IMG/VR virus record: IMGVR_UViG_3300044821_000052
Span: 1-55,891 of that record
Length of the DNA: 55,891 nt
From: a virus
Lineage: Duplodnaviria > Caudoviricetes
Reading direction: 5' to 3' (one strand)
The notes beneath the pieces are model-generated. The model did not search any database. It was given only the letters and a program-made list of their open reading frames with translations, and was not told where the DNA came from. This document shows, one piece after another, positions 1 through 55,891 of the stretch. The translations under genes and the position numbers were made by a program. The first letter of the stretch is position 1. Each line of letters starts with the position of its first letter.

Positions 1-219
1 CGTGCGGCAGTATCGTCACGGGCGCAGGTTCTTCGATGGTAGTCGCCGATGGATTCATCTCGGTCAAGACCACTCCGCAGTATGAGGATGGTACTGAGTT
101 CCTGCAGAAGCGCGCTGATGGCATTCTGTGTGTGAACCAGAAGGACCCGGGGCAGCTGAAGCGCGTGCAACTTGAGGCTCTCTTCTGTGTACTTGATCCC
201 GATCTTCGTGTCATGGTTG
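1..219. repeat. Terminal direct repeat, copy 1 (matches 55673-55891); circular/permuted assembly overlap
   Basis: 1-219 equals 55673-55891 except pos 44 C vs 55716 A and pos 92 T vs 55764 C; the repeat falls inside the major tail gene. Confidence 0.95.
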
Positions 220-614
220 ATGGTGCACGACTTCTCACTACGGGTGGCGTGACTGGTACTGGTGCGGTCTTTACGGATGCATTGAACACCAACCGATTCT
301 CGCTTGAAGTTTGGCAGAACGTCACTGGTCGTAATGCCTGCAATGCGTCTGGCCAGCAGCAGTATGTGTACTGGTTCTATCCGAACCTGGGCAACCCGGT
401 GGTGCAGGACTTCACGCAGGACAACAACGCTTTGCAGTGGCATGAGACCATGGAGTCCATGGGTATCGGTACCAGTTGGGGTGCATATCCGACTGTATTG
501 CCTCCAAGTACGTATCTCGGAAGCAACACGCTAGTTGCTGGTGACCATTACGGTTATAACATCACGTCGACTGCTCCGCCGACCGCCTCCTGTGGCGCGG
601 TTACAGTATCGTAA
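1..614 (+). CDS. Major tail protein, 3' part (gene starts at 55612 and crosses the junction)
   Basis: Frame continues from MVSQCVTPIKGRVIRVMKLDTCG at 55612; follows the capsid genes; resembles actinophage tail tube proteins. Confidence 0.75.
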   Translation, partial: CGSIVTGAGSSMVVADGFISVKTTPQYEDGTEFLQKRADGILCVNQKDPGQLKRVQLEALFCVLDPDLRVMVDGARLLTTGGVTGTGAVFTDALNTNRFSLEVWQNVTGRNACNASGQQQYVYWFYPNLGNPVVQDFTQDNNALQWHETMESMGIGTSWGAYPTVLPPSTYLGSNTLVAGDHYGYNITSTAPPTASCGAVTVS

Positions 615-646
615 CCAAACAGGTACTGTAGCGCCCAGCGGGGGCA

Positions 647-690
647 CACGAACCGGATGTCGGGTAGTAACCTCCCGGGTCCGGTTCGTG
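647..690 (+). terminator. Hairpin / probable terminator after major tail gene
   Basis: CACGAACCGGA(647-657)/TCCGGTTCGTG(680-690) perfect 11-bp stem. Confidence 0.55.
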
Positions 691-723
691 CGTATTTAGA
701 GGATGTTTAGACAGGGAGCGTTA

Positions 724-1008
724 ATGCCCATCATCGTGCAACTGGGTAACCCCACGCCAGTCCAGATCATCGGTGCGGATCGTCGGCAACTTGGTTTCGA
801 GTCCATGACCGAAGTCCACGTGCCAGATGCTACGCCATTAATGACGGCACTAGGTGAGGTAACCCATATCAGTTTGTGGACCGCGCATTCGGACGACAAG
901 ACACCATCCTGGGTTGCCTGCTCTGACGACACATTCGGCAAGATGCTTGCCAGCCACTGGGGCATCGAGCTTCGTCCCTTGAAGGGAGTGACCGGAGATG
1001 CTAACTAA
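724..1008 (+). CDS. Hypothetical protein (virion module)
   Basis: AGGGAG RBS before ATG 724; overlaps next start. Confidence 0.6.
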   Translation: MPIIVQLGNPTPVQIIGADRRQLGFESMTEVHVPDATPLMTALGEVTHISLWTAHSDDKTPSWVACSDDTFGKMLASHWGIELRPLKGVTGDAN

Positions 1009-1390
1009 CGCCGGCAAGGACATGGTCGCTGGCCAGGTCGCTGGTACCAGCGCCCAGCCGGCCGCCGCGAACTACATCGCGCTGACGGCCAACTCATCCG
1101 CAGCAGTCAACACCGACACCACGCTTACTGCGGAGATCACCACGGCAGGTGGCGGACTGCTTCGTGCGCAGGCCACGTACGCGCACACCGGTGGTACGTC
1201 CACATTCACACTGACGAAGACGTTCACCGCGAACGGATCGGACTCACTGCCAGTCACGATCGCGAAGATCGGTGTGTTCAACGCGTCGAGCAGCGGCACG
1301 ATGGCATTCGAGACGCTCCTGGGTACGACCGCCACACTGTCAGCTTCTGGTGATGCCGTGACAATCACCGAGACGGTAACCCTCTCCTGA
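998..1390 (+). CDS. Small Thr/Ala-rich virion/appendage protein
   Basis: MLTNAGKD..NYIALT..KIGVFNASSSGTM pattern typical of phage fibre-base proteins; GGAG RBS. Confidence 0.6.
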   Translation: MLTNAGKDMVAGQVAGTSAQPAAANYIALTANSSAAVNTDTTLTAEITTAGGGLLRAQATYAHTGGTSTFTLTKTFTANGSDSLPVTIAKIGVFNASSSGTMAFETLLGTTATLSASGDAVTITETVTLS

Positions 1391-1403
1391 TCGGGGACTA
1401 GCT

Positions 1404-1937
1404 ATGCGGCAATACTGGGCCGCGCAACTCGGGCCGCTGCACCTGGCGTCCGGGTCGGCGTTGGCATCCTCGACCACGTTGACGGACGTCAGCCCGACTC
1501 CTCCGATCCTTATCCCGTCGAACCTGCTCGACGTCGGCATGGAGATCGAGCTGTGCGCCACGCTCAACTTCAGCACGACCGGCACACCGACGCTGCTGGT
1601 CGGCTTCTACCACAACGGCGTCGCTAACACCGTCATCGGAGCCACGTCCGCCGTGACCACCGGTTCTGGCGCAGCGGCATGGCCAATCGAGATGTACTGG
1701 CGTGGCCGGGTCCGCAGCATCGGCACCTCCGGCACCATCGTCGGCAAGGGCCACGTGAAGTTCGGTACGGCGCTGACCTCGTACAGCGTGCGACCCATCC
1801 CGGAAACGTCGGCTGGTCGAACCGTCACGATCGACACCACCACGGCGAAGTCGGTCACCGTCGGCGCCCAGTGGGGCACCAGCTCCGCATCCAACACGAT
1901 CACCTGTGATGACATCGCCGTACGTATATGGACCTGA
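1404..1937 (+). CDS. Beta-rich virion/appendage protein
   Basis: 177 aa, Thr/Gly-rich, GC-rich codons, within the structural operon. Confidence 0.55.
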   Translation: MRQYWAAQLGPLHLASGSALASSTTLTDVSPTPPILIPSNLLDVGMEIELCATLNFSTTGTPTLLVGFYHNGVANTVIGATSAVTTGSGAAAWPIEMYWRGRVRSIGTSGTIVGKGHVKFGTALTSYSVRPIPETSAGRTVTIDTTTAKSVTVGAQWGTSSASNTITCDDIAVRIWT

Positions 1938-2004
1938 GCCGGACCAACACCATTGAGGACCTACTAGCCGCCGGGTCTACTAGCACGAGCATCTGAGGTG
2001 AGCC

Positions 2005-5000
2005 GTGGCTATTGTCTTTGATGCATCCAGCCCGGCGATCGTCACGGCGTCTGTTACCTCGCCAACACCGCTCACGACTGCGGCGTTCACTCCACCCGCA
2101 GGTGCCATCCTTGTAATTGCCTGGGCTGGTGACTCATCGGCTTCCGGGGTACCCGGACCGACGATCGCAGATAACCTTGCGTCGCCTCTGACGTACATCC
2201 CGTTGGATTGGCAGTCCGTAGCTGACTCACCCAACGTCGGTGGTCAGGCAGCGATGTGGGTCAGTTCACCAACGCAACATCATTCGATGACCGTGTCTGT
2301 CACGAATGGGGACACCGGTGGCAATGACTCCGGTGCGCTCAAGGTGTGGGTACTAACTGGCGCCCTTAACACGGGTGTAGTCACCATTAAGGGCGGATCG
2401 AACGCGACCACCAACGTTATTGCGCAAACCTATACAGCACAAGCCACAGGCGGCATGGGGTTTGTTGTCAACTGCGACTGGGCAGTCGCTGGCGCAGAGA
2501 CTGCCGGAACTGGGTTAGGTTTCACAGGTAGTGGCAACGTTGGTACACATATTAGCTATTTCTTTGGTCATCGAACGAATGCTGATGACATTGTTGGCGC
2601 CAATAACACAATCAATGTCACGTTTCCCAACTCGTCAGTACAATCTAACTATGTAATAAGTGAAATCATACCGGCGGACTCGCCCACCGCCGGCCCGTGG
2701 ACTGACTACACCCCCGGTCGGGGTGGTCCAACCGGATCTGCCGTTCCATTCTTGGGCGACTCGAGCGTGGTCTCCACCTCCAACTTGACCAACAGCGCCG
2801 CCGCGGACAGCTTCACTACCTCGGACACCTGCGCTGCGTCGGTTGCGCTGGGTAGCGCGCCGAGCGATGCATTCACTACGGCTGATGCCGTCACGACGAC
2901 CCTGGCTGACGCGCGGAGTATCACGGACTCGGTGACGTCCTCGGACTCGCCAACACGCGCTGTGGCTACTCCACGCGCCTCTGCTGACGCGCTTACCACC
3001 GCGGACGCAGTAACCCGCGCCGTAGGCACGCCACGTGCGACGACGGACGCGTTCGTTACTTCTGACGCCCTGACGCGCTCACTGGCGCTGTCGCGTATGT
3101 CTAGTGATGCGTTCATGACAAGCGATGCGGCCACACGCGGTGGTGTCGTTGCCAGTCGCGCAACCGCTGACAGCACCACCTCGACGGACGTCGGCGCCAA
3201 ATCAGTTACGCTGGGTCGCTCGGCTAATGACACCCTTGCCACCGCCGACTTGCCGACGCGCGCCGTGGTCATCTCACGCGCCGCCACCGATTCCGTCACC
3301 TCGGCCGACACCCCGACCCGCACCGTCACATACCCTCGCGGCGCAGCGGACAGCGCCACCGTCACTGACGGCGGTAGCCGGTCGGTTACGTGTCTGCGAA
3401 GCCCAACCGACGCGGTCACCCTTTCCGGCGCGGTCACCGCGACCAGTACTCACTCCAGGGCCACGACCGACAGCGTGACCATGAGCGATTCTGGCGTCGC
3501 CCAGCGGACCATCATTTGTACGGCCAGCGACAGCGTCACGGCTTCCGCCGCGGCAGCGGTGGCGATTGCTCAGGCCCGCGCGATCGCGGACGGCATCACC
3601 AGCAGCGACGCCGTTGTACGGAGCGGCACGCTCATCCGGGCACCCTCTGACACCGTCCACCTCGTCGACGGTGCTGCCCGCGCCGTGGCTACTCCACATG
3701 CAACTGCAGATGGATTCACAAGTAGTGATGTGCCAACGCACACGACTGCATTCACCCGAAGTACTGCGGATGGACTCACAAGCAGTGACATAGTGTCGCA
3801 TGTGACTGCATTTGCTCGTAGTGCCACTGATGCATTCACGACTGCTGATGCTGTTACTCGGTCATTGACTTGTCCCCGCGGGCCAACTGATTCGATTACT
3901 CTCGGGCAAGCAGTCAGCGCAACATCAGCATACTCTCGACCTAGGTCTGATAGCATCACTCTTGCTGATGCTGTCGGACATACTACTATATACCCACGTA
4001 CCTCTGCTGATTCCATTACGCAGGTTCAGACACTTTCTCGGCAGACTTCAGTCGCCGCTGGTAGTCTTGACACAGTCGGTCTGGCAGATGTCGCTACGCG
4101 GGTGTTACTGCTTTTGCGTGGGCAATCTGGTGCAGTAACATTTACTGATGTTGGAACTGCTGGTGCGCGTGCGATATATGCCGCAACTGACACGGTTACT
4201 CTCACAGATGCTGTCAGTCATGCTTCTACATACATACGTAGTGCTACTGATGCATTTGCTATCACGGATGTTGTCACACAGGGTGCCAATCACAGTCGTA
4301 TTACATTTGATACACTAACCCTATCAGATGTTCGAATCTTTTACTATGGTAGGTGCAGGCATCCCATGAACATTTCGCAAGGCAGCAATGCAACACTTGA
4401 GGCTTCCTTCATCCAGTATGGCACTGGTGCGCAGATCAATGTCACAGGGTTGACAATTCAGATTGTGCGCGTAGTTGACGGCATAACAGTGCTAGGACCT
4501 ACCAGTACTGGCGTGCAGCAACTGGCAACGGGTCTCTATGCATATATATGGTCGGTACCAGTTAATGCCCAACTAGGCGACTATGCTGCCATCTGGGCTG
4601 GTGATTACCTGGGCCAACCGATGCAGGTGGTAGACACACTTGCCGTTACAAGCTTTGCATCGAATACGGGTCAGAACTTGGTTGGGCCATCTGCACCGTG
4701 GCCGGTCACCTGGACCTGCGACCTTAGTGCGTATTCACCAGAGATCACTGGTGTTGCACTTCAGGCTGCAACAGAGATCCTGTACTCGCTGACTGGGCGA
4801 CGGTACGGCACAACCCAGATGACGATTCGTCCATGTCGTCGTGGGCAGTTCGATGCCATGTACCCAGGCGGTGGCAACTGGTGGATGTGGGGCCAATGGC
4901 CACGCCCACTCTTTTACAGTGGTGTGTGGTACAACATCACATGCGGAAACTGCACTGGTGGAACTTGTTCGTGTAATTACATCGATGAAGCATGGATGCC

Positions 5001-5469
5001 ATCACCAGTATCAAGTGTTGATGGTGTCATGGTCGATGGTGTTGCACTGAATCCATCTGCCTACCAACTTCGTGACTACCGGTACCTACAACGTATCGAC
5101 GGCAGTAACTGGCCATTGTGCAATGACCTGACGAAGAGTGACAGTAACGTCGGGACATGGTCTGTCACACTGACGCTGGGTGAAGCAGTCCCTCAGATGG
5201 GCCAGATCGCCGTCGGAGAGCTGGCATGCCAGTTTGTCAAGCTGCTGGCCAACGACTCGTCCTGCACGCTTCCTAAGCCAGTACAACAGCTTGTCCGGCA
5301 AGGCGTCACGATGAACTTCTTGGATCCTAACCAGATCTTCGCCAATGGACGTGTCGGGTTGTACATGTGCGACATGTTCATCGCATCGCAGAATCCACAT
5401 GCATTGATGGAACGTGCTCGTTCGTACGATGTTGATGGTGATGCCTATTCAATCCTGGGAGGGCCGTAA
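2005..5469 (+). CDS. Fibre-like protein (N-terminal beta domain + ~26 x 20-aa Ser/Thr/Asp repeats) in frame with an Ig-like domain and head-to-tail adaptor; probable internal start at 4366
   Basis: Repeat consensus xRxxxDxxTxxDxxxRxxxx; C-terminal ATEILYSLTGRRYG..IRPC and RQGVTM motifs typical of actinophage adaptors; AGGTG 10 nt before in-frame ATG 4366. Confidence 0.7.
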   Translation: MAIVFDASSPAIVTASVTSPTPLTTAAFTPPAGAILVIAWAGDSSASGVPGPTIADNLASPLTYIPLDWQSVADSPNVGGQAAMWVSSPTQHHSMTVSVTNGDTGGNDSGALKVWVLTGALNTGVVTIKGGSNATTNVIAQTYTAQATGGMGFVVNCDWAVAGAETAGTGLGFTGSGNVGTHISYFFGHRTNADDIVGANNTINVTFPNSSVQSNYVISEIIPADSPTAGPWTDYTPGRGGPTGSAVPFLGDSSVVSTSNLTNSAAADSFTTSDTCAASVALGSAPSDAFTTADAVTTTLADARSITDSVTSSDSPTRAVATPRASADALTTADAVTRAVGTPRATTDAFVTSDALTRSLALSRMSSDAFMTSDAATRGGVVASRATADSTTSTDVGAKSVTLGRSANDTLATADLPTRAVVISRAATDSVTSADTPTRTVTYPRGAADSATVTDGGSRSVTCLRSPTDAVTLSGAVTATSTHSRATTDSVTMSDSGVAQRTIICTASDSVTASAAAAVAIAQARAIADGITSSDAVVRSGTLIRAPSDTVHLVDGAARAVATPHATADGFTSSDVPTHTTAFTRSTADGLTSSDIVSHVTAFARSATDAFTTADAVTRSLTCPRGPTDSITLGQAVSATSAYSRPRSDSITLADAVGHTTIYPRTSADSITQVQTLSRQTSVAAGSLDTVGLADVATRVLLLLRGQSGAVTFTDVGTAGARAIYAATDTVTLTDAVSHASTYIRSATDAFAITDVVTQGANHSRITFDTLTLSDVRIFYYGRCRHPMNISQGSNATLEASFIQYGTGAQINVTGLTIQIVRVVDGITVLGPTSTGVQQLATGLYAYIWSVPVNAQLGDYAAIWAGDYLGQPMQVVDTLAVTSFASNTGQNLVGPSAPWPVTWTCDLSAYSPEITGVALQAATEILYSLTGRRYGTTQMTIRPCRRGQFDAMYPGGGNWWMWGQWPRPLFYSGVWYNITCGNCTGGTCSCNYIDEAWMPSPVSSVDGVMVDGVALNPSAYQLRDYRYLQRIDGSNWPLCNDLTKSDSNVGTWSVTLTLGEAVPQMGQIAVGELACQFVKLLANDSSCTLPKPVQQLVRQGVTMNFLDPNQIFANGRVGLYMCDMFIASQNPHALMERARSYDVDGDAYSILGGP
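2788..4332 (+). repeat. Degenerate 60-bp (20-aa) coding tandem repeat, ~26 units
   Basis: e.g. PRASADALTTADAVTRAVGT / PRATTDAFVTSDALTRSLAL / ARSATDAFTTADAVTRSLTC. Confidence 0.85.
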
Positions 5470-6020
5470 TGCCAAACGTGATAACGAATACCGCGATTTG
5501 TGACACTGCTTCCCAGTTGGTGACGGGTATCGGCGCTGCAATCAACGCTGCACAGGCACCTGATGATGTACTGCAACGAGTGCTCTTTCAGTATGGTGAT
5601 GTCGCCTGGGACAACTGTGAATGTGGTTTGTTGACCCTGGGCATTAACCGCGTATTCACATCGCGTGTGTTCCCGACAGATACGTCGCGAGAGCGCATGG
5701 GCAACTGTGACGTCGGGTACAAGGTAGTGGACGCATCACTCTACGTGATTAGATGTGTTCCTATCGAGGGTGATGACTCCAACAATGCACTTGTCACTCC
5801 ACCAAAAATCAGTGACATGGAGAACGCTGCATATCGCGCATTCACTGACGAGAATGTCGCATGGAAGACATTAAGTTGCATGCTTAGGTCGATGTACCAG
5901 ACAGACCAGATCGCCGAATGGTTAGTGTCAGACTCGGTTCCATTGGGTCCACAGGGTGGTTGCGCAGGCGTTCAGATTAACTTCATGTACGCGTTTATGC
6001 GAGATTGTGAATGTCCGTGA
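5469..6020 (+). CDS. Probable tail terminator / head-tail joining protein
   Basis: Lies between adaptor and gp10-like gene; WDNCECG and GPQGGCAG motifs. Confidence 0.55.
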   Translation: MPNVITNTAICDTASQLVTGIGAAINAAQAPDDVLQRVLFQYGDVAWDNCECGLLTLGINRVFTSRVFPTDTSRERMGNCDVGYKVVDASLYVIRCVPIEGDDSNNALVTPPKISDMENAAYRAFTDENVAWKTLSCMLRSMYQTDQIAEWLVSDSVPLGPQGGCAGVQINFMYAFMRDCECP

Positions 6021-6021
6021 C

Positions 6022-6465
6022 ATGGGAACTGCCAGTGTGTCCAGTACATACAATGCTGCCGCTGTACGGCAGCTTCTGACTAGCCCCAGTGGTGGCCTGG
6101 TCAAAGATCTGATGCGCCGTGGGTTATTGGTTGAGTCAGCTGCAAAGCGGAACCTCAGGTCGTCTCCCACCCGCGTCAACACTGGGCGCCTTTCAGGATC
6201 TATCACAATGCGTGTCGTGACAGTCAATGGTGCACCAGCAGTTCGCATTGGCACATCAGTCAAGTATGCCATGTTCGTGCATCAAGGCACTGGAGTATAT
6301 GGCCCAGCTGGGCGCATGATTCACCCTGTCAACAAGAAGGTGCTGCGCTGGCGTTCACGAACTGCATCTGGTAAGAAAGGCAAGGGCTACACTTTCTCAA
6401 TGTATTCACGAGGCATGAAGCCTAATCCATTCTTGAAGAATGCACTCAAGGCCGCACGAGGATAG
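6022..6465 (+). CDS. HK97 gp10-like tail completion protein
   Basis: VNTGRLSGSI, YAMFVHQGTG, GMKPNPFLKNAL motifs. Confidence 0.8.
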   Translation: MGTASVSSTYNAAAVRQLLTSPSGGLVKDLMRRGLLVESAAKRNLRSSPTRVNTGRLSGSITMRVVTVNGAPAVRIGTSVKYAMFVHQGTGVYGPAGRMIHPVNKKVLRWRSRTASGKKGKGYTFSMYSRGMKPNPFLKNALKAARG

Positions 6466-6539
6466 ATTCAAGAATACCTATATGTCCTTTCTGCCGTATA
6501 TGATAATAGTAAGTGTTACCACCGTTGCGGAGGAAAGTC

Positions 6540-6992
6540 ATGCCAAACAGTAATGGACTTGTTGAGATCAAGGACTTTGAATTTAGTCCTGACCCCAAAC
6601 GATTCCGCATGTACAAAGATGATGAATTCATCTTCGAGGCGATGCCAGTCATTCCAATTGGTCTGCTTGACCGACTGAAGAATTTGCGCAAGATTACTGC
6701 GGACTCTGATGACTCCGCGGAGATGGTTCTTGACTTCTTTGACCAGGTGCTGCTACCCGGGTCATCCATTGAATTGCGCAAGCGTGCGACTGAGCCCAGC
6801 AAGTTTCCATTCGGGATCAACCACATGCAACCCATCATGGAGTGGTTGATGGAGGCGTATGGCATGCGCCCTACACAGCCGTCATCGGACTTCTCCAGTG
6901 GCTCGGTGACGGAGCAGTCCTCTATGAGTTTGACGGATGGTGCACCAGTCGAGGAATCGACCCCTGGGGGCTCCCTGCCCACCGTTGCTTAA
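6540..6992 (+). CDS. Tail assembly chaperone (short form)
   Basis: GGAGG RBS before ATG 6540; upstream of tape measure; low-complexity tail after YGMRPT. Confidence 0.75.
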   Translation: MPNSNGLVEIKDFEFSPDPKRFRMYKDDEFIFEAMPVIPIGLLDRLKNLRKITADSDDSAEMVLDFFDQVLLPGSSIELRKRATEPSKFPFGINHMQPIMEWLMEAYGMRPTQPSSDFSSGSVTEQSSMSLTDGAPVEESTPGGSLPTVA

Positions 6993-7222
6993 ATCTCATT
7001 TACGTCTTTGCTCAAGAACAAATTCGAGCGAGTGTAACTGAGGAGCAATCGAGTCGTCTTCAACAGTTTCAGGACCGCTGCACTGGGGCATTAACAACTT
7101 ACCGTACGAAGATTGAGATATTACGTAATGGCCAGCAGATTCGGCCACCGTCATGGTGGGTTGATGATGACGAAGCATCTGCATCGTCTATGGTAGCAGT
7201 TGCAGAGCTAACCGGGGGCTAA
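6869..7222 (+). CDS. Tail assembly chaperone, -1 frameshift extension
   Basis: Overlapping -1 frame ORF (track 6842-7222; FDGWCTSRGIDPWGLP..LNLIY) ending 1 nt before the tape measure gene. Confidence 0.65.
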   Translation, partial: PYTAVIGLLQWLGDGAVLYEFDGWCTSRGIDPWGLPAHRCLNLIYVFAQEQIRASVTEEQSSRLQQFQDRCTGALTTYRTKIEILRNGQQIRPPSWWVDDDEASASSMVAVAELTGG

Positions 7223-7223
7223 C

Positions 7224-10200
7224 TTGACTGACATTGATACCGCGTCAGTACTCATCGTACCCGATCTTAGTAAGTTTGATTCGGAGACGCGTGAAGGTGT
7301 CACCAGTGGCCTTGCTGACATTGAACCAGCGGTCCGCGAGATGGTGGATGCAATTGAACGTGCATTCGCTGATCTCGCGGACCAGATTCATACTGACCTA
7401 CAAGACATCAAGATAACGATTCAGACTGATCTTGTTGATGGTGTTGAAGCGGCCATCTCAAGCATGGCTGAAGATGTTGACAAAAACTTCGCAGATATGG
7501 CAATGACAGCAGATACGACATTTGCTGAGATCGCGGTATCAGCGGCAGATACAGCTGCAAGTAGTAGCGCAGCACTGGTACTTGGTGCTGACGATGCAGG
7601 CAAATCATATGAGGCACTTGCTGTTAAGGCAAAGACATCACTTGACTCAATTGGTACTAGTGCCAAAACTGCAGGTGAAAAGACTAGTACTGGTATCTCC
7701 AGTTTCCTTGGAAGCGCTGCACTCCTGGGTGGCGTTATGGCTGTTGGAACTGGGCTAGCGTCTATCACGAAGTCTGGTCTTACTAGTGCAGCTAATATCG
7801 AGCAGCTTAAGATTTCGTTTGACCAGTTAACAGGTAGTGTGCAAGCTGGTGATAAGCAGTATCAAGACTTGGTCAACTTTGCTGCTGTAACACCATTCCA
7901 AATGCAGGATATCTCAGCTACTGCCCAGCGGTTCGATGCATTCTCTAAAACTGTAGGCATGACACAAAGTGACTTAATTCCATTCCTTACCACGATGGGT
8001 AACGTGGTATCTGTTACAGGTGGTGGTGCTGAACAATTCAACCAGGTGTCACATGCCATGGGTGAGATGGCATCACGTGGCAAACTGACATTGATGAATC
8101 TTAATGAAATGTCAGGTGCCATGCCTGGCTTCAATGGTGCACTTGCCATTGCGAATGTCACAGGTAAGACTGAAGCAGATGTCCTAAAGGAAATTTCTAA
8201 GGGGCAAATCAGTGCCAAGGATGGCATGGCTGATTTGCTTAAGGGAATGCAACAGTTCCCTGGTGCCGCTGGTGCAATGCAGAAGCAGAGTGAGACACTT
8301 AAGGGTGTCTTCTCAACATTCAAGGACGTTGTCGCTCAGAACCTTACTGGCGCATTCGCGACAAGTATTCCAGAAATTAAGAATGCCCTAGTGCAAATCA
8401 CACCAATCATTGGTGATGCACTTGCAAAAATCGGTCCGCAGATTGGTAACATTCTTTCATCACTGATGCAGTTCGCTGGGCCATTAGTGTCAGCACTATC
8501 GTCCATTTTGACCCCGCTACTGGGTGCACTCGCCACAGGCCTTGGGCCTATTGGTGCGGTACTCCAACCCCTAGGTGTGGCACTTGGCCAGGTTGCAACA
8601 GCTATTGCACCAGTTCTAACAATGGCCGGGCAGCTTGTTGGCGCACTAGGCACTGAACTAACACCAATCATTGCATCATTGGCACCGGCACTTTCAGGGC
8701 TAATGACTGGTCTTCAACCAATCGTGACTGCGATGCTTCCCTCGTTTAGTCTCATGGGGTCGACGCTTGGCACAGTGCTACTGCCAGTTATGCAGGCACT
8801 GGGCAAGATTTTTGCGGTGCTTGGGCCGCCAATTGGGCAACTTGTTTCATTACTGGGACAAGCATTGTCACCGATTCTTGGCGCGCTCGGTCCAATTGTC
8901 GAACAACTACTTAATGCACTTTCACCACTGTGGCCAGTTATCGCACAATTAATTGCGCCAGTTGGGCAGTTACTTGTCGCATTCATGCCATTGATTGACA
9001 TTGTTGCACAACTGCTTGTTCTTGCGGTAGACATTGCAGCGCCATTCATCAAGCTAGCTGCGGTCTTAATCAAGCTACTTACATCTAAGGCAATTGCACC
9101 ATTGCTGAAGATGATTGCTGATGCCCTGGGTTGGGTACTCAAGTGGCTTCAACCAGTTGCTGGTTGGCTTGAAAAGGTCGATGTCTGGTTCAACAAGTTG
9201 AATTGGGGAAAGATTGCTTCAGCAATTGGTCATGCGTTACTTGATGCATGGAAGGCAGTATCAGGATTCTTCAGTAAGTTACCTGGTGAAATATGGGGAT
9301 GGCTTACGTCTGTTGGTGACACTATTGGGAAATTTTTCTCAGCACTTCCTGGTAAGATCTGGGGTTGGCTTGTAGGTATCGGTGATGCTATTGGCAAATT
9401 CTTTGCATCACTTCCAGGATTGTTATGGAAGGGATTGCAGGCCATTCCTGGATTGATTGCTACAGCGGTTCAAAGCTGGTTCCATACATTCTTCTTTGGC
9501 ATCGGGTATATGATTGGCGGAATCTACCTAGCGTTCACAAAGTTGCCAGTAATGATCTGGCATGTCATTACTGATTTGTGGACAACTGCATGGAATCTAT
9601 GGGTCGCTGGTGCAACTGCAATATATAACTTCACGATGTCAATTCCAAGTCGCATTAGTGCGATATGGACATTCTTGAAGACTGCTATCATTGGCATCAT
9701 TCTTGACTTGTGGCATGGTGCAATTAACTGGTGGAATCAGTTCAAGTCCGACATTGAGAAGATTTTTGACGACGCCAAGAATGACGTCATTAACACAGCT
9801 AAAGATTTGTACAATGGCGTGCTATGGGTCTTCACTGTATTGCCCGGCAAAGTGCGAGACTACGTCGTTAAATTGTGGGATGATGCAAAGACGTTATTCC
9901 ACGATGGCGTACGTGATGTAACAAACTTCATGAATAACCTGCCATCCAATGCCTCAAAGGCAATGAGTGACATGTGGTCCGCGATTAAGAGCGCACTTGG
10001 TGATGTCGGGAGCTGGTTTGAAGACATCGGTAAGAACATGCTTAAGGGCCTTATCAATGGTGTTAAGGCTGGACTTAATGATGCTATTGGCGCTGTGAAA
10101 AGCGCTATGAATGACATTGTTAAGGGTGCTAAGTCCGCACTAGGTCAACACTCACCATCAAAAGTCTTTGCTGAAATAGGTAAGATGACTGTTGCTGGAT

Positions 10201-10454
10201 ATGTGCAAGGTGTTAATGACACCAGTGCGCAAGCTAGTACTGCGGTCACTAACATGGTCACACCAAACATCACAGCAGGTGGAATTATTGGTGCTGCTGC
10301 GGCGGCGCTATTCGGCCCAGGATCCATCAATATTTCATTTGCTGGTGTAGTACCAACTAATGGTCAAGCGATGACTGTAGGCCAGCAGGTTGGGCAAGGC
10401 ATTGCTACTGCGCTACAACAACGTGGTGTCACTGACCGGCCCAAGAGTTTGTAG
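7224..10454 (+). CDS. Tape measure protein
   Basis: 1076 aa; FAAVTPF and QSETLKGVFSTFKD tape-measure domain; Leu/Pro amphipathic and Trp-spaced repeats; C-terminal HSPSKVF. Confidence 0.95.
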   Translation: MTDIDTASVLIVPDLSKFDSETREGVTSGLADIEPAVREMVDAIERAFADLADQIHTDLQDIKITIQTDLVDGVEAAISSMAEDVDKNFADMAMTADTTFAEIAVSAADTAASSSAALVLGADDAGKSYEALAVKAKTSLDSIGTSAKTAGEKTSTGISSFLGSAALLGGVMAVGTGLASITKSGLTSAANIEQLKISFDQLTGSVQAGDKQYQDLVNFAAVTPFQMQDISATAQRFDAFSKTVGMTQSDLIPFLTTMGNVVSVTGGGAEQFNQVSHAMGEMASRGKLTLMNLNEMSGAMPGFNGALAIANVTGKTEADVLKEISKGQISAKDGMADLLKGMQQFPGAAGAMQKQSETLKGVFSTFKDVVAQNLTGAFATSIPEIKNALVQITPIIGDALAKIGPQIGNILSSLMQFAGPLVSALSSILTPLLGALATGLGPIGAVLQPLGVALGQVATAIAPVLTMAGQLVGALGTELTPIIASLAPALSGLMTGLQPIVTAMLPSFSLMGSTLGTVLLPVMQALGKIFAVLGPPIGQLVSLLGQALSPILGALGPIVEQLLNALSPLWPVIAQLIAPVGQLLVAFMPLIDIVAQLLVLAVDIAAPFIKLAAVLIKLLTSKAIAPLLKMIADALGWVLKWLQPVAGWLEKVDVWFNKLNWGKIASAIGHALLDAWKAVSGFFSKLPGEIWGWLTSVGDTIGKFFSALPGKIWGWLVGIGDAIGKFFASLPGLLWKGLQAIPGLIATAVQSWFHTFFFGIGYMIGGIYLAFTKLPVMIWHVITDLWTTAWNLWVAGATAIYNFTMSIPSRISAIWTFLKTAIIGIILDLWHGAINWWNQFKSDIEKIFDDAKNDVINTAKDLYNGVLWVFTVLPGKVRDYVVKLWDDAKTLFHDGVRDVTNFMNNLPSNASKAMSDMWSAIKSALGDVGSWFEDIGKNMLKGLINGVKAGLNDAIGAVKSAMNDIVKGAKSALGQHSPSKVFAEIGKMTVAGYVQGVNDTSAQASTAVTNMVTPNITAGGIIGAAAAALFGPGSINISFAGVVPTNGQAMTVGQQVGQGIATALQQRGVTDRPKSL

Positions 10455-10462
10455 GAGATCAT

Positions 10463-11956
10463 ATGTCATTTCTTACCGCAACTCTTGACACTGCGCATGG
10501 CGGTGTGCAGATCATTTGTGACACGAGAGAAGGCATTGACGGCTTTAGCCGCACAGTTAGCAACGGCTGGGGCAACGCTGATGACGGGCAACCATACACA
10601 ATATCAGGCGGTTCTTCATCTAACTATAGTGTCGCGCCAGGTGTTGGCTCAATCGTAATGAGTAGTGTCAATGTCAGTCGTGAAGTAAGTGTCATTAGTG
10701 ACCATTTGAACGACTTTGATATGAAGATCACTACTGGCATTTCAGCAGTTGCGACCGGTGCACCCATTAGTGTTGGGCTGCAAACACGTAAGGTAGATAC
10801 CAGTAATTACTACCTAACAGAACTCGTGTTCAACACAGACGCAACATTACTATTGCGATTCAGTCGTATGGTAGGTGGTGTACTTACCACTGGATTCGCA
10901 TCTATCTTGGTGCCTAATCTTGCAACGACTGCTGCTGGTAACGCCACATACAATGGGTCAAGTGCCATCACTGTACGTACCCAGGTAATTGGCACGAAAC
11001 TTCGTGCAAAGGTTTGGGACAGTAGTGTCAATGAACCTACATCATGGCTGCTACAGGCCACTGACACTAATATAGCTGGGTTAGCTGGCATCGGACTGCG
11101 GGTTATTGCTAACACAGGAAATACTAACTCCAGTCCTACTGCGTACTTTGTGAACTTACTAATTCCATGTGATGCTGGCGTATCACTCTTTCGTATAACA
11201 CCCGATGGAACTACTACGCCAGTACGTGGTAATCCAGTCATATCATCGAATAATCAAGCATTATTCTTTGATGATGAAGCACCACTTAACACAAATGTGT
11301 ACTATGGAATGAACACAAACATTGGTACTGCATCGTCCAACACCGTGGTCATCACCGGTGGAAGTTACGACATTGGCTGGTTAAAGGATCCGACGACACC
11401 ATCACTTGATGTGCCTATCGTATTCCAGAATGAGCCAAAATCGGATTGCGCGTACCCAGTTGGTGTGACGCTGACCAATATCGAATCTGAGACGTTTGCT
11501 ACTGCCAATGGCATGTTTGAGATTGTTAATGCAGCAAATCCTGCTATCGTGTCAATGTTGCGTAAGTCTCTTAGTGCAACGATCCATCTAGTCACGCAAT
11601 CATTGGCTGATGCTGCAGCCCTTGAGGCATTGCTGGGTACAGGTCGTGTGCTGCTGCTACAACTGCCCAGTGAGTACGGCTGGAGCTCACAGACGTATAG
11701 CTCGACATACATCAATGTGCTTGATGTTGCACGCAATCGTATGCCGAGTCAAGATAAGCGGCACCCACAGCGTGAGTATGTCTTTACGGTGCGTGTCACA
11801 AATGTACCTGCATCAACGATTAACCTCACTGGTGCGAATGGTATTGGACTGGGCCGCTGCACCTATGGAACTATGCAAGCAACTGGTTTGACGTATGGTG
11901 CATTGAATGCCACAAACTACCAGTACATGGAAATTGCACAAGGACTGGGATACTAA
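10463..11956 (+). CDS. Minor tail protein (Dit-like with lectin-like insertion)
   Basis: First gene after TMP; DDEAPL and WLKDP motifs; beta-rich insert ending LRAKVW..EPTSW. Confidence 0.7.
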   Translation: MSFLTATLDTAHGGVQIICDTREGIDGFSRTVSNGWGNADDGQPYTISGGSSSNYSVAPGVGSIVMSSVNVSREVSVISDHLNDFDMKITTGISAVATGAPISVGLQTRKVDTSNYYLTELVFNTDATLLLRFSRMVGGVLTTGFASILVPNLATTAAGNATYNGSSAITVRTQVIGTKLRAKVWDSSVNEPTSWLLQATDTNIAGLAGIGLRVIANTGNTNSSPTAYFVNLLIPCDAGVSLFRITPDGTTTPVRGNPVISSNNQALFFDDEAPLNTNVYYGMNTNIGTASSNTVVITGGSYDIGWLKDPTTPSLDVPIVFQNEPKSDCAYPVGVTLTNIESETFATANGMFEIVNAANPAIVSMLRKSLSATIHLVTQSLADAAALEALLGTGRVLLLQLPSEYGWSSQTYSSTYINVLDVARNRMPSQDKRHPQREYVFTVRVTNVPASTINLTGANGIGLGRCTYGTMQATGLTYGALNATNYQYMEIAQGLGY

Positions 11957-13053
11957 TGGCATGGACAATTGATGCTGTGACATCTACGCTACTGGGTAAT
12001 GGTGTAGTCGTCAAGCCAATCATTACTGTCATTACACCGACACAGTCAGTTATCATATCCGTTGAAGACTCACAGTCTCAAGTGACGTACGACATTGGTA
12101 GCGCGCAAGTTCGGCAAGCAACACTCACTGTTGACAAGTCAATCATCGACGCTGGGCTGCTCAACCCGCTAACTGATCGTGTGTATATTCGTTGGCATGT
12201 AGAAGGCGGATACGACATCCCGCTCTTCACGGGACGAGTCACCAGCGTGCAAGATGTTGCGACAGGTGTTGTTACTGTTACATGCATGGACTACATGGAC
12301 GATGTGAATGCAGACCAGTTCCCAACGCCATGGACTGCCCGTGGGCCGTATGTGCGTGATGAAGTCACAAACATGATTAAGAATGTAGATGTCACATTTG
12401 GTGTTGACATGACTCAGCTGGGTGCTGCTGCGCTGATTCCTGTACTCCAACAGACATGGGAAGATGATCGTGTTGGTGCTATTAGTCAGCTAATGCAAGG
12501 TATTAATGGACTTATCCAGTCTGACCGTGTTGGCGGATTCGTTGGGTTCATCAATCCGTTCTATACTGCATCACCACCAAATGTTGCGACATTCATTGAC
12601 GGACAAAACGGCGCCATCATCACGATGCAGCACACTAGGTCACGCACTGATATCTATAACTCCATCACAGTCATCGTTGAGCGATCTGACGGAAGTGCAC
12701 CTATCAGTGTCACAGCATATGATAACGACCCATCGTCACGGACGTTCTATGGCGGACCATTTGGAAAGCGTAATAAGAATGTCAAGCTTCAGACGCCTGT
12801 CGCAACAGATCAGGCGCAACTCATGGCAGTGCGTATCCTACGGCAATCCCTAGCACTTACTGAAACCTGGCAATGGTCAGTTCCATGCAACCCACTATTG
12901 GACCCCGGTGATGTGGTTACCGTATGGTACAAGAATGTCATTGCACCAATCATGATTGAGTCAATTACGTTTCCACTTGCTGCGATCACTGCAACTAGCA
13001 TGACAGGTCGTCGGTTACAACTGCTTGACCCTTCACTCGTTGGTATTGTGTAG
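11956..13053 (+). CDS. Minor tail protein (tail tip hub)
   Basis: SRTDIYNSI, YGGPFGK, NPLLDPGDVV motifs. Confidence 0.75.
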   Translation: MAWTIDAVTSTLLGNGVVVKPIITVITPTQSVIISVEDSQSQVTYDIGSAQVRQATLTVDKSIIDAGLLNPLTDRVYIRWHVEGGYDIPLFTGRVTSVQDVATGVVTVTCMDYMDDVNADQFPTPWTARGPYVRDEVTNMIKNVDVTFGVDMTQLGAAALIPVLQQTWEDDRVGAISQLMQGINGLIQSDRVGGFVGFINPFYTASPPNVATFIDGQNGAIITMQHTRSRTDIYNSITVIVERSDGSAPISVTAYDNDPSSRTFYGGPFGKRNKNVKLQTPVATDQAQLMAVRILRQSLALTETWQWSVPCNPLLDPGDVVTVWYKNVIAPIMIESITFPLAAITATSMTGRRLQLLDPSLVGIV

Positions 13054-13064
13054 AAAGAGATCTG

Positions 13065-13316
13065 ATGCAGCCGCTGTCACAGCCCAGTATTCCACGTAAG
13101 CTCCAGAGTGTGCAGGACCAGGTCACTGCGTTGGCTGTGCGCATTGGAGTCATCTCTGCATTCAATACGACATCTGGTGGATGGACTGTCACTATTGGTG
13201 GCGTGGATACATTATTCACACCTGCATGCCTCAGTAGTTACACACCAACACTGGGTGATACGGTAGTTATTTTGAAGTATGATACCCAGTGGATCGTGCT
13301 GGGTGCTATTTCGTAG
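13065..13316 (+). CDS. Small minor tail protein
   Basis: CLSSYTPTLGDTVVIL..WIVLGAI; position after hub gene. Confidence 0.65.
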   Translation: MQPLSQPSIPRKLQSVQDQVTALAVRIGVISAFNTTSGGWTVTIGGVDTLFTPACLSSYTPTLGDTVVILKYDTQWIVLGAIS

Positions 13317-13328
13317 ATCGGAGTATTT

Positions 13329-14051
13329 ATGACCACCTATAGCACTGACCAGCAATTGGTCCTACCTGTCAATACTGATGGCAATGATGTTGTCACGCAT
13401 ATTGGTCTCTTGGTAGAGGGATTTAGCAATGATGGTGTTGAGTCTCGTCTAGTCAAGCGGTACCTATCCAGTACTGATAGGACTGCACGAAACCCTACAC
13501 CCAACCAAGGTGAACTATCGTATCTTGACAATGTCAAAGAACTTGACTCATACGATGGTACTAACTGGCAGTACGTGTGGAGTTTGGCTGCACCACGTGG
13601 AATCATTGTTACACCGAATCAGACGCTGCTGGCAAGTCCAGGAACGTCCTCCACAACGGAAACCAAGGACACCTCACTGGGTGATTATACTTTCACTGCT
13701 GTAGCAGGACGACGGTATCGCGTCACGCTATCAAGTGCCATCATGTCCGGCACCGTAGCTGGTGACTGGTTCGCCATTCGTATTCGTGACGGTGGAGCCT
13801 CGTCGCCTACCAGTGCATCAACGTTCATCGGTGGAATGACCTTCCACCCTAAGGTGAGTAACACGACTGCAAGTCGTGAAAATGGCACCATGTCCTGCAC
13901 GATTAACACATTGAGCGCAGGTACACATACGCTTGGTGTGTTCATGCAGCGCACCGGAGGCACGGGTACGATGCAGTTGGACTCACCTAACTCTGATGGT
14001 GTCGGGTCGGGTTACCGCGAGCTCTACGTGGAGGACATCGGTAACGTGTGA
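13329..14051 (+). CDS. Minor tail / receptor-binding protein
   Basis: DRTARNPTPNQGELSYL..YDGTNW shaft motif; C-terminal ELYVEDIG. Confidence 0.7.
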   Translation: MTTYSTDQQLVLPVNTDGNDVVTHIGLLVEGFSNDGVESRLVKRYLSSTDRTARNPTPNQGELSYLDNVKELDSYDGTNWQYVWSLAAPRGIIVTPNQTLLASPGTSSTTETKDTSLGDYTFTAVAGRRYRVTLSSAIMSGTVAGDWFAIRIRDGGASSPTSASTFIGGMTFHPKVSNTTASRENGTMSCTINTLSAGTHTLGVFMQRTGGTGTMQLDSPNSDGVGSGYRELYVEDIGNV

Positions 14052-14083
14052 TGTTGCGTGGGATATGCGGAGTATAATATACT

Positions 14084-14770
14084 ATGCACAACTATGCAGT
14101 CATCCCCACGTACAATCGGCCACGAGAACTATCTCGCTTAGTATCTCAACTGTCAGAAATTGACGTTGCATGCATCATCATTGACAATGGGTCAAACCCA
14201 CCGGCGATTGATCAACTCGATAACGCACACACGGTATTGAGTCTCAGTGTTAAGACGAAGCCGCCTAGGCTGTATTACATGTGGAATCTCGGACTTACCA
14301 TTGCTGAAGATGATGCTATTGGTCATGGTGAGACTGAGTGGAACGTGGCCATTCTGAACGATGATGCCATCATTCCCGCTGGGTGGTGGGACATCGTTGA
14401 AGAAAATTTGCGTGGGCAACACGGACCGTATGGAAGTGTGGAGCCATGGGTGGCGAGTACACATCAATGTAATCCCATTGATGAACGCATCATTCATACC
14501 AAGCCGAACACGAACGTATTCAATCGCATGTGCCCTTGGGCATTCATGATGCGCGGCGAGACTGGGCTGCTTGCTGACCCAACGTTCAAGTGGTGGTGGG
14601 GTGATACTGATTTTGAGTGGCAGGCATCTTGTGAAGGTGGTGTCGTCATCGCCCCTGGGCCTGTCGTCATCAATGAATTTGCGAACCAGTCAACACAGGG
14701 TGAATTAGCCGTGCAAGCAGGTCTTGACCGTGAGGCATTTGCTCGTAAGTGGGGGAAGTGTCCCTGGTGA
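14084..14770 (+). CDS. GT-A (GT2-like) glycosyltransferase
   Basis: AVIPTYNRP, IIDNGS, ILNDD, WWWGDTD. Confidence 0.85.
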   Translation: MHNYAVIPTYNRPRELSRLVSQLSEIDVACIIIDNGSNPPAIDQLDNAHTVLSLSVKTKPPRLYYMWNLGLTIAEDDAIGHGETEWNVAILNDDAIIPAGWWDIVEENLRGQHGPYGSVEPWVASTHQCNPIDERIIHTKPNTNVFNRMCPWAFMMRGETGLLADPTFKWWWGDTDFEWQASCEGGVVIAPGPVVINEFANQSTQGELAVQAGLDREAFARKWGKCPW

Positions 14771-15396
14771 GTGTCGTGTATGGATGCGTAACGAACTCAC
14801 TTGATCGTGTCAAGCAGTACGTGTTGCCACGGATTGGTGATCGTGAACTCATCTTGATGTGGAACCAGACGTCGATAAGCAAGGCATACAACGACATCGC
14901 TAAAATGATCGTTCATCGTCATGATGTCAAGATGCTCGTGTTGCTCCATGATGACCTCGAGTTGACCGACCCAGATGCTGAGCAGAAGTTCCTTGAAGTG
15001 TTTGATGATCGTCGAGACGTTGGTGCAGTTGGCGTGGCTGGGGCCAACAATGTTAAGAGCATCGCATGGTGGGGCGCCGAGACAGTCGGGCACCAGCAAG
15101 TCGACACTGGACTATTGACGTTCACAAGACGTGGGCCCTTATCCGTGGAGTACCTTGAAGGCAGCGTCATGGCTTTTAGTCCTGATGTGTTCCGACAGGG
15201 CTTGTGGTTTGATGAAGACTACACCGGATTCCATGGGTATGACGACATCGGAGTATCGCTGCGTCGTGCAGATTGGGACGTCGTTGTCGCAGACATCGAC
15301 ACGCACCACCATACATCATTAGGATTTAAGTCACCTGAAAGCGCAGAGTCATGGCGTACTGCTGACAGAATCTTTCGTAGGAAGTATGGACTTTAA
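14749..15396 (+). CDS. GT-A glycosyltransferase
   Basis: SISKAYN, LLHDD, VGVAG, FDEDYTGFHGYDD. Confidence 0.8.
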   Translation: MGEVSLVSVVYGCVTNSLDRVKQYVLPRIGDRELILMWNQTSISKAYNDIAKMIVHRHDVKMLVLLHDDLELTDPDAEQKFLEVFDDRRDVGAVGVAGANNVKSIAWWGAETVGHQQVDTGLLTFTRRGPLSVEYLEGSVMAFSPDVFRQGLWFDEDYTGFHGYDDIGVSLRRADWDVVVADIDTHHHTSLGFKSPESAESWRTADRIFRRKYGL

Positions 15397-15959
15397 TGAG
15401 ATCTGACATCACAGTGGTGATTCCCACCATTCCTCCACGGCAGGACATGCTCGCTCGAGCGGTAGCGTCAGCCGTCAACCAGACACTGACACCAGACGCC
15501 CTCAGTGTGGCCGTGGACACCGAACATGGCGGGGCAGCAGTAGTACGCCAACGTGCACTTCGGACCGTAGACACGGTCTGGGTCGCATTCTTAGATGATG
15601 ATGATTGGTTCTTTCCGCAGCATCTTCGGACACTTATGTCTATTGCACGCGATGCCGATGCCGATTACGCTTACTCGTGGTTTGACGGCAACGATCCATT
15701 CCCTCAGCATCGTGGCAGGCAGATGGATCCTGCCAATCCTCACCACACGACGATGACGATCCTCGTGAAGACTGAGCTAGCGAAGATAGTAGGATTTGCC
15801 AACCATCCAGACGCAAATGTCGTGTGGACTGGTGAGGATTGGTTGTTCACACAGAAGTGTATCGAGGCTGGTGCTAAGTTCATCGGCACAGACCAGGTCA
15901 CGTGGTTTTACAACGTCCATAGCGGGAACACGAGTGGGTTAGGATCACGATGGTTATGA
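15396..15959 (+). CDS. GT2 glycosyltransferase
   Basis: TVVIPTIPPR, AFLDDDD, GEDW. Confidence 0.85.
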   Translation: MRSDITVVIPTIPPRQDMLARAVASAVNQTLTPDALSVAVDTEHGGAAVVRQRALRTVDTVWVAFLDDDDWFFPQHLRTLMSIARDADADYAYSWFDGNDPFPQHRGRQMDPANPHHTTMTILVKTELAKIVGFANHPDANVVWTGEDWLFTQKCIEAGAKFIGTDQVTWFYNVHSGNTSGLGSRWL

Positions 15960-16555
15960 CGGGCATCAGTGTTGTTATCCCAGTGCACCCAGCGCGCCTC
16001 TACAATGGCATGCTAACACGCGCAATCATGAGTTCACTTTACGAGCAGACATTGAAGCCAGACACTCTGCACATAGAGTTGGACACATCACGTGAAGGAT
16101 CCGCGGTAACACGTACTCGCGGACTGATGCATGTCTCCACAGAGTGGACTGCATTCCTCGATTCTGATGATGAATTCATGTCACATCATCTCAGCACACT
16201 CGTTGACAACACGAGTGATGATGTCGATGTCATCTACACTGGGTGCGAAGTTCGTGACCCCAATGGGAACTCAGTACCATTGATTGATGAGTGGGGACGA
16301 TTCGGCAAGGAGTTCGATCCTAAGCTGCTTAACGAGATGTCGTATCTGCCAGTCACATCACTTGTGCGCACAAACCTGGCACAAGAGGTCGGAGGCTTTG
16401 CATTCGAGGATGGGTCACCTTATGATGACTGGACCTTCTACAAGCGTATGCTATTCTCAGGTGCGAAGTTCATACACGTTCCCGAGGTGACATGGGTGTG
16501 GAACCATCACGGGCTCAACACATCAGGCAGTCCGTTAAAGGGTGATGCACGATGA
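15950..16555 (+). CDS. GT2 glycosyltransferase (paralogue of previous gene)
   Basis: SVVIPVHPAR, AFLDSDD, YDDW; shares the H.GNTSG/NTSG end with 15396-15959. Confidence 0.85.
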   Translation: MVMTGISVVIPVHPARLYNGMLTRAIMSSLYEQTLKPDTLHIELDTSREGSAVTRTRGLMHVSTEWTAFLDSDDEFMSHHLSTLVDNTSDDVDVIYTGCEVRDPNGNSVPLIDEWGRFGKEFDPKLLNEMSYLPVTSLVRTNLAQEVGGFAFEDGSPYDDWTFYKRMLFSGAKFIHVPEVTWVWNHHGLNTSGSPLKGDAR

Positions 16556-17652
16556 AGGTCTATGTCTTCCCAGCAGATGTTAGTGGATGCGGATACTATC
16601 GTCTTATCTGGCCGACACGTGTTCTGCAGGCCGCTGGGCATGATGTTCAACTCGTGTATCCACATCAACGACATGGGCTGATTAAGGCCGAAGTTGATGT
16701 CAAGACTGGGCACCCAGTTGGTGTCATTGTGCCAGATGACGCAGATGTGCTAGTCTTCCAACGAATCACGCATATCACTCTTGCGCGTGCGATACCACTG
16801 ATTCGTGCTCAAGGTAAGGCCGTTGTCATCGACATCGATGATGACCTTTCACGTATTCATCCGAGTAATCCTGCGTTCCATGCGATGCATCCTAAGAACG
16901 TGCAGCTGGGCATTAGCGAGCACTCCTGGGCTGCATGTGAAATGGCATGTCGAAATTCAACTGTTGCTCAGGTCTCCACACCTGCGCTTATTCAACGATA
17001 TGCACCAACACGTGATCGCGTATCTGTGTTGAAGAATTACATCCCAGAAAGCTATCTTGGTGTGCGACACCATGATAGCAATGTCGTTGGCTATGGCGGT
17101 GCATTGCACTCGCACTCAAATGACGTTCCTGAGCTGGGTAACTCCATTCGTCGGTTGCAGTCCAATGGCTATGACTTCATGACTATTGGTGAGATGCCCA
17201 AGACGGAACTAGTGCTTGGACTGCAGCGACCTACCATCCCGCTGGGTCCAGTACCGATCACCGAATGGGCAGGCACACTCACCAAGATTGGTATCGGTGT
17301 CGCGCCGCTTGCTGACACGCAATTCAATCAAGCAAAGTCCTGGCTTAAGATGCTGGAGATGGCGGCCGTCGGAGTGCCGTGTATAGGGTCCCCCAGAGCC
17401 GAGTACAAGGCCCTTCACAAGCTAGGGGTAGGTCTACTAGCCAACGACCCGAAAGACTGGTACAGGACGTTACAGAGCCTTATAACAGATGGCATGAAAC
17501 GGCGTGACCTTGCGGCTGCTGGGCGAGAAGTGGCGTGTCGTCTTACGATTGAGCAGAATGCATATCAGTGGCTTGAGACATGGAAGATGGCCTACGAGAT
17601 GGAACAGGTCGGTCTTCCTGACATGCTGACAGGTGCTACACGGACCAGGTGA
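16552..17652 (+). CDS. GT-B (GT4-like) glycosyltransferase
   Basis: GCGYYR, DIDDD, GVAPL..FNQAKSWLKMLEMAAVGVPCIGS. Confidence 0.85.
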   Translation: MKVYVFPADVSGCGYYRLIWPTRVLQAAGHDVQLVYPHQRHGLIKAEVDVKTGHPVGVIVPDDADVLVFQRITHITLARAIPLIRAQGKAVVIDIDDDLSRIHPSNPAFHAMHPKNVQLGISEHSWAACEMACRNSTVAQVSTPALIQRYAPTRDRVSVLKNYIPESYLGVRHHDSNVVGYGGALHSHSNDVPELGNSIRRLQSNGYDFMTIGEMPKTELVLGLQRPTIPLGPVPITEWAGTLTKIGIGVAPLADTQFNQAKSWLKMLEMAAVGVPCIGSPRAEYKALHKLGVGLLANDPKDWYRTLQSLITDGMKRRDLAAAGREVACRLTIEQNAYQWLETWKMAYEMEQVGLPDMLTGATRTR

Positions 17653-18004
17653 TCCCGCACGAGATGCAGATCTCATTCCTACCGAACACTGTGACAGATG
17701 TCGATGAGCACCCGGGGCACTTCACACGATGGCCGTCACGGCCAAGCTGCAGCCGCTGGAATCGCGATGTGCCTGCCCAGAAGCCATAGGCATCATTGTC
17801 CATTGCCCACTTCAAGCACTTGTCCTTGACTGGGCACCTGTCACACGTCTGCAGAACGACGCTGGGTACGACTACCTCAGCATCATCATTGTATAAGTCT
17901 GGGAAGAATGTTTCGGGTTCCACCGTGCCACGGCATCGACCACCATCACGAGCTGGTTCCCATGCTCGTGGCATAATGCTCACATGTACTCGATTGTCAG
18001 TCAT
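17636..18004 (-). CDS. whiB: WhiB-family transcription regulator with C-terminal zinc ribbon (alternative start 18031)
   Basis: C..FFP..CxxCPV..C..G.WAG WhiB signature, then CPGC..CISC. Confidence 0.85.
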   Translation of the reverse strand: MTDNRVHVSIMPRAWEPARDGGRCRGTVEPETFFPDLYNDDAEVVVPSVVLQTCDRCPVKDKCLKWAMDNDAYGFWAGTSRFQRLQLGRDGHRVKCPGCSSTSVTVFGRNEICISCGITWSV

Positions 18005-18014
18005 AGTCACCGTC

Positions 18015-18344
18015 TCACATCTCCTTGACATGCTTCAGTAGTTCGTTGTTCTGCTCTACGATGAACTTCAGTAGGCCGACGATCTCGGTCACACCGTATG
18101 CTGTGGTCTGTGCCAACCACCACTGATTGTCCGACACGGCTGCACGCCAGGCCGAGTCATTACTGAGCTCCTGGTTGAGCTCATAGTCCAGACTCATGGC
18201 ACGTGCATTCGTACGAACATCAATGGCCCGACGCCTGATGACCCGAACACGAAGTGTCTCACGACGGTCTGCCGCCTTGGCCCGTGCTGTGTCTGCCCGA
18301 GCCCGCGCAGCGAAAGCACTGCGCGGGTAGTCGTTGTCACTCAT
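18015..18344 (-). CDS. Hypothetical protein
   Basis: 109-aa ORF with AGGAG RBS. Confidence 0.65.
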   Translation of the reverse strand: MSDNDYPRSAFAARARADTARAKAADRRETLRVRVIRRRAIDVRTNARAMSLDYELNQELSNDSAWRAAVSDNQWWLAQTTAYGVTEIVGLLKFIVEQNNELLKHVKEM

Positions 18345-18356
18345 CTCGTTAACTCC

Positions 18357-18551
18357 TTAGTCGTCGTATGCCGCCGCTGAACCACCGAATGGAATGTCAT
18401 CACTGAACTGCTGCATCATTGCGCTCACCAGCACGCGCAGTTCATCACGACATACTGTGACCTTCGTCAACTGGTACGTGTTGTGATGGAAGATGATCTC
18501 ATAGGTGTCCATGTCCCTATCAGTTGACCGCAGAACTTCAATGTGTTCCAT
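18357..18551 (-). CDS. Hypothetical protein
   Basis: 64-aa ORF with GGGAG RBS downstream of a repeated promoter. Confidence 0.6.
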   Translation of the reverse strand: MEHIEVLRSTDRDMDTYEIIFHHNTYQLTKVTVCRDELRVLVSAMMQQFSDDIPFGGSAAAYDD

Positions 18552-18568
18552 CTCGATATCTCCCTAGC

Positions 18569-18640
18569 TCTCGTTTGCCGTACTACTTAATCATAACGCA
18601 CGATTTGAGATTTTGACATAGGTAGCACAAAGAATCTTGG
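18569..18640 (-). promoter_or_regulatory. Repeated leftward promoter, copy 1
   Basis: Minus strand AAGATTCTT..TGTCAA-17-TATGAT-TAAGTAGTACGGCAAAC. Confidence 0.7.
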
Positions 18641-18654
18641 AGAAGTTTGGCCCT

Positions 18655-18698
18655 GCATCGGCTAGGCCTGACGTTTCCGCCAAGCCCAGCCGACATGC
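18655..18698 (-). terminator. Hairpin with GAAA loop after 18701-19129
   Basis: Minus strand TCGGCTGGGCTTGGCG-GAAA-CGTCAGGCCTAGCCGA with G-U pairs. Confidence 0.55.
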
Positions 18699-18700
18699 GG

Positions 18701-19129
18701 CTAACCTCGCGTGCTCGTGATGTGGATGTCAACAGGAACGTTGTTCAACTTGATGCGCTCGTCCATGATCATGCCGGGGGAGCACCCGCAGGAACATCCC
18801 GCGACACTCGAGAAGCGAAGCTTCACATCCGAGTTGATCTCTTCGAAATTCTCTGCGAGGGTGATCAAGATCGTGCGAGCCAGATTGCAGGCAACCTGAG
18901 CATACTTCCGGTTGAACTGACGGTAGGCCTTGTCGTTGACCGCATCTTCGCCCTTCATCTTCGGCTGAGGCAGCTGGGCGTCCAGTTGGACAAGCTCGGG
19001 GGTGTTGTCGATACCCGACACGTAGATGCGAGTCTTTCCGTCGAACTTCTTGAGTCCGTCCCGGTAGCGGTCACGCCCGATGATCAGTACCTTGGCCTGG
19101 GCCTCAATGTCGAACAATTCGATGTGCAT
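18701..19129 (-). CDS. Hypothetical protein (AGCSCGCSPG motif)
   Basis: 142-aa ORF, AAGGAG RBS, GC-rich codons. Confidence 0.7.
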   Translation of the reverse strand: MHIELFDIEAQAKVLIIGRDRYRDGLKKFDGKTRIYVSGIDNTPELVQLDAQLPQPKMKGEDAVNDKAYRQFNRKYAQVACNLARTILITLAENFEEINSDVKLRFSSVAGCSCGCSPGMIMDERIKLNNVPVDIHITSTRG

Positions 19130-19143
19130 TTGGATCTCCTTGA

Positions 19144-19236
19144 TCTCGTTTTTGTTCTTGTTTGCCGTACTACTTAATCATACCACGCAGCATCGACTTT
19201 TGACCCAGTTCTGCCAAACTTTTTAAAAGAATCTTG
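19144..19236 (-). promoter_or_regulatory. Repeated leftward promoter, copy 2
   Basis: Minus strand AAGATTCTT..GGTCAA-17-(TGG)TATGAT-TAAGTAGTACGGCAAAC. Confidence 0.7.
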
Positions 19237-19287
19237 AACACGAGTGCTTCCCTGCAGTGAGGACACGTCCGTGGGGCTCACAGAATG

Positions 19288-19318
19288 AGCCGCCTGGTAG
19301 GTAGACTACCAAGCGGCT
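19288..19318 (-). terminator. 13-bp hairpin after DUF932 gene
   Basis: Minus strand AGCCGCTTGGTAG-tctac-CTACCAGGCGGCT. Confidence 0.55.
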
Positions 19319-19350
19319 GCAACATTCCTGTTACTGGCTGCACGTGCCTG

Positions 19351-20304
19351 TTAGGCAGTGAATCGTGAGAGAATCAGCGGGACGGCACGCTCCATCGCCT
19401 TGCGGCTGGTCCCCTCAAGCGCACCCAGCATCTGGGAGTGTGCTGTACGGTTGGCAGATGAGCGCTCCCACTCGTAGTACTCGTCGATCGCGTTGACCAG
19501 GCCCCAGGCCGTGCCAGCGAAGGCGACTGTCTCTCGCGTGTTCCACATGTCAATGATCTTGTCAATTGCAGCATCACGCCGGGACTTCTCGGCCTTCGTC
19601 TCACGTACGACCAGCTTCAGGATTTGATGAGCATCCTCCACGTTCAGCACCGTACTGTATAGCCGGTTCACGGTGTGTGAGAAGTCCGCTCGGTACGCCT
19701 TGATGCGCTCGATCATCTGCTCCGCAGTGGTGAGCTTGTTGTTCACGTCACCAACATGAAGCATGCTCCATCGGTTCATCGCAGTGCGGCTCAGACCAGG
19801 TAGGCCCATCATGTTCATGCATCGTTCGCGCAACGGCATGACGAAGCACTCAACGGCACGAGTACGATCGTGGCTAGTCCGCACGATAGTGTAGAGTTCG
19901 TGTGCGTCCTCAAACTCCAAGGCATCAATCTTCTCAAGGCCAGGAATCTGGACCACCATGAAGCCCTGACGGCGGTCCTTGAGAGTGCCAGCCGCCGAGA
20001 TCTTGGGGTTGATCGCCGACAGGAAGTCGAATGCCTCAGCGTACTGAAGGACGCTGTAGCCCTTCGAGACCACGTCAAACTCCTCGTCGGTGTCATCCGC
20101 AGTGACCATCACGCGGTGCTTTGACTCGAGCCACGAGCCGTCAGACAGTTGACGCTGGATGGGCCGCAGCGAGACGGTGAAGTCCATGCTGGACAACTTG
20201 ATCGCGTGCTCGACACTGACCGGCTCTTCGGTCAGCTCGCCAAGCCGGGCCCATGGTACCTGCCGTGCTGTGAACTGCTGGTCAACCTGGGTCACTTGAA
20301 CCAT
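19351..20304 (-). CDS. DUF932 / phage-plasmid LGT family protein
   Basis: RQVPW..LG, YSVLQY.EAFDF, SHD, RERCMN, GTAWGLVNA. Confidence 0.8.
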   Translation of the reverse strand: MVQVTQVDQQFTARQVPWARLGELTEEPVSVEHAIKLSSMDFTVSLRPIQRQLSDGSWLESKHRVMVTADDTDEEFDVVSKGYSVLQYAEAFDFLSAINPKISAAGTLKDRRQGFMVVQIPGLEKIDALEFEDAHELYTIVRTSHDRTRAVECFVMPLRERCMNMMGLPGLSRTAMNRWSMLHVGDVNNKLTTAEQMIERIKAYRADFSHTVNRLYSTVLNVEDAHQILKLVVRETKAEKSRRDAAIDKIIDMWNTRETVAFAGTAWGLVNAIDEYYEWERSSANRTAHSQMLGALEGTSRKAMERAVPLILSRFTA

Positions 20305-20312
20305 CTCCTTGA

Positions 20313-20393
20313 TCTCGTTTTTCCTTGTTTGCTGTACTGCTTAATCATATCGCACGATGTGGAGTTTTGACACACTTTGCTTAAAAAATCTTG
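20313..20393 (-). promoter_or_regulatory. Repeated leftward promoter, copy 3
   Basis: Minus strand AAGATTTTT..TGTCAA-17-TATGAT-TAAGCAGTACAGCAAAC. Confidence 0.7.
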
Positions 20394-20671
20394 CCCAACT
20401 TGTTGATGGCGCACGTGACGACGCCCTGAGGAAGATTCGCAACTGGGAGCTCGGCGTACCGAACAGCACCACGCTCGGAGTACATCGTGTGCTTGACGTG
20501 GACGATCTGACCGCGGAAGCCGGCGTTCATCACCGCGGTAACTTCCACCCAGCTGATGGACGCGCCGAGCAGCATGCTGAACTGCATGCCCTTGAGGAGG
20601 TCGGTCAGTACCTGGTCCATGTCGAACACCTGGCCGGCGTACTTCCGTGAGACTGCACTCTGAAGGTCCAT
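20381..20671 (-). CDS. Hypothetical protein
   Basis: AAGGAG RBS before MDLQSAV. Confidence 0.65.
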   Translation of the reverse strand: MDLQSAVSRKYAGQVFDMDQVLTDLLKGMQFSMLLGASISWVEVTAVMNAGFRGQIVHVKHTMYSERGAVRYAELPVANLPQGVVTCAINKLGKIF

Positions 20672-20685
20672 GATGTTCTCCTTGA

Positions 20686-20755
20686 TCTCGTTTGCCCTAC
20701 AACTAAATAGTACCACGCTGTGAGGCAAATGAACACATCAGATCACAAGATCTTT
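20686..20755 (-). promoter_or_regulatory. Repeated leftward promoter, copy 4 (diverged)
   Basis: Minus strand AAGATCTT..TGTTCA..TGG-TACTAT..GGCAAAC. Confidence 0.55.
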
Positions 20756-21185
20756 AAGATGTCCACTCAGGTGTGCAGTCCAGGTCGATCGCCGGTGGCA
20801 GGACCTGGTCTGATGCCTCCAGATGCTCCAGGATCTCGGCTACTCGCCCGCTGGGTGGTTCCTCCAGTGTTGGCTTCGCGTGCACTCTGAGGAAGTCTGC
20901 GCGATCGTGGAATGCCTGTGCAACCATCAACGCTAGGCTGCGGCCGGGCTCCTCGTCACACTGTGCAGCAATATCGAGCCAGTGCGCCTGCGCGTCCAGC
21001 ATCGCGGCACGCGCTTCGCCGAGGACCAGCACAAGCTGCCGACCCTCCTGAACGAGTGCAGCAGACATCATCGCGACAGCCGCGTGAAGTGCATCGGTGT
21101 CACCACTATCGTAAGCCGCAAACACTTCGAGCCAGTTGTCGTCAAAGTCAAGAAGTTCGATGTTCTCGACGTGAATCTCCGTCAT
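20754..21185 (-). CDS. Hypothetical protein
   Basis: 143-aa acidic ORF with GAGG RBS. Confidence 0.65.
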   Translation of the reverse strand: MTEIHVENIELLDFDDNWLEVFAAYDSGDTDALHAAVAMMSAALVQEGRQLVLVLGEARAAMLDAQAHWLDIAAQCDEEPGRSLALMVAQAFHDRADFLRVHAKPTLEEPPSGRVAEILEHLEASDQVLPPAIDLDCTPEWTS

Positions 21186-21299
21186 GATGCATCCTCATTC
21201 ATTCTCGTTGGTTTCGTACTGGGCTACCCCACCCAGCCTCCGGACTACTGACGCCCACCGCTGCACCTAAAGCGACTCCGGACCGTCTTATGTCATTGC

Positions 21300-21482
21300 C
21301 TAGTCTTCACGACCGCCAGTCTGTCGATCGCCTACACCACGTGCCACACGCTCAGGTGAATTCACGAAGAAGCTTCCTTCGCGGTTCGGGTCGTCTTGTG
21401 CATTACTTGTGACGTGCCTGCCTCGTGTACCAGTCCCATACGTATTGATGTCAGCTGTCTCATCACTTGAATGCTTCCCCAT
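21300..21482 (-). CDS. Small hypothetical protein
   Basis: GGGGAG RBS, 60 aa starting MGKHS. Confidence 0.55.
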   Translation of the reverse strand: MGKHSSDETADINTYGTGTRGRHVTSNAQDDPNREGSFFVNSPERVARGVGDRQTGGRED

Positions 21483-21529
21483 TGTGCTGCTCCCCGCTGT
21501 GAATAGATAAACAGATCATCTGTTAATCG

Positions 21530-21602
21530 TACCCGTGGTGCGATTCGAACGCACGCTGTAGCGATTTTAAGTCGCTTGCCTCTGCCGCTGGGCTACACGG
21601 GC
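21530..21602 (-). tRNA. tRNA-Leu, anticodon UAA, short variable arm, no encoded CCA
   Basis: GCCCGTG TA GCCCAGCGGCAGAGGC A AGCGA CT TAA AA TCGCT ACAGC GTGCG TTCGAAT CGCAC CACGGGT A folds as a cloverleaf. Confidence 0.9.
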
Positions 21603-21716
21603 ACTTACTTACGAGCAGGTGATCGTGCTCTTGTGTACCACGTAGTGACTGCTGACGCCGCAACCCTTCACGGCTGGGCGCCAGTACGGCTTGGCACCAG
21701 TGTCCGACTCTTCTCG

Positions 21717-21983
21717 TTACTTCTTGCAGGTAGCATTGCCGGATGCATCGATGGTGTAGTGGCTTCCAACCTTGCAGCCGTCGATGTGCTTCACCCAGCG
21801 GCTGTGCCACAGATTCTCCTTATCCGACTTGAGGTGATCCTGCAACTGCAATCCGTATGCAGTGTCATTATCCATGATCCGATCCACGACGCCAGTCTCA
21901 GGCGTGGAGTTATCACCGATGCACGATGCCGTTGCACCGGAGAATGCTAGCACCAGAACTGCAAACGCCAGGATCTTTCGCAT
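21717..21983 (-). CDS. Small secreted protein / putative lipoprotein
   Basis: MRKILAFAVLVLAFSGATAS-C signal peptide; two further Cys. Confidence 0.6.
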   Translation of the reverse strand: MRKILAFAVLVLAFSGATASCIGDNSTPETGVVDRIMDNDTAYGLQLQDHLKSDKENLWHSRWVKHIDGCKVGSHYTIDASGNATCKK

Positions 21984-21996
21984 ATTGCCTCATTTC

Positions 21997-22078
21997 TCTC
22001 GTTTTTCTCCTTGTTGCTTACAAGGATTACTTTACCACATGTCTCTAGGTTTGTACAGCCCAAGCATCAAGATTTTTT
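21997..22078 (-). promoter_or_regulatory. Leftward promoter, related copy 5
   Basis: Minus strand AAAATCTT..TGTACA..TGG-TAAAGT followed by AACGAGA. Confidence 0.45.
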
Positions 22079-22082
22079 GACA

Positions 22083-22117
22083 AGCACGACAGTAGCTAGT
22101 TTAGGTACTGCCGTGCT
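22083..22117 (-). terminator. Hairpin after lysis cassette
   Basis: Minus strand AGCACGGCAGTA/TACTGTCGTGCT. Confidence 0.5.
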
Positions 22118-22127
22118 CATCACGTGA

Positions 22128-22475
22128 TCACGAAGCGGCTGGAGGCTTGATAACTGCCTCACCTGGTGCCAACGTCACTGGTACGACACCCAGGTTGCTT
22201 GCTGGCAGGCTGACCACAAGCGTACTGGGAATGGCACCTGCTGGAGCATGTGCATAGCGACCCACGTACGATGCAATCGCTCCCATCGCCACTGTGCCGA
22301 CCATCACGAGTGCAGACGTGAACCACATCATCGTAGGCTTCACGGTGCCCAGCAGCATGAAGACGATGGGCAGTATAGCAACGATGACTGCACTGATCAT
22401 TCCCGTGACGAACGTCCGCACTGCACGCTCGACAGCATCGAATGACTTATTGTTCGTTAAGATTGTGTTGCTCAC
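22128..22475 (-). CDS. Probable holin
   Basis: Two hydrophobic helices; AVERAVRTF motif; directly after endolysin. Confidence 0.7.
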   Translation of the reverse strand: MSNTILTNNKSFDAVERAVRTFVTGMISAVIVAILPIVFMLLGTVKPTMMWFTSALVMVGTVAMGAIASYVGRYAHAPAGAIPSTLVVSLPASNLGVVPVTLAPGEAVIKPPAAS

Positions 22476-23374
22476 TTGATCCCGGCCTTCAAAGCCGACA
22501 CAACAGCCTCTACAATGAATGGCTCGTCCGCCGTAGTCAGTGCATCGTGGTGCTGCACGATGGCGGCCGACACCTGGGTGGCGATCGTCGCAATCTGTGC
22601 GTCTGTCAATGATGCTGTTACTCCGATCTTATCAATCTTCGCCTGCATCGCAGCTAATGTACCTGGGATCTCTCCCCATGCAGAGAACACTGCACGATAA
22701 ACATCGACGAGGAATTCGTCAAGTCCCTTGGGTTCGCCCTTAGAGTTCGTCCACTTGGTGCCACTCAAGTCAATGATTACTGGTTCGGTCACGATATCTC
22801 CTGGCATCCATGCGCCATAATTGGCGGTGGTAGCAGTGTCGAGGTCGAGGCTGACCCCGGCGATGGTAACGTCGTTCTGCACCTGACGAAGGACTGCACG
22901 CGTATCCCATTGCCCATTAGACCAGGCATATGTCTGCCAACCGAGGTCGACAAGCGCATGATCCAAGCAGTACTTCACAGTGGAGTATCCGCCATAAACC
23001 ATGTCGCTGTACCCAGCTGCATGGCATACGGCAGTAAATGCCGCAGCATACGCAGATAACATACCGAGGTTTGGGGACGGTTCATCGATGGCGAATGCAA
23101 TTGCGCAACTGGGTGGGTAACCCAGTGCCTTTGCAAGCTGCGCCGCAAGCGTGGCATTTTTATGCCCGCCATTGGCGCCTGTCTCCGCAGCAGCAGTGTT
23201 GTACTCATAGACAAGTAGCACGGCGATTCCTGCAGCATGGTACGCCTGCACTTCAGCCAGCGTTAGGTTCTTGCTAGGATCCTCTGACACGTACCCAACA
23301 ACAAACTGCTTACCGGCTGCCTTGGCTTGCGCTGGGGTGAGCCGTGCCCATGCTTCATCAACGCCGTTATCCAT
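22472..23374 (-). CDS. Endolysin, DUF1906 (GH25-like) domain
   Basis: GVD, FVVGYVS, KNLT..E, LVYE, FAID, YGG, WQTYAWSNG. Confidence 0.85.
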   Translation of the reverse strand: MDNGVDEAWARLTPAQAKAAGKQFVVGYVSEDPSKNLTLAEVQAYHAAGIAVLLVYEYNTAAAETGANGGHKNATLAAQLAKALGYPPSCAIAFAIDEPSPNLGMLSAYAAAFTAVCHAAGYSDMVYGGYSTVKYCLDHALVDLGWQTYAWSNGQWDTRAVLRQVQNDVTIAGVSLDLDTATTANYGAWMPGDIVTEPVIIDLSGTKWTNSKGEPKGLDEFLVDVYRAVFSAWGEIPGTLAAMQAKIDKIGVTASLTDAQIATIATQVSAAIVQHHDALTTADEPFIVEAVVSALKAGIK

Positions 23375-23814
23375 TAAGCATCACCACCTTGTGCAAATGG
23401 GATGTACATGCCGGTTGGACCTTGCGGACCTGGCTCACCCGTAAGTCCTTCTGGACCGGGTATTCCTTGCAAGCCTTGTACGCCTTGCGGTCCTTGGGAC
23501 TGGTGAAATACTAAGAGGTGTCGGTCAAATGTGTCGTTCAGTTGTCTCATGTCACGACTTAGCGTATTGATTGCATCACGCATACTGCCACCACCATTAG
23601 GTTGCATCTGCGCCTCTATTGCACCAAGACGCTCCATTGCGCCTGGTTCACGACCACGACCAGGGCGTGCTGCTCGCCCATACCAGTCTTCGCGGAATTC
23701 ATCATTTTGTCTTGACAAGCGTCGTAGTGGTTTGCCGACTAGTATTCCGACTGCGATCGCGCAGGATATGACTGATGCGACGGCACTGATAGCAACCCAT
23801 GTGGTTGCGTTCAT
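23374..23814 (-). CDS. Membrane protein of lysis cassette with collagen-like tail
   Basis: N-terminal TM helix; PNGGGSMRDAI motif; ~9 Gly-X-Y triplets. Confidence 0.7.
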   Translation of the reverse strand: MNATTWVAISAVASVISCAIAVGILVGKPLRRLSRQNDEFREDWYGRAARPGRGREPGAMERLGAIEAQMQPNGGGSMRDAINTLSRDMRQLNDTFDRHLLVFHQSQGPQGVQGLQGIPGPEGLTGEPGPQGPTGMYIPFAQGGDA

Positions 23815-23871
23815 TGGGTAAACATGACCTTTGTCACAGGCATTCCCCCATGTTCGTATTTACCAAACATA

Positions 23872-23917
23872 CAGACATGGTTCATGCTTGATCGAAATAA
23901 GCATGAACCCATGTCTG
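23872..23917. terminator. Long hairpin upstream of lysis cassette
   Basis: CAGACATGG-TTCATGCTT / AAGCATGAA-c-CCATGTCTG. Confidence 0.55.
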
Positions 23918-23942
23918 CATCAGCCAATGTATGGCTTACGAA

Positions 23943-24362
23943 CTAGACGGCAACCTCAGCTGCAGCCTCAGCAGCGACCTCGGTCTCAGCCTCGACCATG
24001 GCGTCGATCTCAGTCTGGAGCGCAGCATCCGGGTCGCCATCAGTCGGCACAACGGCCTGCTGGTCGAGGACCTGGTAGCACCAGCCACCGTTACCGATAC
24101 GGTCGCTGTGCTTGAGCCGGTACAGCGACAGGTAGACCTCGTTGCTGGGCAGACCAGTTGCTTCGATGATCTCAGCGCGAGTCTTGCCGTATCGCGTACC
24201 GTCAGCAGTACGGAACTGACTGAGGTACTGGAAGACTACCTCGTCACGTGCAGCGACAGCCGCCCGGCGGGCACGACCAGCCTCACCAGGAACCGGCTTG
24301 GCGTCAGTAGTCTGCTCCGGTGTAGTCTGCTCCGGCGTAGCTTCAGTCGTCGGCTCGGTCAC
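23943..24362 (-). CDS. Putative winged-HTH DNA-binding protein
   Basis: KTRAEIIEATGLPSNEVYLSLYRLK; acidic termini. Confidence 0.55.
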   Translation of the reverse strand: MTEPTTEATPEQTTPEQTTDAKPVPGEAGRARRAAVAARDEVVFQYLSQFRTADGTRYGKTRAEIIEATGLPSNEVYLSLYRLKHSDRIGNGGWCYQVLDQQAVVPTDGDPDAALQTEIDAMVEAETEVAAEAAAEVAV

Positions 24363-24439
24363 AATTACTCCCTTAGTAGATTGATTGGTTGATCAGTCGA
24401 GTACAATAATTTTAGTATATCACGTACTTTCGACAGACC

Positions 24440-24898
24440 TTACGACAGATATGGACCTACGTCGCATTTATCCGCAGTGCAGTGCACATTAGTGTCATCA
24501 AGTGCACGCTTGCATCGTCGGCACTTCGTCGACACGCCATCGTACCCTTTATCAATACGTGTGTAATCAATACGAAGTTTTGACATCAATGTTGTATGCA
24601 TTGCACCTGCAATGAATTCAGGTGTCATGTCTGGAAGTGCAGCGAACCACATATTCGTGATGAACTGCCATGTATCACTGAGTTCACAGACGAATGCAGC
24701 AGCACCAAATTGAGCATCACCAGCTGCCCATGACTTCCAAGATACTTCACTAAGTGCTTCACCAAGTTCTTGCACTGCAGCGATGTACATCTCTTTCACG
24801 TATGCAATGCGATCTCTATCATTCATTGCCGTGAAATCATGGCCTAGTTTGTCTTGGAATTGACGTTGTGCCTCAACCATTTCAGCAAGACGATCCAT
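24440..24898 (-). CDS. All-alpha (dimeric dUTPase/MazG-like) nucleotide pyrophosphatase
   Basis: QELGEAL..WKSW..ELSD..F. Confidence 0.8.
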   Translation of the reverse strand: MDRLAEMVEAQRQFQDKLGHDFTAMNDRDRIAYVKEMYIAAVQELGEALSEVSWKSWAAGDAQFGAAAFVCELSDTWQFITNMWFAALPDMTPEFIAGAMHTTLMSKLRIDYTRIDKGYDGVSTKCRRCKRALDDTNVHCTADKCDVGPYLS

Positions 24899-24945
24899 TG
24901 CATTCCAATCAAGTCAAATATCTCATTTAATAGATTTCATAACAG

Positions 24946-24989
24946 TAGAGGACGGAGCAGGAAGGGGAAGTTACCTGCTCCGTCCTCTA
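24946..24989 (-). terminator. Perfect 16-bp hairpin after SSB gene
   Basis: TAGAGGACGGAGCAGG / CCTGCTCCGTCCTCTA. Confidence 0.7.
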
Positions 24990-25002
24990 GTTCATGTGAC
25001 CC

Positions 25003-25692
25003 CTAGAATGGGTCATCCGGTGGCACTGGGATGTTTCCGGCAATGGCGCTGGTCGGTGTCGTCGGAGCAACAGGCACTGCAGCGACCGGAGTGGTGACGA
25101 CAGGAGCAGGCGTTCCGGTGGCCTGTGGGGCACCAGGGCCAGCCAGAACACCAGGGCCTGTAGAAACTACTGGGGTCGGAATACCAGGTCCTACAGTTGG
25201 TCCTGAGGACCCCGGACCGACCGTGTTCATGCCAGGCAGCATAAGTCCAGCGCCAGGACCAGGTTGTGCAACACCAGCAGCTGGCTCGAATGAATCGAAT
25301 TGGTTGCGGTCTTGACCCTGGTATGGCTTGATCGACACCGTTGCATTGGCCTGCCGACCAACAAGCGCTGCAGCGAGATACGGCATGTCCGAAGCAAGAT
25401 CTCCAGATAGCGTACCGAAGAAGTCCATCGAGATGCCAAATGCCGCGAAGTTGCGGAACCACATCGCAAGAGCGAATGAGTTGTCAGGCACGAACACGAA
25501 GTTGTTCATGAGACTCTTGCCATGCTTGGGCCCACCCTGCACCTCAAGATTGACAACAATCATGTTCGCACCAGTTGATGCCATGCGGTGCTCGGCCTTG
25601 ACGCACTTGAAAAGGTACTTCCCTGGGTCAAGCGGCTTGGTAGCATCATCAGCATTTTGCTTAAGCTGACCCCACGCCACAGATGACGTCAT
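25003..25692 (-). CDS. DUF669-like ssDNA-binding protein
   Basis: PLDPGKY, STGANMI; Pro-rich linker and acidic DDPF end; follows AAA ATPase. Confidence 0.75.
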   Translation of the reverse strand: MTSSVAWGQLKQNADDATKPLDPGKYLFKCVKAEHRMASTGANMIVVNLEVQGGPKHGKSLMNNFVFVPDNSFALAMWFRNFAAFGISMDFFGTLSGDLASDMPYLAAALVGRQANATVSIKPYQGQDRNQFDSFEPAAGVAQPGPGAGLMLPGMNTVGPGSSGPTVGPGIPTPVVSTGPGVLAGPGAPQATGTPAPVVTTPVAAVPVAPTTPTSAIAGNIPVPPDDPF

Positions 25693-26483
25693 GCAGTTAC
25701 TCCCTTAATCTGTGGGGTTTGTGCCCCAATTGATGGTAGCTCACCGAAGATGGCCTGCATCATCTCTGTGATATTCGGATTGCGAACGACATCGCCCAGC
25801 AGACCTTGTACCCGCTCACCACTTTCAAACTGCGGGTGATCACTCATGATGAGAAGCTTCTTGACCTTGACAGTGTTTTGGCCATTGGCATCTGCTTCGT
25901 TGTCTGTGTAGAGATATCCACAGATGTCAACCCAGTAGGGAAGTGCCCTACCGATTCCACCCTGCATCGCTGGGCGCCACTTACCTTCTTTCATCTCCGT
26001 CTCTGCAACGAATCCGACGAACAATGTCGGCAGACCAGGGATGAGGACCAGGTCACGCATCTTGCGGATCCAGTCGTCCATCTTGACGAGCAGATCGCCC
26101 CAGTCTTGAATCCGCATCTGATCCATGCCGCGGAGGCTGGCCTTCAGCTTACGCTGGGCTTCAGTCACTGAGTCAACAATGACAGAAATGAATGAATGCT
26201 GCGCCTGAGTCAGCCACATGTATATCTGCTGAAGTGTTTCCCAGGCACGAACATTCACGACACAGATATCCCAAGTACCATCGTACACAGGAGGTGGTCC
26301 TGATGCTGGGTCCCATGAGACCTTGCGTACTGGCGCACCCTTGAACCCAGCGGTACGAATGAAGCGCCAAGATCCTTCCACGTCAATAACAAGGATCGGT
26401 ACTGGTGCAGTGCTGAAGAGCGTCGACTTACCTGTCTTGCTGGGTGCATGTATCAGTGTCGACAGCGTTGACCGTTCAATCAT
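25689..26483 (-). CDS. AAA_24 / Sak4-like ATPase
   Basis: APSKTGKST, IDVEG, VIVDSVT, QDWG. Confidence 0.85.
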   Translation of the reverse strand: MIERSTLSTLIHAPSKTGKSTLFSTAPVPILVIDVEGSWRFIRTAGFKGAPVRKVSWDPASGPPPVYDGTWDICVVNVRAWETLQQIYMWLTQAQHSFISVIVDSVTEAQRKLKASLRGMDQMRIQDWGDLLVKMDDWIRKMRDLVLIPGLPTLFVGFVAETEMKEGKWRPAMQGGIGRALPYWVDICGYLYTDNEADANGQNTVKVKKLLIMSDHPQFESGERVQGLLGDVVRNPNITEMMQAIFGELPSIGAQTPQIKGVTA

Positions 26484-26491
26484 GTGTCCTC

Positions 26492-27985
26492 TTAAATCTC
26501 ATTCATCTCAGGGCTGTTGTAGTACGACAGCGGATCACTCTTGACGAAGAACTGTTTCAACATATCTTCAACGCGTGATCCATCATCAAACATGGAACAC
26601 ACTGAGAAGAATGCACACTTCCACCGACAATCACGCGTCGGATTTGGATATGCCACATCAAAGTGCTCAACACCTTGATCCAACGAATTTTCTATGTCAA
26701 TGATATCAGCAACAGTCGCGATAACACGACGCTTGTAGTTATCAAGAACATGTTGGTTATGCTGCACTTCAACACGGTCGTAGAACGGCGGCTTAGCGGT
26801 ACCAGTCCGCTTAACCTTACGAATCATGTTGTAGAGCGCACCATCACAACGCTCTTCGCCCTCATTAGTGCTGAGGAACTCAAGCAGAAGATAGTGGATC
26901 ATTTGTTCGTCAATGGGCAAGATCTGTCGCACAGTGGTGAATTCAACAAGTGTCTTGTGGTCAATGAACAACCGCACACCATCACGCCGACGTTTGACAC
27001 GAACGTCTAGCTTGCCGATGAGCCTGAATCCTTGGTACGAATTCAATGCTGAAATTGTATCACCGATGTCTGCTGTGATGTCGACCTCGACATACTGCTC
27101 TGAAGCAATGACATCAAACTCACTATCACCGCCAGTCTCAGTAATCCATTCAACATAACCTGAGATCATTGCACGTTCGAGATTGGCCTCGTCATTGAAC
27201 TTCTTCTCGAATGTTGCAAGACGTTCTGGCTCACTGGCAAGTGAGTTTGATAGTGCAGTCCAGTCCTGGACAATCAACATTTCCAATGCAGTCCGCGGGT
27301 CAGTTCGTGGCAGACCTTGCGGCACATAGAACAGCTGCAGCGCACGATGGATCCTGTTACCAATGGCAAGTGCACCAGTTGGTGATTCGAACTTCGGCTT
27401 CAGCTGGCGGTACCAACCCAACCACCACTTACGACGGCAATCCTTGAACGTCCGAAGTTCACTGTTTGAGAAGAGCCGATATCCGAGTGAACGGTCAGGT
27501 CCAGTCAGCAATCCACGTTCTAGATCATGGTCTGAGACGGCACCAGCGACCGTAGACAGACCATCCCAGTCAACACTACTAACCGTGGTTGATGGGACCC
27601 CTGGGGCCGTCTGAGGCGCCGTATTGCCGCTGCCTACCAGCCCTGTCGTCGACGTACTAGCTGTCCCAGCCGACTCCGACGATGCAGGCCCACGTACGCC
27701 GTCGGCGGAACTTCCTGGGCTGGCAGTTCCCATGTCATTGGATGCTGTAGCAGTGGTGGCAGATAATTTACTGTCGCGTCCATGTCCGTCGGCACCTGAG
27801 GTTGATTCAGTTTCTCGTAGTAGTCTTTCGAGGACTGGCTCAAGTATACTACGCTCATTATCCTTGATTACTCCTTTCATCTCAATACGCCAAATAATAC
27901 CTTGCGTGAATTCACTTGCTTCTGCAATTTCACGACGTGACATACCACGTGAACGCAGTGTGCTGATGTCTTCTTGTGCGCTCAT
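26492..27985 (-). CDS. PD-(D/E)XK (Cas4/RecB-like) exonuclease with N-terminal HTH and low-complexity linker
   Basis: SNSEL..FKDCRRKW, GKLD..IDHKT, C-terminal CRWKCAF..C; start overlaps helicase stop. Confidence 0.85.
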   Translation of the reverse strand: MSAQEDISTLRSRGMSRREIAEASEFTQGIIWRIEMKGVIKDNERSILEPVLERLLRETESTSGADGHGRDSKLSATTATASNDMGTASPGSSADGVRGPASSESAGTASTSTTGLVGSGNTAPQTAPGVPSTTVSSVDWDGLSTVAGAVSDHDLERGLLTGPDRSLGYRLFSNSELRTFKDCRRKWWLGWYRQLKPKFESPTGALAIGNRIHRALQLFYVPQGLPRTDPRTALEMLIVQDWTALSNSLASEPERLATFEKKFNDEANLERAMISGYVEWITETGGDSEFDVIASEQYVEVDITADIGDTISALNSYQGFRLIGKLDVRVKRRRDGVRLFIDHKTLVEFTTVRQILPIDEQMIHYLLLEFLSTNEGEERCDGALYNMIRKVKRTGTAKPPFYDRVEVQHNQHVLDNYKRRVIATVADIIDIENSLDQGVEHFDVAYPNPTRDCRWKCAFFSVCSMFDDGSRVEDMLKQFFVKSDPLSYYNSPEMNEI

Positions 27986-29862
27986 GCTCGTCCTAGATTC
28001 GCTTGCATCAGTTTTGTCCATTCATGATCTAGGTCACCAGTTGAGACACCAGCGGAGATTAGTGTTGCACGATCTCGAGTGATCTCCTCAAGACGTGTCA
28101 TCTTGTCCATCAGACGCGGAATCTGCGCAGATGCTTCTATCGTGTTGTCAGTTACGACATCAATGATCGTGACAGAGTCATGCCGCTCACTTCCAATGCG
28201 GTGAATACGGTCTTCACCTTGGTAGTTGTCAATCAGCGACCATGATCGCTGCAAACACACCATCGTGTCTGCAGCTTGCATGTTTAACCCAGTGCCACCA
28301 GCTTTGAGCGTGAATAGCATGACCCTGTTGGTGCCATCTTGAAAACGTGCAAGTTGATGATCACGTTCGAACTGGGTAAGTCCGCCTACGATCATTGAAT
28401 GCTTGATACCTATCTTATCAAGGCGTGCTGACGCAAGCATGATGAGTTGGCGAGACTCAGCAGATACAGCAACTTGCCGTCCCTCTGGAAGTAGCTCTTC
28501 CAGGATAAGCATCAATTCATCGATCTTTGGTGATGGCTCACGCAGCCACACCTTCAGCTTCTCACGACCAAATTCGTCATATTCGCCAGTGTGCTCGATC
28601 TCGCAGTATGACGATGCAAGTTGGAGCAGCCGTATCTGCGCAACCAAGTCATTAGGTGCGACAAGAAGTGACCCATCATCCAGCTGGGTGAGAAGGCTGG
28701 ACTCAACTTCCTTGTATGCCTTCGCTTGCTTCGGTGACATTGACACAGTACGAATAACTCGAACTTTAGGCGGCAGTTGCGGAAGCACGAGTGCCTTTGG
28801 CATGCGACGATACCTCGGATCAAGAATTGAGAAGAACTCATCTCGACTTGCCGGATTGATCCCGACTACCGTGGAACCACCATCGTTAGTCCAGCCCATA
28901 AGGCAATAACGATCAACATACTGACCCTTAGATGGATATTCAGTTGGCGAAACGAAATGCATAATAGACCATAGGTCAGATGGGTCATTAGCGACTGGCG
29001 TTCCTGTTGCTGCCCAGCGGCGTTGCACCGAGTCTTGGTGGCTGACAGCCCATACTGCGCGGGTTTGTTTCGATGATGGATCCTTAATACGATGCGCTTC
29101 ATCGAGAATCACCGTTCTGAACGGAATGTCATTCAATTCCTTGTGGTGCACTTCACATCGTGAAGCACTCAACCCAGGGGCACCATGCTTCTTGTCACAG
29201 TCACGACAACGCGCAAGTCGCACTGAGCCATATGGTGCCAGTCGTGAATGCAGTCGCACTGCCTCGATATTGATGATGACAAGTGCATTTGGTGCGAGTG
29301 CTGCTGGCCCAGTCAGCAAGCGACGCTTGATTGCTGCGGATCCACCAATGACGACTGGCGTGACTTCAGGAAGCCAACGTGCTGCAGCTTCTGCCCACTG
29401 AGACTTGACGCCATTCGGGCAGATCACAAGCGCAGGAAATTGTTCATGTCTGAGCGCTCGCAGTAGTTGCACTGTCTTACCAGTGCCCATGTCATCACCC
29501 AGCAGTGCATTACCGGCGATATTGAGAAAGTCCACGCCAACATGCTGAAATGGGTACAGACCATCTAGATCTGCCGCTGGGTCAAGTGGCTCAGTCATCA
29601 TCCTGAGATTTAGCGCAGGCATAATCCGATCATTGCGATCGTTCCACGCCCAGGCTCGCAGTGCATCACCAATAACGAGACTTTTACCGAAGACACCACG
29701 CAAGATGCGACACGTTGCCCATGAGACCGGGAAGTGCCAAACACGAAGATCTGCATGCCAGCGCTTGCCTGGCACTGTCTTGATCAGTTCCTTCTCAGTC
29801 CATGCCGTTGCAACGGTTAGCCGCTGGGTGCCATCGACTGAAGAGATGTCAGCGTATGCCAT
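27982..29862 (-). CDS. SNF2-family helicase
   Basis: DDMGTGKT, ILDEAH, ATGTP, GGTGLN, QGEDRIHRIG. Confidence 0.92.
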   Translation of the reverse strand: MAYADISSVDGTQRLTVATAWTEKELIKTVPGKRWHADLRVWHFPVSWATCRILRGVFGKSLVIGDALRAWAWNDRNDRIMPALNLRMMTEPLDPAADLDGLYPFQHVGVDFLNIAGNALLGDDMGTGKTVQLLRALRHEQFPALVICPNGVKSQWAEAAARWLPEVTPVVIGGSAAIKRRLLTGPAALAPNALVIINIEAVRLHSRLAPYGSVRLARCRDCDKKHGAPGLSASRCEVHHKELNDIPFRTVILDEAHRIKDPSSKQTRAVWAVSHQDSVQRRWAATGTPVANDPSDLWSIMHFVSPTEYPSKGQYVDRYCLMGWTNDGGSTVVGINPASRDEFFSILDPRYRRMPKALVLPQLPPKVRVIRTVSMSPKQAKAYKEVESSLLTQLDDGSLLVAPNDLVAQIRLLQLASSYCEIEHTGEYDEFGREKLKVWLREPSPKIDELMLILEELLPEGRQVAVSAESRQLIMLASARLDKIGIKHSMIVGGLTQFERDHQLARFQDGTNRVMLFTLKAGGTGLNMQAADTMVCLQRSWSLIDNYQGEDRIHRIGSERHDSVTIIDVVTDNTIEASAQIPRLMDKMTRLEEITRDRATLISAGVSTGDLDHEWTKLMQANLGRA

Positions 29863-30052
29863 TAGCAGCAAATTCTTTAGCGACACGCGACAGGTTCTTG
29901 AGACGAACTGGCCAGTGGGGACGGCCACCTGGCTGGCGCGGATCGACATCCTGGTACTTAGTACCGTACCCAATACGTGCAGCTTCAGCGACGATCAATC
30001 CACGAATCAACGCACGATCTTTGTCACTTAGTACTACAACATGCACTTTCAT
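29849..30052 (-). CDS. Small hypothetical protein
   Basis: AAGGAG RBS, 67 aa. Confidence 0.6.
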   Translation of the reverse strand: MKVHVVVLSDKDRALIRGLIVAEAARIGYGTKYQDVDPRQPGGRPHWPVRLKNLSRVAKEFAANGIR

Positions 30053-30082
30053 GTCTCCTTTATCTCGTTTGTTTGACTAAGA

Positions 30083-30541
30083 CTATTCTACTACTCTCAA
30101 AAGTTCTGCGACGACGCTGGGTCGAAACGTCAGCAACGTCACAAGGACATGCCGTGCAGCATCGTTGGCATGTCCATGCTTTGGTGTATACAGACTGATT
30201 CGTCGCAATGTGTCATTCTTGAATCGTGCGGCTGTCGATGCTGATTGTATATCAACAGTGACCTTGTACTTTACACCAAGACTTTGCACACTGCCGATGA
30301 TCTGACTAGCTGCAGGTTGACGAGACTTCTTATGCGTGTTGGCTAAGATCGCATAACGTTGTATGCCAATGAATGTCTCATATCGGCTAAAATCACGTTG
30401 CTTGAGCAAGCCCTCAACAAATGGCTCAACATCAACCTGCTCAAGTTCATGTGTCTCGAATGATGTTGCAGTCCACACAGCAATGCCTGTCATCTTACCA
30501 GGATCAATACCAATGACACATAGGATCTTATGTTGCGTCAA
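30083..30541 (-). CDS. RuvC-like Holliday junction resolvase
   Basis: IGIDPGKMTG, HANDAARH; probable TTG start overlapping the end of the polymerase gene. Confidence 0.75.
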   Translation of the reverse strand: MTQHKILCVIGIDPGKMTGIAVWTATSFETHELEQVDVEPFVEGLLKQRDFSRYETFIGIQRYAILANTHKKSRQPAASQIIGSVQSLGVKYKVTVDIQSASTAARFKNDTLRRISLYTPKHGHANDAARHVLVTLLTFRPSVVAELLRVVE

Positions 30542-32348
30542 ACTTCCACTCTTCCTTTGCGCCCCAGCGCTGGCCGTATGACATGGACGCAGTAATCGGC
30601 ACGAGATATGTGGTGAGATCATTCATGACGCTGTGAATTGTCTGCACTGCAGCATCAAGATGCTCATTGGGTATATCAAGCACGATCTCATCATGCACAG
30701 GCATCATCATATACGGTCCTAGCCCAGCAGCATCAAGTTCAAGTAGCTTAGACTTGAAGATCTCAGCAGCAGAGCCCTGGATGAGATAATTGATCAATGC
30801 GTAGATCTTGTTGGTATCTGCAACGTGATGGCGACCAGTTACGGGGCTTGGAAAGTACGGAACACCCGTTTCTCGCTGGGCATTCCACGCGAATGATTCG
30901 ACCTGCTTAGTAAACCGCTTGGTTCCAGAATATAGTTGATTCCATCTGGCCTTGATGACAGATGCTTGCTCGGTGGGGATGCCTGCAGTTTCAGCGAACT
31001 TCGCAACACCTGCACCGTAGATTTCTGAGTAGCCGGCATTCTTGGTGATCTGACGGCGAGGGTCACCCTTAACAATACTTGAATCATCAAAGATTTGACG
31101 TGCAAGGTCAACAAAGAAGTCACCACCAGATGCATGTGCATTGTTGAATGCAGCGACCAACCCAGGGTCACGTGAAATGTGCGCAAGCAGACGCATTTCA
31201 ATCTGATCAAAATCACACATCAGCATGGTGTGCCCTGGCCGTGCAGTGATGCAGTTACGTACGACTTCCGCAGCCTTGTTCTTTTCACTCTTGCGTGGAA
31301 GCGTCTGAAACCCTGGGTCTGTGATGGTCATACGGCCTGTGCGAGTGCCCATAGGGTTAATGTTCGGATGGATCAGATGGTTGCTGTCATGCTCGTTCAG
31401 GAAGTGCTTAAGGTACGTGCTGGTCAGCTTCTGAAGCCGACGACGTTGCAACACAGTCTTTGCCAGTGGATGATCAATACCCTGCAGCACATCACTGTCA
31501 AGTGCAAGCTTGCCACCAGGAGTTTGCTTGCTGAAGTCATAACCTTCAGACTGCAAAATCTCAATAATGGCATCGTTCGACCCAGCGCGACACTGATAGT
31601 TTGTCTTGACCCATGCATCTGCATTCGCAATATATTCAAGGAACTGATTGTACTTCTCGGCAGTGTAGTCGACATCGACATGCGCGCCATATCGCATCAT
31701 GGCAAGCGTGACCCACTGGGTTGACAGTTCAAGCTCATATGACTTAGCAACACCCAGTGATTTGATCAATGGGGCATGGTGGTCATAGAGATGCACGGTC
31801 AACACTGGGTCAAGTGCACCATAGGTCCAGTATGGTTCAAAGTTGACGGGTACAGTGTCCCAACCCCAACCACCATGCTTAATTGCCTTATCAAGCGTGG
31901 TCATTCCTGCTGCAGCGTTCTCATCGATCCATCGTGAGCACTGATTCTTCAATGCCTTAGACACGTTCGGTTCAAGAACGTGACTCATTGTCATTGTGTC
32001 ATGAATGAGATGGATCGGAACTATGACGCCAGCTGCCGCAAGTTTGGGTTGGTCAAATGGTGCATTGTGGAAGACAAATGTGTTGCCATCAGTATCAGAC
32101 CAGTTGTTGGTGATCTGCTTGCACAAACCACGCCAGTCCTCGAATGGAATGGCCCAACCATGCTCATGTCCGCCTACCTGAAATAGACGAATCTTAGCAT
32201 CATGTTCCAACCCAGTGGTTTCAGTGTCAATGCCCATGACACCTTCGAGATCACGTGACCCCATCCATCTCATCAGGTCGCATGCTGCATCGAAGTTGTC
32301 GACCAGATGAAGTTGAAGGGAGTCAGGCAATCCACTACGCTGGGTCAT
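30528..32348 (-). CDS. Family A DNA polymerase with 3'-5' exonuclease
   Basis: DTETTGL, HNAPFD, DFDQIEMR, RQITKNAGYSEIYG, NYLIQG, PVHDE. Confidence 0.95.
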   Translation of the reverse strand: MTQRSGLPDSLQLHLVDNFDAACDLMRWMGSRDLEGVMGIDTETTGLEHDAKIRLFQVGGHEHGWAIPFEDWRGLCKQITNNWSDTDGNTFVFHNAPFDQPKLAAAGVIVPIHLIHDTMTMSHVLEPNVSKALKNQCSRWIDENAAAGMTTLDKAIKHGGWGWDTVPVNFEPYWTYGALDPVLTVHLYDHHAPLIKSLGVAKSYELELSTQWVTLAMMRYGAHVDVDYTAEKYNQFLEYIANADAWVKTNYQCRAGSNDAIIEILQSEGYDFSKQTPGGKLALDSDVLQGIDHPLAKTVLQRRRLQKLTSTYLKHFLNEHDSNHLIHPNINPMGTRTGRMTITDPGFQTLPRKSEKNKAAEVVRNCITARPGHTMLMCDFDQIEMRLLAHISRDPGLVAAFNNAHASGGDFFVDLARQIFDDSSIVKGDPRRQITKNAGYSEIYGAGVAKFAETAGIPTEQASVIKARWNQLYSGTKRFTKQVESFAWNAQRETGVPYFPSPVTGRHHVADTNKIYALINYLIQGSAAEIFKSKLLELDAAGLGPYMMMPVHDEIVLDIPNEHLDAAVQTIHSVMNDLTTYLVPITASMSYGQRWGAKEEWKFDAT

Positions 32349-32778
32349 ATGGTACTATGTCCTTCACTATGAGACACTCGATGCCTGCTGCTTGCAAGAC
32401 GGAAAGACCTTCGCTGTTCTGATATGCCGTCGCCGCCACAACATGGTTGATGCCGGCTGTAACGATAAGCATCGCACATACCCTGCACGGAACCATGGTC
32501 GAGTAAAGTACCGAATTTTCGATTGCCACCCCTCGACGTGCAGCCGATACAAGGGCGTTCTGCTCGGCATGTACGGTGCGAAAACAGTGGCCACGGACCA
32601 TCTGGTGGCCCACGACGTCACAGTGCGGAAACCCGGGCGGCGATCCGACATACCCCGTCGCAAGTATCTGGCGGTCGAGAACAAGAATCGCACCTGAGCG
32701 ACCACGATTGCAGGTGGCCCGCTGGGCGACGGCATCCAGCATCTGAATGAAGTATTCATCCCATGTCACCCGTGTCAT
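32335..32778 (-). CDS. dCMP deaminase family
   Basis: RATC.R..GA, HAEQNA, PCRVC. Confidence 0.92.
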   Translation of the reverse strand: MTRVTWDEYFIQMLDAVAQRATCNRGRSGAILVLDRQILATGYVGSPPGFPHCDVVGHQMVRGHCFRTVHAEQNALVSAARRGVAIENSVLYSTMVPCRVCAMLIVTAGINHVVAATAYQNSEGLSVLQAAGIECLIVKDIVPYDPA

Positions 32779-33629
32779 CTGCGCTCATCTCTGAACGGTG
32801 CAAGTTCGTTGAAGTACCACTGTGCACCGACGTATCCCAGTCGCAGATCATCGCATGTCTGATCATAAACAATGTCATGCGCACGCAGTCGCATCTCTGA
32901 CACGAGGTCACCAGGTCGTGCCAGACCTTTCGGCTGGTCTGGTGCGCCCTTTGGCGCACGAAGTTGCGTCAATAGCGATTCGTGCTGCGCATAGAGATGG
33001 AATGACCATGCCGTGTGCCGGTACTTCCCAGTCTTCACACCTAGGATTGTTGCCACGGTATGCTGCAACTGGGTGAACTGGAAGATATCATACGGTGTAC
33101 CCAGCCACACATCGTTCGACCGCATTAAGGTATTCAGTTCCAGAACTGGCTGGCCTTGGTTTACCAGTCGGAATCCCAGTGAAACGGTGCAGGGATAGTC
33201 CCGCTTTGCACCTAGTGCAGAATCCTTCTTCGGATCCCACAACGTGATGACTGCTTGCCGTGTATCTGGGTCACGACGTAACTTGTTGACGACATCGTTC
33301 AACTGATCGCCGATGCGATCACCATAGGCGCCATGGAAGGTTCCGTCGTCCTCCTGGAACGCTCTGAATGCGTCACTGGACCAGACCGTCAGGGCAGGAT
33401 CTCCGAAGCCTCCGATAAGCTGGATGGCTTCTGCTGCGGCGATATGCGAGTTGACTCGACGTCCGCATCCGATAGGTAGAGCGTTATCCGCGGATTTGAA
33501 TACGAGAGTGGTCGGACCAAGGTCCCACGTAGTCTGACCACGAGGAGCACACTGCTGTCCTCTGTCTCGCACAAGTTGCGGCAGCTTCCAGTAATCTTCA
33601 AACCCAGTCCGTAGTTGGATGATCTCCAC
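32775..33629 (-). CDS. Thymidylate-synthase-superfamily enzyme (pyrimidine hydroxymethylase/methylase-like)
   Basis: DTRQA, DYPCT, MRSNDVWLGTPYD, HTAWSFHLY. Confidence 0.88.
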   Translation of the reverse strand: MEIIQLRTGFEDYWKLPQLVRDRGQQCAPRGQTTWDLGPTTLVFKSADNALPIGCGRRVNSHIAAAEAIQLIGGFGDPALTVWSSDAFRAFQEDDGTFHGAYGDRIGDQLNDVVNKLRRDPDTRQAVITLWDPKKDSALGAKRDYPCTVSLGFRLVNQGQPVLELNTLMRSNDVWLGTPYDIFQFTQLQHTVATILGVKTGKYRHTAWSFHLYAQHESLLTQLRAPKGAPDQPKGLARPGDLVSEMRLRAHDIVYDQTCDDLRLGYVGAQWYFNELAPFRDERR

Positions 33630-34180
33630 TAGTCGTGGTCACTCCCCATCGTGCGTCCAATTTCATGCCTACGCGCAATTCGTATGATATTCATGATGTC
33701 AAAGTCATCAACTTGCTTGCTATACCGCAGTACTGGAAGCATCGACTGCCTGATAACAAAGTCGTACCCAGCGATGATCTCACGCAATTGATGTGGTGCA
33801 ATGAGATCATCACCACGTGCTGTCAATCGCGCAATGAGAAGTGGAAGTGGTGGTTCCATATAGATGACAATGGCACCCAGGTTGCATAGGAATGTCTCAA
33901 TGTGCTGAGACACTGCATGTGACCAGCGAGTGTGTCTGCCCAGCACGTTTGGATACACCGCTTCTCCGAGGTGCCAGCGATCACAAATGACAGTCCGCTG
34001 GGTGCCTGGCTGATAGTCTTGAAGTGGTGTTTCATACTCGTCAAATGGATGCTTCGTTGGTGGCCCTGCATGTAGAATGTCAAGCTTCTCATCCGGTGAA
34101 TGCGCTAGAACTGCATCCATAAGACGTTTCACCAGTGTTGACTTGCCAGCGCCGTCAGGTCCTTCGACGATGATGAGCAT
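33629..34180 (-). CDS. dNMP kinase (thymidylate-kinase-like)
   Basis: IIVEGPDGAGKST, DRWHLGE.VY, RGDD. Confidence 0.85.
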   Translation of the reverse strand: MLIIVEGPDGAGKSTLVKRLMDAVLAHSPDEKLDILHAGPPTKHPFDEYETPLQDYQPGTQRTVICDRWHLGEAVYPNVLGRHTRWSHAVSQHIETFLCNLGAIVIYMEPPLPLLIARLTARGDDLIAPHQLREIIAGYDFVIRQSMLPVLRYSKQVDDFDIMNIIRIARRHEIGRTMGSDHD

Positions 34181-34223
34181 CTATATTTATCCTCTCCTAT
34201 TCTCATTTTCTCAGTTGATCCTA

Positions 34224-34469
34224 TCACCGATATGTGATGTACCTATGTGCAGTATATCGAGCCACGTCTCCACGAGCGTAAATGATTGGAGCGTAATGCT
34301 GTGCACGGTATGACTCACGTGCTTGTATGACTGGACGTTGAGGGCGATGGATGCCTTGATATTTCACATATTTCTTAGGTATCGGTTGCGCGAGTAGCAC
34401 AAGCATCGTGACGATGACAAGGACACACCAACCGATATAGACACTGGTACCAATGTTGATGTGATTCAT
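34224..34469 (-). CDS. Small membrane protein
   Basis: One TM helix, basic tail, GGAG RBS. Confidence 0.55.
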   Translation of the reverse strand: MNHINIGTSVYIGWCVLVIVTMLVLLAQPIPKKYVKYQGIHRPQRPVIQARESYRAQHYAPIIYARGDVARYTAHRYITYR

Positions 34470-34494
34470 CTCGTTATCTCCATTTAGGTTAACG

Positions 34495-34862
34495 CGAGCG
34501 GGCCGCGACGCCGATGTCTACGACCCGCTCGGTTCTGATTTCACTATACGCTATCAGTACTTCACAAGGTTGACATACCGAGGCAAATACTAAACGCAAC
34601 CGGAACGAAGTTCGACTTAGCCCCAGCTGTACGAACCATGGGTCATAAACCCATTGCTGCGCCCAGTACAGCCGGGGCCAAGCGCCCGCTACGTTACTCT
34701 GCAGTTTTTACGGTCATATGAGAAGGGCGAGTCGAACATCGGGACCGAACCGAGTTTAACGTCATCTTGGGACGGCAGGCCTGATGGTGTAGGCTAGGGG
34801 CCATGTGCATCAGGCGTGCGACTAAGCTGGATCAACTTACCCAGGTGTCTGGGGTATCACTG
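34495..34862 (-). ncRNA. Candidate large structured RNA / 5' leader of unknown class
   Basis: At least 8 stems in ~370 nt with no ORF >=60 aa; A-C mismatches become G-U pairs on the minus strand; own promoter. Confidence 0.6.
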
Positions 34863-34869
34863 CTCAATT

Positions 34870-34899
34870 ACTATACCAGGTGGCCAACACACTGTGTTG
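34870..34899 (-). promoter_or_regulatory. Extended -10 promoter with palindromic operator-like site
   Basis: Minus strand TGG-TATAGT (34878-34870); CAACACA-c-TGTGTTG (34885-34899). Confidence 0.55.
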
Positions 34900-34937
34900 A
34901 CGTGTGCTAGTACCATTTCGTTGTCGGAATTATTCGC

Positions 34938-35420
34938 TTATGCTGTGTCGAGTAACATTTCGTTCACAGGATTACTAATCCATTGATCGAACACAAGCTG
35001 AAATTTCTCGTCATTGTCTGCTGCGTCATCAAGCGCATCTTGTGCTGGGCGTGTGATGAATGATTCGCACAATTCACCACGATCAAACTTGCGCACAATC
35101 AGTGCACTGATGACAGATGCTGCATCATCAGTACGAACCAACCGTACTTTCTGCATCTCACCCGGCACATTGGAAAGACCAGCTGTGTGCACAATGTAAG
35201 CGCCCAGTCGCTCTTCATTATGATGTGTTAGTCTAATGATCTTCACCTCAGACCACCGACATGCCTTGCATTTCTGCCCAGGCGCCGCCACGTCATTGAT
35301 GTGGCTGTGCAGATTGCTACGACTGGATCCTTGACCCAGCAGCAAGCCGTGCACAGTGACTGGGCCTTCTCGCGTCATCAGCACCATGTCCCGAGCGTGT
35401 GTCAACGCTGTCTCTGACAT
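34938..35420 (-). CDS. Hypothetical protein (H.H..CKACRW motif)
   Basis: GGAGG RBS before MSETAL. Confidence 0.65.
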   Translation of the reverse strand: MSETALTHARDMVLMTREGPVTVHGLLLGQGSSRSNLHSHINDVAAPGQKCKACRWSEVKIIRLTHHNEERLGAYIVHTAGLSNVPGEMQKVRLVRTDDAASVISALIVRKFDRGELCESFITRPAQDALDDAADNDEKFQLVFDQWISNPVNEMLLDTA

Positions 35421-35629
35421 GCGTTCCTCCAAAATCTCGTTTTTCTCATATGTAAGATTCGTTTAATAATACCATGTTGCGTTTCCACTGGCGTGGGATC
35501 CATTTACGTGACTATGTATAATTAAGTTCTCTGCACGTCAATTGGCACATCAATTGGTACATACTGTAACATTTGGACACTGATTGTTACTTGACTGTTA
35601 CAAGATGTGAGATTAATGAGAGGAAACAT

Positions 35630-38131
35630 ATGCCAAATGACGTTCGTTTTGATGTAGCGAAGGATTACATCGAACGTGGTTGGAAGGTGATGCTTCTTGC
35701 TACAGATCGCACTGGCGGCAAGATTCCACCTAAGAATTGTGCACGTTGTAACTTTCGCCAAGGTGCTGAGCGGCATGACATGGAGGCATGTGATTGCTTA
35801 TTGTGTCATGGCTTCCATATGGCAACAGGTGATCTTGACCGCTTCGTACTGATGCTTGCAGCACTGCCACATGGTTCACTTGCTATTCGGACTGGTCAAG
35901 CATCACGCATCTTGGTCATTGATGCTGAGGCACATGGCGACGGTGACGGTGACACTGGTATTGATGTTATCACAGCTTGGGAGGCACACACCCAGCTGAG
36001 CACTGGACTGCCTGAGACATTGCGTGCGCGATCAGTATCTGGTGGATTGCATCTCTATTATGCGCTCCCGCCAAACGTCTACATTACGAGTGGACGAATC
36101 CTGCCGTTTGTTGATGTCAAAGCAGAGTTGGGATATGTCGGCGCGCCAGGTGTTGGTACGCGTGAGTGGTTGAACCCAGGCACTCCAGTTGCAGAACTAC
36201 CAAATGAGATTATTAAGTGGTTGACACGAGGGAAGCGACAAGGATACCGCGGACGTGGTGCTGGTACTGGTGCTGTTGGCGTTGGTGGTAGTGGTGCCAG
36301 TGGGATGTCGCGTCCTGAGGGTTATGACTTTGAGTTGTTCTCACGTGATGGTGCGCCTCGAGGATATCGCGATTACTTCATCAATGACGCGATTTTTCGT
36401 CTTCGCAAGCGAGGTGTGACTGGTCCTGCATTGGAAGAGCAGGCGTTTGAGCATTGGACGCGATTTGACCAGTCAGATGGCGAATTCCCTTGGGAAGACG
36501 TCAAATACAAAGTTGATCGCGTTGAACATGAGGTCATACCAGACGTTGATGCTGCGGAGACGTCAGGATACAGCTCCTGGATTGCGCGCCTAGGTAAACC
36601 TACTAAAAAGGGGTTTTCGGAGCCCAGCGGAGGAATGGGAGCGCCAGAACGGCCCGCTGGGCTGGGATCCGGGCCTGCGTTTGCTAACCAGCCGCCGGCG
36701 TTCGAGGTTGAGCTCACGCCGACTGGTAATGCACATCGATTCGTGAATTTGTTTCGTGAATCAACGCTGTACGTCCCAGGACTTGGTTGGCATGTCTGGC
36801 GTGGGAATGTGTGGCAGTACGACGAATTGAATGATGTCTTGGACATGACACATGAAGTGCTATTGCAACTTCGTCAAGAACAAGCGATGTTCGAGGCATC
36901 AGACGATGACCAAGCAGATCGTATTCGTGCTTGGTATGTCGCTTCATCAAGTGCTGGTGCACGGCAATCAATGTTGGAGCTCGCGGCATCTGACCCTCGT
37001 GTCAAAGTTTCAGCGAATGCACTGGACGCAGATCCGTGGACGTTAGTCGTCAAAAATGGAACAATTGATCTGCGCACGCGCAAGCACCGTGTGTCGGAGC
37101 CATCGGATTTCAACACGCGAGTTGCCAATGTGCTATATGACCCAGCGGCTGAATGCCCTCGCTGGCTGGAGCACATGAAGTTGGTATCTCAGTCAGCAAC
37201 TGGTGAGATTGACTGGTCCTGGATCGCGTTCGTGCAGCGTTGGATGGGTTACACGCTGACTGGGATTGTTGACGCGCAGAAGTTCTTCTTTGGTTTCGGC
37301 GGTGGCAACAATGGCAAGAATGTCATGATCGAAACATTGTTGGAGATCATGGGTGAGTACGGCATTCGTGGATCATCGAAGTTGTTGCAAGGCTCGGGGC
37401 AAGAACATGAAACGGTTATTGCAGACCTTGCTGGAATTCGTATGGCCTTCATCGACGAAACACCCAGTGGTCGGATCAATGAGTCTCGAGTGAAAGAGTT
37501 GACAGGATCATCTAAGGTTCGAGCACGAAAAATTGCGAAAGATTCATTTGAGTTCTCAATGCAGGCCAAGTTGTGGATTGCTGGTAATAACAAGCCGCGG
37601 GTGTCTGACTCATCAGATGGGTTCTGGCGTCGGTTAGACCTTGTGCCATTTGATGCAGTCATCCCAACAGATCAACGGATCACTAACTACATGCAGGTGT
37701 TGTTGGAAGAATCTTCAGGCATTTTGAATTGGTGTCTTGAAGGTCTGGCTGGGTATCTGGAGTTGGGTGGTCTTGGGTCACCACAACGTGTCGTCGATAT
37801 GGGTCAGACATATCGAGAAGATGAGAATGTCTTGGAATTGTTCCTAGCAGACACTTTCGCAACTGATGGTTCAACCCAGTGGTTGCCGAATAGCGTGATT
37901 CATGGAATGTATACGGAGTGGTGTGAGTCACAAGGTGTTAAAGAGATTCGATCAATGATTTCACTTGGTATGGACTTTCAACGTGCTGGATTAGTACGTG
38001 ATCCAGTAACACGTCGAATTAGATGGGTTTGGCAGGGCAAGACTCAAGTAGTACGTGGATGGATTTGCCCAGGGTTATTGAATAACATTTCTGAAATGCT
38101 TCGGTTTGAACGAACTGATGGTGGTAAATAA
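35630..38131 (+). CDS. Prim-pol primase fused to D5/P4-type SF3 helicase
   Basis: LVIDAE, SGGLHLYY; GGGNNGKN, FIDE, GNNKP, GFWRR. Confidence 0.92.
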   Translation: MPNDVRFDVAKDYIERGWKVMLLATDRTGGKIPPKNCARCNFRQGAERHDMEACDCLLCHGFHMATGDLDRFVLMLAALPHGSLAIRTGQASRILVIDAEAHGDGDGDTGIDVITAWEAHTQLSTGLPETLRARSVSGGLHLYYALPPNVYITSGRILPFVDVKAELGYVGAPGVGTREWLNPGTPVAELPNEIIKWLTRGKRQGYRGRGAGTGAVGVGGSGASGMSRPEGYDFELFSRDGAPRGYRDYFINDAIFRLRKRGVTGPALEEQAFEHWTRFDQSDGEFPWEDVKYKVDRVEHEVIPDVDAAETSGYSSWIARLGKPTKKGFSEPSGGMGAPERPAGLGSGPAFANQPPAFEVELTPTGNAHRFVNLFRESTLYVPGLGWHVWRGNVWQYDELNDVLDMTHEVLLQLRQEQAMFEASDDDQADRIRAWYVASSSAGARQSMLELAASDPRVKVSANALDADPWTLVVKNGTIDLRTRKHRVSEPSDFNTRVANVLYDPAAECPRWLEHMKLVSQSATGEIDWSWIAFVQRWMGYTLTGIVDAQKFFFGFGGGNNGKNVMIETLLEIMGEYGIRGSSKLLQGSGQEHETVIADLAGIRMAFIDETPSGRINESRVKELTGSSKVRARKIAKDSFEFSMQAKLWIAGNNKPRVSDSSDGFWRRLDLVPFDAVIPTDQRITNYMQVLLEESSGILNWCLEGLAGYLELGGLGSPQRVVDMGQTYREDENVLELFLADTFATDGSTQWLPNSVIHGMYTEWCESQGVKEIRSMISLGMDFQRAGLVRDPVTRRIRWVWQGKTQVVRGWICPGLLNNISEMLRFERTDGGK

Positions 38132-38185
38132 CTTGTGAGTTGTTGGTTGCACAGTGCATTATAACAGCTAGATATAGATGAGAAT

Positions 38186-38480
38186 CTAAGATGTTACAAC
38201 AGGTGTTACAAGATCATAAGCATCCTGACTATAGGAAATAAAGATCATGTAACAACTGTAACACCTGTAACACCTTAATGTCGGTCCGTGCGCACCATGG
38301 CGCGCAGGTATGTGATGCGCACGCTCGCACATGTGCACCCACACACATGCGCTCACACACATCGCACCATGCATGCATTGACGGTGGCAACAAGGCGTTA
38401 CAAGTGTTACGCCGTTTCATGATCTTTATTTCCTAAGGTCAGGGCATGTTTGATCTTGTAACGCTTGTTGAAACGCCTAG
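38186..38480. repeat. ~90-bp imperfect inverted repeat with GTTAC/GTAAC iterons; candidate replication origin
   Basis: Arms 38186-38276 and 38392-38480; perfect 18-bp core 38232-38249/38418-38435. Confidence 0.8.
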
Positions 38481-38574
38481 TGGCGGCTAGATGTTACAAG
38501 CTCCTAGTGTCGACTAGATTATTGCTATTTGCAGTTGATGTGATCACTGAACGTAGTTGAAAGTAGTTGAACGC

Positions 38575-39303
38575 ATGTCTCGAGATGACAAGCGACGCGC
38601 AGACGCGCGTGCCACTGTGGAGAAGCAAGAAAGGGAAAGGGAGGAAAAAAAGAGAAGAGAGGGAGGAAAAGAGGAAGGAAATGACACACGTTTGAGCTGT
38701 GGAACGCCGACGACTGACCGTGAGGGTAAACCCGCTGGGCCATGTCCGCAAAAAGCAGGTGCCCGAACGGATCACGTAGGATTTGGACGCTGTGCTTCGC
38801 ATGGCGGTAACTCGGTGTATGAGACTGCGAGAGGAGCCTGGCTCATGGCACACGCGCTGGGTCGTGAGCTGGATATCAGTCCCTGGGATGCGCTGCTGGG
38901 TACTGTGCGACGAGCGGCAGCCAGATCAGCATGGTGGCATGACCAGCTGGGCCAGTGTGCGGGCGAGAATGAAGACTTCTTGCCAGGTGGACAACACTAC
39001 CCGATCATGCGAGAACTTGAGAAAGCCGATGACTTTCTTGCGAAGACGTCTAACATCGCCATCAAGGCTGGCATCGCAGAGAAGCTAGTACTAGCAACAC
39101 AGGTGCAAGCTACAGAACTCTTCACTGTGATGATGCAAGCGTTGGAGTCAGCTCAACTCAACGAAGAACAAATGACAGCGGTACGTGGTAAATTAAGGAT
39201 CGGATTGCTTGCACTTGAGAGTGGACCTGTGCCGAACGAGATTGAAGGCGAAGCAATCGCTAAGCAAATAGCGAATGTTGATGAAGAAGGTGAATCATCA
39301 TGA
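38575..39303 (+). CDS. Probable terminase small subunit
   Basis: CG..C...AG..T.H.G.GRC..HGG motif; first late gene; start uncertain. Confidence 0.65.
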   Translation: MSRDDKRRADARATVEKQEREREEKKRREGGKEEGNDTRLSCGTPTTDREGKPAGPCPQKAGARTDHVGFGRCASHGGNSVYETARGAWLMAHALGRELDISPWDALLGTVRRAAARSAWWHDQLGQCAGENEDFLPGGQHYPIMRELEKADDFLAKTSNIAIKAGIAEKLVLATQVQATELFTVMMQALESAQLNEEQMTAVRGKLRIGLLALESGPVPNEIEGEAIAKQIANVDEEGESS

Positions 39304-39623
39304 CAGAGATAGATGAAGCTACGCCTCTGTACACGTACATCTTCACGTTCGGTTACGACCACATGCACCCAGTCACGGGTGAACCACTACGTAACCGATA
39401 CCTTGCGGTCACTGCTGCATCAGGTAATCATGCACGCGCCTTAGTGCTAAATCACTTTGACAACAATTGGTCGTTCCAATACAACTCTGCTAAGGCAGCA
39501 GGCGTCGATCGATTTCTGCTAGTGCTACTGCCGTATGAGGATTGGCCGCCATGCACCGGTACCTGGCGAGTTGTCGACGGTGCAGTCGTTGATGACGCAA
39601 TGATCAACGCAGGAGAGATGTAG
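39300..39623 (+). CDS. Hypothetical protein
   Basis: YIFTFG.DH.HP..WSFQY; coupled to previous stop. Confidence 0.65.
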   Translation: MTEIDEATPLYTYIFTFGYDHMHPVTGEPLRNRYLAVTAASGNHARALVLNHFDNNWSFQYNSAKAAGVDRFLLVLLPYEDWPPCTGTWRVVDGAVVDDAMINAGEM

Positions 39624-39628
39624 AGACA

Positions 39629-40342
39629 ATGAGTGGCAACATCGTCATCCTTGTTCCTACGCGTAAGCGTGCGCGATCCATCGTTCCATTGGCACGAGCA
39701 TTTGCTAACACTGTCACTGGCCTAATGGGCAGTGTGTGGTTGATGCTATGTGTAGATGGCAACGACAATCATGAATACAAGGATGTATACAACGAGGCAG
39801 TTGAGATTTACCCACACATGATGATAGGTACAGGTCCACGTCGAGGACTCGTCGGTACGCTCAACTATTACTCTGCACGAATGATACGACCAGAGATTCG
39901 TGCCATCGGATATATGGGCGACGATCACCGACCTATGACACAGGGTTGGGACGAACAGGTTCATGCTGCACTGGACGCCATGCAGGGCATGGGAATCGTG
40001 TATGGCGATGATGGCATTCAACACGAGACACTGCCAACTGCATGTGTAATCAGCACTCCCATCCTCATCCAGCTGGGTCACATGGCTCCGCCAGTGTTAC
40101 AGCACATGTACTGTGATAATTACTGGCGTGATCTGGGACTGGGCGCAAACTGTCTCATGTACTTGCCTGATATGAAGATCACACACTTGCATCCCAGTGT
40201 CGGTGCAGCCGACTGGGACGAGTCTTATCTTGAGTCGAATCACCCTGATATATTTGCTGCAGACAAACTGGCATATGAGAAGTACAAGCAGGATTTCTCA
40301 CTTGCTAGTGACATTGCCAAGATTTCAATACAAGGAAGATAA
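39629..40342 (+). CDS. GT-A glycosyltransferase
   Basis: ILVPTRKR, YMGDDH, HMYCDN, HLHP. Confidence 0.8.
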   Translation: MSGNIVILVPTRKRARSIVPLARAFANTVTGLMGSVWLMLCVDGNDNHEYKDVYNEAVEIYPHMMIGTGPRRGLVGTLNYYSARMIRPEIRAIGYMGDDHRPMTQGWDEQVHAALDAMQGMGIVYGDDGIQHETLPTACVISTPILIQLGHMAPPVLQHMYCDNYWRDLGLGANCLMYLPDMKITHLHPSVGAADWDESYLESNHPDIFAADKLAYEKYKQDFSLASDIAKISIQGR

Positions 40343-40350
40343 CGAGACTA

Positions 40351-41322
40351 ATGACACAAATCGTCAACATTGCGCGACGAGAACTGCACACAACTCCAGT
40401 TTTTGATACATATTGGCGATTTGCAGCTGCACGACAGCACATTTACGAATCTCGGCAAGCTGGCTTGCCAGCGCCATGGACTTCTGACCCAATTCTGCTA
40501 AATCATCGATTCACTAACTGCTTTCGTGCTGCAGATCGTGTGAGTCAGTTTCTCATTCGTGATGTGCTCTACACTGGGTCACAAGATCCGAAGGAAGTCG
40601 TCTTCAGATCACTTCTGTTTAGATTGTTCAATCGTGTGTCAACATGGCAATTGCTGACGTCGCATTTTGGCCAATTGACATACAAGAATGCTGACTTTGC
40701 TGCTTATGACGCTGTGTTGTCAAAGGCATTCGCAAATAAGCAACGCTTGTACTCGGCGGCGTACATCATCGCAACACCAGCATTTGGGCAGGAACGTCGA
40801 CACTCCAATCATGTGCAATTGTTGCGTTACATGATGGAAACACGAGTGCATGAACAATTGATGCATGCGACTGGCATGGAACATGCATTTCAGGTGCTAC
40901 TCCAGTATCCGTCTATTGGCAACTTTCTGGCATACCAGTTGCTTCTTGACATCAACTACAGCAATGTCATCGACTTTGATGAGAACGAATTCTCAATGCC
41001 TGGTCCAGGAGCACGTGACGGCATTCGTAAGTGTTTCGGTGCGGTTCCACGTGGCATTGAGGACCAAATACTTCAGTATATGGTTGATACGCAAGATGAG
41101 CATTTTGCCCGGCTGGGTTTGACGTTCAATGGACTAAATGGACGTCGATTGCATCTGACTGACTGCGAAAACTTGTTCTGCGAGACAGACAAATATGCAC
41201 GTATGGCACATCCTGAGATCGCAGGATTGTCAGGGCGTACGCGGATCAAGCAGAAGTACACACCAGACCCGAAGCCATTGCAAGCTTGGTTCCCACCCAA
41301 ATGGCGTATTAATACCATTTGA
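40351..41322 (+). CDS. 5-hmdU DNA kinase family (aGPT-Pplase1 / HMUDK helical domain)
   Basis: PWTSDPIL..RFTN.FR..DRVSQ, LFRLFN, YSAAY, IG.FLAYQ..D, GPGA..G, ENLFCE.DKY. Confidence 0.85.
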   Translation: MTQIVNIARRELHTTPVFDTYWRFAAARQHIYESRQAGLPAPWTSDPILLNHRFTNCFRAADRVSQFLIRDVLYTGSQDPKEVVFRSLLFRLFNRVSTWQLLTSHFGQLTYKNADFAAYDAVLSKAFANKQRLYSAAYIIATPAFGQERRHSNHVQLLRYMMETRVHEQLMHATGMEHAFQVLLQYPSIGNFLAYQLLLDINYSNVIDFDENEFSMPGPGARDGIRKCFGAVPRGIEDQILQYMVDTQDEHFARLGLTFNGLNGRRLHLTDCENLFCETDKYARMAHPEIAGLSGRTRIKQKYTPDPKPLQAWFPPKWRINTI

Positions 41323-41347
41323 TAATGATGCAAGGAGATATGAGACA

Positions 41348-41998
41348 ATGCCAGATATCGTCAAGTTGGCACCACAGGAGTCGTGGACGTTTGCACCTTT
41401 GCCTGAGTTCATGCGAGAGCACAGCATTATGCCAAGTGCAGTGGCGCACATTGGCGCGCATCATGGTGAAGAGGTTGACATCTACCATGAGTGCGGGTTC
41501 AAGACCATCTATCTCTACGAACCCGACCCGCGCAATCTCGAAGTCTTACGTTCCCGTGCAGTCAACGATCCCACGGTCAGTATCGTTGCTGCGGCGGTCA
41601 CTACGCGCTCCAAGGGGCCACAGCAGCTTCACCTCGCTGCACGCACGGTATGGAGCGGGCTTAGTCCGCACCCCACTGCAACCGGCGACACCGTCGTCGT
41701 TCCGACAGTTCCGATGTCACATCTGTCGTCACTGGTCAACGTACTAGTGCTAGACACGCAAGGCAGCGAGTACGAATTGCTACGTGCCGCTGACCTGAGC
41801 CTGCTTGACCTGGTCATCGTCGAGACAACACGACGTCGAGGTGACGGTGCTGCCTTCTACGAAGACGCGGTTGCTTACATGGAGGACTGCGACTGGGTGC
41901 CTGCCCAAGAGTGGGTCCACGACGACTCGGGATACACCGACACGGTCTTCATCAAGAACAACCGCCAGAAGTACCTACAGACGAAGGATGCCGCATGA
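41348..41998 (+). CDS. FkbM-family SAM methyltransferase
   Basis: HIGAHHGEE, YEPDP, LDTQGSE. Confidence 0.85.
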   Translation: MPDIVKLAPQESWTFAPLPEFMREHSIMPSAVAHIGAHHGEEVDIYHECGFKTIYLYEPDPRNLEVLRSRAVNDPTVSIVAAAVTTRSKGPQQLHLAARTVWSGLSPHPTATGDTVVVPTVPMSHLSSLVNVLVLDTQGSEYELLRAADLSLLDLVIVETTRRRGDGAAFYEDAVAYMEDCDWVPAQEWVHDDSGYTDTVFIKNNRQKYLQTKDAA

Positions 41999-42189
41999 CA
42001 TCACAGCGCATTAAAGGTGTTGCGGTTGGTGGATCTGTCACTATTGTCATGGGATCGATGTCGCCTATCGACTGGGATCCTGCTGCGGTTGACCCAGTGA
42101 AGTTCCTGTCTGATGTGTACACTGTCTTGGATGCTCCCATTGCGATGAACATGTTTGATGCCAACACGACATTCAAGAATGTGTCATGA
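41995..42189 (+). CDS. Small hypothetical protein
   Basis: ATGA overlap with methyltransferase stop. Confidence 0.45.
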   Translation: MTSQRIKGVAVGGSVTIVMGSMSPIDWDPAAVDPVKFLSDVYTVLDAPIAMNMFDANTTFKNVS

Positions 42190-42247
42190 CTAACCCAATC
42201 CCACGGCCACGTCCACCAGTTGACGAACTAGCTAGGAAGTGCCGCTC

Positions 42248-42346
42248 ATGAAGGCTAGCGTCATCCTCCTGGCCGTCGGCCTGGCACTCGTCTCGGCATC
42301 GCTTGCTGGGTCGCTTGTACTAGTACTCATAAAGTGGCTCAAATAG
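42248..42346 (+). CDS. 32-aa hydrophobic peptide
   Basis: MKASVILLAVGLALVSASLAGSLVLVLIKWLK translated by hand. Confidence 0.4.
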   Translation: MKASVILLAVGLALVSASLAGSLVLVLIKWLK

Positions 42347-42347
42347 T

Positions 42348-42491
42348 ATGGGCACAATACACATCTTCCGTAAGAAGCCTGTCATCATTGAAACAGTACA
42401 GTGGACTGGTGATAATTCCGCAGAACTGCATAGCTTCGCTGGGGCAGAGGCTGCGTTCACCACAGCAGTGTACAAGTTGAGAGACTTGTGA
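42348..42491 (+). pseudogene. Probably truncated member of the common phage RKKPV.IE..QW.G.N family
   Basis: MGTIHIFRKKPVIIETVQWTGDNSAEL.. stops at 47 aa. Confidence 0.45.
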
Positions 42492-42541
42492 TACAGTCAA
42501 CATCGAAGTTAACGACAAGAATGAGATTGAAGGAGCTAGAC

Positions 42542-42748
42542 ATGGACATCCACACACAGCAGGTTCCCGTGCAGCAGGTTCCCGTCCAGGTGCAGATGCA
42601 GCCGATGGTTGCATATACATACCAGCGCACCAACCATGCTAAGCACATCTTCTGGAGCTTCATGACCATTGGACTATGGGCCATGACAGGGTACCCCATC
42701 TGTGTTCTGCTTAACCGTCGTGCCCGTACACGCACTGTGATCCGGTAG
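42542..42748 (+). CDS. Small membrane protein
   Basis: AAGGAG RBS; QQVPV repeat; NH..H..W...T.GLW. Confidence 0.6.
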   Translation: MDIHTQQVPVQQVPVQVQMQPMVAYTYQRTNHAKHIFWSFMTIGLWAMTGYPICVLLNRRARTRTVIR

Positions 42749-42755
42749 CACCGAG

Positions 42756-43226
42756 ATGCAACCGCTACCGCAGCCCAACAACCAGCCCGCAATCGCCGAT
42801 CTCGTCATTGCCGACTTCGTCAAGCGCAAGCGGATCGACATCGAGCGCAGGATCGACCAGATGCGCGAACGGCGCGACCTTGCCGAAACGGCACTGTCGA
42901 TGATCCGCGGACTGGCTAACGAGCACGTCGAGCATGCCGACGGGTGCGGCCTGCTGGCCGGTCAGATCCTCGACATGCTCGCCGCCACGCCGCTCGGCGC
43001 CGGCTTGGTGCTGCCGCCAGCCGAAACTATCGCCCAACGCTTCCATGAGGCATACGAGCGCCTCGCTCCGATGTTTGGGTACCGCACTCGTGAGGCCAGC
43101 GCGAAGCCATGGGAGGACGTGCCGGCCGACAATCAGTTGTTGATGATCGCCACGGTCACCGAGGTTCGGGAGTGGCTGCTCGGTCTCGGCCGGCCACTGA
43201 CCGCGAAGGACCCCGCGAATGGCTGA
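42756..43226 (+). CDS. Hypothetical protein, GC-rich
   Basis: C-terminal AQRFHEAYERLAP.FGY.TR..SA.PW..VP block. Confidence 0.65.
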   Translation: MQPLPQPNNQPAIADLVIADFVKRKRIDIERRIDQMRERRDLAETALSMIRGLANEHVEHADGCGLLAGQILDMLAATPLGAGLVLPPAETIAQRFHEAYERLAPMFGYRTREASAKPWEDVPADNQLLMIATVTEVREWLLGLGRPLTAKDPANG

Positions 43227-43590
43227 GCCCACGTTGCGAGAGACAGTGCTGGCATACCTCGACGCTTATTGTAGCTTCCGCACGTACCACGTCGACGTGC
43301 GCGACCTGCCACCGCCGCCGATGTTCAGCGGTTACGTCGACCTGGCCGGAACGCACCACGTGTTGCACACGTCCGGTCGACCCGAGGTGACGGCGATCAG
43401 CCTGGAGTTGCTCGCGCTTCCCGATCTCATGTTCGGGTGGGATAAGCCGTACATCACGATGTCCGGCGAGCTGCGCTACGAACCGGTCGGACTGGACACC
43501 ACGGGCGAGTACGTGGTGTGTCGACACAGCCCCGGCGCCTTCGACCATGACGCGCTCGCCCCCAGGAAAACTGACGCGGTAACCACATGA
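43219..43590 (+). CDS. Hypothetical protein, GC-rich
   Basis: Overlaps both neighbours. Confidence 0.55.
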   Translation: MAEPTLRETVLAYLDAYCSFRTYHVDVRDLPPPPMFSGYVDLAGTHHVLHTSGRPEVTAISLELLALPDLMFGWDKPYITMSGELRYEPVGLDTTGEYVVCRHSPGAFDHDALAPRKTDAVTT

Positions 43591-45140
43591 CAGGATCACT
43601 GGGTCAACGTCCTGCAGTTCTTCGGCAACTCGTTGATCTGCTTGACCCACCTGACATGCAATTTCAGCGCGATCCAGTAGCATGGGCAGAAAGCAAGCAC
43701 AACCTTGAACTGTGGTCCAAGCAACGTGAGATTCTTGAAGCGGTGCGTGACCATAAGCAAGTTGCTGTACGTTCATGCCATGAAGTCGGTAAGTCCTGGA
43801 CAGCGTCATTAGTCGGATGCTGGTGGCTCTCAACACATGCACCTGGTGAAGCATTCGTCTTGACGACGGCACCTACGGACAAGCAGGTCAAGGCAATCCT
43901 TTGGCGCGAGATTAACCGTCTGCACTCAAGACTGGGTCTCATAGGCCGCACGAACCTCAGTGAATGGTACGTTGGTAAGGAACTGGTCGCATTCGGTCGT
44001 AAGCCAAATGACTACGATGCCACAGCATTCCAGGGCATCCATGCACGCTACATTTTGATCATTCTTGATGAAGCATGCGGCATTCCGACAGAACTGTGGG
44101 ATGCTGCTTCAACACTGGGTGCCAACGAGCATGCTCGCTTCTTGGCAATCGGTAATCCAGATGACGAACACTCTGAATTTGCCACGACAGTGAAGAGTCC
44201 TGACTGGCACAGCATTCGTATCTCATATTGGGATACACCGAACTTCACTGGTGAAGGCGTTAGCCAATCACTGAAAGATCTGCTTATCCACCCAGACTGG
44301 GTAGAAGAGCGTCGTCGCAAATGGGGCGATGGATCCGCTCTCTTCACATCAAAATGCACAGGTGAGTTCCCACACGGCACATCACCATTCGTGACGGTAC
44401 CCATCAGCTGGGCTGAGACATGCCGTCAACTTGAACTGCCACCAGGCTTGCCCATTGAGGCAGGCGTTGATGTTGGTGGCGGTGGCGACCGCACAATCGT
44501 GCGCATTCGTTATGGTGCTAAAGCTGGACCATCATACGAGTTCATTGATGCTGACCCAATGAAGACAGTTGGATTCATTGCTCTGAAATTGCAAGAGCAT
44601 GGTGTCACTAAGGTCAAGGTTGACAGCACAGGTATCGGTTGGGGCATCGCTGGTGCCTTGAAAGAATCTTCATCAAAGCACAATGCAGTATCAAGTGACC
44701 TTGGTGCTTTTCGTCATGATGCTGAAGTGTTGCCAGTTAACTTTGGCGCTGGGTCGACCCCTGGAACTGAAGGTCTCTATCTGAATAAGCGTGCTGAGTT
44801 GTGGTGGAGCATGCGTGAGTTGGTGCGTCTTCATCTGTGTGACCTCGAGGACGTCAATGACGACGCACTTCAAGAATTGACTACACCACTGTATGAGATT
44901 CTTGACAGTAAGGGCAAGATCAAGATTCAGCCAAAAGATGAGGTTATCAAGTTCCTAGGACGCTCACCAGACGAGGCAGATGCCCTAGTGCTGGCATACC
45001 ATCAAGTGGTCTCAGAAGGGTCTCTCGGTGTGCCTGAGGGCTTCGCAGACGTTGACCTGACACGGTCCGTTGAACCTGGCGACTGGACGCACACAGCACC
45101 AGACTGGCACAATGATGATCTCACACGCGTACGAATGTAA
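43587..45140 (+). CDS. terL: Terminase large subunit
   Basis: SCHEVGKS, ILDEA, IGNP, GVDVGGGGD, DSTGIG, RSPDEADA. Confidence 0.93.
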   Translation: MTGSLGQRPAVLRQLVDLLDPPDMQFQRDPVAWAESKHNLELWSKQREILEAVRDHKQVAVRSCHEVGKSWTASLVGCWWLSTHAPGEAFVLTTAPTDKQVKAILWREINRLHSRLGLIGRTNLSEWYVGKELVAFGRKPNDYDATAFQGIHARYILIILDEACGIPTELWDAASTLGANEHARFLAIGNPDDEHSEFATTVKSPDWHSIRISYWDTPNFTGEGVSQSLKDLLIHPDWVEERRRKWGDGSALFTSKCTGEFPHGTSPFVTVPISWAETCRQLELPPGLPIEAGVDVGGGGDRTIVRIRYGAKAGPSYEFIDADPMKTVGFIALKLQEHGVTKVKVDSTGIGWGIAGALKESSSKHNAVSSDLGAFRHDAEVLPVNFGAGSTPGTEGLYLNKRAELWWSMRELVRLHLCDLEDVNDDALQELTTPLYEILDSKGKIKIQPKDEVIKFLGRSPDEADALVLAYHQVVSEGSLGVPEGFADVDLTRSVEPGDWTHTAPDWHNDDLTRVRM

Positions 45141-45207
45141 AGGAGAATTTCATATGTGACTTTAACTACTGATAAGATTAGATCAGCAAACATAGTACAA
45201 TGTTCGC

Positions 45208-46290
45208 ATGCGGTATCGACACTGGGTTGCATTCGTTACAGGCCTGCTTATCGTTGGCGTCGCTGCGATGCCGCAAGCATCGGCTAAAGCACGCACCATT
45301 GTAACGACCACTTCCTGTACACCTGGAGCGCATACTATGACTCGCTATCTCGCTGGTGTCGCTGTTGGTGGCTTACAACCATGGAACACTGAGCGTGCAG
45401 CAGATTATAAGGCGATGGCAAATGCCAATGCTACATGGATTCGTAGTGATCTGGCTTGGGAGTATCTAGAACCGTCACCAGGTAACTGGCAATGGGGGCT
45501 ATATGATCCAGTTGTGCAAGATGCAAAAGCAGTTGGGCTGAAGTATCTGGCGATCCTTCACACGGTGCCTGCTTGGGCGAATAGTGGCATCGGTGACTAT
45601 GGCATACCGAACGACACAACGAAGTATACGAACTACGCGTATCAAACGGTGAAGCATTACTTGCAACTGGGTGTCAACACCTACGAGATTGGCAACGAGG
45701 TCAATCTTACGCATCCTGGTTGGGCGCCAGATGGTGCATTCTACACAACGAATATGCTAATACCTATTGTTGATGGTGTTCGTCAAGCAGCGACCGAACT
45801 GGGTAAGTCAGTCACCATTATCATGGGATCGATGGCACCTACTGACTGGGATCCAGCTGGTGTTAATCAGTCGACGTTCCTGACTGACGTGTATACAACT
45901 CTTGCAGGTGTCGGATACTTTGATGCGATTGCCTGGCATCCATACACTGGTGCGGATAACCCAATGACTGGCGCGCAATTCGTACCAGACTCCGCTGCTC
46001 TTGCAACGATCATGTCAAGTCATGGTGATGGCGCTAAGAAGATCTGGGGCACTGAATATGGACAGGCCACAGGCGGGTCTAACTCGATTACTGAGCAAGC
46101 ACAAGCAATACTTGTAACACAAGCGTATAACACATGGTACGCACAATCATGGGCAGGTCCATTGTTCTGGTACGCAGGACGTGACACTGGCACAGATCTG
46201 ATTGACCGCGAACAGCATTTCGGATTGCTGCGATACAACGGTAGTCGTAAGCCTGCGTATTGTGCATTCCAAGCAATTGCAATGAGATAA
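45208..46290 (+). CDS. Secreted clan GH-A glycoside hydrolase (GH5/GH39-like)
   Basis: Signal peptide; WIRSDL.W, EIGNE, DAIAWHPY, IWGTEYG, FGLL..KPAY. Confidence 0.85.
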   Translation: MRYRHWVAFVTGLLIVGVAAMPQASAKARTIVTTTSCTPGAHTMTRYLAGVAVGGLQPWNTERAADYKAMANANATWIRSDLAWEYLEPSPGNWQWGLYDPVVQDAKAVGLKYLAILHTVPAWANSGIGDYGIPNDTTKYTNYAYQTVKHYLQLGVNTYEIGNEVNLTHPGWAPDGAFYTTNMLIPIVDGVRQAATELGKSVTIIMGSMAPTDWDPAGVNQSTFLTDVYTTLAGVGYFDAIAWHPYTGADNPMTGAQFVPDSAALATIMSSHGDGAKKIWGTEYGQATGGSNSITEQAQAILVTQAYNTWYAQSWAGPLFWYAGRDTGTDLIDREQHFGLLRYNGSRKPAYCAFQAIAMR

Positions 46291-46301
46291 GTGATTTATT
46301 G

Positions 46302-46733
46302 ATGTCACATCCACGCATCGCAGAACGTGCACTTGAAGGTCCGGTCAAGGTAGCAGACCAACATCATGTTGGCAATGCGATTTATCGGACAAACGCACGA
46401 CTTGCCATATATATCTCAAACAGCGTAGGTACGATGTGGTGTGCGTACGTGTTCATGATTCTTGCTTGCATAAGCTTTCCTGCGGCACTTGCATCTGGAT
46501 CAGCACTTATCATGGTCGCCTGGGTCGCACAGACATTCCTTCAGCTTGTGCTATTGCCAGTCATCATGGTTGGGCAGTCATTACAGTCTCGTGCTGCAGA
46601 CAAGCGATCTGAGCAGATGTACTTTGACACTGATGCAATCCTGCATCAACAACAGACAATGCTTCAAGAACACCATGAAATTCGTCTGCAACTTGACACT
46701 GTCAAGGCCATATTGACTGGCGAACAACACTGA
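46302..46733 (+). CDS. DUF1003-like membrane protein
   Basis: VGTMWCAY, WVAQTFLQLVLLPVIMVGQ. Confidence 0.7.
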   Translation: MSHPRIAERALEGPVKVADQHHVGNAIYRTNARLAIYISNSVGTMWCAYVFMILACISFPAALASGSALIMVAWVAQTFLQLVLLPVIMVGQSLQSRAADKRSEQMYFDTDAILHQQQTMLQEHHEIRLQLDTVKAILTGEQH

Positions 46734-46751
46734 TACAGCACCAATCACCCA

Positions 46752-46760
46752 TGGTATAAT
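46752..46760 (+). promoter_or_regulatory. Extended -10 promoter of tRNA-Met
   Basis: TGG-TATAAT 12 nt before the tRNA. Confidence 0.65.
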
Positions 46761-46772
46761 GCATATGAACGT

Positions 46773-46846
46773 CGCGGGGTAGCGCAGCTTGGTAGCGCAG
46801 GAGGTTCATAACCTCACGGTCGCGGGTTCAAATCCCGCCCCCGCCA
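46773..46846 (+). tRNA. tRNA-Met (CAU), initiator-like body, no encoded CCA
   Basis: CGCGGGG TA GCGCAGCTTGGTAGCGC A GGAGG TT CAT AA CCTCA CGGTC GCGGG TTCAAAT CCCGC CCCCGCC A. Confidence 0.9.
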
Positions 46847-46879
46847 CTTCAGTACCCATACGAGGATAGGTGGTAATCG

Positions 46880-47194
46880 ATGTTGTTTGACTGCCACCGT
46901 AATGTTTGTTCTGGCCACGACGATGTGTTGATGGCTATCCACCACTCATTGGAGCAAATCATGGCTGACATCGATGGCTTGACCGCGGACTTCCAGAAGT
47001 TCGCCGCGGACGTCACCACTGCGGTGGATGAGCTCAAGACCGAACTGACCGCGGCTCTTGCTGCGCAAGGCGGAGTTCCCGCCGATGTGCAGACCAAGAT
47101 GGATGCGCTTGACGCGACCGTGCAGGCTGCGGACGCGATCCTCAACCCGGCGCCTGCCACTCCGGTCGTTGACCCCGCTGCGCCGACTGCCTGA
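46880..47194 (+). CDS. Coiled-coil hypothetical protein
   Basis: AGGTGG RBS; heptad-rich; GC-rich codons. Confidence 0.6.
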   Translation: MLFDCHRNVCSGHDDVLMAIHHSLEQIMADIDGLTADFQKFAADVTTAVDELKTELTAALAAQGGVPADVQTKMDALDATVQAADAILNPAPATPVVDPAAPTA

Positions 47195-47226
47195 CGCACA
47201 GACATAGGTACAACGGCGTACCTGTG

Positions 47227-47266
47227 AAAAGAGGCCTACCTGGGAAGTCAGGTAGGTCTCTTTTTT
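47227..47266 (+). terminator. Rho-independent terminator
   Basis: GAGGCCTACCTG-ggaagt-CAGGTAGGTCTC followed by T6. Confidence 0.85.
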
Positions 47267-47283
47267 GTTGCTACAATGACCTA

Positions 47284-47601
47284 GTGTTGCCACCGTGGAT
47301 GTTGCTCGTACTTTTCTTCTTGACGGTGTATCGGCTTAGCCGATTCATTGGACAAGACACATTTCCGCCGATTGCTTATGTTCGTTCATGGCTCATTCGT
47401 AATAAGCCTGAAGGACATTGGCTAATTTATCTGATTGGTAATAACCAGGACACGGGTTGCCCGTGGTGCATCAGTCTGTGGCTAGGCGCCGCTGGGTCAG
47501 TCGGTCTCGGATTTGCAATGCACTGGCAGTGGTGGATTTGCATCATGATTGCGTCTGCATCATCTGCAGTTACTGGGTTGATGTCACAGCTTGAAAATTA
47601 G
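47284..47601 (+). CDS. DUF1360-like membrane protein
   Basis: YRLSR.I..D, CPWC.S.W; lies just before portal. Confidence 0.75.
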   Translation: MLPPWMLLVLFFLTVYRLSRFIGQDTFPPIAYVRSWLIRNKPEGHWLIYLIGNNQDTGCPWCISLWLGAAGSVGLGFAMHWQWWICIMIASASSAVTGLMSQLEN

Positions 47602-47609
47602 GGACCCCA

Positions 47610-49274
47610 ATGGCTGACCGTCGTGTGAGACATCAGACTACTGGTGAAATGATGCCATGGTCTGGCATGGATCGTCCCTATCGTGATGCACGTGAAGAGC
47701 ATGGTCTCACAGCATCTGCTGAGATTCTTGTTGTTGACAATACCCGATCACTTGTCATTCCACCACTTGAATGGCAACGTGAGGCATGGGCCTTTTATCA
47801 CACCCTGGGTGAACTGCACTTTTCCATTGGTACGTGGCTTGCTAATGCTGCATCGAAGATTCGTCTCACTGCTGCAGTAACACGCATTGGTGAGGACCAA
47901 CCCAGCGTTGTTACTGACGGTCCAATTGCTCAGATCGTTGCTTCCATGGGCGGCGGCATCAATGGCCAAGCCGCAATTCTCAAGCGACAGATCGTCCAAT
48001 TGTCTGTCGCTGGTGATTCGTATCTTGTAGGTGAAGATCCTACAGGTGCGGGCAACTTGTCAAGTATGACATGGACTGTTTACTCATCTGACGAGATTCG
48101 CATCAAGCAGCGCCAGACAAAGACTCTGATGAATGGTGGCGGCACTGTCACCTATGAAGTCAATGTGTATCGCAATGAGTGGCGGCAACTAGCACCTGAG
48201 TCAATGGTTGTACGGTGTTGGGATCCTGACGAGCAGTTCTCTTGGGCTGCCACATCTGTGTGCATGTCTGCGTTGCCAATCATGCGTGAGATTGACTTCT
48301 ACAACCGTTACATCATTGCGACGCTATTGTCTCGACTCGCAAGTAACGGATTGCTGCTAATCCCACAAGAAGTCACATTTCCAGCGAAAACACAGTTCAA
48401 GGATCAACCGGATCCATTTGTTGCGGAACTTATTGATATCGCAGCGCGATCCATCAAGAATCCTGGCAGTGCTAGTGCTGCGATGCCCATTCCATTGAAG
48501 GTACCTGCGCAGTACATTGACCAGATCAAGCATCTCGCCTTGGATACACCTCTTGGCAAAGAGGTAATGGAAAACCGTATTAAGGCATTGGAGCGATTGG
48601 CTTCAACACTGAACATTCCTGCAGAGGTCGTGAACGGCAAGACTGGTAACATGAACCACTGGGGTGCATGGCAGATGGAAGAGACATCCATCAAGCTATA
48701 CATCTCGCCGCCAGTTGAGATGCTAGTAGCATGCTACACTCAAGGATTCTTGTACCCGATTCTTGATTCACTTGGTATTTCGCGAACATCACCTGATGGT
48801 GGCCAGTATCTAATTTGGTATGACGTTAGTGAACTTGCCCAGCAACCTGACCGTTCTAAGGAAGCGGGCGACACTTACGATCGTGGTGAACTGTCGAGTG
48901 AAGCTCTTCGACGCGAGTCTGGGTTCTCGGAAGACGATGAACCCAACATGGATGACCTGAAGTCCATTGCACTTAAGAAGATTGCACTGGGTGGCGGTCC
49001 ACTATCCATGAATGCATTGGCGGCTCTTACTGGCGATGAGTCATTGATTCCGCCGACACCAATAGCTCCTGCGGCTGGAGGCGATACCAACGGTGGTAGC
49101 ACAGTTGTTGATTCCTCCCCGTCTAACGACAACCAGCCTCCGGCCGCAGGTCAATCACCTACTGATGTCAAGAAGGGTCCACCAGATACTCGTAATGACC
49201 CACCACCAGCTCCGAATGCAACGCAACAGCAAACATTGCGTATAAATCGGACAAACGGGGTTGGTATTCGATGA
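47610..49274 (+). CDS. Portal protein
   Basis: WQREAW, GELHF, SRLASNGLL.IP.E, NHWGAW. Confidence 0.88.
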   Translation: MADRRVRHQTTGEMMPWSGMDRPYRDAREEHGLTASAEILVVDNTRSLVIPPLEWQREAWAFYHTLGELHFSIGTWLANAASKIRLTAAVTRIGEDQPSVVTDGPIAQIVASMGGGINGQAAILKRQIVQLSVAGDSYLVGEDPTGAGNLSSMTWTVYSSDEIRIKQRQTKTLMNGGGTVTYEVNVYRNEWRQLAPESMVVRCWDPDEQFSWAATSVCMSALPIMREIDFYNRYIIATLLSRLASNGLLLIPQEVTFPAKTQFKDQPDPFVAELIDIAARSIKNPGSASAAMPIPLKVPAQYIDQIKHLALDTPLGKEVMENRIKALERLASTLNIPAEVVNGKTGNMNHWGAWQMEETSIKLYISPPVEMLVACYTQGFLYPILDSLGISRTSPDGGQYLIWYDVSELAQQPDRSKEAGDTYDRGELSSEALRRESGFSEDDEPNMDDLKSIALKKIALGGGPLSMNALAALTGDESLIPPTPIAPAAGGDTNGGSTVVDSSPSNDNQPPAAGQSPTDVKKGPPDTRNDPPPAPNATQQQTLRINRTNGVGIR

Positions 49275-52200
49275 CTCGCATTAAAGGTCTTAGTAGAAAG
49301 ACAACTGCACGGTGGGAAGATAAGCTTTCTCACCAGGTCATCGTCTCCCTGACCAAGGTGGCGACCGCAGCCAGTAGGAAACTGTCGACTGCCAGTCTTA
49401 GGGCCTCAGCGGAGGCTACAGGCACTCCAAATGCGACCCCTGGGCCAGCAGATGGGTCATCTGTCTCAGGCCAGAGCACAGATTCAGTTTCTGCATCATC
49501 TAATGACCTTGGTGTCATCAGAACGATGTGGTCGGCTGAAGTTGATAATGTTCTTGTGCCAATTGTGGCAGATCTCTACACTGCTTCTGCAAATAAGGTA
49601 CTTGCAAGTATTAGTAAGGCTGCACCACCTGATTTTGTAGCACCTGTTGTAACGAATGATGTTTCTGAGGCGTATCTTCGCAATGCGACGAACCGACTCA
49701 AGAATATCGGCAATGATCTGTGGACGCATGCATCCGCTGGGTTAGCCGATGGCATGGCGGCTGGTGAGCCCATTGAGCAATTATCATCTCGTGTACAACT
49801 TGCTGCACATGTGACCGAACCTCGCGCAGATGTTATTGCACGTACTGAAGTCAACACTGCAGCAAACTTTGGGTCCTTCACATATGCGTCAATGGCGAAC
49901 GATGCAGGTGTTGGAATGACCAAGGAATGGCTGTGCGTTCTTGACAGCCGTGTACGCCCAGACCATCGCAATGCCAATGGTCAGGTGCAGCAAATGAGTG
50001 ATCCATTCAATGTGGGTGGCTGGTCGTTAGCATACCCGGGGGACATGAATGGTCCTGCTGGTGAAGTTGCCAACTGTCGTTGTGACATCGTGTACAACAT
50101 GACTGACGCCAGTGGTGGTACGACAGAGGTCGGTGATTCAAGTACTATGGGTGTCATTGATGACACTGATGTCACTGATGTCATGAGTAGCATGGGTGGT
50201 GATATGCCAGATCTCACTGCAGCGCTTGATGTGGATGACACGTCATCTGACATCGACACTGACAACGTACCTGATGGTGACGATGATTCTGACACGGACA
50301 TCGAACCTATTCAGAAGCACACTGGTGCAATGGTCGCACTTGTACCCAGTGATGCGGACATTGCGCGTCTTGCACTACCTGGTGGTGAGACTCCAGAAGA
50401 ATTGCATCTGACGCTTTTCTTCTTAGGTGACAATGCGCAATATGACGATGTTGCTCGGCAACAAATTGTTACCAACATCCAGACGGTCATGCTGGACCAG
50501 ACGTCATTGTCAGTCACAGGTTTCGGTGTTGCGATCTGGAATCCGCTGGGTGACACGCCTGCACTTGTCATGAATGTTGGAGGCACTGGTCTTGACGAGG
50601 CACGCGACAGCGTTGAAGACGTTCTTAATGAACTCTGGCAGGTTAGCATGCCAGAGCAGCACCAACCTTGGCAACCGCATGTCTGTCTAGCATATTCGAC
50701 TGACCCAGCATCAATGGTCAATGCTGCACTTCAGTGTGTCGGACCGATCACATTCGATAAGGTCCGTGTGGCATTTGGTGCTGTCGTAACTGATATCCCA
50801 TTGGGATATAACACGGTACAAATGGCAATTCAGGCGGAGGCAACTGTGCCACCAACAAAGACTGTATTCCTTGCTACTGATGCACCATCTGTGACAGGTA
50901 CCGACACTGAAGGTGATTCGGTTGGTGCCATTGGCCAGACCAATCTCCCTGGTACAGTGCCTGCAATGGCGTCTTGGTCGACTGAGCTTGCGACACTGCC
51001 TGATGGAACATTAGCCGCTTGGGAGGGCATCCTTGTTGTCGAGGGTCAGACCACTGGTGATGGCCGTGAGTTCGCCCCTGGGTCACTAACTTGGGCTGAC
51101 CCTTGGTTGCCACTACGTTGGGCCCCTGAGGACTTCGGTGAGCACCAGGGAGCCATTAACGTCGCGCGTATCGATGAGGTCTGGCGCGATGATGTCGATC
51201 CCAACATCATTCGTGGTAAGGGATTCTTCAATGTCTCGATTCCACAAGGCCTACAGGCCTACCAGTCAGTCCAAGGGCAGATGCTTCGGGGTGTCTCGGT
51301 TGACGTCGACTCTGTGGCGGATTCAGACGTTGAACTCATCTTCCCTGTTGCACCAGATGATGGCAGTGACGATGGCACTGAGTCAACACCTGAAGACGAT
51401 ATGCTGTCGCAGTTGTTCGGTCCGCCACCGGACAAGATGGTCTTCCATGCTGGGCGGATTCGTGGCGCGACGTTGGTCGATTTGCCGGCATTTGTTGAAG
51501 CGCAGATTAGTACAGTAGCAATGGACGCCATGCCACCTGTGAAGACAGTCCCAGTACCAACGAGCGCACCTACTGCGTCAGGTACTGGTGACGCTGAACC
51601 AACCGCCAGTGTCAATGACATCGTCGCTGAACTTGGACGACTGTTGACCGACGCGACCTTGGGCATTAGTCTTGCACGTCGTCGTCAGCGGTATGACCGT
51701 TTGTCTTACGCACTGAAGCACAAGCATGGACTGACGGCGCAACCGTTCAGCGAGGATGTGCTGGGTGATGCAGTGAAGACACTCATTGCATGCGGTAATG
51801 TTGATGGATACACTGCACCAAACGCATGGATGTTCAAGCATGTGACGGACCAGCCTGTACGGCTAGGTGTCAACATCGCGGATGATGGTCGTCATATCTT
51901 CGGATATGCCGCGCTGTGGGGTACATGCCACATTGGACATCCGGATGTTTGCACAACTGCACCACGTGAAGACATGCATGCGCATTACCTGCTGGGTGAA
52001 GTCCTTACCAGTGAAGGTACTCGTATCTCTGTTGGTACTGTGACTTTGGGCACTGGGCATGCACCAATGTTCGGTGTAAATCCTCGTCAGGCCGTCGAGC
52101 ACTATGACAACACCGGTACTGCGATTGCTGATGTTGTGACAGGCAATGACGAGCATGGCATCTGGTTCGCAGGTGCGATTCGTCACGGTGTTGCCCCTGG

Positions 52201-52504
52201 ACGAATTGCTGAACTACGTGCAGCCAAACTGTCTGGTGACTGGCGTCGAATTGGCAATGACTTGCGACTAGTTGCATTGCTTGCAGTCAATGTCCCAGGG
52301 TTTGGAGTACCGCAGCTTGCGACACGTGTTTCGCATGGCACCCAGATGGCATTGATTGCCGCTGGGCTCTACGAGGTCGATGTTGATGCACAGGAACGAC
52401 ACACTGCCGTTCGTCGTATCAAGAATCGTATTGCTTCAGGCATTGGCCGTGATCTGGCTTCAAAGCGTGCGGCACTTCGGACGCAAGTTCACAGTAAGGG
52501 ATAA
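49271..52504 (+). CDS. MuF-like + 2H phosphoesterase + capsid maturation protease fusion
   Basis: IARTE, KEW..D.RVR..H, NCRC (MuF); LHLTL and PHVCL (2H); EGQTTGDGR, GVSVD, GATLV..PAF (protease); SGDWR..VNVPGF. Confidence 0.85.
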   Translation: MTRIKGLSRKTTARWEDKLSHQVIVSLTKVATAASRKLSTASLRASAEATGTPNATPGPADGSSVSGQSTDSVSASSNDLGVIRTMWSAEVDNVLVPIVADLYTASANKVLASISKAAPPDFVAPVVTNDVSEAYLRNATNRLKNIGNDLWTHASAGLADGMAAGEPIEQLSSRVQLAAHVTEPRADVIARTEVNTAANFGSFTYASMANDAGVGMTKEWLCVLDSRVRPDHRNANGQVQQMSDPFNVGGWSLAYPGDMNGPAGEVANCRCDIVYNMTDASGGTTEVGDSSTMGVIDDTDVTDVMSSMGGDMPDLTAALDVDDTSSDIDTDNVPDGDDDSDTDIEPIQKHTGAMVALVPSDADIARLALPGGETPEELHLTLFFLGDNAQYDDVARQQIVTNIQTVMLDQTSLSVTGFGVAIWNPLGDTPALVMNVGGTGLDEARDSVEDVLNELWQVSMPEQHQPWQPHVCLAYSTDPASMVNAALQCVGPITFDKVRVAFGAVVTDIPLGYNTVQMAIQAEATVPPTKTVFLATDAPSVTGTDTEGDSVGAIGQTNLPGTVPAMASWSTELATLPDGTLAAWEGILVVEGQTTGDGREFAPGSLTWADPWLPLRWAPEDFGEHQGAINVARIDEVWRDDVDPNIIRGKGFFNVSIPQGLQAYQSVQGQMLRGVSVDVDSVADSDVELIFPVAPDDGSDDGTESTPEDDMLSQLFGPPPDKMVFHAGRIRGATLVDLPAFVEAQISTVAMDAMPPVKTVPVPTSAPTASGTGDAEPTASVNDIVAELGRLLTDATLGISLARRRQRYDRLSYALKHKHGLTAQPFSEDVLGDAVKTLIACGNVDGYTAPNAWMFKHVTDQPVRLGVNIADDGRHIFGYAALWGTCHIGHPDVCTTAPREDMHAHYLLGEVLTSEGTRISVGTVTLGTGHAPMFGVNPRQAVEHYDNTGTAIADVVTGNDEHGIWFAGAIRHGVAPGRIAELRAAKLSGDWRRIGNDLRLVALLAVNVPGFGVPQLATRVSHGTQMALIAAGLYEVDVDAQERHTAVRRIKNRIASGIGRDLASKRAALRTQVHSKG

Positions 52505-52506
52505 AC

Positions 52507-52665
52507 ATGTGTAATTGTGGCGGTTCAAAGGGCACTTCGGCGAACCAAACGAGCGCTACACTGGGTGACCAGACACAACAGGTGCAAGTGCCACAGTCTT
52601 CGCCTGAGGAAATTGCACAAGCACGACAATCAATTGGTAATGCTCTTAGCAATGCAAATTCCTAG
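52507..52665 (+). CDS. 52-aa MCNCG protein
   Basis: Hand translation; AAGGG RBS; small CxCG genes occur at this position in related head modules. Confidence 0.55.
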   Translation: MCNCGGSKGTSANQTSATLGDQTQQVQVPQSSPEEIAQARQSIGNALSNANS

Positions 52666-52775
52666 AGAAATTTTTTTCTTTCTCGTGTGGTACTTGCTAT
52701 AGTAGGTGTAACAGCGTGAGGTCGTTGCCGTTGGCATCGATCATGTGGACACCGTGAATATACGGGGTGGGTTGT

Positions 52776-54602
52776 ATGGGGAAAGAAGTTTCCAAGTCCC
52801 GGGTTGAGATCCCGGCTGACCTCAGTACGCTGTCGGATGAAGAGTTGGACGCGCTTGAGACTAGCGCGACCTCTGAATTCGATGCGCTTGATGGTGATGA
52901 GAACACTGACGTAACTGGTCTCGAGCGTATGGGCGAACTTGCTGAGGGAATCGGCGGCATTCGTGACCATCGCACCGAGCGTGCTGCAGCTGCTGCGGAA
53001 TCGCAGGAGAAGCGCAATGAGTTGCGTGGTCGTGTTCACACCGATGGCAGCGAGGGTTCGAACGTTGCTGATGAGGGCGGTGAGGGCGACTCGCGTGAGG
53101 ATGCCGTCACCGCTGGTGCTGGTACTCGACTGCGTGGCCGTACGGATGTTCGTGATGTCCTGAAGGACAAGCGCGAGCAACTGAACGTGCGCCTGTCGCG
53201 CGCCTCTGAGATGCAGCCCGCCGGCAACAAGCGAGTGCCGACGAGCACCCAGTTCGCGAAGAGTGTTCTTGTCGCCTCGTCTGACATCGCGGGTTATGCG
53301 CCTGGTGCTGCCATCGACACGATGGACGATCTCATCAATGCCTACAAGACGCGTGGTCGGGCAATTTCGCCCAGCCGGGCGCTTGCGAGTGCTCCGAAGC
53401 AGTTCGGACGATACACGGATCTGAATTCGTCCAGGGCACTTGATTCTGACGGCTTCAACGCATTCGGTATTCTTGGGCATGATGGCGACTGGCGTTCTGC
53501 GCCTCGGTATCCCATCGCACAGATGAAGCGGAACTTCGCTTACATGCTGGATGCCAACTCCAAGCCTGAGGATGCCTGGGAGGTCATGCAGGCAGCTGCA
53601 AACCCCTCTGCACTGCTTGCTGCTGGTGGTTGGTGCTCGCCATCTGAGATCTCGTATGACTTCTACAACGTCGTTGCAATGGACGGTGGGCTTGACCTAC
53701 CGACCACTGGTATTCGTCGTGGTGGTATGCGCTGGCCGACGTCACCGTCATTCGGTGACCTTGCATCGTCCACTGGCCTGTGGCACTGGAATGAGACGCA
53801 GGATATCGCGGCCGCTACGGGCACTGGACAGTCTGGTTCCAAGACCTGCGCTCGCGTCCCCTGTGCTTCCTTCAACGAGGCGCGGCTCGAGGGTGAAGGT
53901 ATCTGCATCACAGCAGGTAACCTCACGACTGACGCCTGGCCTGAGCAGATTGCAAACTTCCTGCGGCTGGTTAATGCGACGCACTTCCACCGCGTGAACT
54001 CGTACTTCATCAACCAGCTCATCTCGCAGTCAACTGCGGTCACGCTGACACAGACGAACACCAGCTTTACCTCCGCGTTGTTCGCTGGCATCGAGCACCA
54101 GGTGTGGGACTACCGCACTAAGTTCGCGATGGCAGATGCTGACATCCTTGAGGTGGTACTTCCCAACTGGGTACTTGGGCAGCTTCGCGCTGACATCTCG
54201 CGTCGTAACGGTTTGGACGAGCCCAACTCGGCCAACGCGGTGACTGACGCAATGATCGCTGCGTGGTTCTCAATGCGGTATGTCCGAGTGCAGTTCGTGC
54301 AGGACTTCGATGTTCGCGCCTCTGGTCAGTTTGGCCAGTCTTCACCACTGTCGACCGCATGGCCCACTGCAGTGCGGTTCCTGATCTACGCAGCTGGCAC
54401 ATTCGTCCGAGGCAACGGCCTCAGCCTGGACCTCGGAATCATCCGTGACTCTACGCTGAACGCCACCAATGACTACACCGCGGCCTGGTCTGAGGAGTTC
54501 TTCCTCCTTGCCAAGATCGGTCATGAGTCGCGGATTGTGACGCTGGGTGTCTCGGTTCCGACCGGCCTCACGGGCGCGACGGCCACCGCCACGGGCATTT
54601 AA
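52776..54602 (+). CDS. Major capsid protein (hexamer-type) with N-terminal scaffold-like region
   Basis: AAGGWCSPSE, LDLP....RGG, GNL....WPE, DSTLN.TND. Confidence 0.88.
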   Translation: MGKEVSKSRVEIPADLSTLSDEELDALETSATSEFDALDGDENTDVTGLERMGELAEGIGGIRDHRTERAAAAAESQEKRNELRGRVHTDGSEGSNVADEGGEGDSREDAVTAGAGTRLRGRTDVRDVLKDKREQLNVRLSRASEMQPAGNKRVPTSTQFAKSVLVASSDIAGYAPGAAIDTMDDLINAYKTRGRAISPSRALASAPKQFGRYTDLNSSRALDSDGFNAFGILGHDGDWRSAPRYPIAQMKRNFAYMLDANSKPEDAWEVMQAAANPSALLAAGGWCSPSEISYDFYNVVAMDGGLDLPTTGIRRGGMRWPTSPSFGDLASSTGLWHWNETQDIAAATGTGQSGSKTCARVPCASFNEARLEGEGICITAGNLTTDAWPEQIANFLRLVNATHFHRVNSYFINQLISQSTAVTLTQTNTSFTSALFAGIEHQVWDYRTKFAMADADILEVVLPNWVLGQLRADISRRNGLDEPNSANAVTDAMIAAWFSMRYVRVQFVQDFDVRASGQFGQSSPLSTAWPTAVRFLIYAAGTFVRGNGLSLDLGIIRDSTLNATNDYTAAWSEEFFLLAKIGHESRIVTLGVSVPTGLTGATATATGI

Positions 54603-54647
54603 GTCCAGGGGTGACCACGACGAAAACTGCGAAGGGAGGCTGATGGC

Positions 54648-55601
54648 ATGTCAAGAAGCGCACGGTTGCTTGTGCCATCGCCTACCTGGCAGCAGTCACC
54701 ATACGGGCTACTAGCATCTGCAGATATTCGTACTGATGACAACCATTGGCAAATGGGTGTCACATGGGAAGACATCTGCGCTGGCACCGGTACGACCATC
54801 GCGGATTGCGACACATCTGCTCCGGTCGTTACCGGTTCGGGAATGATCGCCGGTCTTTCGGCAACGACGTCACGAACCGTCTGGGGTGCAACTCCCTTCA
54901 CGATTTACTGTGAAGTGGACTGCTCTCCTGTTGACTTCTATGACAATGCTGATGTCCTCACTGCAGCGACACTTGCGAAGTTCGAGGACTATCAGGTAGA
55001 GCGTGCTTTCTGGACTGGTGTTGCAGGCGATCGCAATAACGTCGGTGGGTACGCGAATGCCGTACTTCCGCATCTAGCTGCCAATACTGCAGTCACTGAA
55101 CCACTGGACCTAAATGGCATTGCCACTCGTACTGTGACGCTTCAGATGGCTGCCACGGTTGTGACTGGTGCTGCGCTCAATGCCGTTGACGCGCTGGGTG
55201 TCTTGGAGGGTGCATTAGTCAGCACCCTGGGTGGCCAGGGCATGATTCACGTTCCGCAGGCATTGGCACCGACTCTTGCCCTGTTGCTCAAGCAGCAGGG
55301 CGGCAAGCTTGTGTCCCCCAATGGCAATACGGTAGTCATCGGTGGCGGGTACCAGGGTACTGCCCCAACAGGAGCTATACCGACCACTGGGACCTGCTGG
55401 ATGTATGCCACAGGTCCTGTCATGGGATATCGCACGCCACCCAAGTTGTATGCAGCTAACCCAGCTGAGCGTTTTGACCGTAGTCTCAACACGATGAAGG
55501 CGATTGTCGAGCGGACCTACGTGCTGGGTTACGACTGCTCTCTCTACGCGCAATTGGTCAATACTGCCAGCTTTATCGCCACGACGACAACTGGTCCCTA
55601 A
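54648..55601 (+). CDS. Second capsid protein (pentamer-type)
   Basis: PYGLL, HW.MGV.W, PFT.Y, VERAFW, ERTY..GYDC; directly after MCP. Confidence 0.65.
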   Translation: MSRSARLLVPSPTWQQSPYGLLASADIRTDDNHWQMGVTWEDICAGTGTTIADCDTSAPVVTGSGMIAGLSATTSRTVWGATPFTIYCEVDCSPVDFYDNADVLTAATLAKFEDYQVERAFWTGVAGDRNNVGGYANAVLPHLAANTAVTEPLDLNGIATRTVTLQMAATVVTGAALNAVDALGVLEGALVSTLGGQGMIHVPQALAPTLALLLKQQGGKLVSPNGNTVVIGGGYQGTAPTGAIPTTGTCWMYATGPVMGYRTPPKLYAANPAERFDRSLNTMKAIVERTYVLGYDCSLYAQLVNTASFIATTTTGP

Positions 55602-55611
55602 GGGGGATTGA

Positions 55612-55891
55612 ATGGTTTCACAGTGCGTGACCCCCATCAAGGGTCGTGTCATCCGTGTAATGAAGCTGGACACGTGCGGCAGTATCGTCACGGGCGCAGG
55701 TTCTTCGATGGTAGTAGCCGATGGATTCATCTCGGTCAAGACCACTCCGCAGTATGAGGATGGCACTGAGTTCCTGCAGAAGCGCGCTGATGGCATTCTG
55801 TGTGTGAACCAGAAGGACCCGGGGCAGCTGAAGCGCGTGCAACTTGAGGCTCTCTTCTGTGTACTTGATCCCGATCTTCGTGTCATGGTTG
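55612..55891 (+). CDS. Major tail protein, 5' part
   Basis: AGGGGG RBS, ATG 55612, open to the window end. Confidence 0.75.
   Translation, partial: MVSQCVTPIKGRVIRVMKLDTCGSIVTGAGSSMVVADGFISVKTTPQYEDGTEFLQKRADGILCVNQKDPGQLKRVQLEALFCVLDPDLRVMV
55673..55891. repeat. Terminal direct repeat, copy 2
   Basis: Matches 1-219 with 2 mismatches. Confidence 0.95.

Follow-up and report, generated by a model that had tools for sequence, protein, structure and literature searches.

The locus described here raises the question of what an ORF-free stretch of 468 nt contributes to a phage genome that is otherwise densely coded. It lies in the window, that is, the whole stretch of DNA that was analyzed (55,891 bases), which corresponds to IMG/VR record IMGVR_UViG_3300044821_000052 and has an estimated completeness of 74%. 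The phage is uncultivated, and its record is present in peat-metagenome runs. The structural proteins of the window are siphovirus-like (terminase, portal, major head protein, and tape measure), and an endolysin, a Sak4-like annealing protein, and an exonuclease are also encoded. Its PolA protein shares at most 37% identity with that of any cultured phage, and the best matches were found in actinobacteriophages. An unusual fusion was observed in a 1077-aa ORF at 49271-52504. Its N-terminal part matches the PHROG portal protein and head morphogenesis families, its C-terminal part matches head-maturation-protease and virion-structural families, and an RNA-ligase-like stretch is found at about residues 340-570.

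The spacer belongs to a minus-strand block that codes for an SNF2 helicase, PolA, a dCMP deaminase, a thymidylate-synthase-like protein, a P-loop (thymidylate-kinase-like) kinase, g81, and g164. It is located on the transcribed strand before the kinase, thymidylate-synthase-like, dCMP deaminase, and PolA genes, and this agrees with the initial annotation, which had placed a structured RNA upstream of nucleotide and replication genes. The features that define the neighborhood are as follows.

34938-35432, minus strand: g164, a 164-aa ORF
34470-34937, minus strand: ORF-free spacer from g164 to g81, 468 nt, the whole candidate non-coding element
34224-34469, minus strand: g81, an 81-aa membrane-like ORF
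30083-30622: g179, a 179-aa ORF
35573-38131, plus strand: primase-helicase gene, divergent from the minus-strand block

Pfam and PHROG searches gave no match for g164, and its Atlas structure model had a pLDDT of 0.36 and no usable match. The genes for the thymidylate-synthase-like protein, the dCMP deaminase, and the kinase are clustered at 32775-34180, and ORFs with the PHROG names of glycosyltransferase-like and methyltransferase-like proteins are located farther along, at 39629-41998 and 16552-17652. As a set, these genes might have a role in DNA base hypermodification. Directly after the primase-helicase gene, the intergenic region 38132-38560 is densely set with TGTTACA/TGTAACA words, which run in either orientation, and has a pair of 61-nt imperfect inverted arms (38193-38253/38414-38474). 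On each strand, no other part of the window stands out as strongly in folding. An inverted TGTTACA pair is also present in the divergent primase start region (35565-35571 and 35596-35602). In total, the window has 16 copies of these words against 7.9 expected (0/100 shuffles). To judge from its sequence, the array at 38132-38560 looks like origin iterons or an operator array.

The spacer is non-coding. There were at least three stop codons in each of the six frames, the longest ORF on either strand was at most 47 aa, and the codon-position GC content (0.54/0.49/0.56) had no periodicity, compared with about 0.6/0.4/0.5 in the flanking genes. When 1352 frames of relatives were compared with 34150-35000 by tblastn, only the N-terminus of the kinase was matched, and no protein remnant was detected in the spacer. 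The structured RNA had originally been given a length of about 370 nt, which falls short of the full 468 nt of the ORF-free stretch. Two more ORF-poor gaps of at least 250 nt were found in the window by greedy ORF tiling, at 6021-6445 and 42190-42456.

The inverted repeats that had been listed for this region were all present, namely I1 (34616-34632/34666-34682), I2 (34606-34617/34730-34741), I3 (34775-34786/34808-34819), and I5 (34495-34505/34521-34531). The two G-U pairs reported for the long stem on the minus strand appeared in the pair listing, and the 7-bp palindrome was found at 34885-34899 as a self reverse-complement match. The parts of the spacer are given below in the 5' to 3' direction of the minus strand.

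34909-34974, minus strand: 24-nt direct repeat in two copies, core AACGAAATGKTACT, straddling the g164 stop codon
34884-34910, minus strand: 5' hairpin H1, 9 bp, including the 7-bp palindrome; in the MFE and centroid structures of the 441-nt fold
34840-34853, minus strand: short hairpin CCCAG/CUGGG, mean pair probability 0.98
34775-34819, minus strand: hairpin with 12-nt arms (I3), 92% complementary, probability 1.00
34685-34745, minus strand: conserved block in common with locus L006, aligned to L006 3684-3749
34616-34682, minus strand: long hairpin of 16-17 bp, including two G-U pairs, with an apical 6-bp stem; probabilities 0.99 and 0.89
34554-34593, minus strand: hairpin H6 with a 9-bp outer stem; in the MFE and centroid structures of the sub-domain fold
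34495-34531, minus strand: GC-rich 11-bp terminal hairpin without a U tract, probability 0.97, not scored as a terminator

The long hairpin lies directly 3' of the conserved block, and an internal loop separates its apical 6-bp stem from the 16 pairs. The terminal hairpin sits 13 nt upstream of the Shine-Dalgarno sequence of g81, and the sequence after it is CGUUAACC instead of a run of U. The two copies of the direct repeat, at 34909-34932 and 34951-34974, are spaced by 42 nt, have no other exact copies in the window, and may be a candidate protein-binding site. Further intragenomic repeats of the spacer were not found in the window.

Folding of the spacer depended on the strand. The minus-strand RNA (441 nt) had an MFE of -171.5 kcal/mol with a z score of -4.15, and none of 100 dinucleotide shuffles was as good, in agreement with the structured RNA proposed for this strand. 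For the plus-strand RNA, the z score was -0.89 and 16 of 100 shuffles were as good. Three minus-strand sub-domains gave z scores of -3.71, -2.41, and -3.04 (0/200 shuffles each). When DNA parameters were used, the two strands were nearly equal (z -2.6 and -2.4), which indicates that the inverted repeats are real in the DNA, and that the extra stability is specific to the transcribed strand, where the surplus comes from G-U pairs.

Comparison with native sequence gave a more sober picture of the same energies. Among 252 windows of 440 nt from the same phage, the spacer ranked 10th after GC regression. Twenty-four sense-strand coding windows of 441 nt had a mean z of -1.35 (sd 1.20), and one of them reached -4.15. 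This one is the minus-strand window 31801-32241 inside PolA, which had a z score of -4.5, as low as the spacer, so values of this size arise in the coding sequence of this phage. At the scale of 157 nt, 7 of 117 windows had z scores of -3 or below. The fold energy of the spacer thus belongs to roughly the top 4-6% of native windows and no further, and is unremarkable against native sequence.

Pair probabilities separated the local from the global structure. In a 471-nt context, pairing was robust for the long stem (S2, 0.99), its apical stem (S3, 0.89), the hairpin at 34775-34819 (S5, 1.00), the hairpin at 34840-34853 (0.98), and the final hairpin (0.97). Five local hairpins were robust, namely 34616-34682 with its apical stem, 34775-34819, 34840-34853, 34495-34531, and H1. 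Pairing was weak for the multiloop closure (0.16-0.18), for 34683-87/34725-29 (0.18), and for 34760-63/34771-74 (0.23), and the global MFE architecture shifted when the ends were moved by 30 nt between the 441-nt and 471-nt folds. The idea of a structured RNA is therefore retained for the local hairpins and for the advantage of the minus strand over shuffles, but not for the enclosing multiloop, nor as an outlier among native windows. Instead of a single large and ornate structure, the models predict five or six stable hairpins that form locally, one after another. As the initial annotation had stated, the element could not be assigned to a known class. Rfam 15 at gathering scores reported two tRNAs elsewhere in the window and nothing in the spacer, and at E<=10 on 34200-35200 it gave five noise matches of 15-19 bits, compared with cut-offs of 45-50.

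Protein-anchored scans provided 22 related loci (L002-L023), several of which represent one phage that is present in both of two collections, as with L003 and L011, whose rows in the synteny comparison were identical. The order of primase, g164, a variable slot, kinase, thymidylate synthase, dCMP deaminase, PolA, g179, and SNF2 is kept among relatives. The nearest relative is L006, with identities of 62% for PolA, 64% for SNF2, 67% for dCMP deaminase, 41% for the kinase, and 38% for g164. The content of the slot is different in every relative and consists of various small ORFs, with a tRNA-Met gene in L004, L006, L007, and L009, and no homolog of g81 was found in any related locus. The slot with the tRNA-Met gene comes after either g164 or the primase. 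The tRNA-Met genes are located at the following positions.

L004, 479-555: tRNA-Met gene in the slot
L006, 3546-3620: tRNA-Met gene in the slot
L007, 358-432: tRNA-Met gene in the slot
L009, 3642-3716: tRNA-Met gene in the slot
Window, 46773-46847: tRNA-Met gene called by ARAGORN, beside packaging genes

The tRNA-Met gene of the window is about 12 kb from the slot, suggesting that the tRNA was moved or replaced, and it is identical to that of L006 at 53 of 76 positions. In L004, a tRNA-like 3' half (GGTTCGAGTCCTGG with flanking complementary arms) is present at about 1060-1110, about 500 nt downstream of the tRNA-Met gene. This half was called neither by ARAGORN nor by Rfam at the gathering score, and its sequence suggests that it may be a decayed second tRNA.

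The minus-strand spacer was compared with the slot of each of seven relatives by Smith-Waterman alignment. Six slots gave chance scores, and L006 gave a clear match, in which 34745 to 34685 of the window aligned with L006 3684-3749 at 51 identical positions out of 68 columns (75%). The score of 33 compares with 18.9 +/- 2.1 in dinucleotide shuffles and was reached by 1 of 3000; the wrong orientation scored 21, and 117 other 468-nt pieces of the window scored at most 28. With seven slots tested, the significance is about p = 0.002. The words common to both blocks are GTCCnGAnGTTCG, CGTAAAA(A/C)CTG, and CGTAGCGGG, and they are single-copy in the window. Outside the block, the flanks of the spacer did not align to L006. 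As read from the alignment, the block has indels whose lengths are not divisible by three, which argues against a peptide common to both phages. Its identity of 75% is found between two phages whose neighboring proteins are 38-67% identical.

The context of the block in L006 is similar in layout but different in detail. There the block begins 63 nt after the tRNA-Met gene and has a long GC-rich hairpin directly on its 3' side, and the 195-nt post-tRNA spacer has a fold z score of -3.02 (1/200 shuffles). This hairpin and the window hairpin at 34616-34682 are unrelated in sequence, and the L006 block precedes other ORFs than the window block does. On sequence grounds, a helix CGCCC/GGGCG in the window would correspond to CGACCC/GGGAUCG in L006, where one strand has gained an A and the opposite strand AU, and would persist; a helix of this type is not favored in the ensemble of either phage. 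RNAalifold on the pair gave -13 kcal/mol, with no convincing consensus and a structure that differed from either MFE. The block is known from the window and L006 only, and two sequences are too few for covariation.

Wider searches added no further copies. No match to the spacer was found by blastn (distant mode) in 50,697 phage records, or by blastn and nhmmer in the related loci. A covariance model of the 157-nt core, built from a single sequence (R1), recovered the window itself and matched 0 of 22 related loci and 0 of 4 near-complete related genomes. A hairpin pattern scan of IMG/VR viral contigs gave 0 matches. Scans of the same contigs with block patterns returned the contig of L006 and two others, L025 and L026, which failed nhmmer and synteny and were rejected as chance matches. 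Block pattern scans of GTDB species genomes gave 0 matches and then 9 chance matches. A search of 4 records with the 91-nt block gave 0 matches and also missed the known L006 copy, so it is uninformative. No hit was obtained in a scan of viral contigs anchored on the g164 protein, and a scan with the L006 homolog of g164 recovered only itself. A kinase scan of metagenome contigs produced 13 loci, and the best identity among them was 51%, so no close relative was found.

Sequencing runs with this DNA comprised two DNA runs, X1 and X2, and a metatranscriptome from a third study, X3. X1 is possibly the sample from which the record was derived. The X1 and X2 pieces are identical DNA and added no variation. 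In X3, a single contig was found in 33600-35800.

34711-34853, strand not given by the contig: single X3 metatranscriptome contig, 143 nt, 0 differences

This contig had a depth of 5.6 and carried eight loose letters at each end, which we take to be remains of Illumina adapters. One of its ends, 34853, coincides with the base at which the CCCAG/CUGGG hairpin begins, and the other is just before UAAAAACUG in the conserved block. The chance that a 143-nt piece falls inside the spacer is about 15%. The contig is a weak hint of expression, as it shows neither strand nor level, is no proof of transcription, and could be DNA carry-over, and those parts of the 2.2-kb stretch that X3 does not cover are no evidence of silence.

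Several explanations other than a non-coding RNA element have to be weighed against these results. The spacer had been interpreted as a leader of the riboswitch or terminator-antiterminator type, in which binding of a nucleotide or folate would control the genes for the kinase, thymidylate synthase, and polymerase, a reading suggested by its position upstream of nucleotide-metabolism genes and by an 8-bp complement (34528-34535/34747-34754) that overlaps the last hairpin. The eight Watson-Crick pairs exist, but their pairing probability is 0.02 and they are at chance level, since a perfect 8-mer complement occurred in 66% of 500 dinucleotide shuffles and the observed count of 4 was reached by 10%. 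With this probability and an overlap of just 4 nt, a switch between mutually exclusive pairings is not supported. In addition, there were 0 terminator-like sites in 33900-36000, the Shine-Dalgarno sequence of g81 (GGAG, 34478-34481) is in a loop position in the MFE and is not sequestered, and no Rfam aptamer was matched. Relatives that share the operon are without the structure, as judged by the core model in the 22 loci and 4 near-complete genomes, and in L006 three unrelated ORFs lie between the block and the kinase. The leader model is largely refuted and is very improbable. A gene resembling a tRNA or tmRNA, in degenerate or unusual form, is less probable still, even though relatives have a tRNA-Met gene in the slot. 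ARAGORN under relaxed settings (-ps80 with introns, -ps60 for tmRNA) reported a tRNA-like fold spanning 34731-34990, in which a 4-bp hairpin similar to a T arm coincides with the start of the conserved block. However, neither default settings nor -ps80 with introns switched off gave a call, the relaxed match has its 5' half inside the g164 ORF, and the Rfam tRNA and tmRNA models were empty at E<=10. The T-loop of a tRNA is expected to have A58, whereas the loop of this fold is without it, and no CCA follows.

A DNA-level regulatory region is unlikely, but more probable than these two. In this case the block, the palindrome, and the 24-nt repeats would bind proteins, as operators or a non-sigma-70 promoter for the genes downstream, and the hairpins would be by-products of the repeats being inverted in the DNA. 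The folds with DNA parameters are significant and similar on both strands, the palindrome at 34885-34899 is real, the direct repeat occurs at 34909 and 34951 only, and a conserved primary sequence between unconserved flanks has the look of a binding site. On the other side, scoring of the minus strand for sigma-70-like promoters gave none at the spacer, the block words are single-copy, and three G-U pairs in the robust stems favor a minus-strand RNA. Moreover, the clear repeat array of this phage is elsewhere, at 38132-38560 and 35565-35602. For a replication origin, the spacer offers two-copy direct repeats only and no iteron array; an origin is unlikely here, as a better candidate is available at 38132-38560. 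An attP site was also rejected, since no integrase was found among the 30 ORFs scanned of a record that is 74% complete. The spacer might instead have no function and be what is left of decaying protein or tRNA genes in a hypervariable slot, with hairpins within the native range. This is consistent with slot content that varies in every relative, with g81 lacking a homolog in any locus, with a fold z score matched by 1 of 24 coding windows, and with the lack of a homolog beyond L006. We nevertheless regard it as rather unlikely, because the block survives at 75% identity where proteins are 38-67% identical, and because neither a protein remnant (tblastn, 1352 frames) nor a partial tRNA match at E<=10 was found. 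Phage genomes rarely keep 468 nt of junk, which also counts against this reading.

Our preferred reading is that the tRNA slot here holds a functional non-coding RNA element read from the minus strand, either a processing or stability module or a stable RNA, and we give it a probability of about 0.45. The established points are that the stretch is non-coding, that it has local hairpins and a folding preference for the minus strand, that it contains a conserved core, and that a fragment of it is present in one RNA library. According to this preferred reading, the element would share a transcript with the leftward block of replication and nucleotide genes, and its 68-nt sequence-conserved core, flanked by stable local hairpins, would belong to the variable slot downstream of g164. 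Cleavage of the RNA might take place where the core is A-rich and single-stranded, and the hairpins might then guard the ends that result, on the upstream piece as well as on the message for g81, the kinase, thymidylate synthase, and PolA. Alternatively, the element could be a stable processed RNA in its own right. Transcription within the operon, cleavage, and any effect on expression are inferences.

A bolder version of the RNA interpretation, which we consider quite unlikely, is that a new and rare class of phage ncRNA, of which the spacer and the corresponding L006 sequence would be the first two examples, occupies the tRNA slot where the replication operon begins and acts in trans. Such a class would have a core of about 70 nt (GUCCnGAnGUUCG ... 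CGUAAAAnCUG ... CGUAGCGGG) next to a variable long hairpin, and it might act on host translation, tRNA, or RNA turnover, as suspected for GOLLD and ROOL. If the element is real, it would be one more unclassified structured RNA among the few phage ncRNAs beside tRNA genes, and a group of uncultivated phages from soil and peat would have a conserved signal where their replication operon begins. At present, it is an orphan candidate with two sequences and a fold energy within the native range, and a lead for later work.

The element was compared with three known systems, and its absence from known families was tested against Rfam 15. Like a riboswitch or attenuator leader, it is a long structured region upstream of metabolic genes, but it differs from such leaders in having no aptamer family, no terminator, no helix sequestering the Shine-Dalgarno sequence, and no alternative pairing above chance, and it is not conserved upstream of the same genes. 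The nearest known kind is that of GOLLD and ROOL, large ornate RNAs encoded by phages and prophages. The length of ROOL is roughly 580 nt. As described in a preprint, GOLLD and ROOL are often near tRNA islands, GOLLD members are often longer than 800 nt, and GOLLD env-38 is downstream of a Met-tRNA (bioRxiv 10.1101/2024.12.08.627333). The element resembles these RNAs in being phage-encoded and non-coding, and it may have a similar association with tRNA genes, with the block 63 nt past the L006 tRNA-Met gene and a tRNA-Met gene in the slot of four related loci. In contrast, the spacer is at most 468 nt long, it is predicted to form a simple row of hairpins instead of an ornate pseudoknotted fold, and it has no tRNA beside it in the window, where the tRNA-Met gene is at 46773. 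The GOLLD and ROOL models of Rfam gave no match at E<=10 in 34200-35200 of the window or in 3400-3900 of L006, and membership in these families was rejected on account of this result, the much smaller size, and the simple predicted fold. The third comparison concerns mRNA processing. T7-like phages have intercistronic RNase III hairpins, which probably define and protect mRNA ends and which are single and about 60 nt long. The hairpin at 34616-34682 is similar to these sites in position and shape only, being a long imperfect intercistronic hairpin on the sense strand. The difference is that several hairpins and a conserved single-stranded core are here combined in one 468-nt spacer.

Follow-up and report, generated by a model that had tools for sequence, protein, structure and literature searches.

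The locus analysed here lies in a 55,891-nucleotide stretch of caudoviricete DNA (IMG/VR record IMGVR_UViG_3300044821_000052), hereafter the window. Three ORFs are arranged head to tail on its plus strand, coding for a 237-aa GT-A (GT2-like) glycosyltransferase (GT237; 39629-40342), a 323-aa clade 1 protein of the aGPT-Pplases (Pfam PF18723, "HMUDK_hel"; 40351-41322) and a 216-aa FkbM-family SAM methyltransferase (41348-41998, within a longest ORF that begins at 41195). The gaps between them are 8 nt and 25 nt respectively, and each gene has an SD-like sequence of its own ahead of it. The trio is flanked on one side by a primase gene (35573-38131) and on the other by a large ORF (43587-45140) that gave no Pfam match and that, from its position and size, we take to be the large terminase. 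The original prediction had described these as late genes forming a DNA base hypermodification cassette; the scan of 37900-43700 for promoters and terminators returned a site count no higher than that of shuffled sequence and lends late expression no support. Queried by blastn with the trio, a set of 50,697 phage records yielded no match.

The family assignments first proposed for the three products were all borne out. GT237 has no Pfam match even at E<=1, and it is recognized by phrog_14945 "glycosyltransferase" (4.1e-41) and by its AF2 model (pLDDT 94.3), which displays a GT-A/GT2 fold with WrtF, SpsA, RmlT and TarP as the top Foldseek matches (E 1e-8 to 1e-6, probability 1.00). Its conserved motifs are SRGRP, VDxDD, GDDH (G97 D98 D99 H100) and HxHP (H186 H188), of which the GDDH motif is invariant and of the acidic DxD type. 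Comparisons with the TAGT glycosyltransferases were negative, both with the PF20691 profile (no match at E<=10) and in BLASTP searches against the TAGTs of LuckyBarnes (E 3.8 and 88). The third ORF matches PF05050 (2.3e-9; 38 bits, cut-off 22.7). The alignment of its homologues, which are annotated as FkbM, starts at the Met at 41348, an ATG preceded by AAGGAG; there are 38 close homologues, with 41-62% identity for all but one.

Sequence profile analysis of the middle gene product, which had been assigned to the aGPT-Pplase1/HMUDK family, recovered a full-length match to PF18723 (1.3e-111; 372.9 bits, cut-off 25) that spans profile positions 1-280 of 281, and the protein is 26% identical to the M6-type gp55 (AN14_14; E 2e-19). 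The gene-caller version of this protein is 260 aa long and lacks the conserved N-terminus. The family is large, with over 6,000 homologues found and with members in 503 phage records, and the closest relatives of the window protein (56-70% identity) are actinobacterial or come from high-GC metagenome contigs, with the same MazG and TS-like neighbors. The GC content of the gene (47%) is near that of the phage (52%) and unlike that of the bacterial relatives (65%), indicating that it is a long-term resident of the phage. The AF2 model of the 323-aa protein (pLDDT 92.8) is an all-helical HhH fold without a P-loop, thereby displaying the DNA-glycosylase-like fold that structure comparison finds common to the clade 2 transferases. 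Its best structural match in the PDB is PaMx11 gp46/PUGT (Z 10.9, rmsd 3.6 A over 218 aa), with further matches to QNG1 (DUF2419; Z 10.6) and HhH DNA glycosylases (Z 7-9); with helical models a Z under roughly 13 does not settle the matter by itself, but the top match here is the expected paralogue. In searches of PDB sequences the PF18723 profile reached a best E of only 0.35. Invariant across its relatives are C277-E278 in the signature LFCE(T/V)DKYAR, N274 and a GPGARDG hairpin. When aligned by hhalign with the amino acid:DNA transferases (AADTs, the aGPT-Pplase2 or PUGT proteins such as PaMx11 gp46, M6 gp51 and ViI gp247), E273-N274 and C277 of this Cys-containing C-terminal motif fall over the ETVLC of M6 gp51, a weak match that is not significant (E 0.62). 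In PUGT the corresponding ETxxC motif, a Cys with a nearby metal-binding Glu/Thr, is catalytic (PMC11472151). As judged from profiles and the structural model, the PF18723 family is an uncharacterized clade 1 paralogue of the AADTs typified by M6 gp55, and not a kinase. We know of no activity for any clade 1 aGPT-Pplase.

This classification departs from the original prediction, in which the family was held to phosphorylate 5-hmdU in DNA. The proven 5-hmdU DNA kinases, M6 gp54 among them, have P-loops (Lee 2021, Table 1) and belong to PF18748, a profile also matched by ViI gp67/gp243 and the N-terminal part of SP10 gp186, whereas PF18723 is the family of M6 gp55 and ViI gp160. In the reactions described by Lee 2021, M6 gp54 and gp51 suffice to form Nalpha-GlyT with gp55 left out, and the protein table of that paper is missing ViI gp160. 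The two families can be distinguished in individual genomes: in the M6-type phage AN14 the kinase AN14_13 matches PF18748 and the adjoining AN14_14 matches PF18723, while SP10 gp186 holds both domains in one 653-aa frame, with PF18723 as its C-terminal half. Such kinase::PF18723 fusions would account for the Pfam name "HMUDK_hel", and anyone reading the accompanying label, "5-hmdU DNA kinase, helical domain", may easily take the family for kinases. The role of 5-hmdU DNA kinase is contradicted for the window protein by its all-helical fold and its family. Within the window PF18748 has no match at E<=10, in a search that finds it in AN14, the ViI-like sal1 and SP10, and PF18724, the profile of the amino acid:DNA transferases, has none at E<=1, with positive controls matched; the latter agrees with the earlier failure to recognize such a transferase here. 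Given the lack of a 5-HMUDK-family kinase, the window offers no step to make the phosphorylated hydroxymethyl-pyrimidine postulated by the original prediction. The window is estimated to be 74% complete, and these kinase and transferase absences apply to the sequenced part.

The precursor genes that had been noted elsewhere in the window are present, on the minus strand. They code for a 183-aa thymidylate-kinase-like P-loop kinase (33629-34180; phrog_761 "thymidylate kinase", 2e-17), a thymidylate synthase (TS) homologue (32775-33629; PF00303, 6.5e-23), a dCMP deaminase (32335-32778; PF00383, 1.7e-21), a family A DNA polymerase with a 3'-5' exonuclease (30528-32348; PF00476, 5.2e-61 and PF01612, 6.8e-9) and a dUTPase_2/MazG-like NTP pyrophosphohydrolase (24440-24898; PF08761, 1.8e-6 and phrog_18650 dUTPase, 2.9e-17). 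The TS homologue, which sits 6.7 kb from the PF18723 gene on the opposite strand, possesses D143, C146, T147, D169 and D177 (E. coli numbering), the same residues as T4 gp42 in two independent alignments, and its best match among PDB sequences is the CMP hydroxymethylase MilA (2.3e-16). According to the criteria set out for dCMP hydroxymethylases in PMC13326640, Cys146 is required, Asp177 specifies cytosine, an acidic residue at 143 argues against a methyl product and retention of Asp169 against a 5hoC synthase. The T4 gp42-type signature therefore predicts 5-hmdC rather than 5-hmdU, and the phage probably replaces cytosine with 5-hydroxymethylcytosine. A cytosine-type signature also occurs in Neferthena and Pherbot, and N147/N177 are found in the TS homologues of M6, PaMx11, LuckyBarnes and PhiJL001; PF18723 co-occurs with both cytosine-type and uracil-type hydroxymethylases. 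The small kinase is homologous to that of DSL-LC01 (E 5e-14), within a syntenic block, and is probably a dNMP kinase for the modified nucleotide. It has no PF18748 match, and its BLASTP alignment with the M6 5-HMUDK covers the Walker A stretch only. Nor does the window kinase belong with the partner kinases of PF18723 in bacteria and fusions. Comparison with the kinase fused to PF18723 in a locus described below (L008) gave no significant similarity, either for it or for the small P-loop kinases encoded by Pherbot and Neferthena.

Several known systems share part of this complement. M6, ViI, PhiW-14 and SP10, the thymidine-hypermodifying phages, similarly combine a full-length PF18723 protein (M6 gp55, ViI gp160, PhiW-14 gp72 and the C-terminal half of SP10 gp186) with a TS-type hydroxymethylase, a dCMP deaminase and Pol A. 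Unlike them, the window has neither a PF18748 kinase nor PF18724, its TS signature is of the cytosine type and its PF18723 protein has actinobacterial closest relatives (60-70% identity), being only 21-26% identical to the clade 1 proteins of those phages. The AADTs resemble the 323-aa protein in fold, as noted, but they match PF18724, which it does not, and the window lacks a kinase to supply a phospho-substrate. A further parallel is offered by PhiJL001, LuckyBarnes (a Brevibacterium phage) and Neferthena (a Microbacterium phage), in which PF18723 lies within about 2.2 kb of a TAGT glycosyltransferase and a TS homologue, likewise without PF18748 and PF18724; in contrast to the window, their glycosyltransferase is a TAGT (PF20691) unrelated to the GT-A enzyme, and no FkbM gene adjoins it. 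The T4 hmC pathway (gp42, the dNMP kinase gp1, the Cd deaminase, the dCTPase gp56 and the DNA glucosyltransferases) shares with the window the gp42 residues D143/T147/D169/D177, a kinase, a deaminase and an NTP pyrophosphatase. However, the window TS homologue is 17% identical to gp42, T4 has no PF18723 counterpart, no T4-type GT-B DNA glucosyltransferase was recognized in the window, and apart from GT237 no candidate DNA glycosyltransferase was identified among its six glycosyltransferases.

Contextual analysis separates the trio into two units. The complete trio was found in none of the 167 PF18723 loci examined: homologues of GT237 or FkbM were absent from the vicinity of PF18723 in all 80 genome loci, 7 viral loci and 80 metagenome loci. 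Reciprocally, tblastn and HMM searches recovered no PF18723 in 80 GT237 loci, and neither PF18723 nor PF00303 occurs in any of 20 whole records of viruses that encode a GT237 homologue, two of which have a Tet_JBP gene more than 40 kb from the glycosyltransferase. The partners of PF18723 are instead TS-type pyrimidine hydroxymethylases, small P-loop kinases and MazG. Its neighbors in 80 actinobacterial loci are MazG+MazG_C (67 loci), a TS-like gene (48) and a kinase (13), and in 80 metagenome loci a TS-like gene (49) and MazG (40); the bacterial islands also hold Xre/IrrE genes, and in L008 a kinase::PF18723 fusion adjoins a TS-like gene. Pfam searches on the neighbors in the viral loci L009, L011 and L008 detected no glycosyltransferase, most of the ORFs being matchless, and the genes neighboring PF18723 across these three loci include a sulfotransferase and a radical SAM enzyme. 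A 235-aa ORF upstream of PF18723 in L007 was considered as a GT237 relative and rejected, as the two are not related.

The GT237 and FkbM homologues, on the other hand, form a pair of their own. A GT237 homologue adjoins the FkbM gene in all five closest viral FkbM loci, none of which has PF18723, and the pair occurs without PF18723 in at least two other phage lineages. GT and FkbM were seen together with PF18723 in none of the relatives found, and the original prediction had itself named a lack of such co-occurrence as part of what would tell against it. The members of the pair share 4 nt in L094; in L182 the order is capsid followed at some distance by GT2-FkbM-GT. More generally, GT237 homologues are followed by an NAD-epimerase gene in 57 of 80 loci, with capsid, protease and portal genes on the upstream side. 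In the closest GT+FkbM lineage (L094/L179/L180) the pair comes after replication genes (clamp loader) and not after capsid genes, and both this pair and the window trio lie at the border of replication and packaging genes. The window further codes for five consecutive glycosyltransferases on the plus strand after its tail genes (14084-17652; GT2, Glyco_tranf_2_5, GT2, GT2 and GT-B by Pfam and PHROGs). Of 80 viral loci, 7 combine a homologue of the GT-B member (16552-17652) with one of GT237, the two being directly adjacent in 4, and this block is a probable partner of the GT237/FkbM module in glycan synthesis. [quoted passage not shown] As in these actinophage structural glycosylation clusters, the window combines a methyltransferase with several glycosyltransferases, and relatives of GT237 stand beside capsid, protease and portal genes; the likeness is one of gene content, and the window pair precedes the genes for packaging, with PF18723 between its two members.

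Of the readings that these observations allow, the one we consider best, and to which we would give an even chance, is that the apparent cassette is a mosaic of a transferase-like enzyme linked to hydroxymethyl-pyrimidines and a separable glycan module, in a phage that probably makes hmC. From the family and fold assignments, the absences, the neighborhood counts and the TS signature a mechanism can be proposed in which every substrate and chemical step is predicted. The 323-aa protein would flip the 5-hydroxymethyl-pyrimidine out of the phage DNA, and its invariant C277 might support a PUGT-like C6-attack chemistry on the C5 substituent; GT237, FkbM and the five-glycosyltransferase block would build and O-methylate a glycan, which family-level evidence would place most likely on virion proteins, and the PF18723 gene would have been inserted between both genes of the GT+FkbM pair. 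To our knowledge virion glycosylation has been shown for no member of the GT237 family. Against the mosaic reading, the three genes are co-directional and only 8 and 25 nt apart, an arrangement compatible with co-function; a PF18723-glycosyltransferase partnership on DNA is plausible, given the TAGTs within about 2.2 kb in three cultured phages; an hmC-making phage would be expected to glycosylate its hmC, and GT237 is the glycosyltransferase adjoining PF18723; the closest GT+FkbM lineage follows replication genes; the equation of C277 with the PUGT catalytic Cys draws on the hhalign match at E 0.62; and a kinase or transferase could lie in the part of the genome beyond the window. A complex prediction for the PF18723 protein with GT237 gave a score of 0.01, which is no answer and speaks neither for nor against binding.

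A rival reading is an integrated DNA hypermodification, in which Pol A would incorporate 5-hmdC (or 5-hmdU after deamination), GT237 would glycosylate the hydroxymethyl group in DNA, FkbM would O-methylate the sugar, and the PF18723 protein would assist by base flipping or targeting or would add a second substituent. The tight spacing of the trio and the predicted hmC pathway with its kinase, deaminase and NTP pyrophosphatase fit such a scheme, as does the recurrence of PF18723, TAGT and TS-type hydroxymethylase without PF18748 or PF18724 in three cultured phages of different lineages; moreover, those phage GT-A enzymes for which DNA modification is proven have folds akin to the TarP-like GT2 type and frequently come with an epimerase (Pyle et al., preprint), as does the GT237 family. 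However, GT237 is not a TAGT, the trio is absent from every relative found, the GT+FkbM pair exists without PF18723 in other lineages, and in 18 of the 20 whole records of GT237-encoding viruses both a TS homologue and Tet_JBP are missing, implying that the usual acceptor of this family cannot be a hydroxymethyl base. We regard an integrated methyl-glycosyl-hmC pathway as rather doubtful. The original proposal that glycosylation replaces the amino acid branch retains its parallels in PhiJL001, LuckyBarnes and Neferthena, but not the association of these particular GT and FkbM genes with PF18723, which was never seen among the relatives found. A more specific version, which we judge unlikely, is a cytosine counterpart of thymidine hypermodification: in phages with a dCMP hydroxymethylase as TS homologue, such as the window and the Microbacterium phages Neferthena and Pherbot, the clade 1 aGPT-Pplase would need no dedicated DNA kinase to act on the 5-hmC of DNA, and here the product, or hmC itself, would be glycosylated by a recruited capsid-type GT-A enzyme and O-methylated by FkbM, to give methylated glycosyl-hydroxymethylcytosine, a base that has so far been described from no DNA. 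It is still less likely that the PF18723 protein is a captured bacterial product, from a nucleotide-modification or defence island, whose targets are free nucleotides or the DNA of the host or of competitors (for instance as a QNG1-like hydrolase, or glycosylase-like in counter-defence or superinfection exclusion) and not on the phage's own DNA, with the GT and FkbM genes as unrelated neighbors. The high-GC actinobacterial affinities of the protein, the shared MazG and TS-like neighbors, the islands with kinase and Xre/IrrE genes and the tie between QNG1/DUF2419 (Z 10.6) and PUGT (Z 10.9) when folds are compared are compatible with capture, and aGPT-Pplase + MazG + MazG-C is listed by DefensePredictor as a predicted, unvalidated defence system (PMC13092281). 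The phage-like GC content of the gene tells against it, as do the company of DNA thymidine hypermodification genes that PF18723 keeps in all characterized phages and its fusion to a DNA kinase in SP10. Very improbable, finally, is the literal kinase mechanism, whereby the 323-aa protein would phosphorylate 5-hmdU in DNA and a sugar would replace or extend the phosphate prior to methylation: the Pfam name of PF18723 and the failure to find PF18724 would suit it, yet the confident model has neither a P-loop nor any other kinase fold, the proven kinases belong to PF18748, which the window lacks, M6 gp55 is dispensable in the published reactions sufficient for Nalpha-GlyT, and the TS signature predicts hmC, not hmU.

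Thus, a new three-enzyme DNA modification is possible, but it is not the best-supported reading of this locus. Were the integrated reading true, the enzymes of the window would give rise to a methylated glycosyl base that is new, with a bearing on restriction evasion and enzymatic DNA labelling. The function of PF18723 is directly testable in cultured phages, given that it recurs without 5-HMUDK or AADT beside DNA glycosyltransferases, that it accompanies hydroxymethylases of both the uracil and the cytosine type, and that in SP10, a phage reported to make glutamyl-thymidine, it is the sole transferase-like domain.

The 55.9-kb viral contig (completeness estimate 74%) opens with tail genes and a glycosyltransferase block (1-17.6 kb, plus strand), continues with a minus-strand replication and nucleotide block (19-35 kb), and carries a PrimPol-D5 primase (35573-38131, plus strand) that heads a block running on to packaging and head genes. 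ORF analysis recovered the three plus-strand genes at 39629-41998 that had been proposed to form a DNA base hypermodification cassette. The first, GT237 (39629-40342, 237 aa), matched a glycosyltransferase PHROG (4e-41) but nothing in a Pfam scan, and its predicted model (pLDDT 94.3) has a GT-A/GT2 fold with WrtF, SpsA, RmlT and TarP as top matches. The second (40351-41322, 323 aa) shows an end-to-end match to PF18723 (1.3e-111), and the third is an FkbM methyltransferase (PF05050, 38 bits), whose homologue alignments begin at the Met of 41348. The spacers are 8 nt and 25 nt, with SD-like sequences, and promoter- or terminator-like sites in 37900-43700 are no commoner than in shuffled sequence. 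The public gene call for the PF18723 ORF is only 260 aa long, dropping about 60 N-terminal residues; the 323-aa start at 40351 is better, because the shorter call loses positions invariant in homologues (V17 F18 D19 Y21 W22 and others). A 360-aa ORF (45208-46290, plus strand), directly after what we take to be the large terminase, gave matches under the Pfam cut-offs to Glyco_hydro_42 (4e-4) and a cellulase (0.01).

The original prediction made the PF18723 protein a kinase of 5-hmdU in DNA. While the underlying observation holds, this mechanism fails because it was based on a family name, and family and fold both contradict it. The proven 5-hmdU DNA kinases (M6 gp54, PaMx11 gp49, SP10 gp186, ViI gp67/gp243 and PhiW-14 gp37) are P-loop kinases (Lee et al. 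2021, PMC8989533); the same source labels the group transferases 'aGPT-Pplase2' and reports Nalpha-GlyT made by M6 gp54 and gp51 lysates alone, with gp52, gp53 and gp55 omitted. The M6-type phage AN14 carries, in this order, genes for an AADT, a PLP enzyme, a radical SAM protein, a 'thymidylate kinase' and an 'aGPT-Pplase clade 1' protein; Pfam places the transferase in PF18724 (ADDT), the kinase in PF18748 and the clade 1 protein, to which the window protein shows 26% identity (E 2e-19), in PF18723. Its AlphaFold2 model (pLDDT 92.8) is all-helical, and the top solved-structure match is PaMx11 gp46/PUGT, a 5-PmdU glycinyltransferase (Z 10.9, rmsd 3.6 Å over 218 residues), with the queuine-salvage hydrolase QNG1 (Z 10.6) and HhH DNA glycosylases (Z 7-9) ranking lower.

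The Pfam name 'HMUDK_hel' fits with kinase fusions. A single 653-aa frame of SP10 carries both PF18748 and PF18723, in agreement with the gp186N/gp186C entry in Table 3 of Lee 2018, and in a viral locus (L008:6269-7963) PF18723 is independently joined to a different kinase family as a 564-aa dTMP-kinase-like fusion, with a divergent TS-like gene before it and a radical SAM enzyme gene after it. A profile search in which the positive controls found theirs detected no PF18724 in SP10, and glutamyl-thymidine occurs in SP10 DNA (introduction of PMC8989533), which suggests that clade 1 may itself be a group transferase. Full-text search for the family names found no functional study of clade 1, which goes unmentioned in the 2024 and 2026 NAR structural papers. 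In PhiJL001 gp19 a sub-threshold ADDT match (7.8e-4, profile positions 131-227) lies inside the PF18723 gene (AY576273.1 12757-13086), and would be consistent with homology between the clades in the catalytic C-terminal region.

Profile searches of the window recovered neither PF18748 nor the TAGT family of DNA glycosyltransferases at E<=10, nor PF18724 at E<=1, the last as anticipated from the sequence. The predicted precursor block is likewise present, with a kinase, a TS homologue, a dCMP deaminase, Pol A and a dUTPase_2/MazG-like enzyme. The match of its P-loop kinase (33629-34180) to the M6 5-HMUDK is confined to the Walker A stretch, and it does not belong to the kinase family that is joined to PF18723, or neighbors it, in L008, another homologous locus (L007) and actinobacteria. 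It is homologous to a kinase of Actinomycetia phage DSL-LC01 (E 5e-14), which shares the gene order kinase, TS, deaminase, Pol A and yet has no PF18723; a dNMP kinase would therefore be the simpler reading. DSL-LC01 also encodes, just past its replication genes, a glycosyltransferase adjoining a UDP-galactopyranose mutase (L175:16912-18657), a pair resembling the DNA-glycosylation clusters of Rhizobium phage RL38JI (PMC13326640). An Rv2525c-like glycoside-hydrolase domain protein (22472-23814, minus strand), of a kind presumably associated with lysins, adjoins a protein that weakly matches collagen repeats, and together with the DSL-LC01 synteny this hints at an actinobacterial host.

In E. 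coli ThyA numbering, Asn at position 177 marks uracil and Asp cytosine substrates, a bulky hydrophobic residue at 143 a methyl and an acidic one a hydroxymethyl product, and Asn at 169 the 5-hydroxy-dCMP synthases (Lee et al. 2026, PMC13326640). In two concordant alignments the window TS homologue (32775-33629, minus strand) has D/C/T/D/D at 143/146/147/169/177, as do T4 gp42, DSL-LC01, Neferthena and Pherbot, whereas the uracil-type hydroxymethylases of M6 and PaMx11, both proven 5-hmdU phages, and of LuckyBarnes and PhiJL001 have D/C/N/D/N, and ThyA itself L/C/H/D/N. Because of these cytosine-type residues and a top PDB sequence match to the CMP hydroxymethylase MilA, the base is probably 5-hmdC rather than 5-hmdU, with later deamination possible.

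Neighborhood conservation of the trio was not found in 167 PF18723 loci or in the best 80 of at least 580 GT237 viral loci. Among 6357 PF18723 homologues, the closest (56-70% identity) are from chromosomal Actinomycetota or high-GC metagenome contigs. At 80 genome loci the neighbors are MazG+MazG_C (67), IrrE/M78 (49), a divergent TS-like gene (48), Xre HTH (36), a papain-like peptidase (21) and a dTMP-kinase-like gene (13), and at 80 metagenome loci the TS-like gene (49) and MazG (40); a GT237 or FkbM homologue occurs at none of these 160 nor at seven viral loci. The window gene is not a recent capture, since its GC (47%) resembles that of the phage (52%) and not of bacterial and metagenome relatives (65%). 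The papain-like (Peptidase_C1) gene, seen in bacterial loci such as L014 (8928-9629), also recurs at 14/80 metagenome PF18723 loci, and in one GT-FkbM lineage (L094/L180; L094:471-5844) its neighbors are a ThyX-like gene and the gene of a radical SAM protein of 989 aa, immediately upstream of the GT-FkbM pair.

From the other side, tblastn and HMM searches found PF18723 in 0/80 of those best GT237 loci. An NAD-dependent sugar epimerase follows the GT237 homologue in 57; a few kilobases upstream are genes for capsid, prohead protease and portal, and more GT2 genes are close by. A homologue of the window GT-B (16552-17652) is present in seven, adjoining the GT237 homologue in four, and an FkbM homologue in L094 only. 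A search of twenty whole viral records that encode a GT237 homologue, 16 of them at least 90% complete, found no PF00303 and no PF18723; Tet_JBP was present in two, at over 40 kb from the GT. The FkbM family is small (38 homologues): each of the five closest viral loci has a GT237 homologue next to FkbM and lacks PF18723, and the other 38 loci (<=31% identity) have neither. GT and FkbM thus constitute a genuine two-gene module, inside which the window PF18723 gene sits. The order is clamp loader, GT, FkbM, ..., Mu-type portal in L094 (GT/FkbM overlap 4 nt), L179 and L180, and capsid ... GT2, FkbM, GT in L181 and L182; upstream of the L181 cluster lies a gene for a fusion between a phage VG15-type protein and an ADP-ribosyltransferase exoenzyme domain (L181:200-2302).

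The reading we favor, with confidence evenly balanced, is a mosaic of two units: the PF18723 protein would be an AADT-like enzyme linked to hydroxymethyl-pyrimidines, and GT237, FkbM and the GT block a glycan module acting more likely on virion proteins. Five consecutive GT genes (GT2, Glyco_tranf_2_5, GT2, GT2 and GT-B; 14084-17652, plus strand) directly follow the tail genes, giving six GTs in total, and in mycobacteriophage Corndog a methyltransferase and GTs among head genes have been proposed to modify the capsid (PMC4351075). An integrated pathway to a methyl-glycosyl-hmC(U) is unlikely but deserves weight, as PF18723 and a TS hydroxymethylase recur with TAGTs, and with neither PF18748 nor PF18724, in three cultured phages: LuckyBarnes (TS, TAGT, TAGT, PF18723, gene ends overlapping), PhiJL001 (gp19 PF18723, gp22 TAGT at 4e-55, gp24 TS) and Neferthena (TAGT-like gp47, TS gp50, PF18723 gp55, all in 4 kb). 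Pherbot, a Nodularia phage and the window instead have PF18723 without TAGT. By position GT237 is the candidate DNA GT of the window, and those phage GT-A enzymes that are proven to modify DNA likewise resemble TarP and are often paired with an epimerase (Pyle et al. preprint). Rather improbable is a non-decorating role of PF18723, at the nucleotide level or in counter-defence; aGPT-Pplase with MazG and MazG-C is a predicted, unvalidated defence system in DefensePredictor (PMC13092281). The literal kinase model is very improbable indeed.

What is new is a variant architecture in which a clade-1 aGPT-Pplase occurs with no kinase or AADT but with a hydroxymethylase of cytosine type, FkbM and a GT from outside the TAGT family, and the function of clade 1 becomes testable in cultured relatives. 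A complete 60.5-kb viral record (L011) has a sulfotransferase-family gene (L011:4564-5478) 1.5 kb upstream of PF18723, as well as ADDT and a weak PF18748 match, and could encode a sulfated thymidine hypermodification. The GT2 paralogues at 15396-16555 in the window are 39% identical to each other, and one weakly matches a LuckyBarnes TAGT (E 5e-4 over 81 aa).
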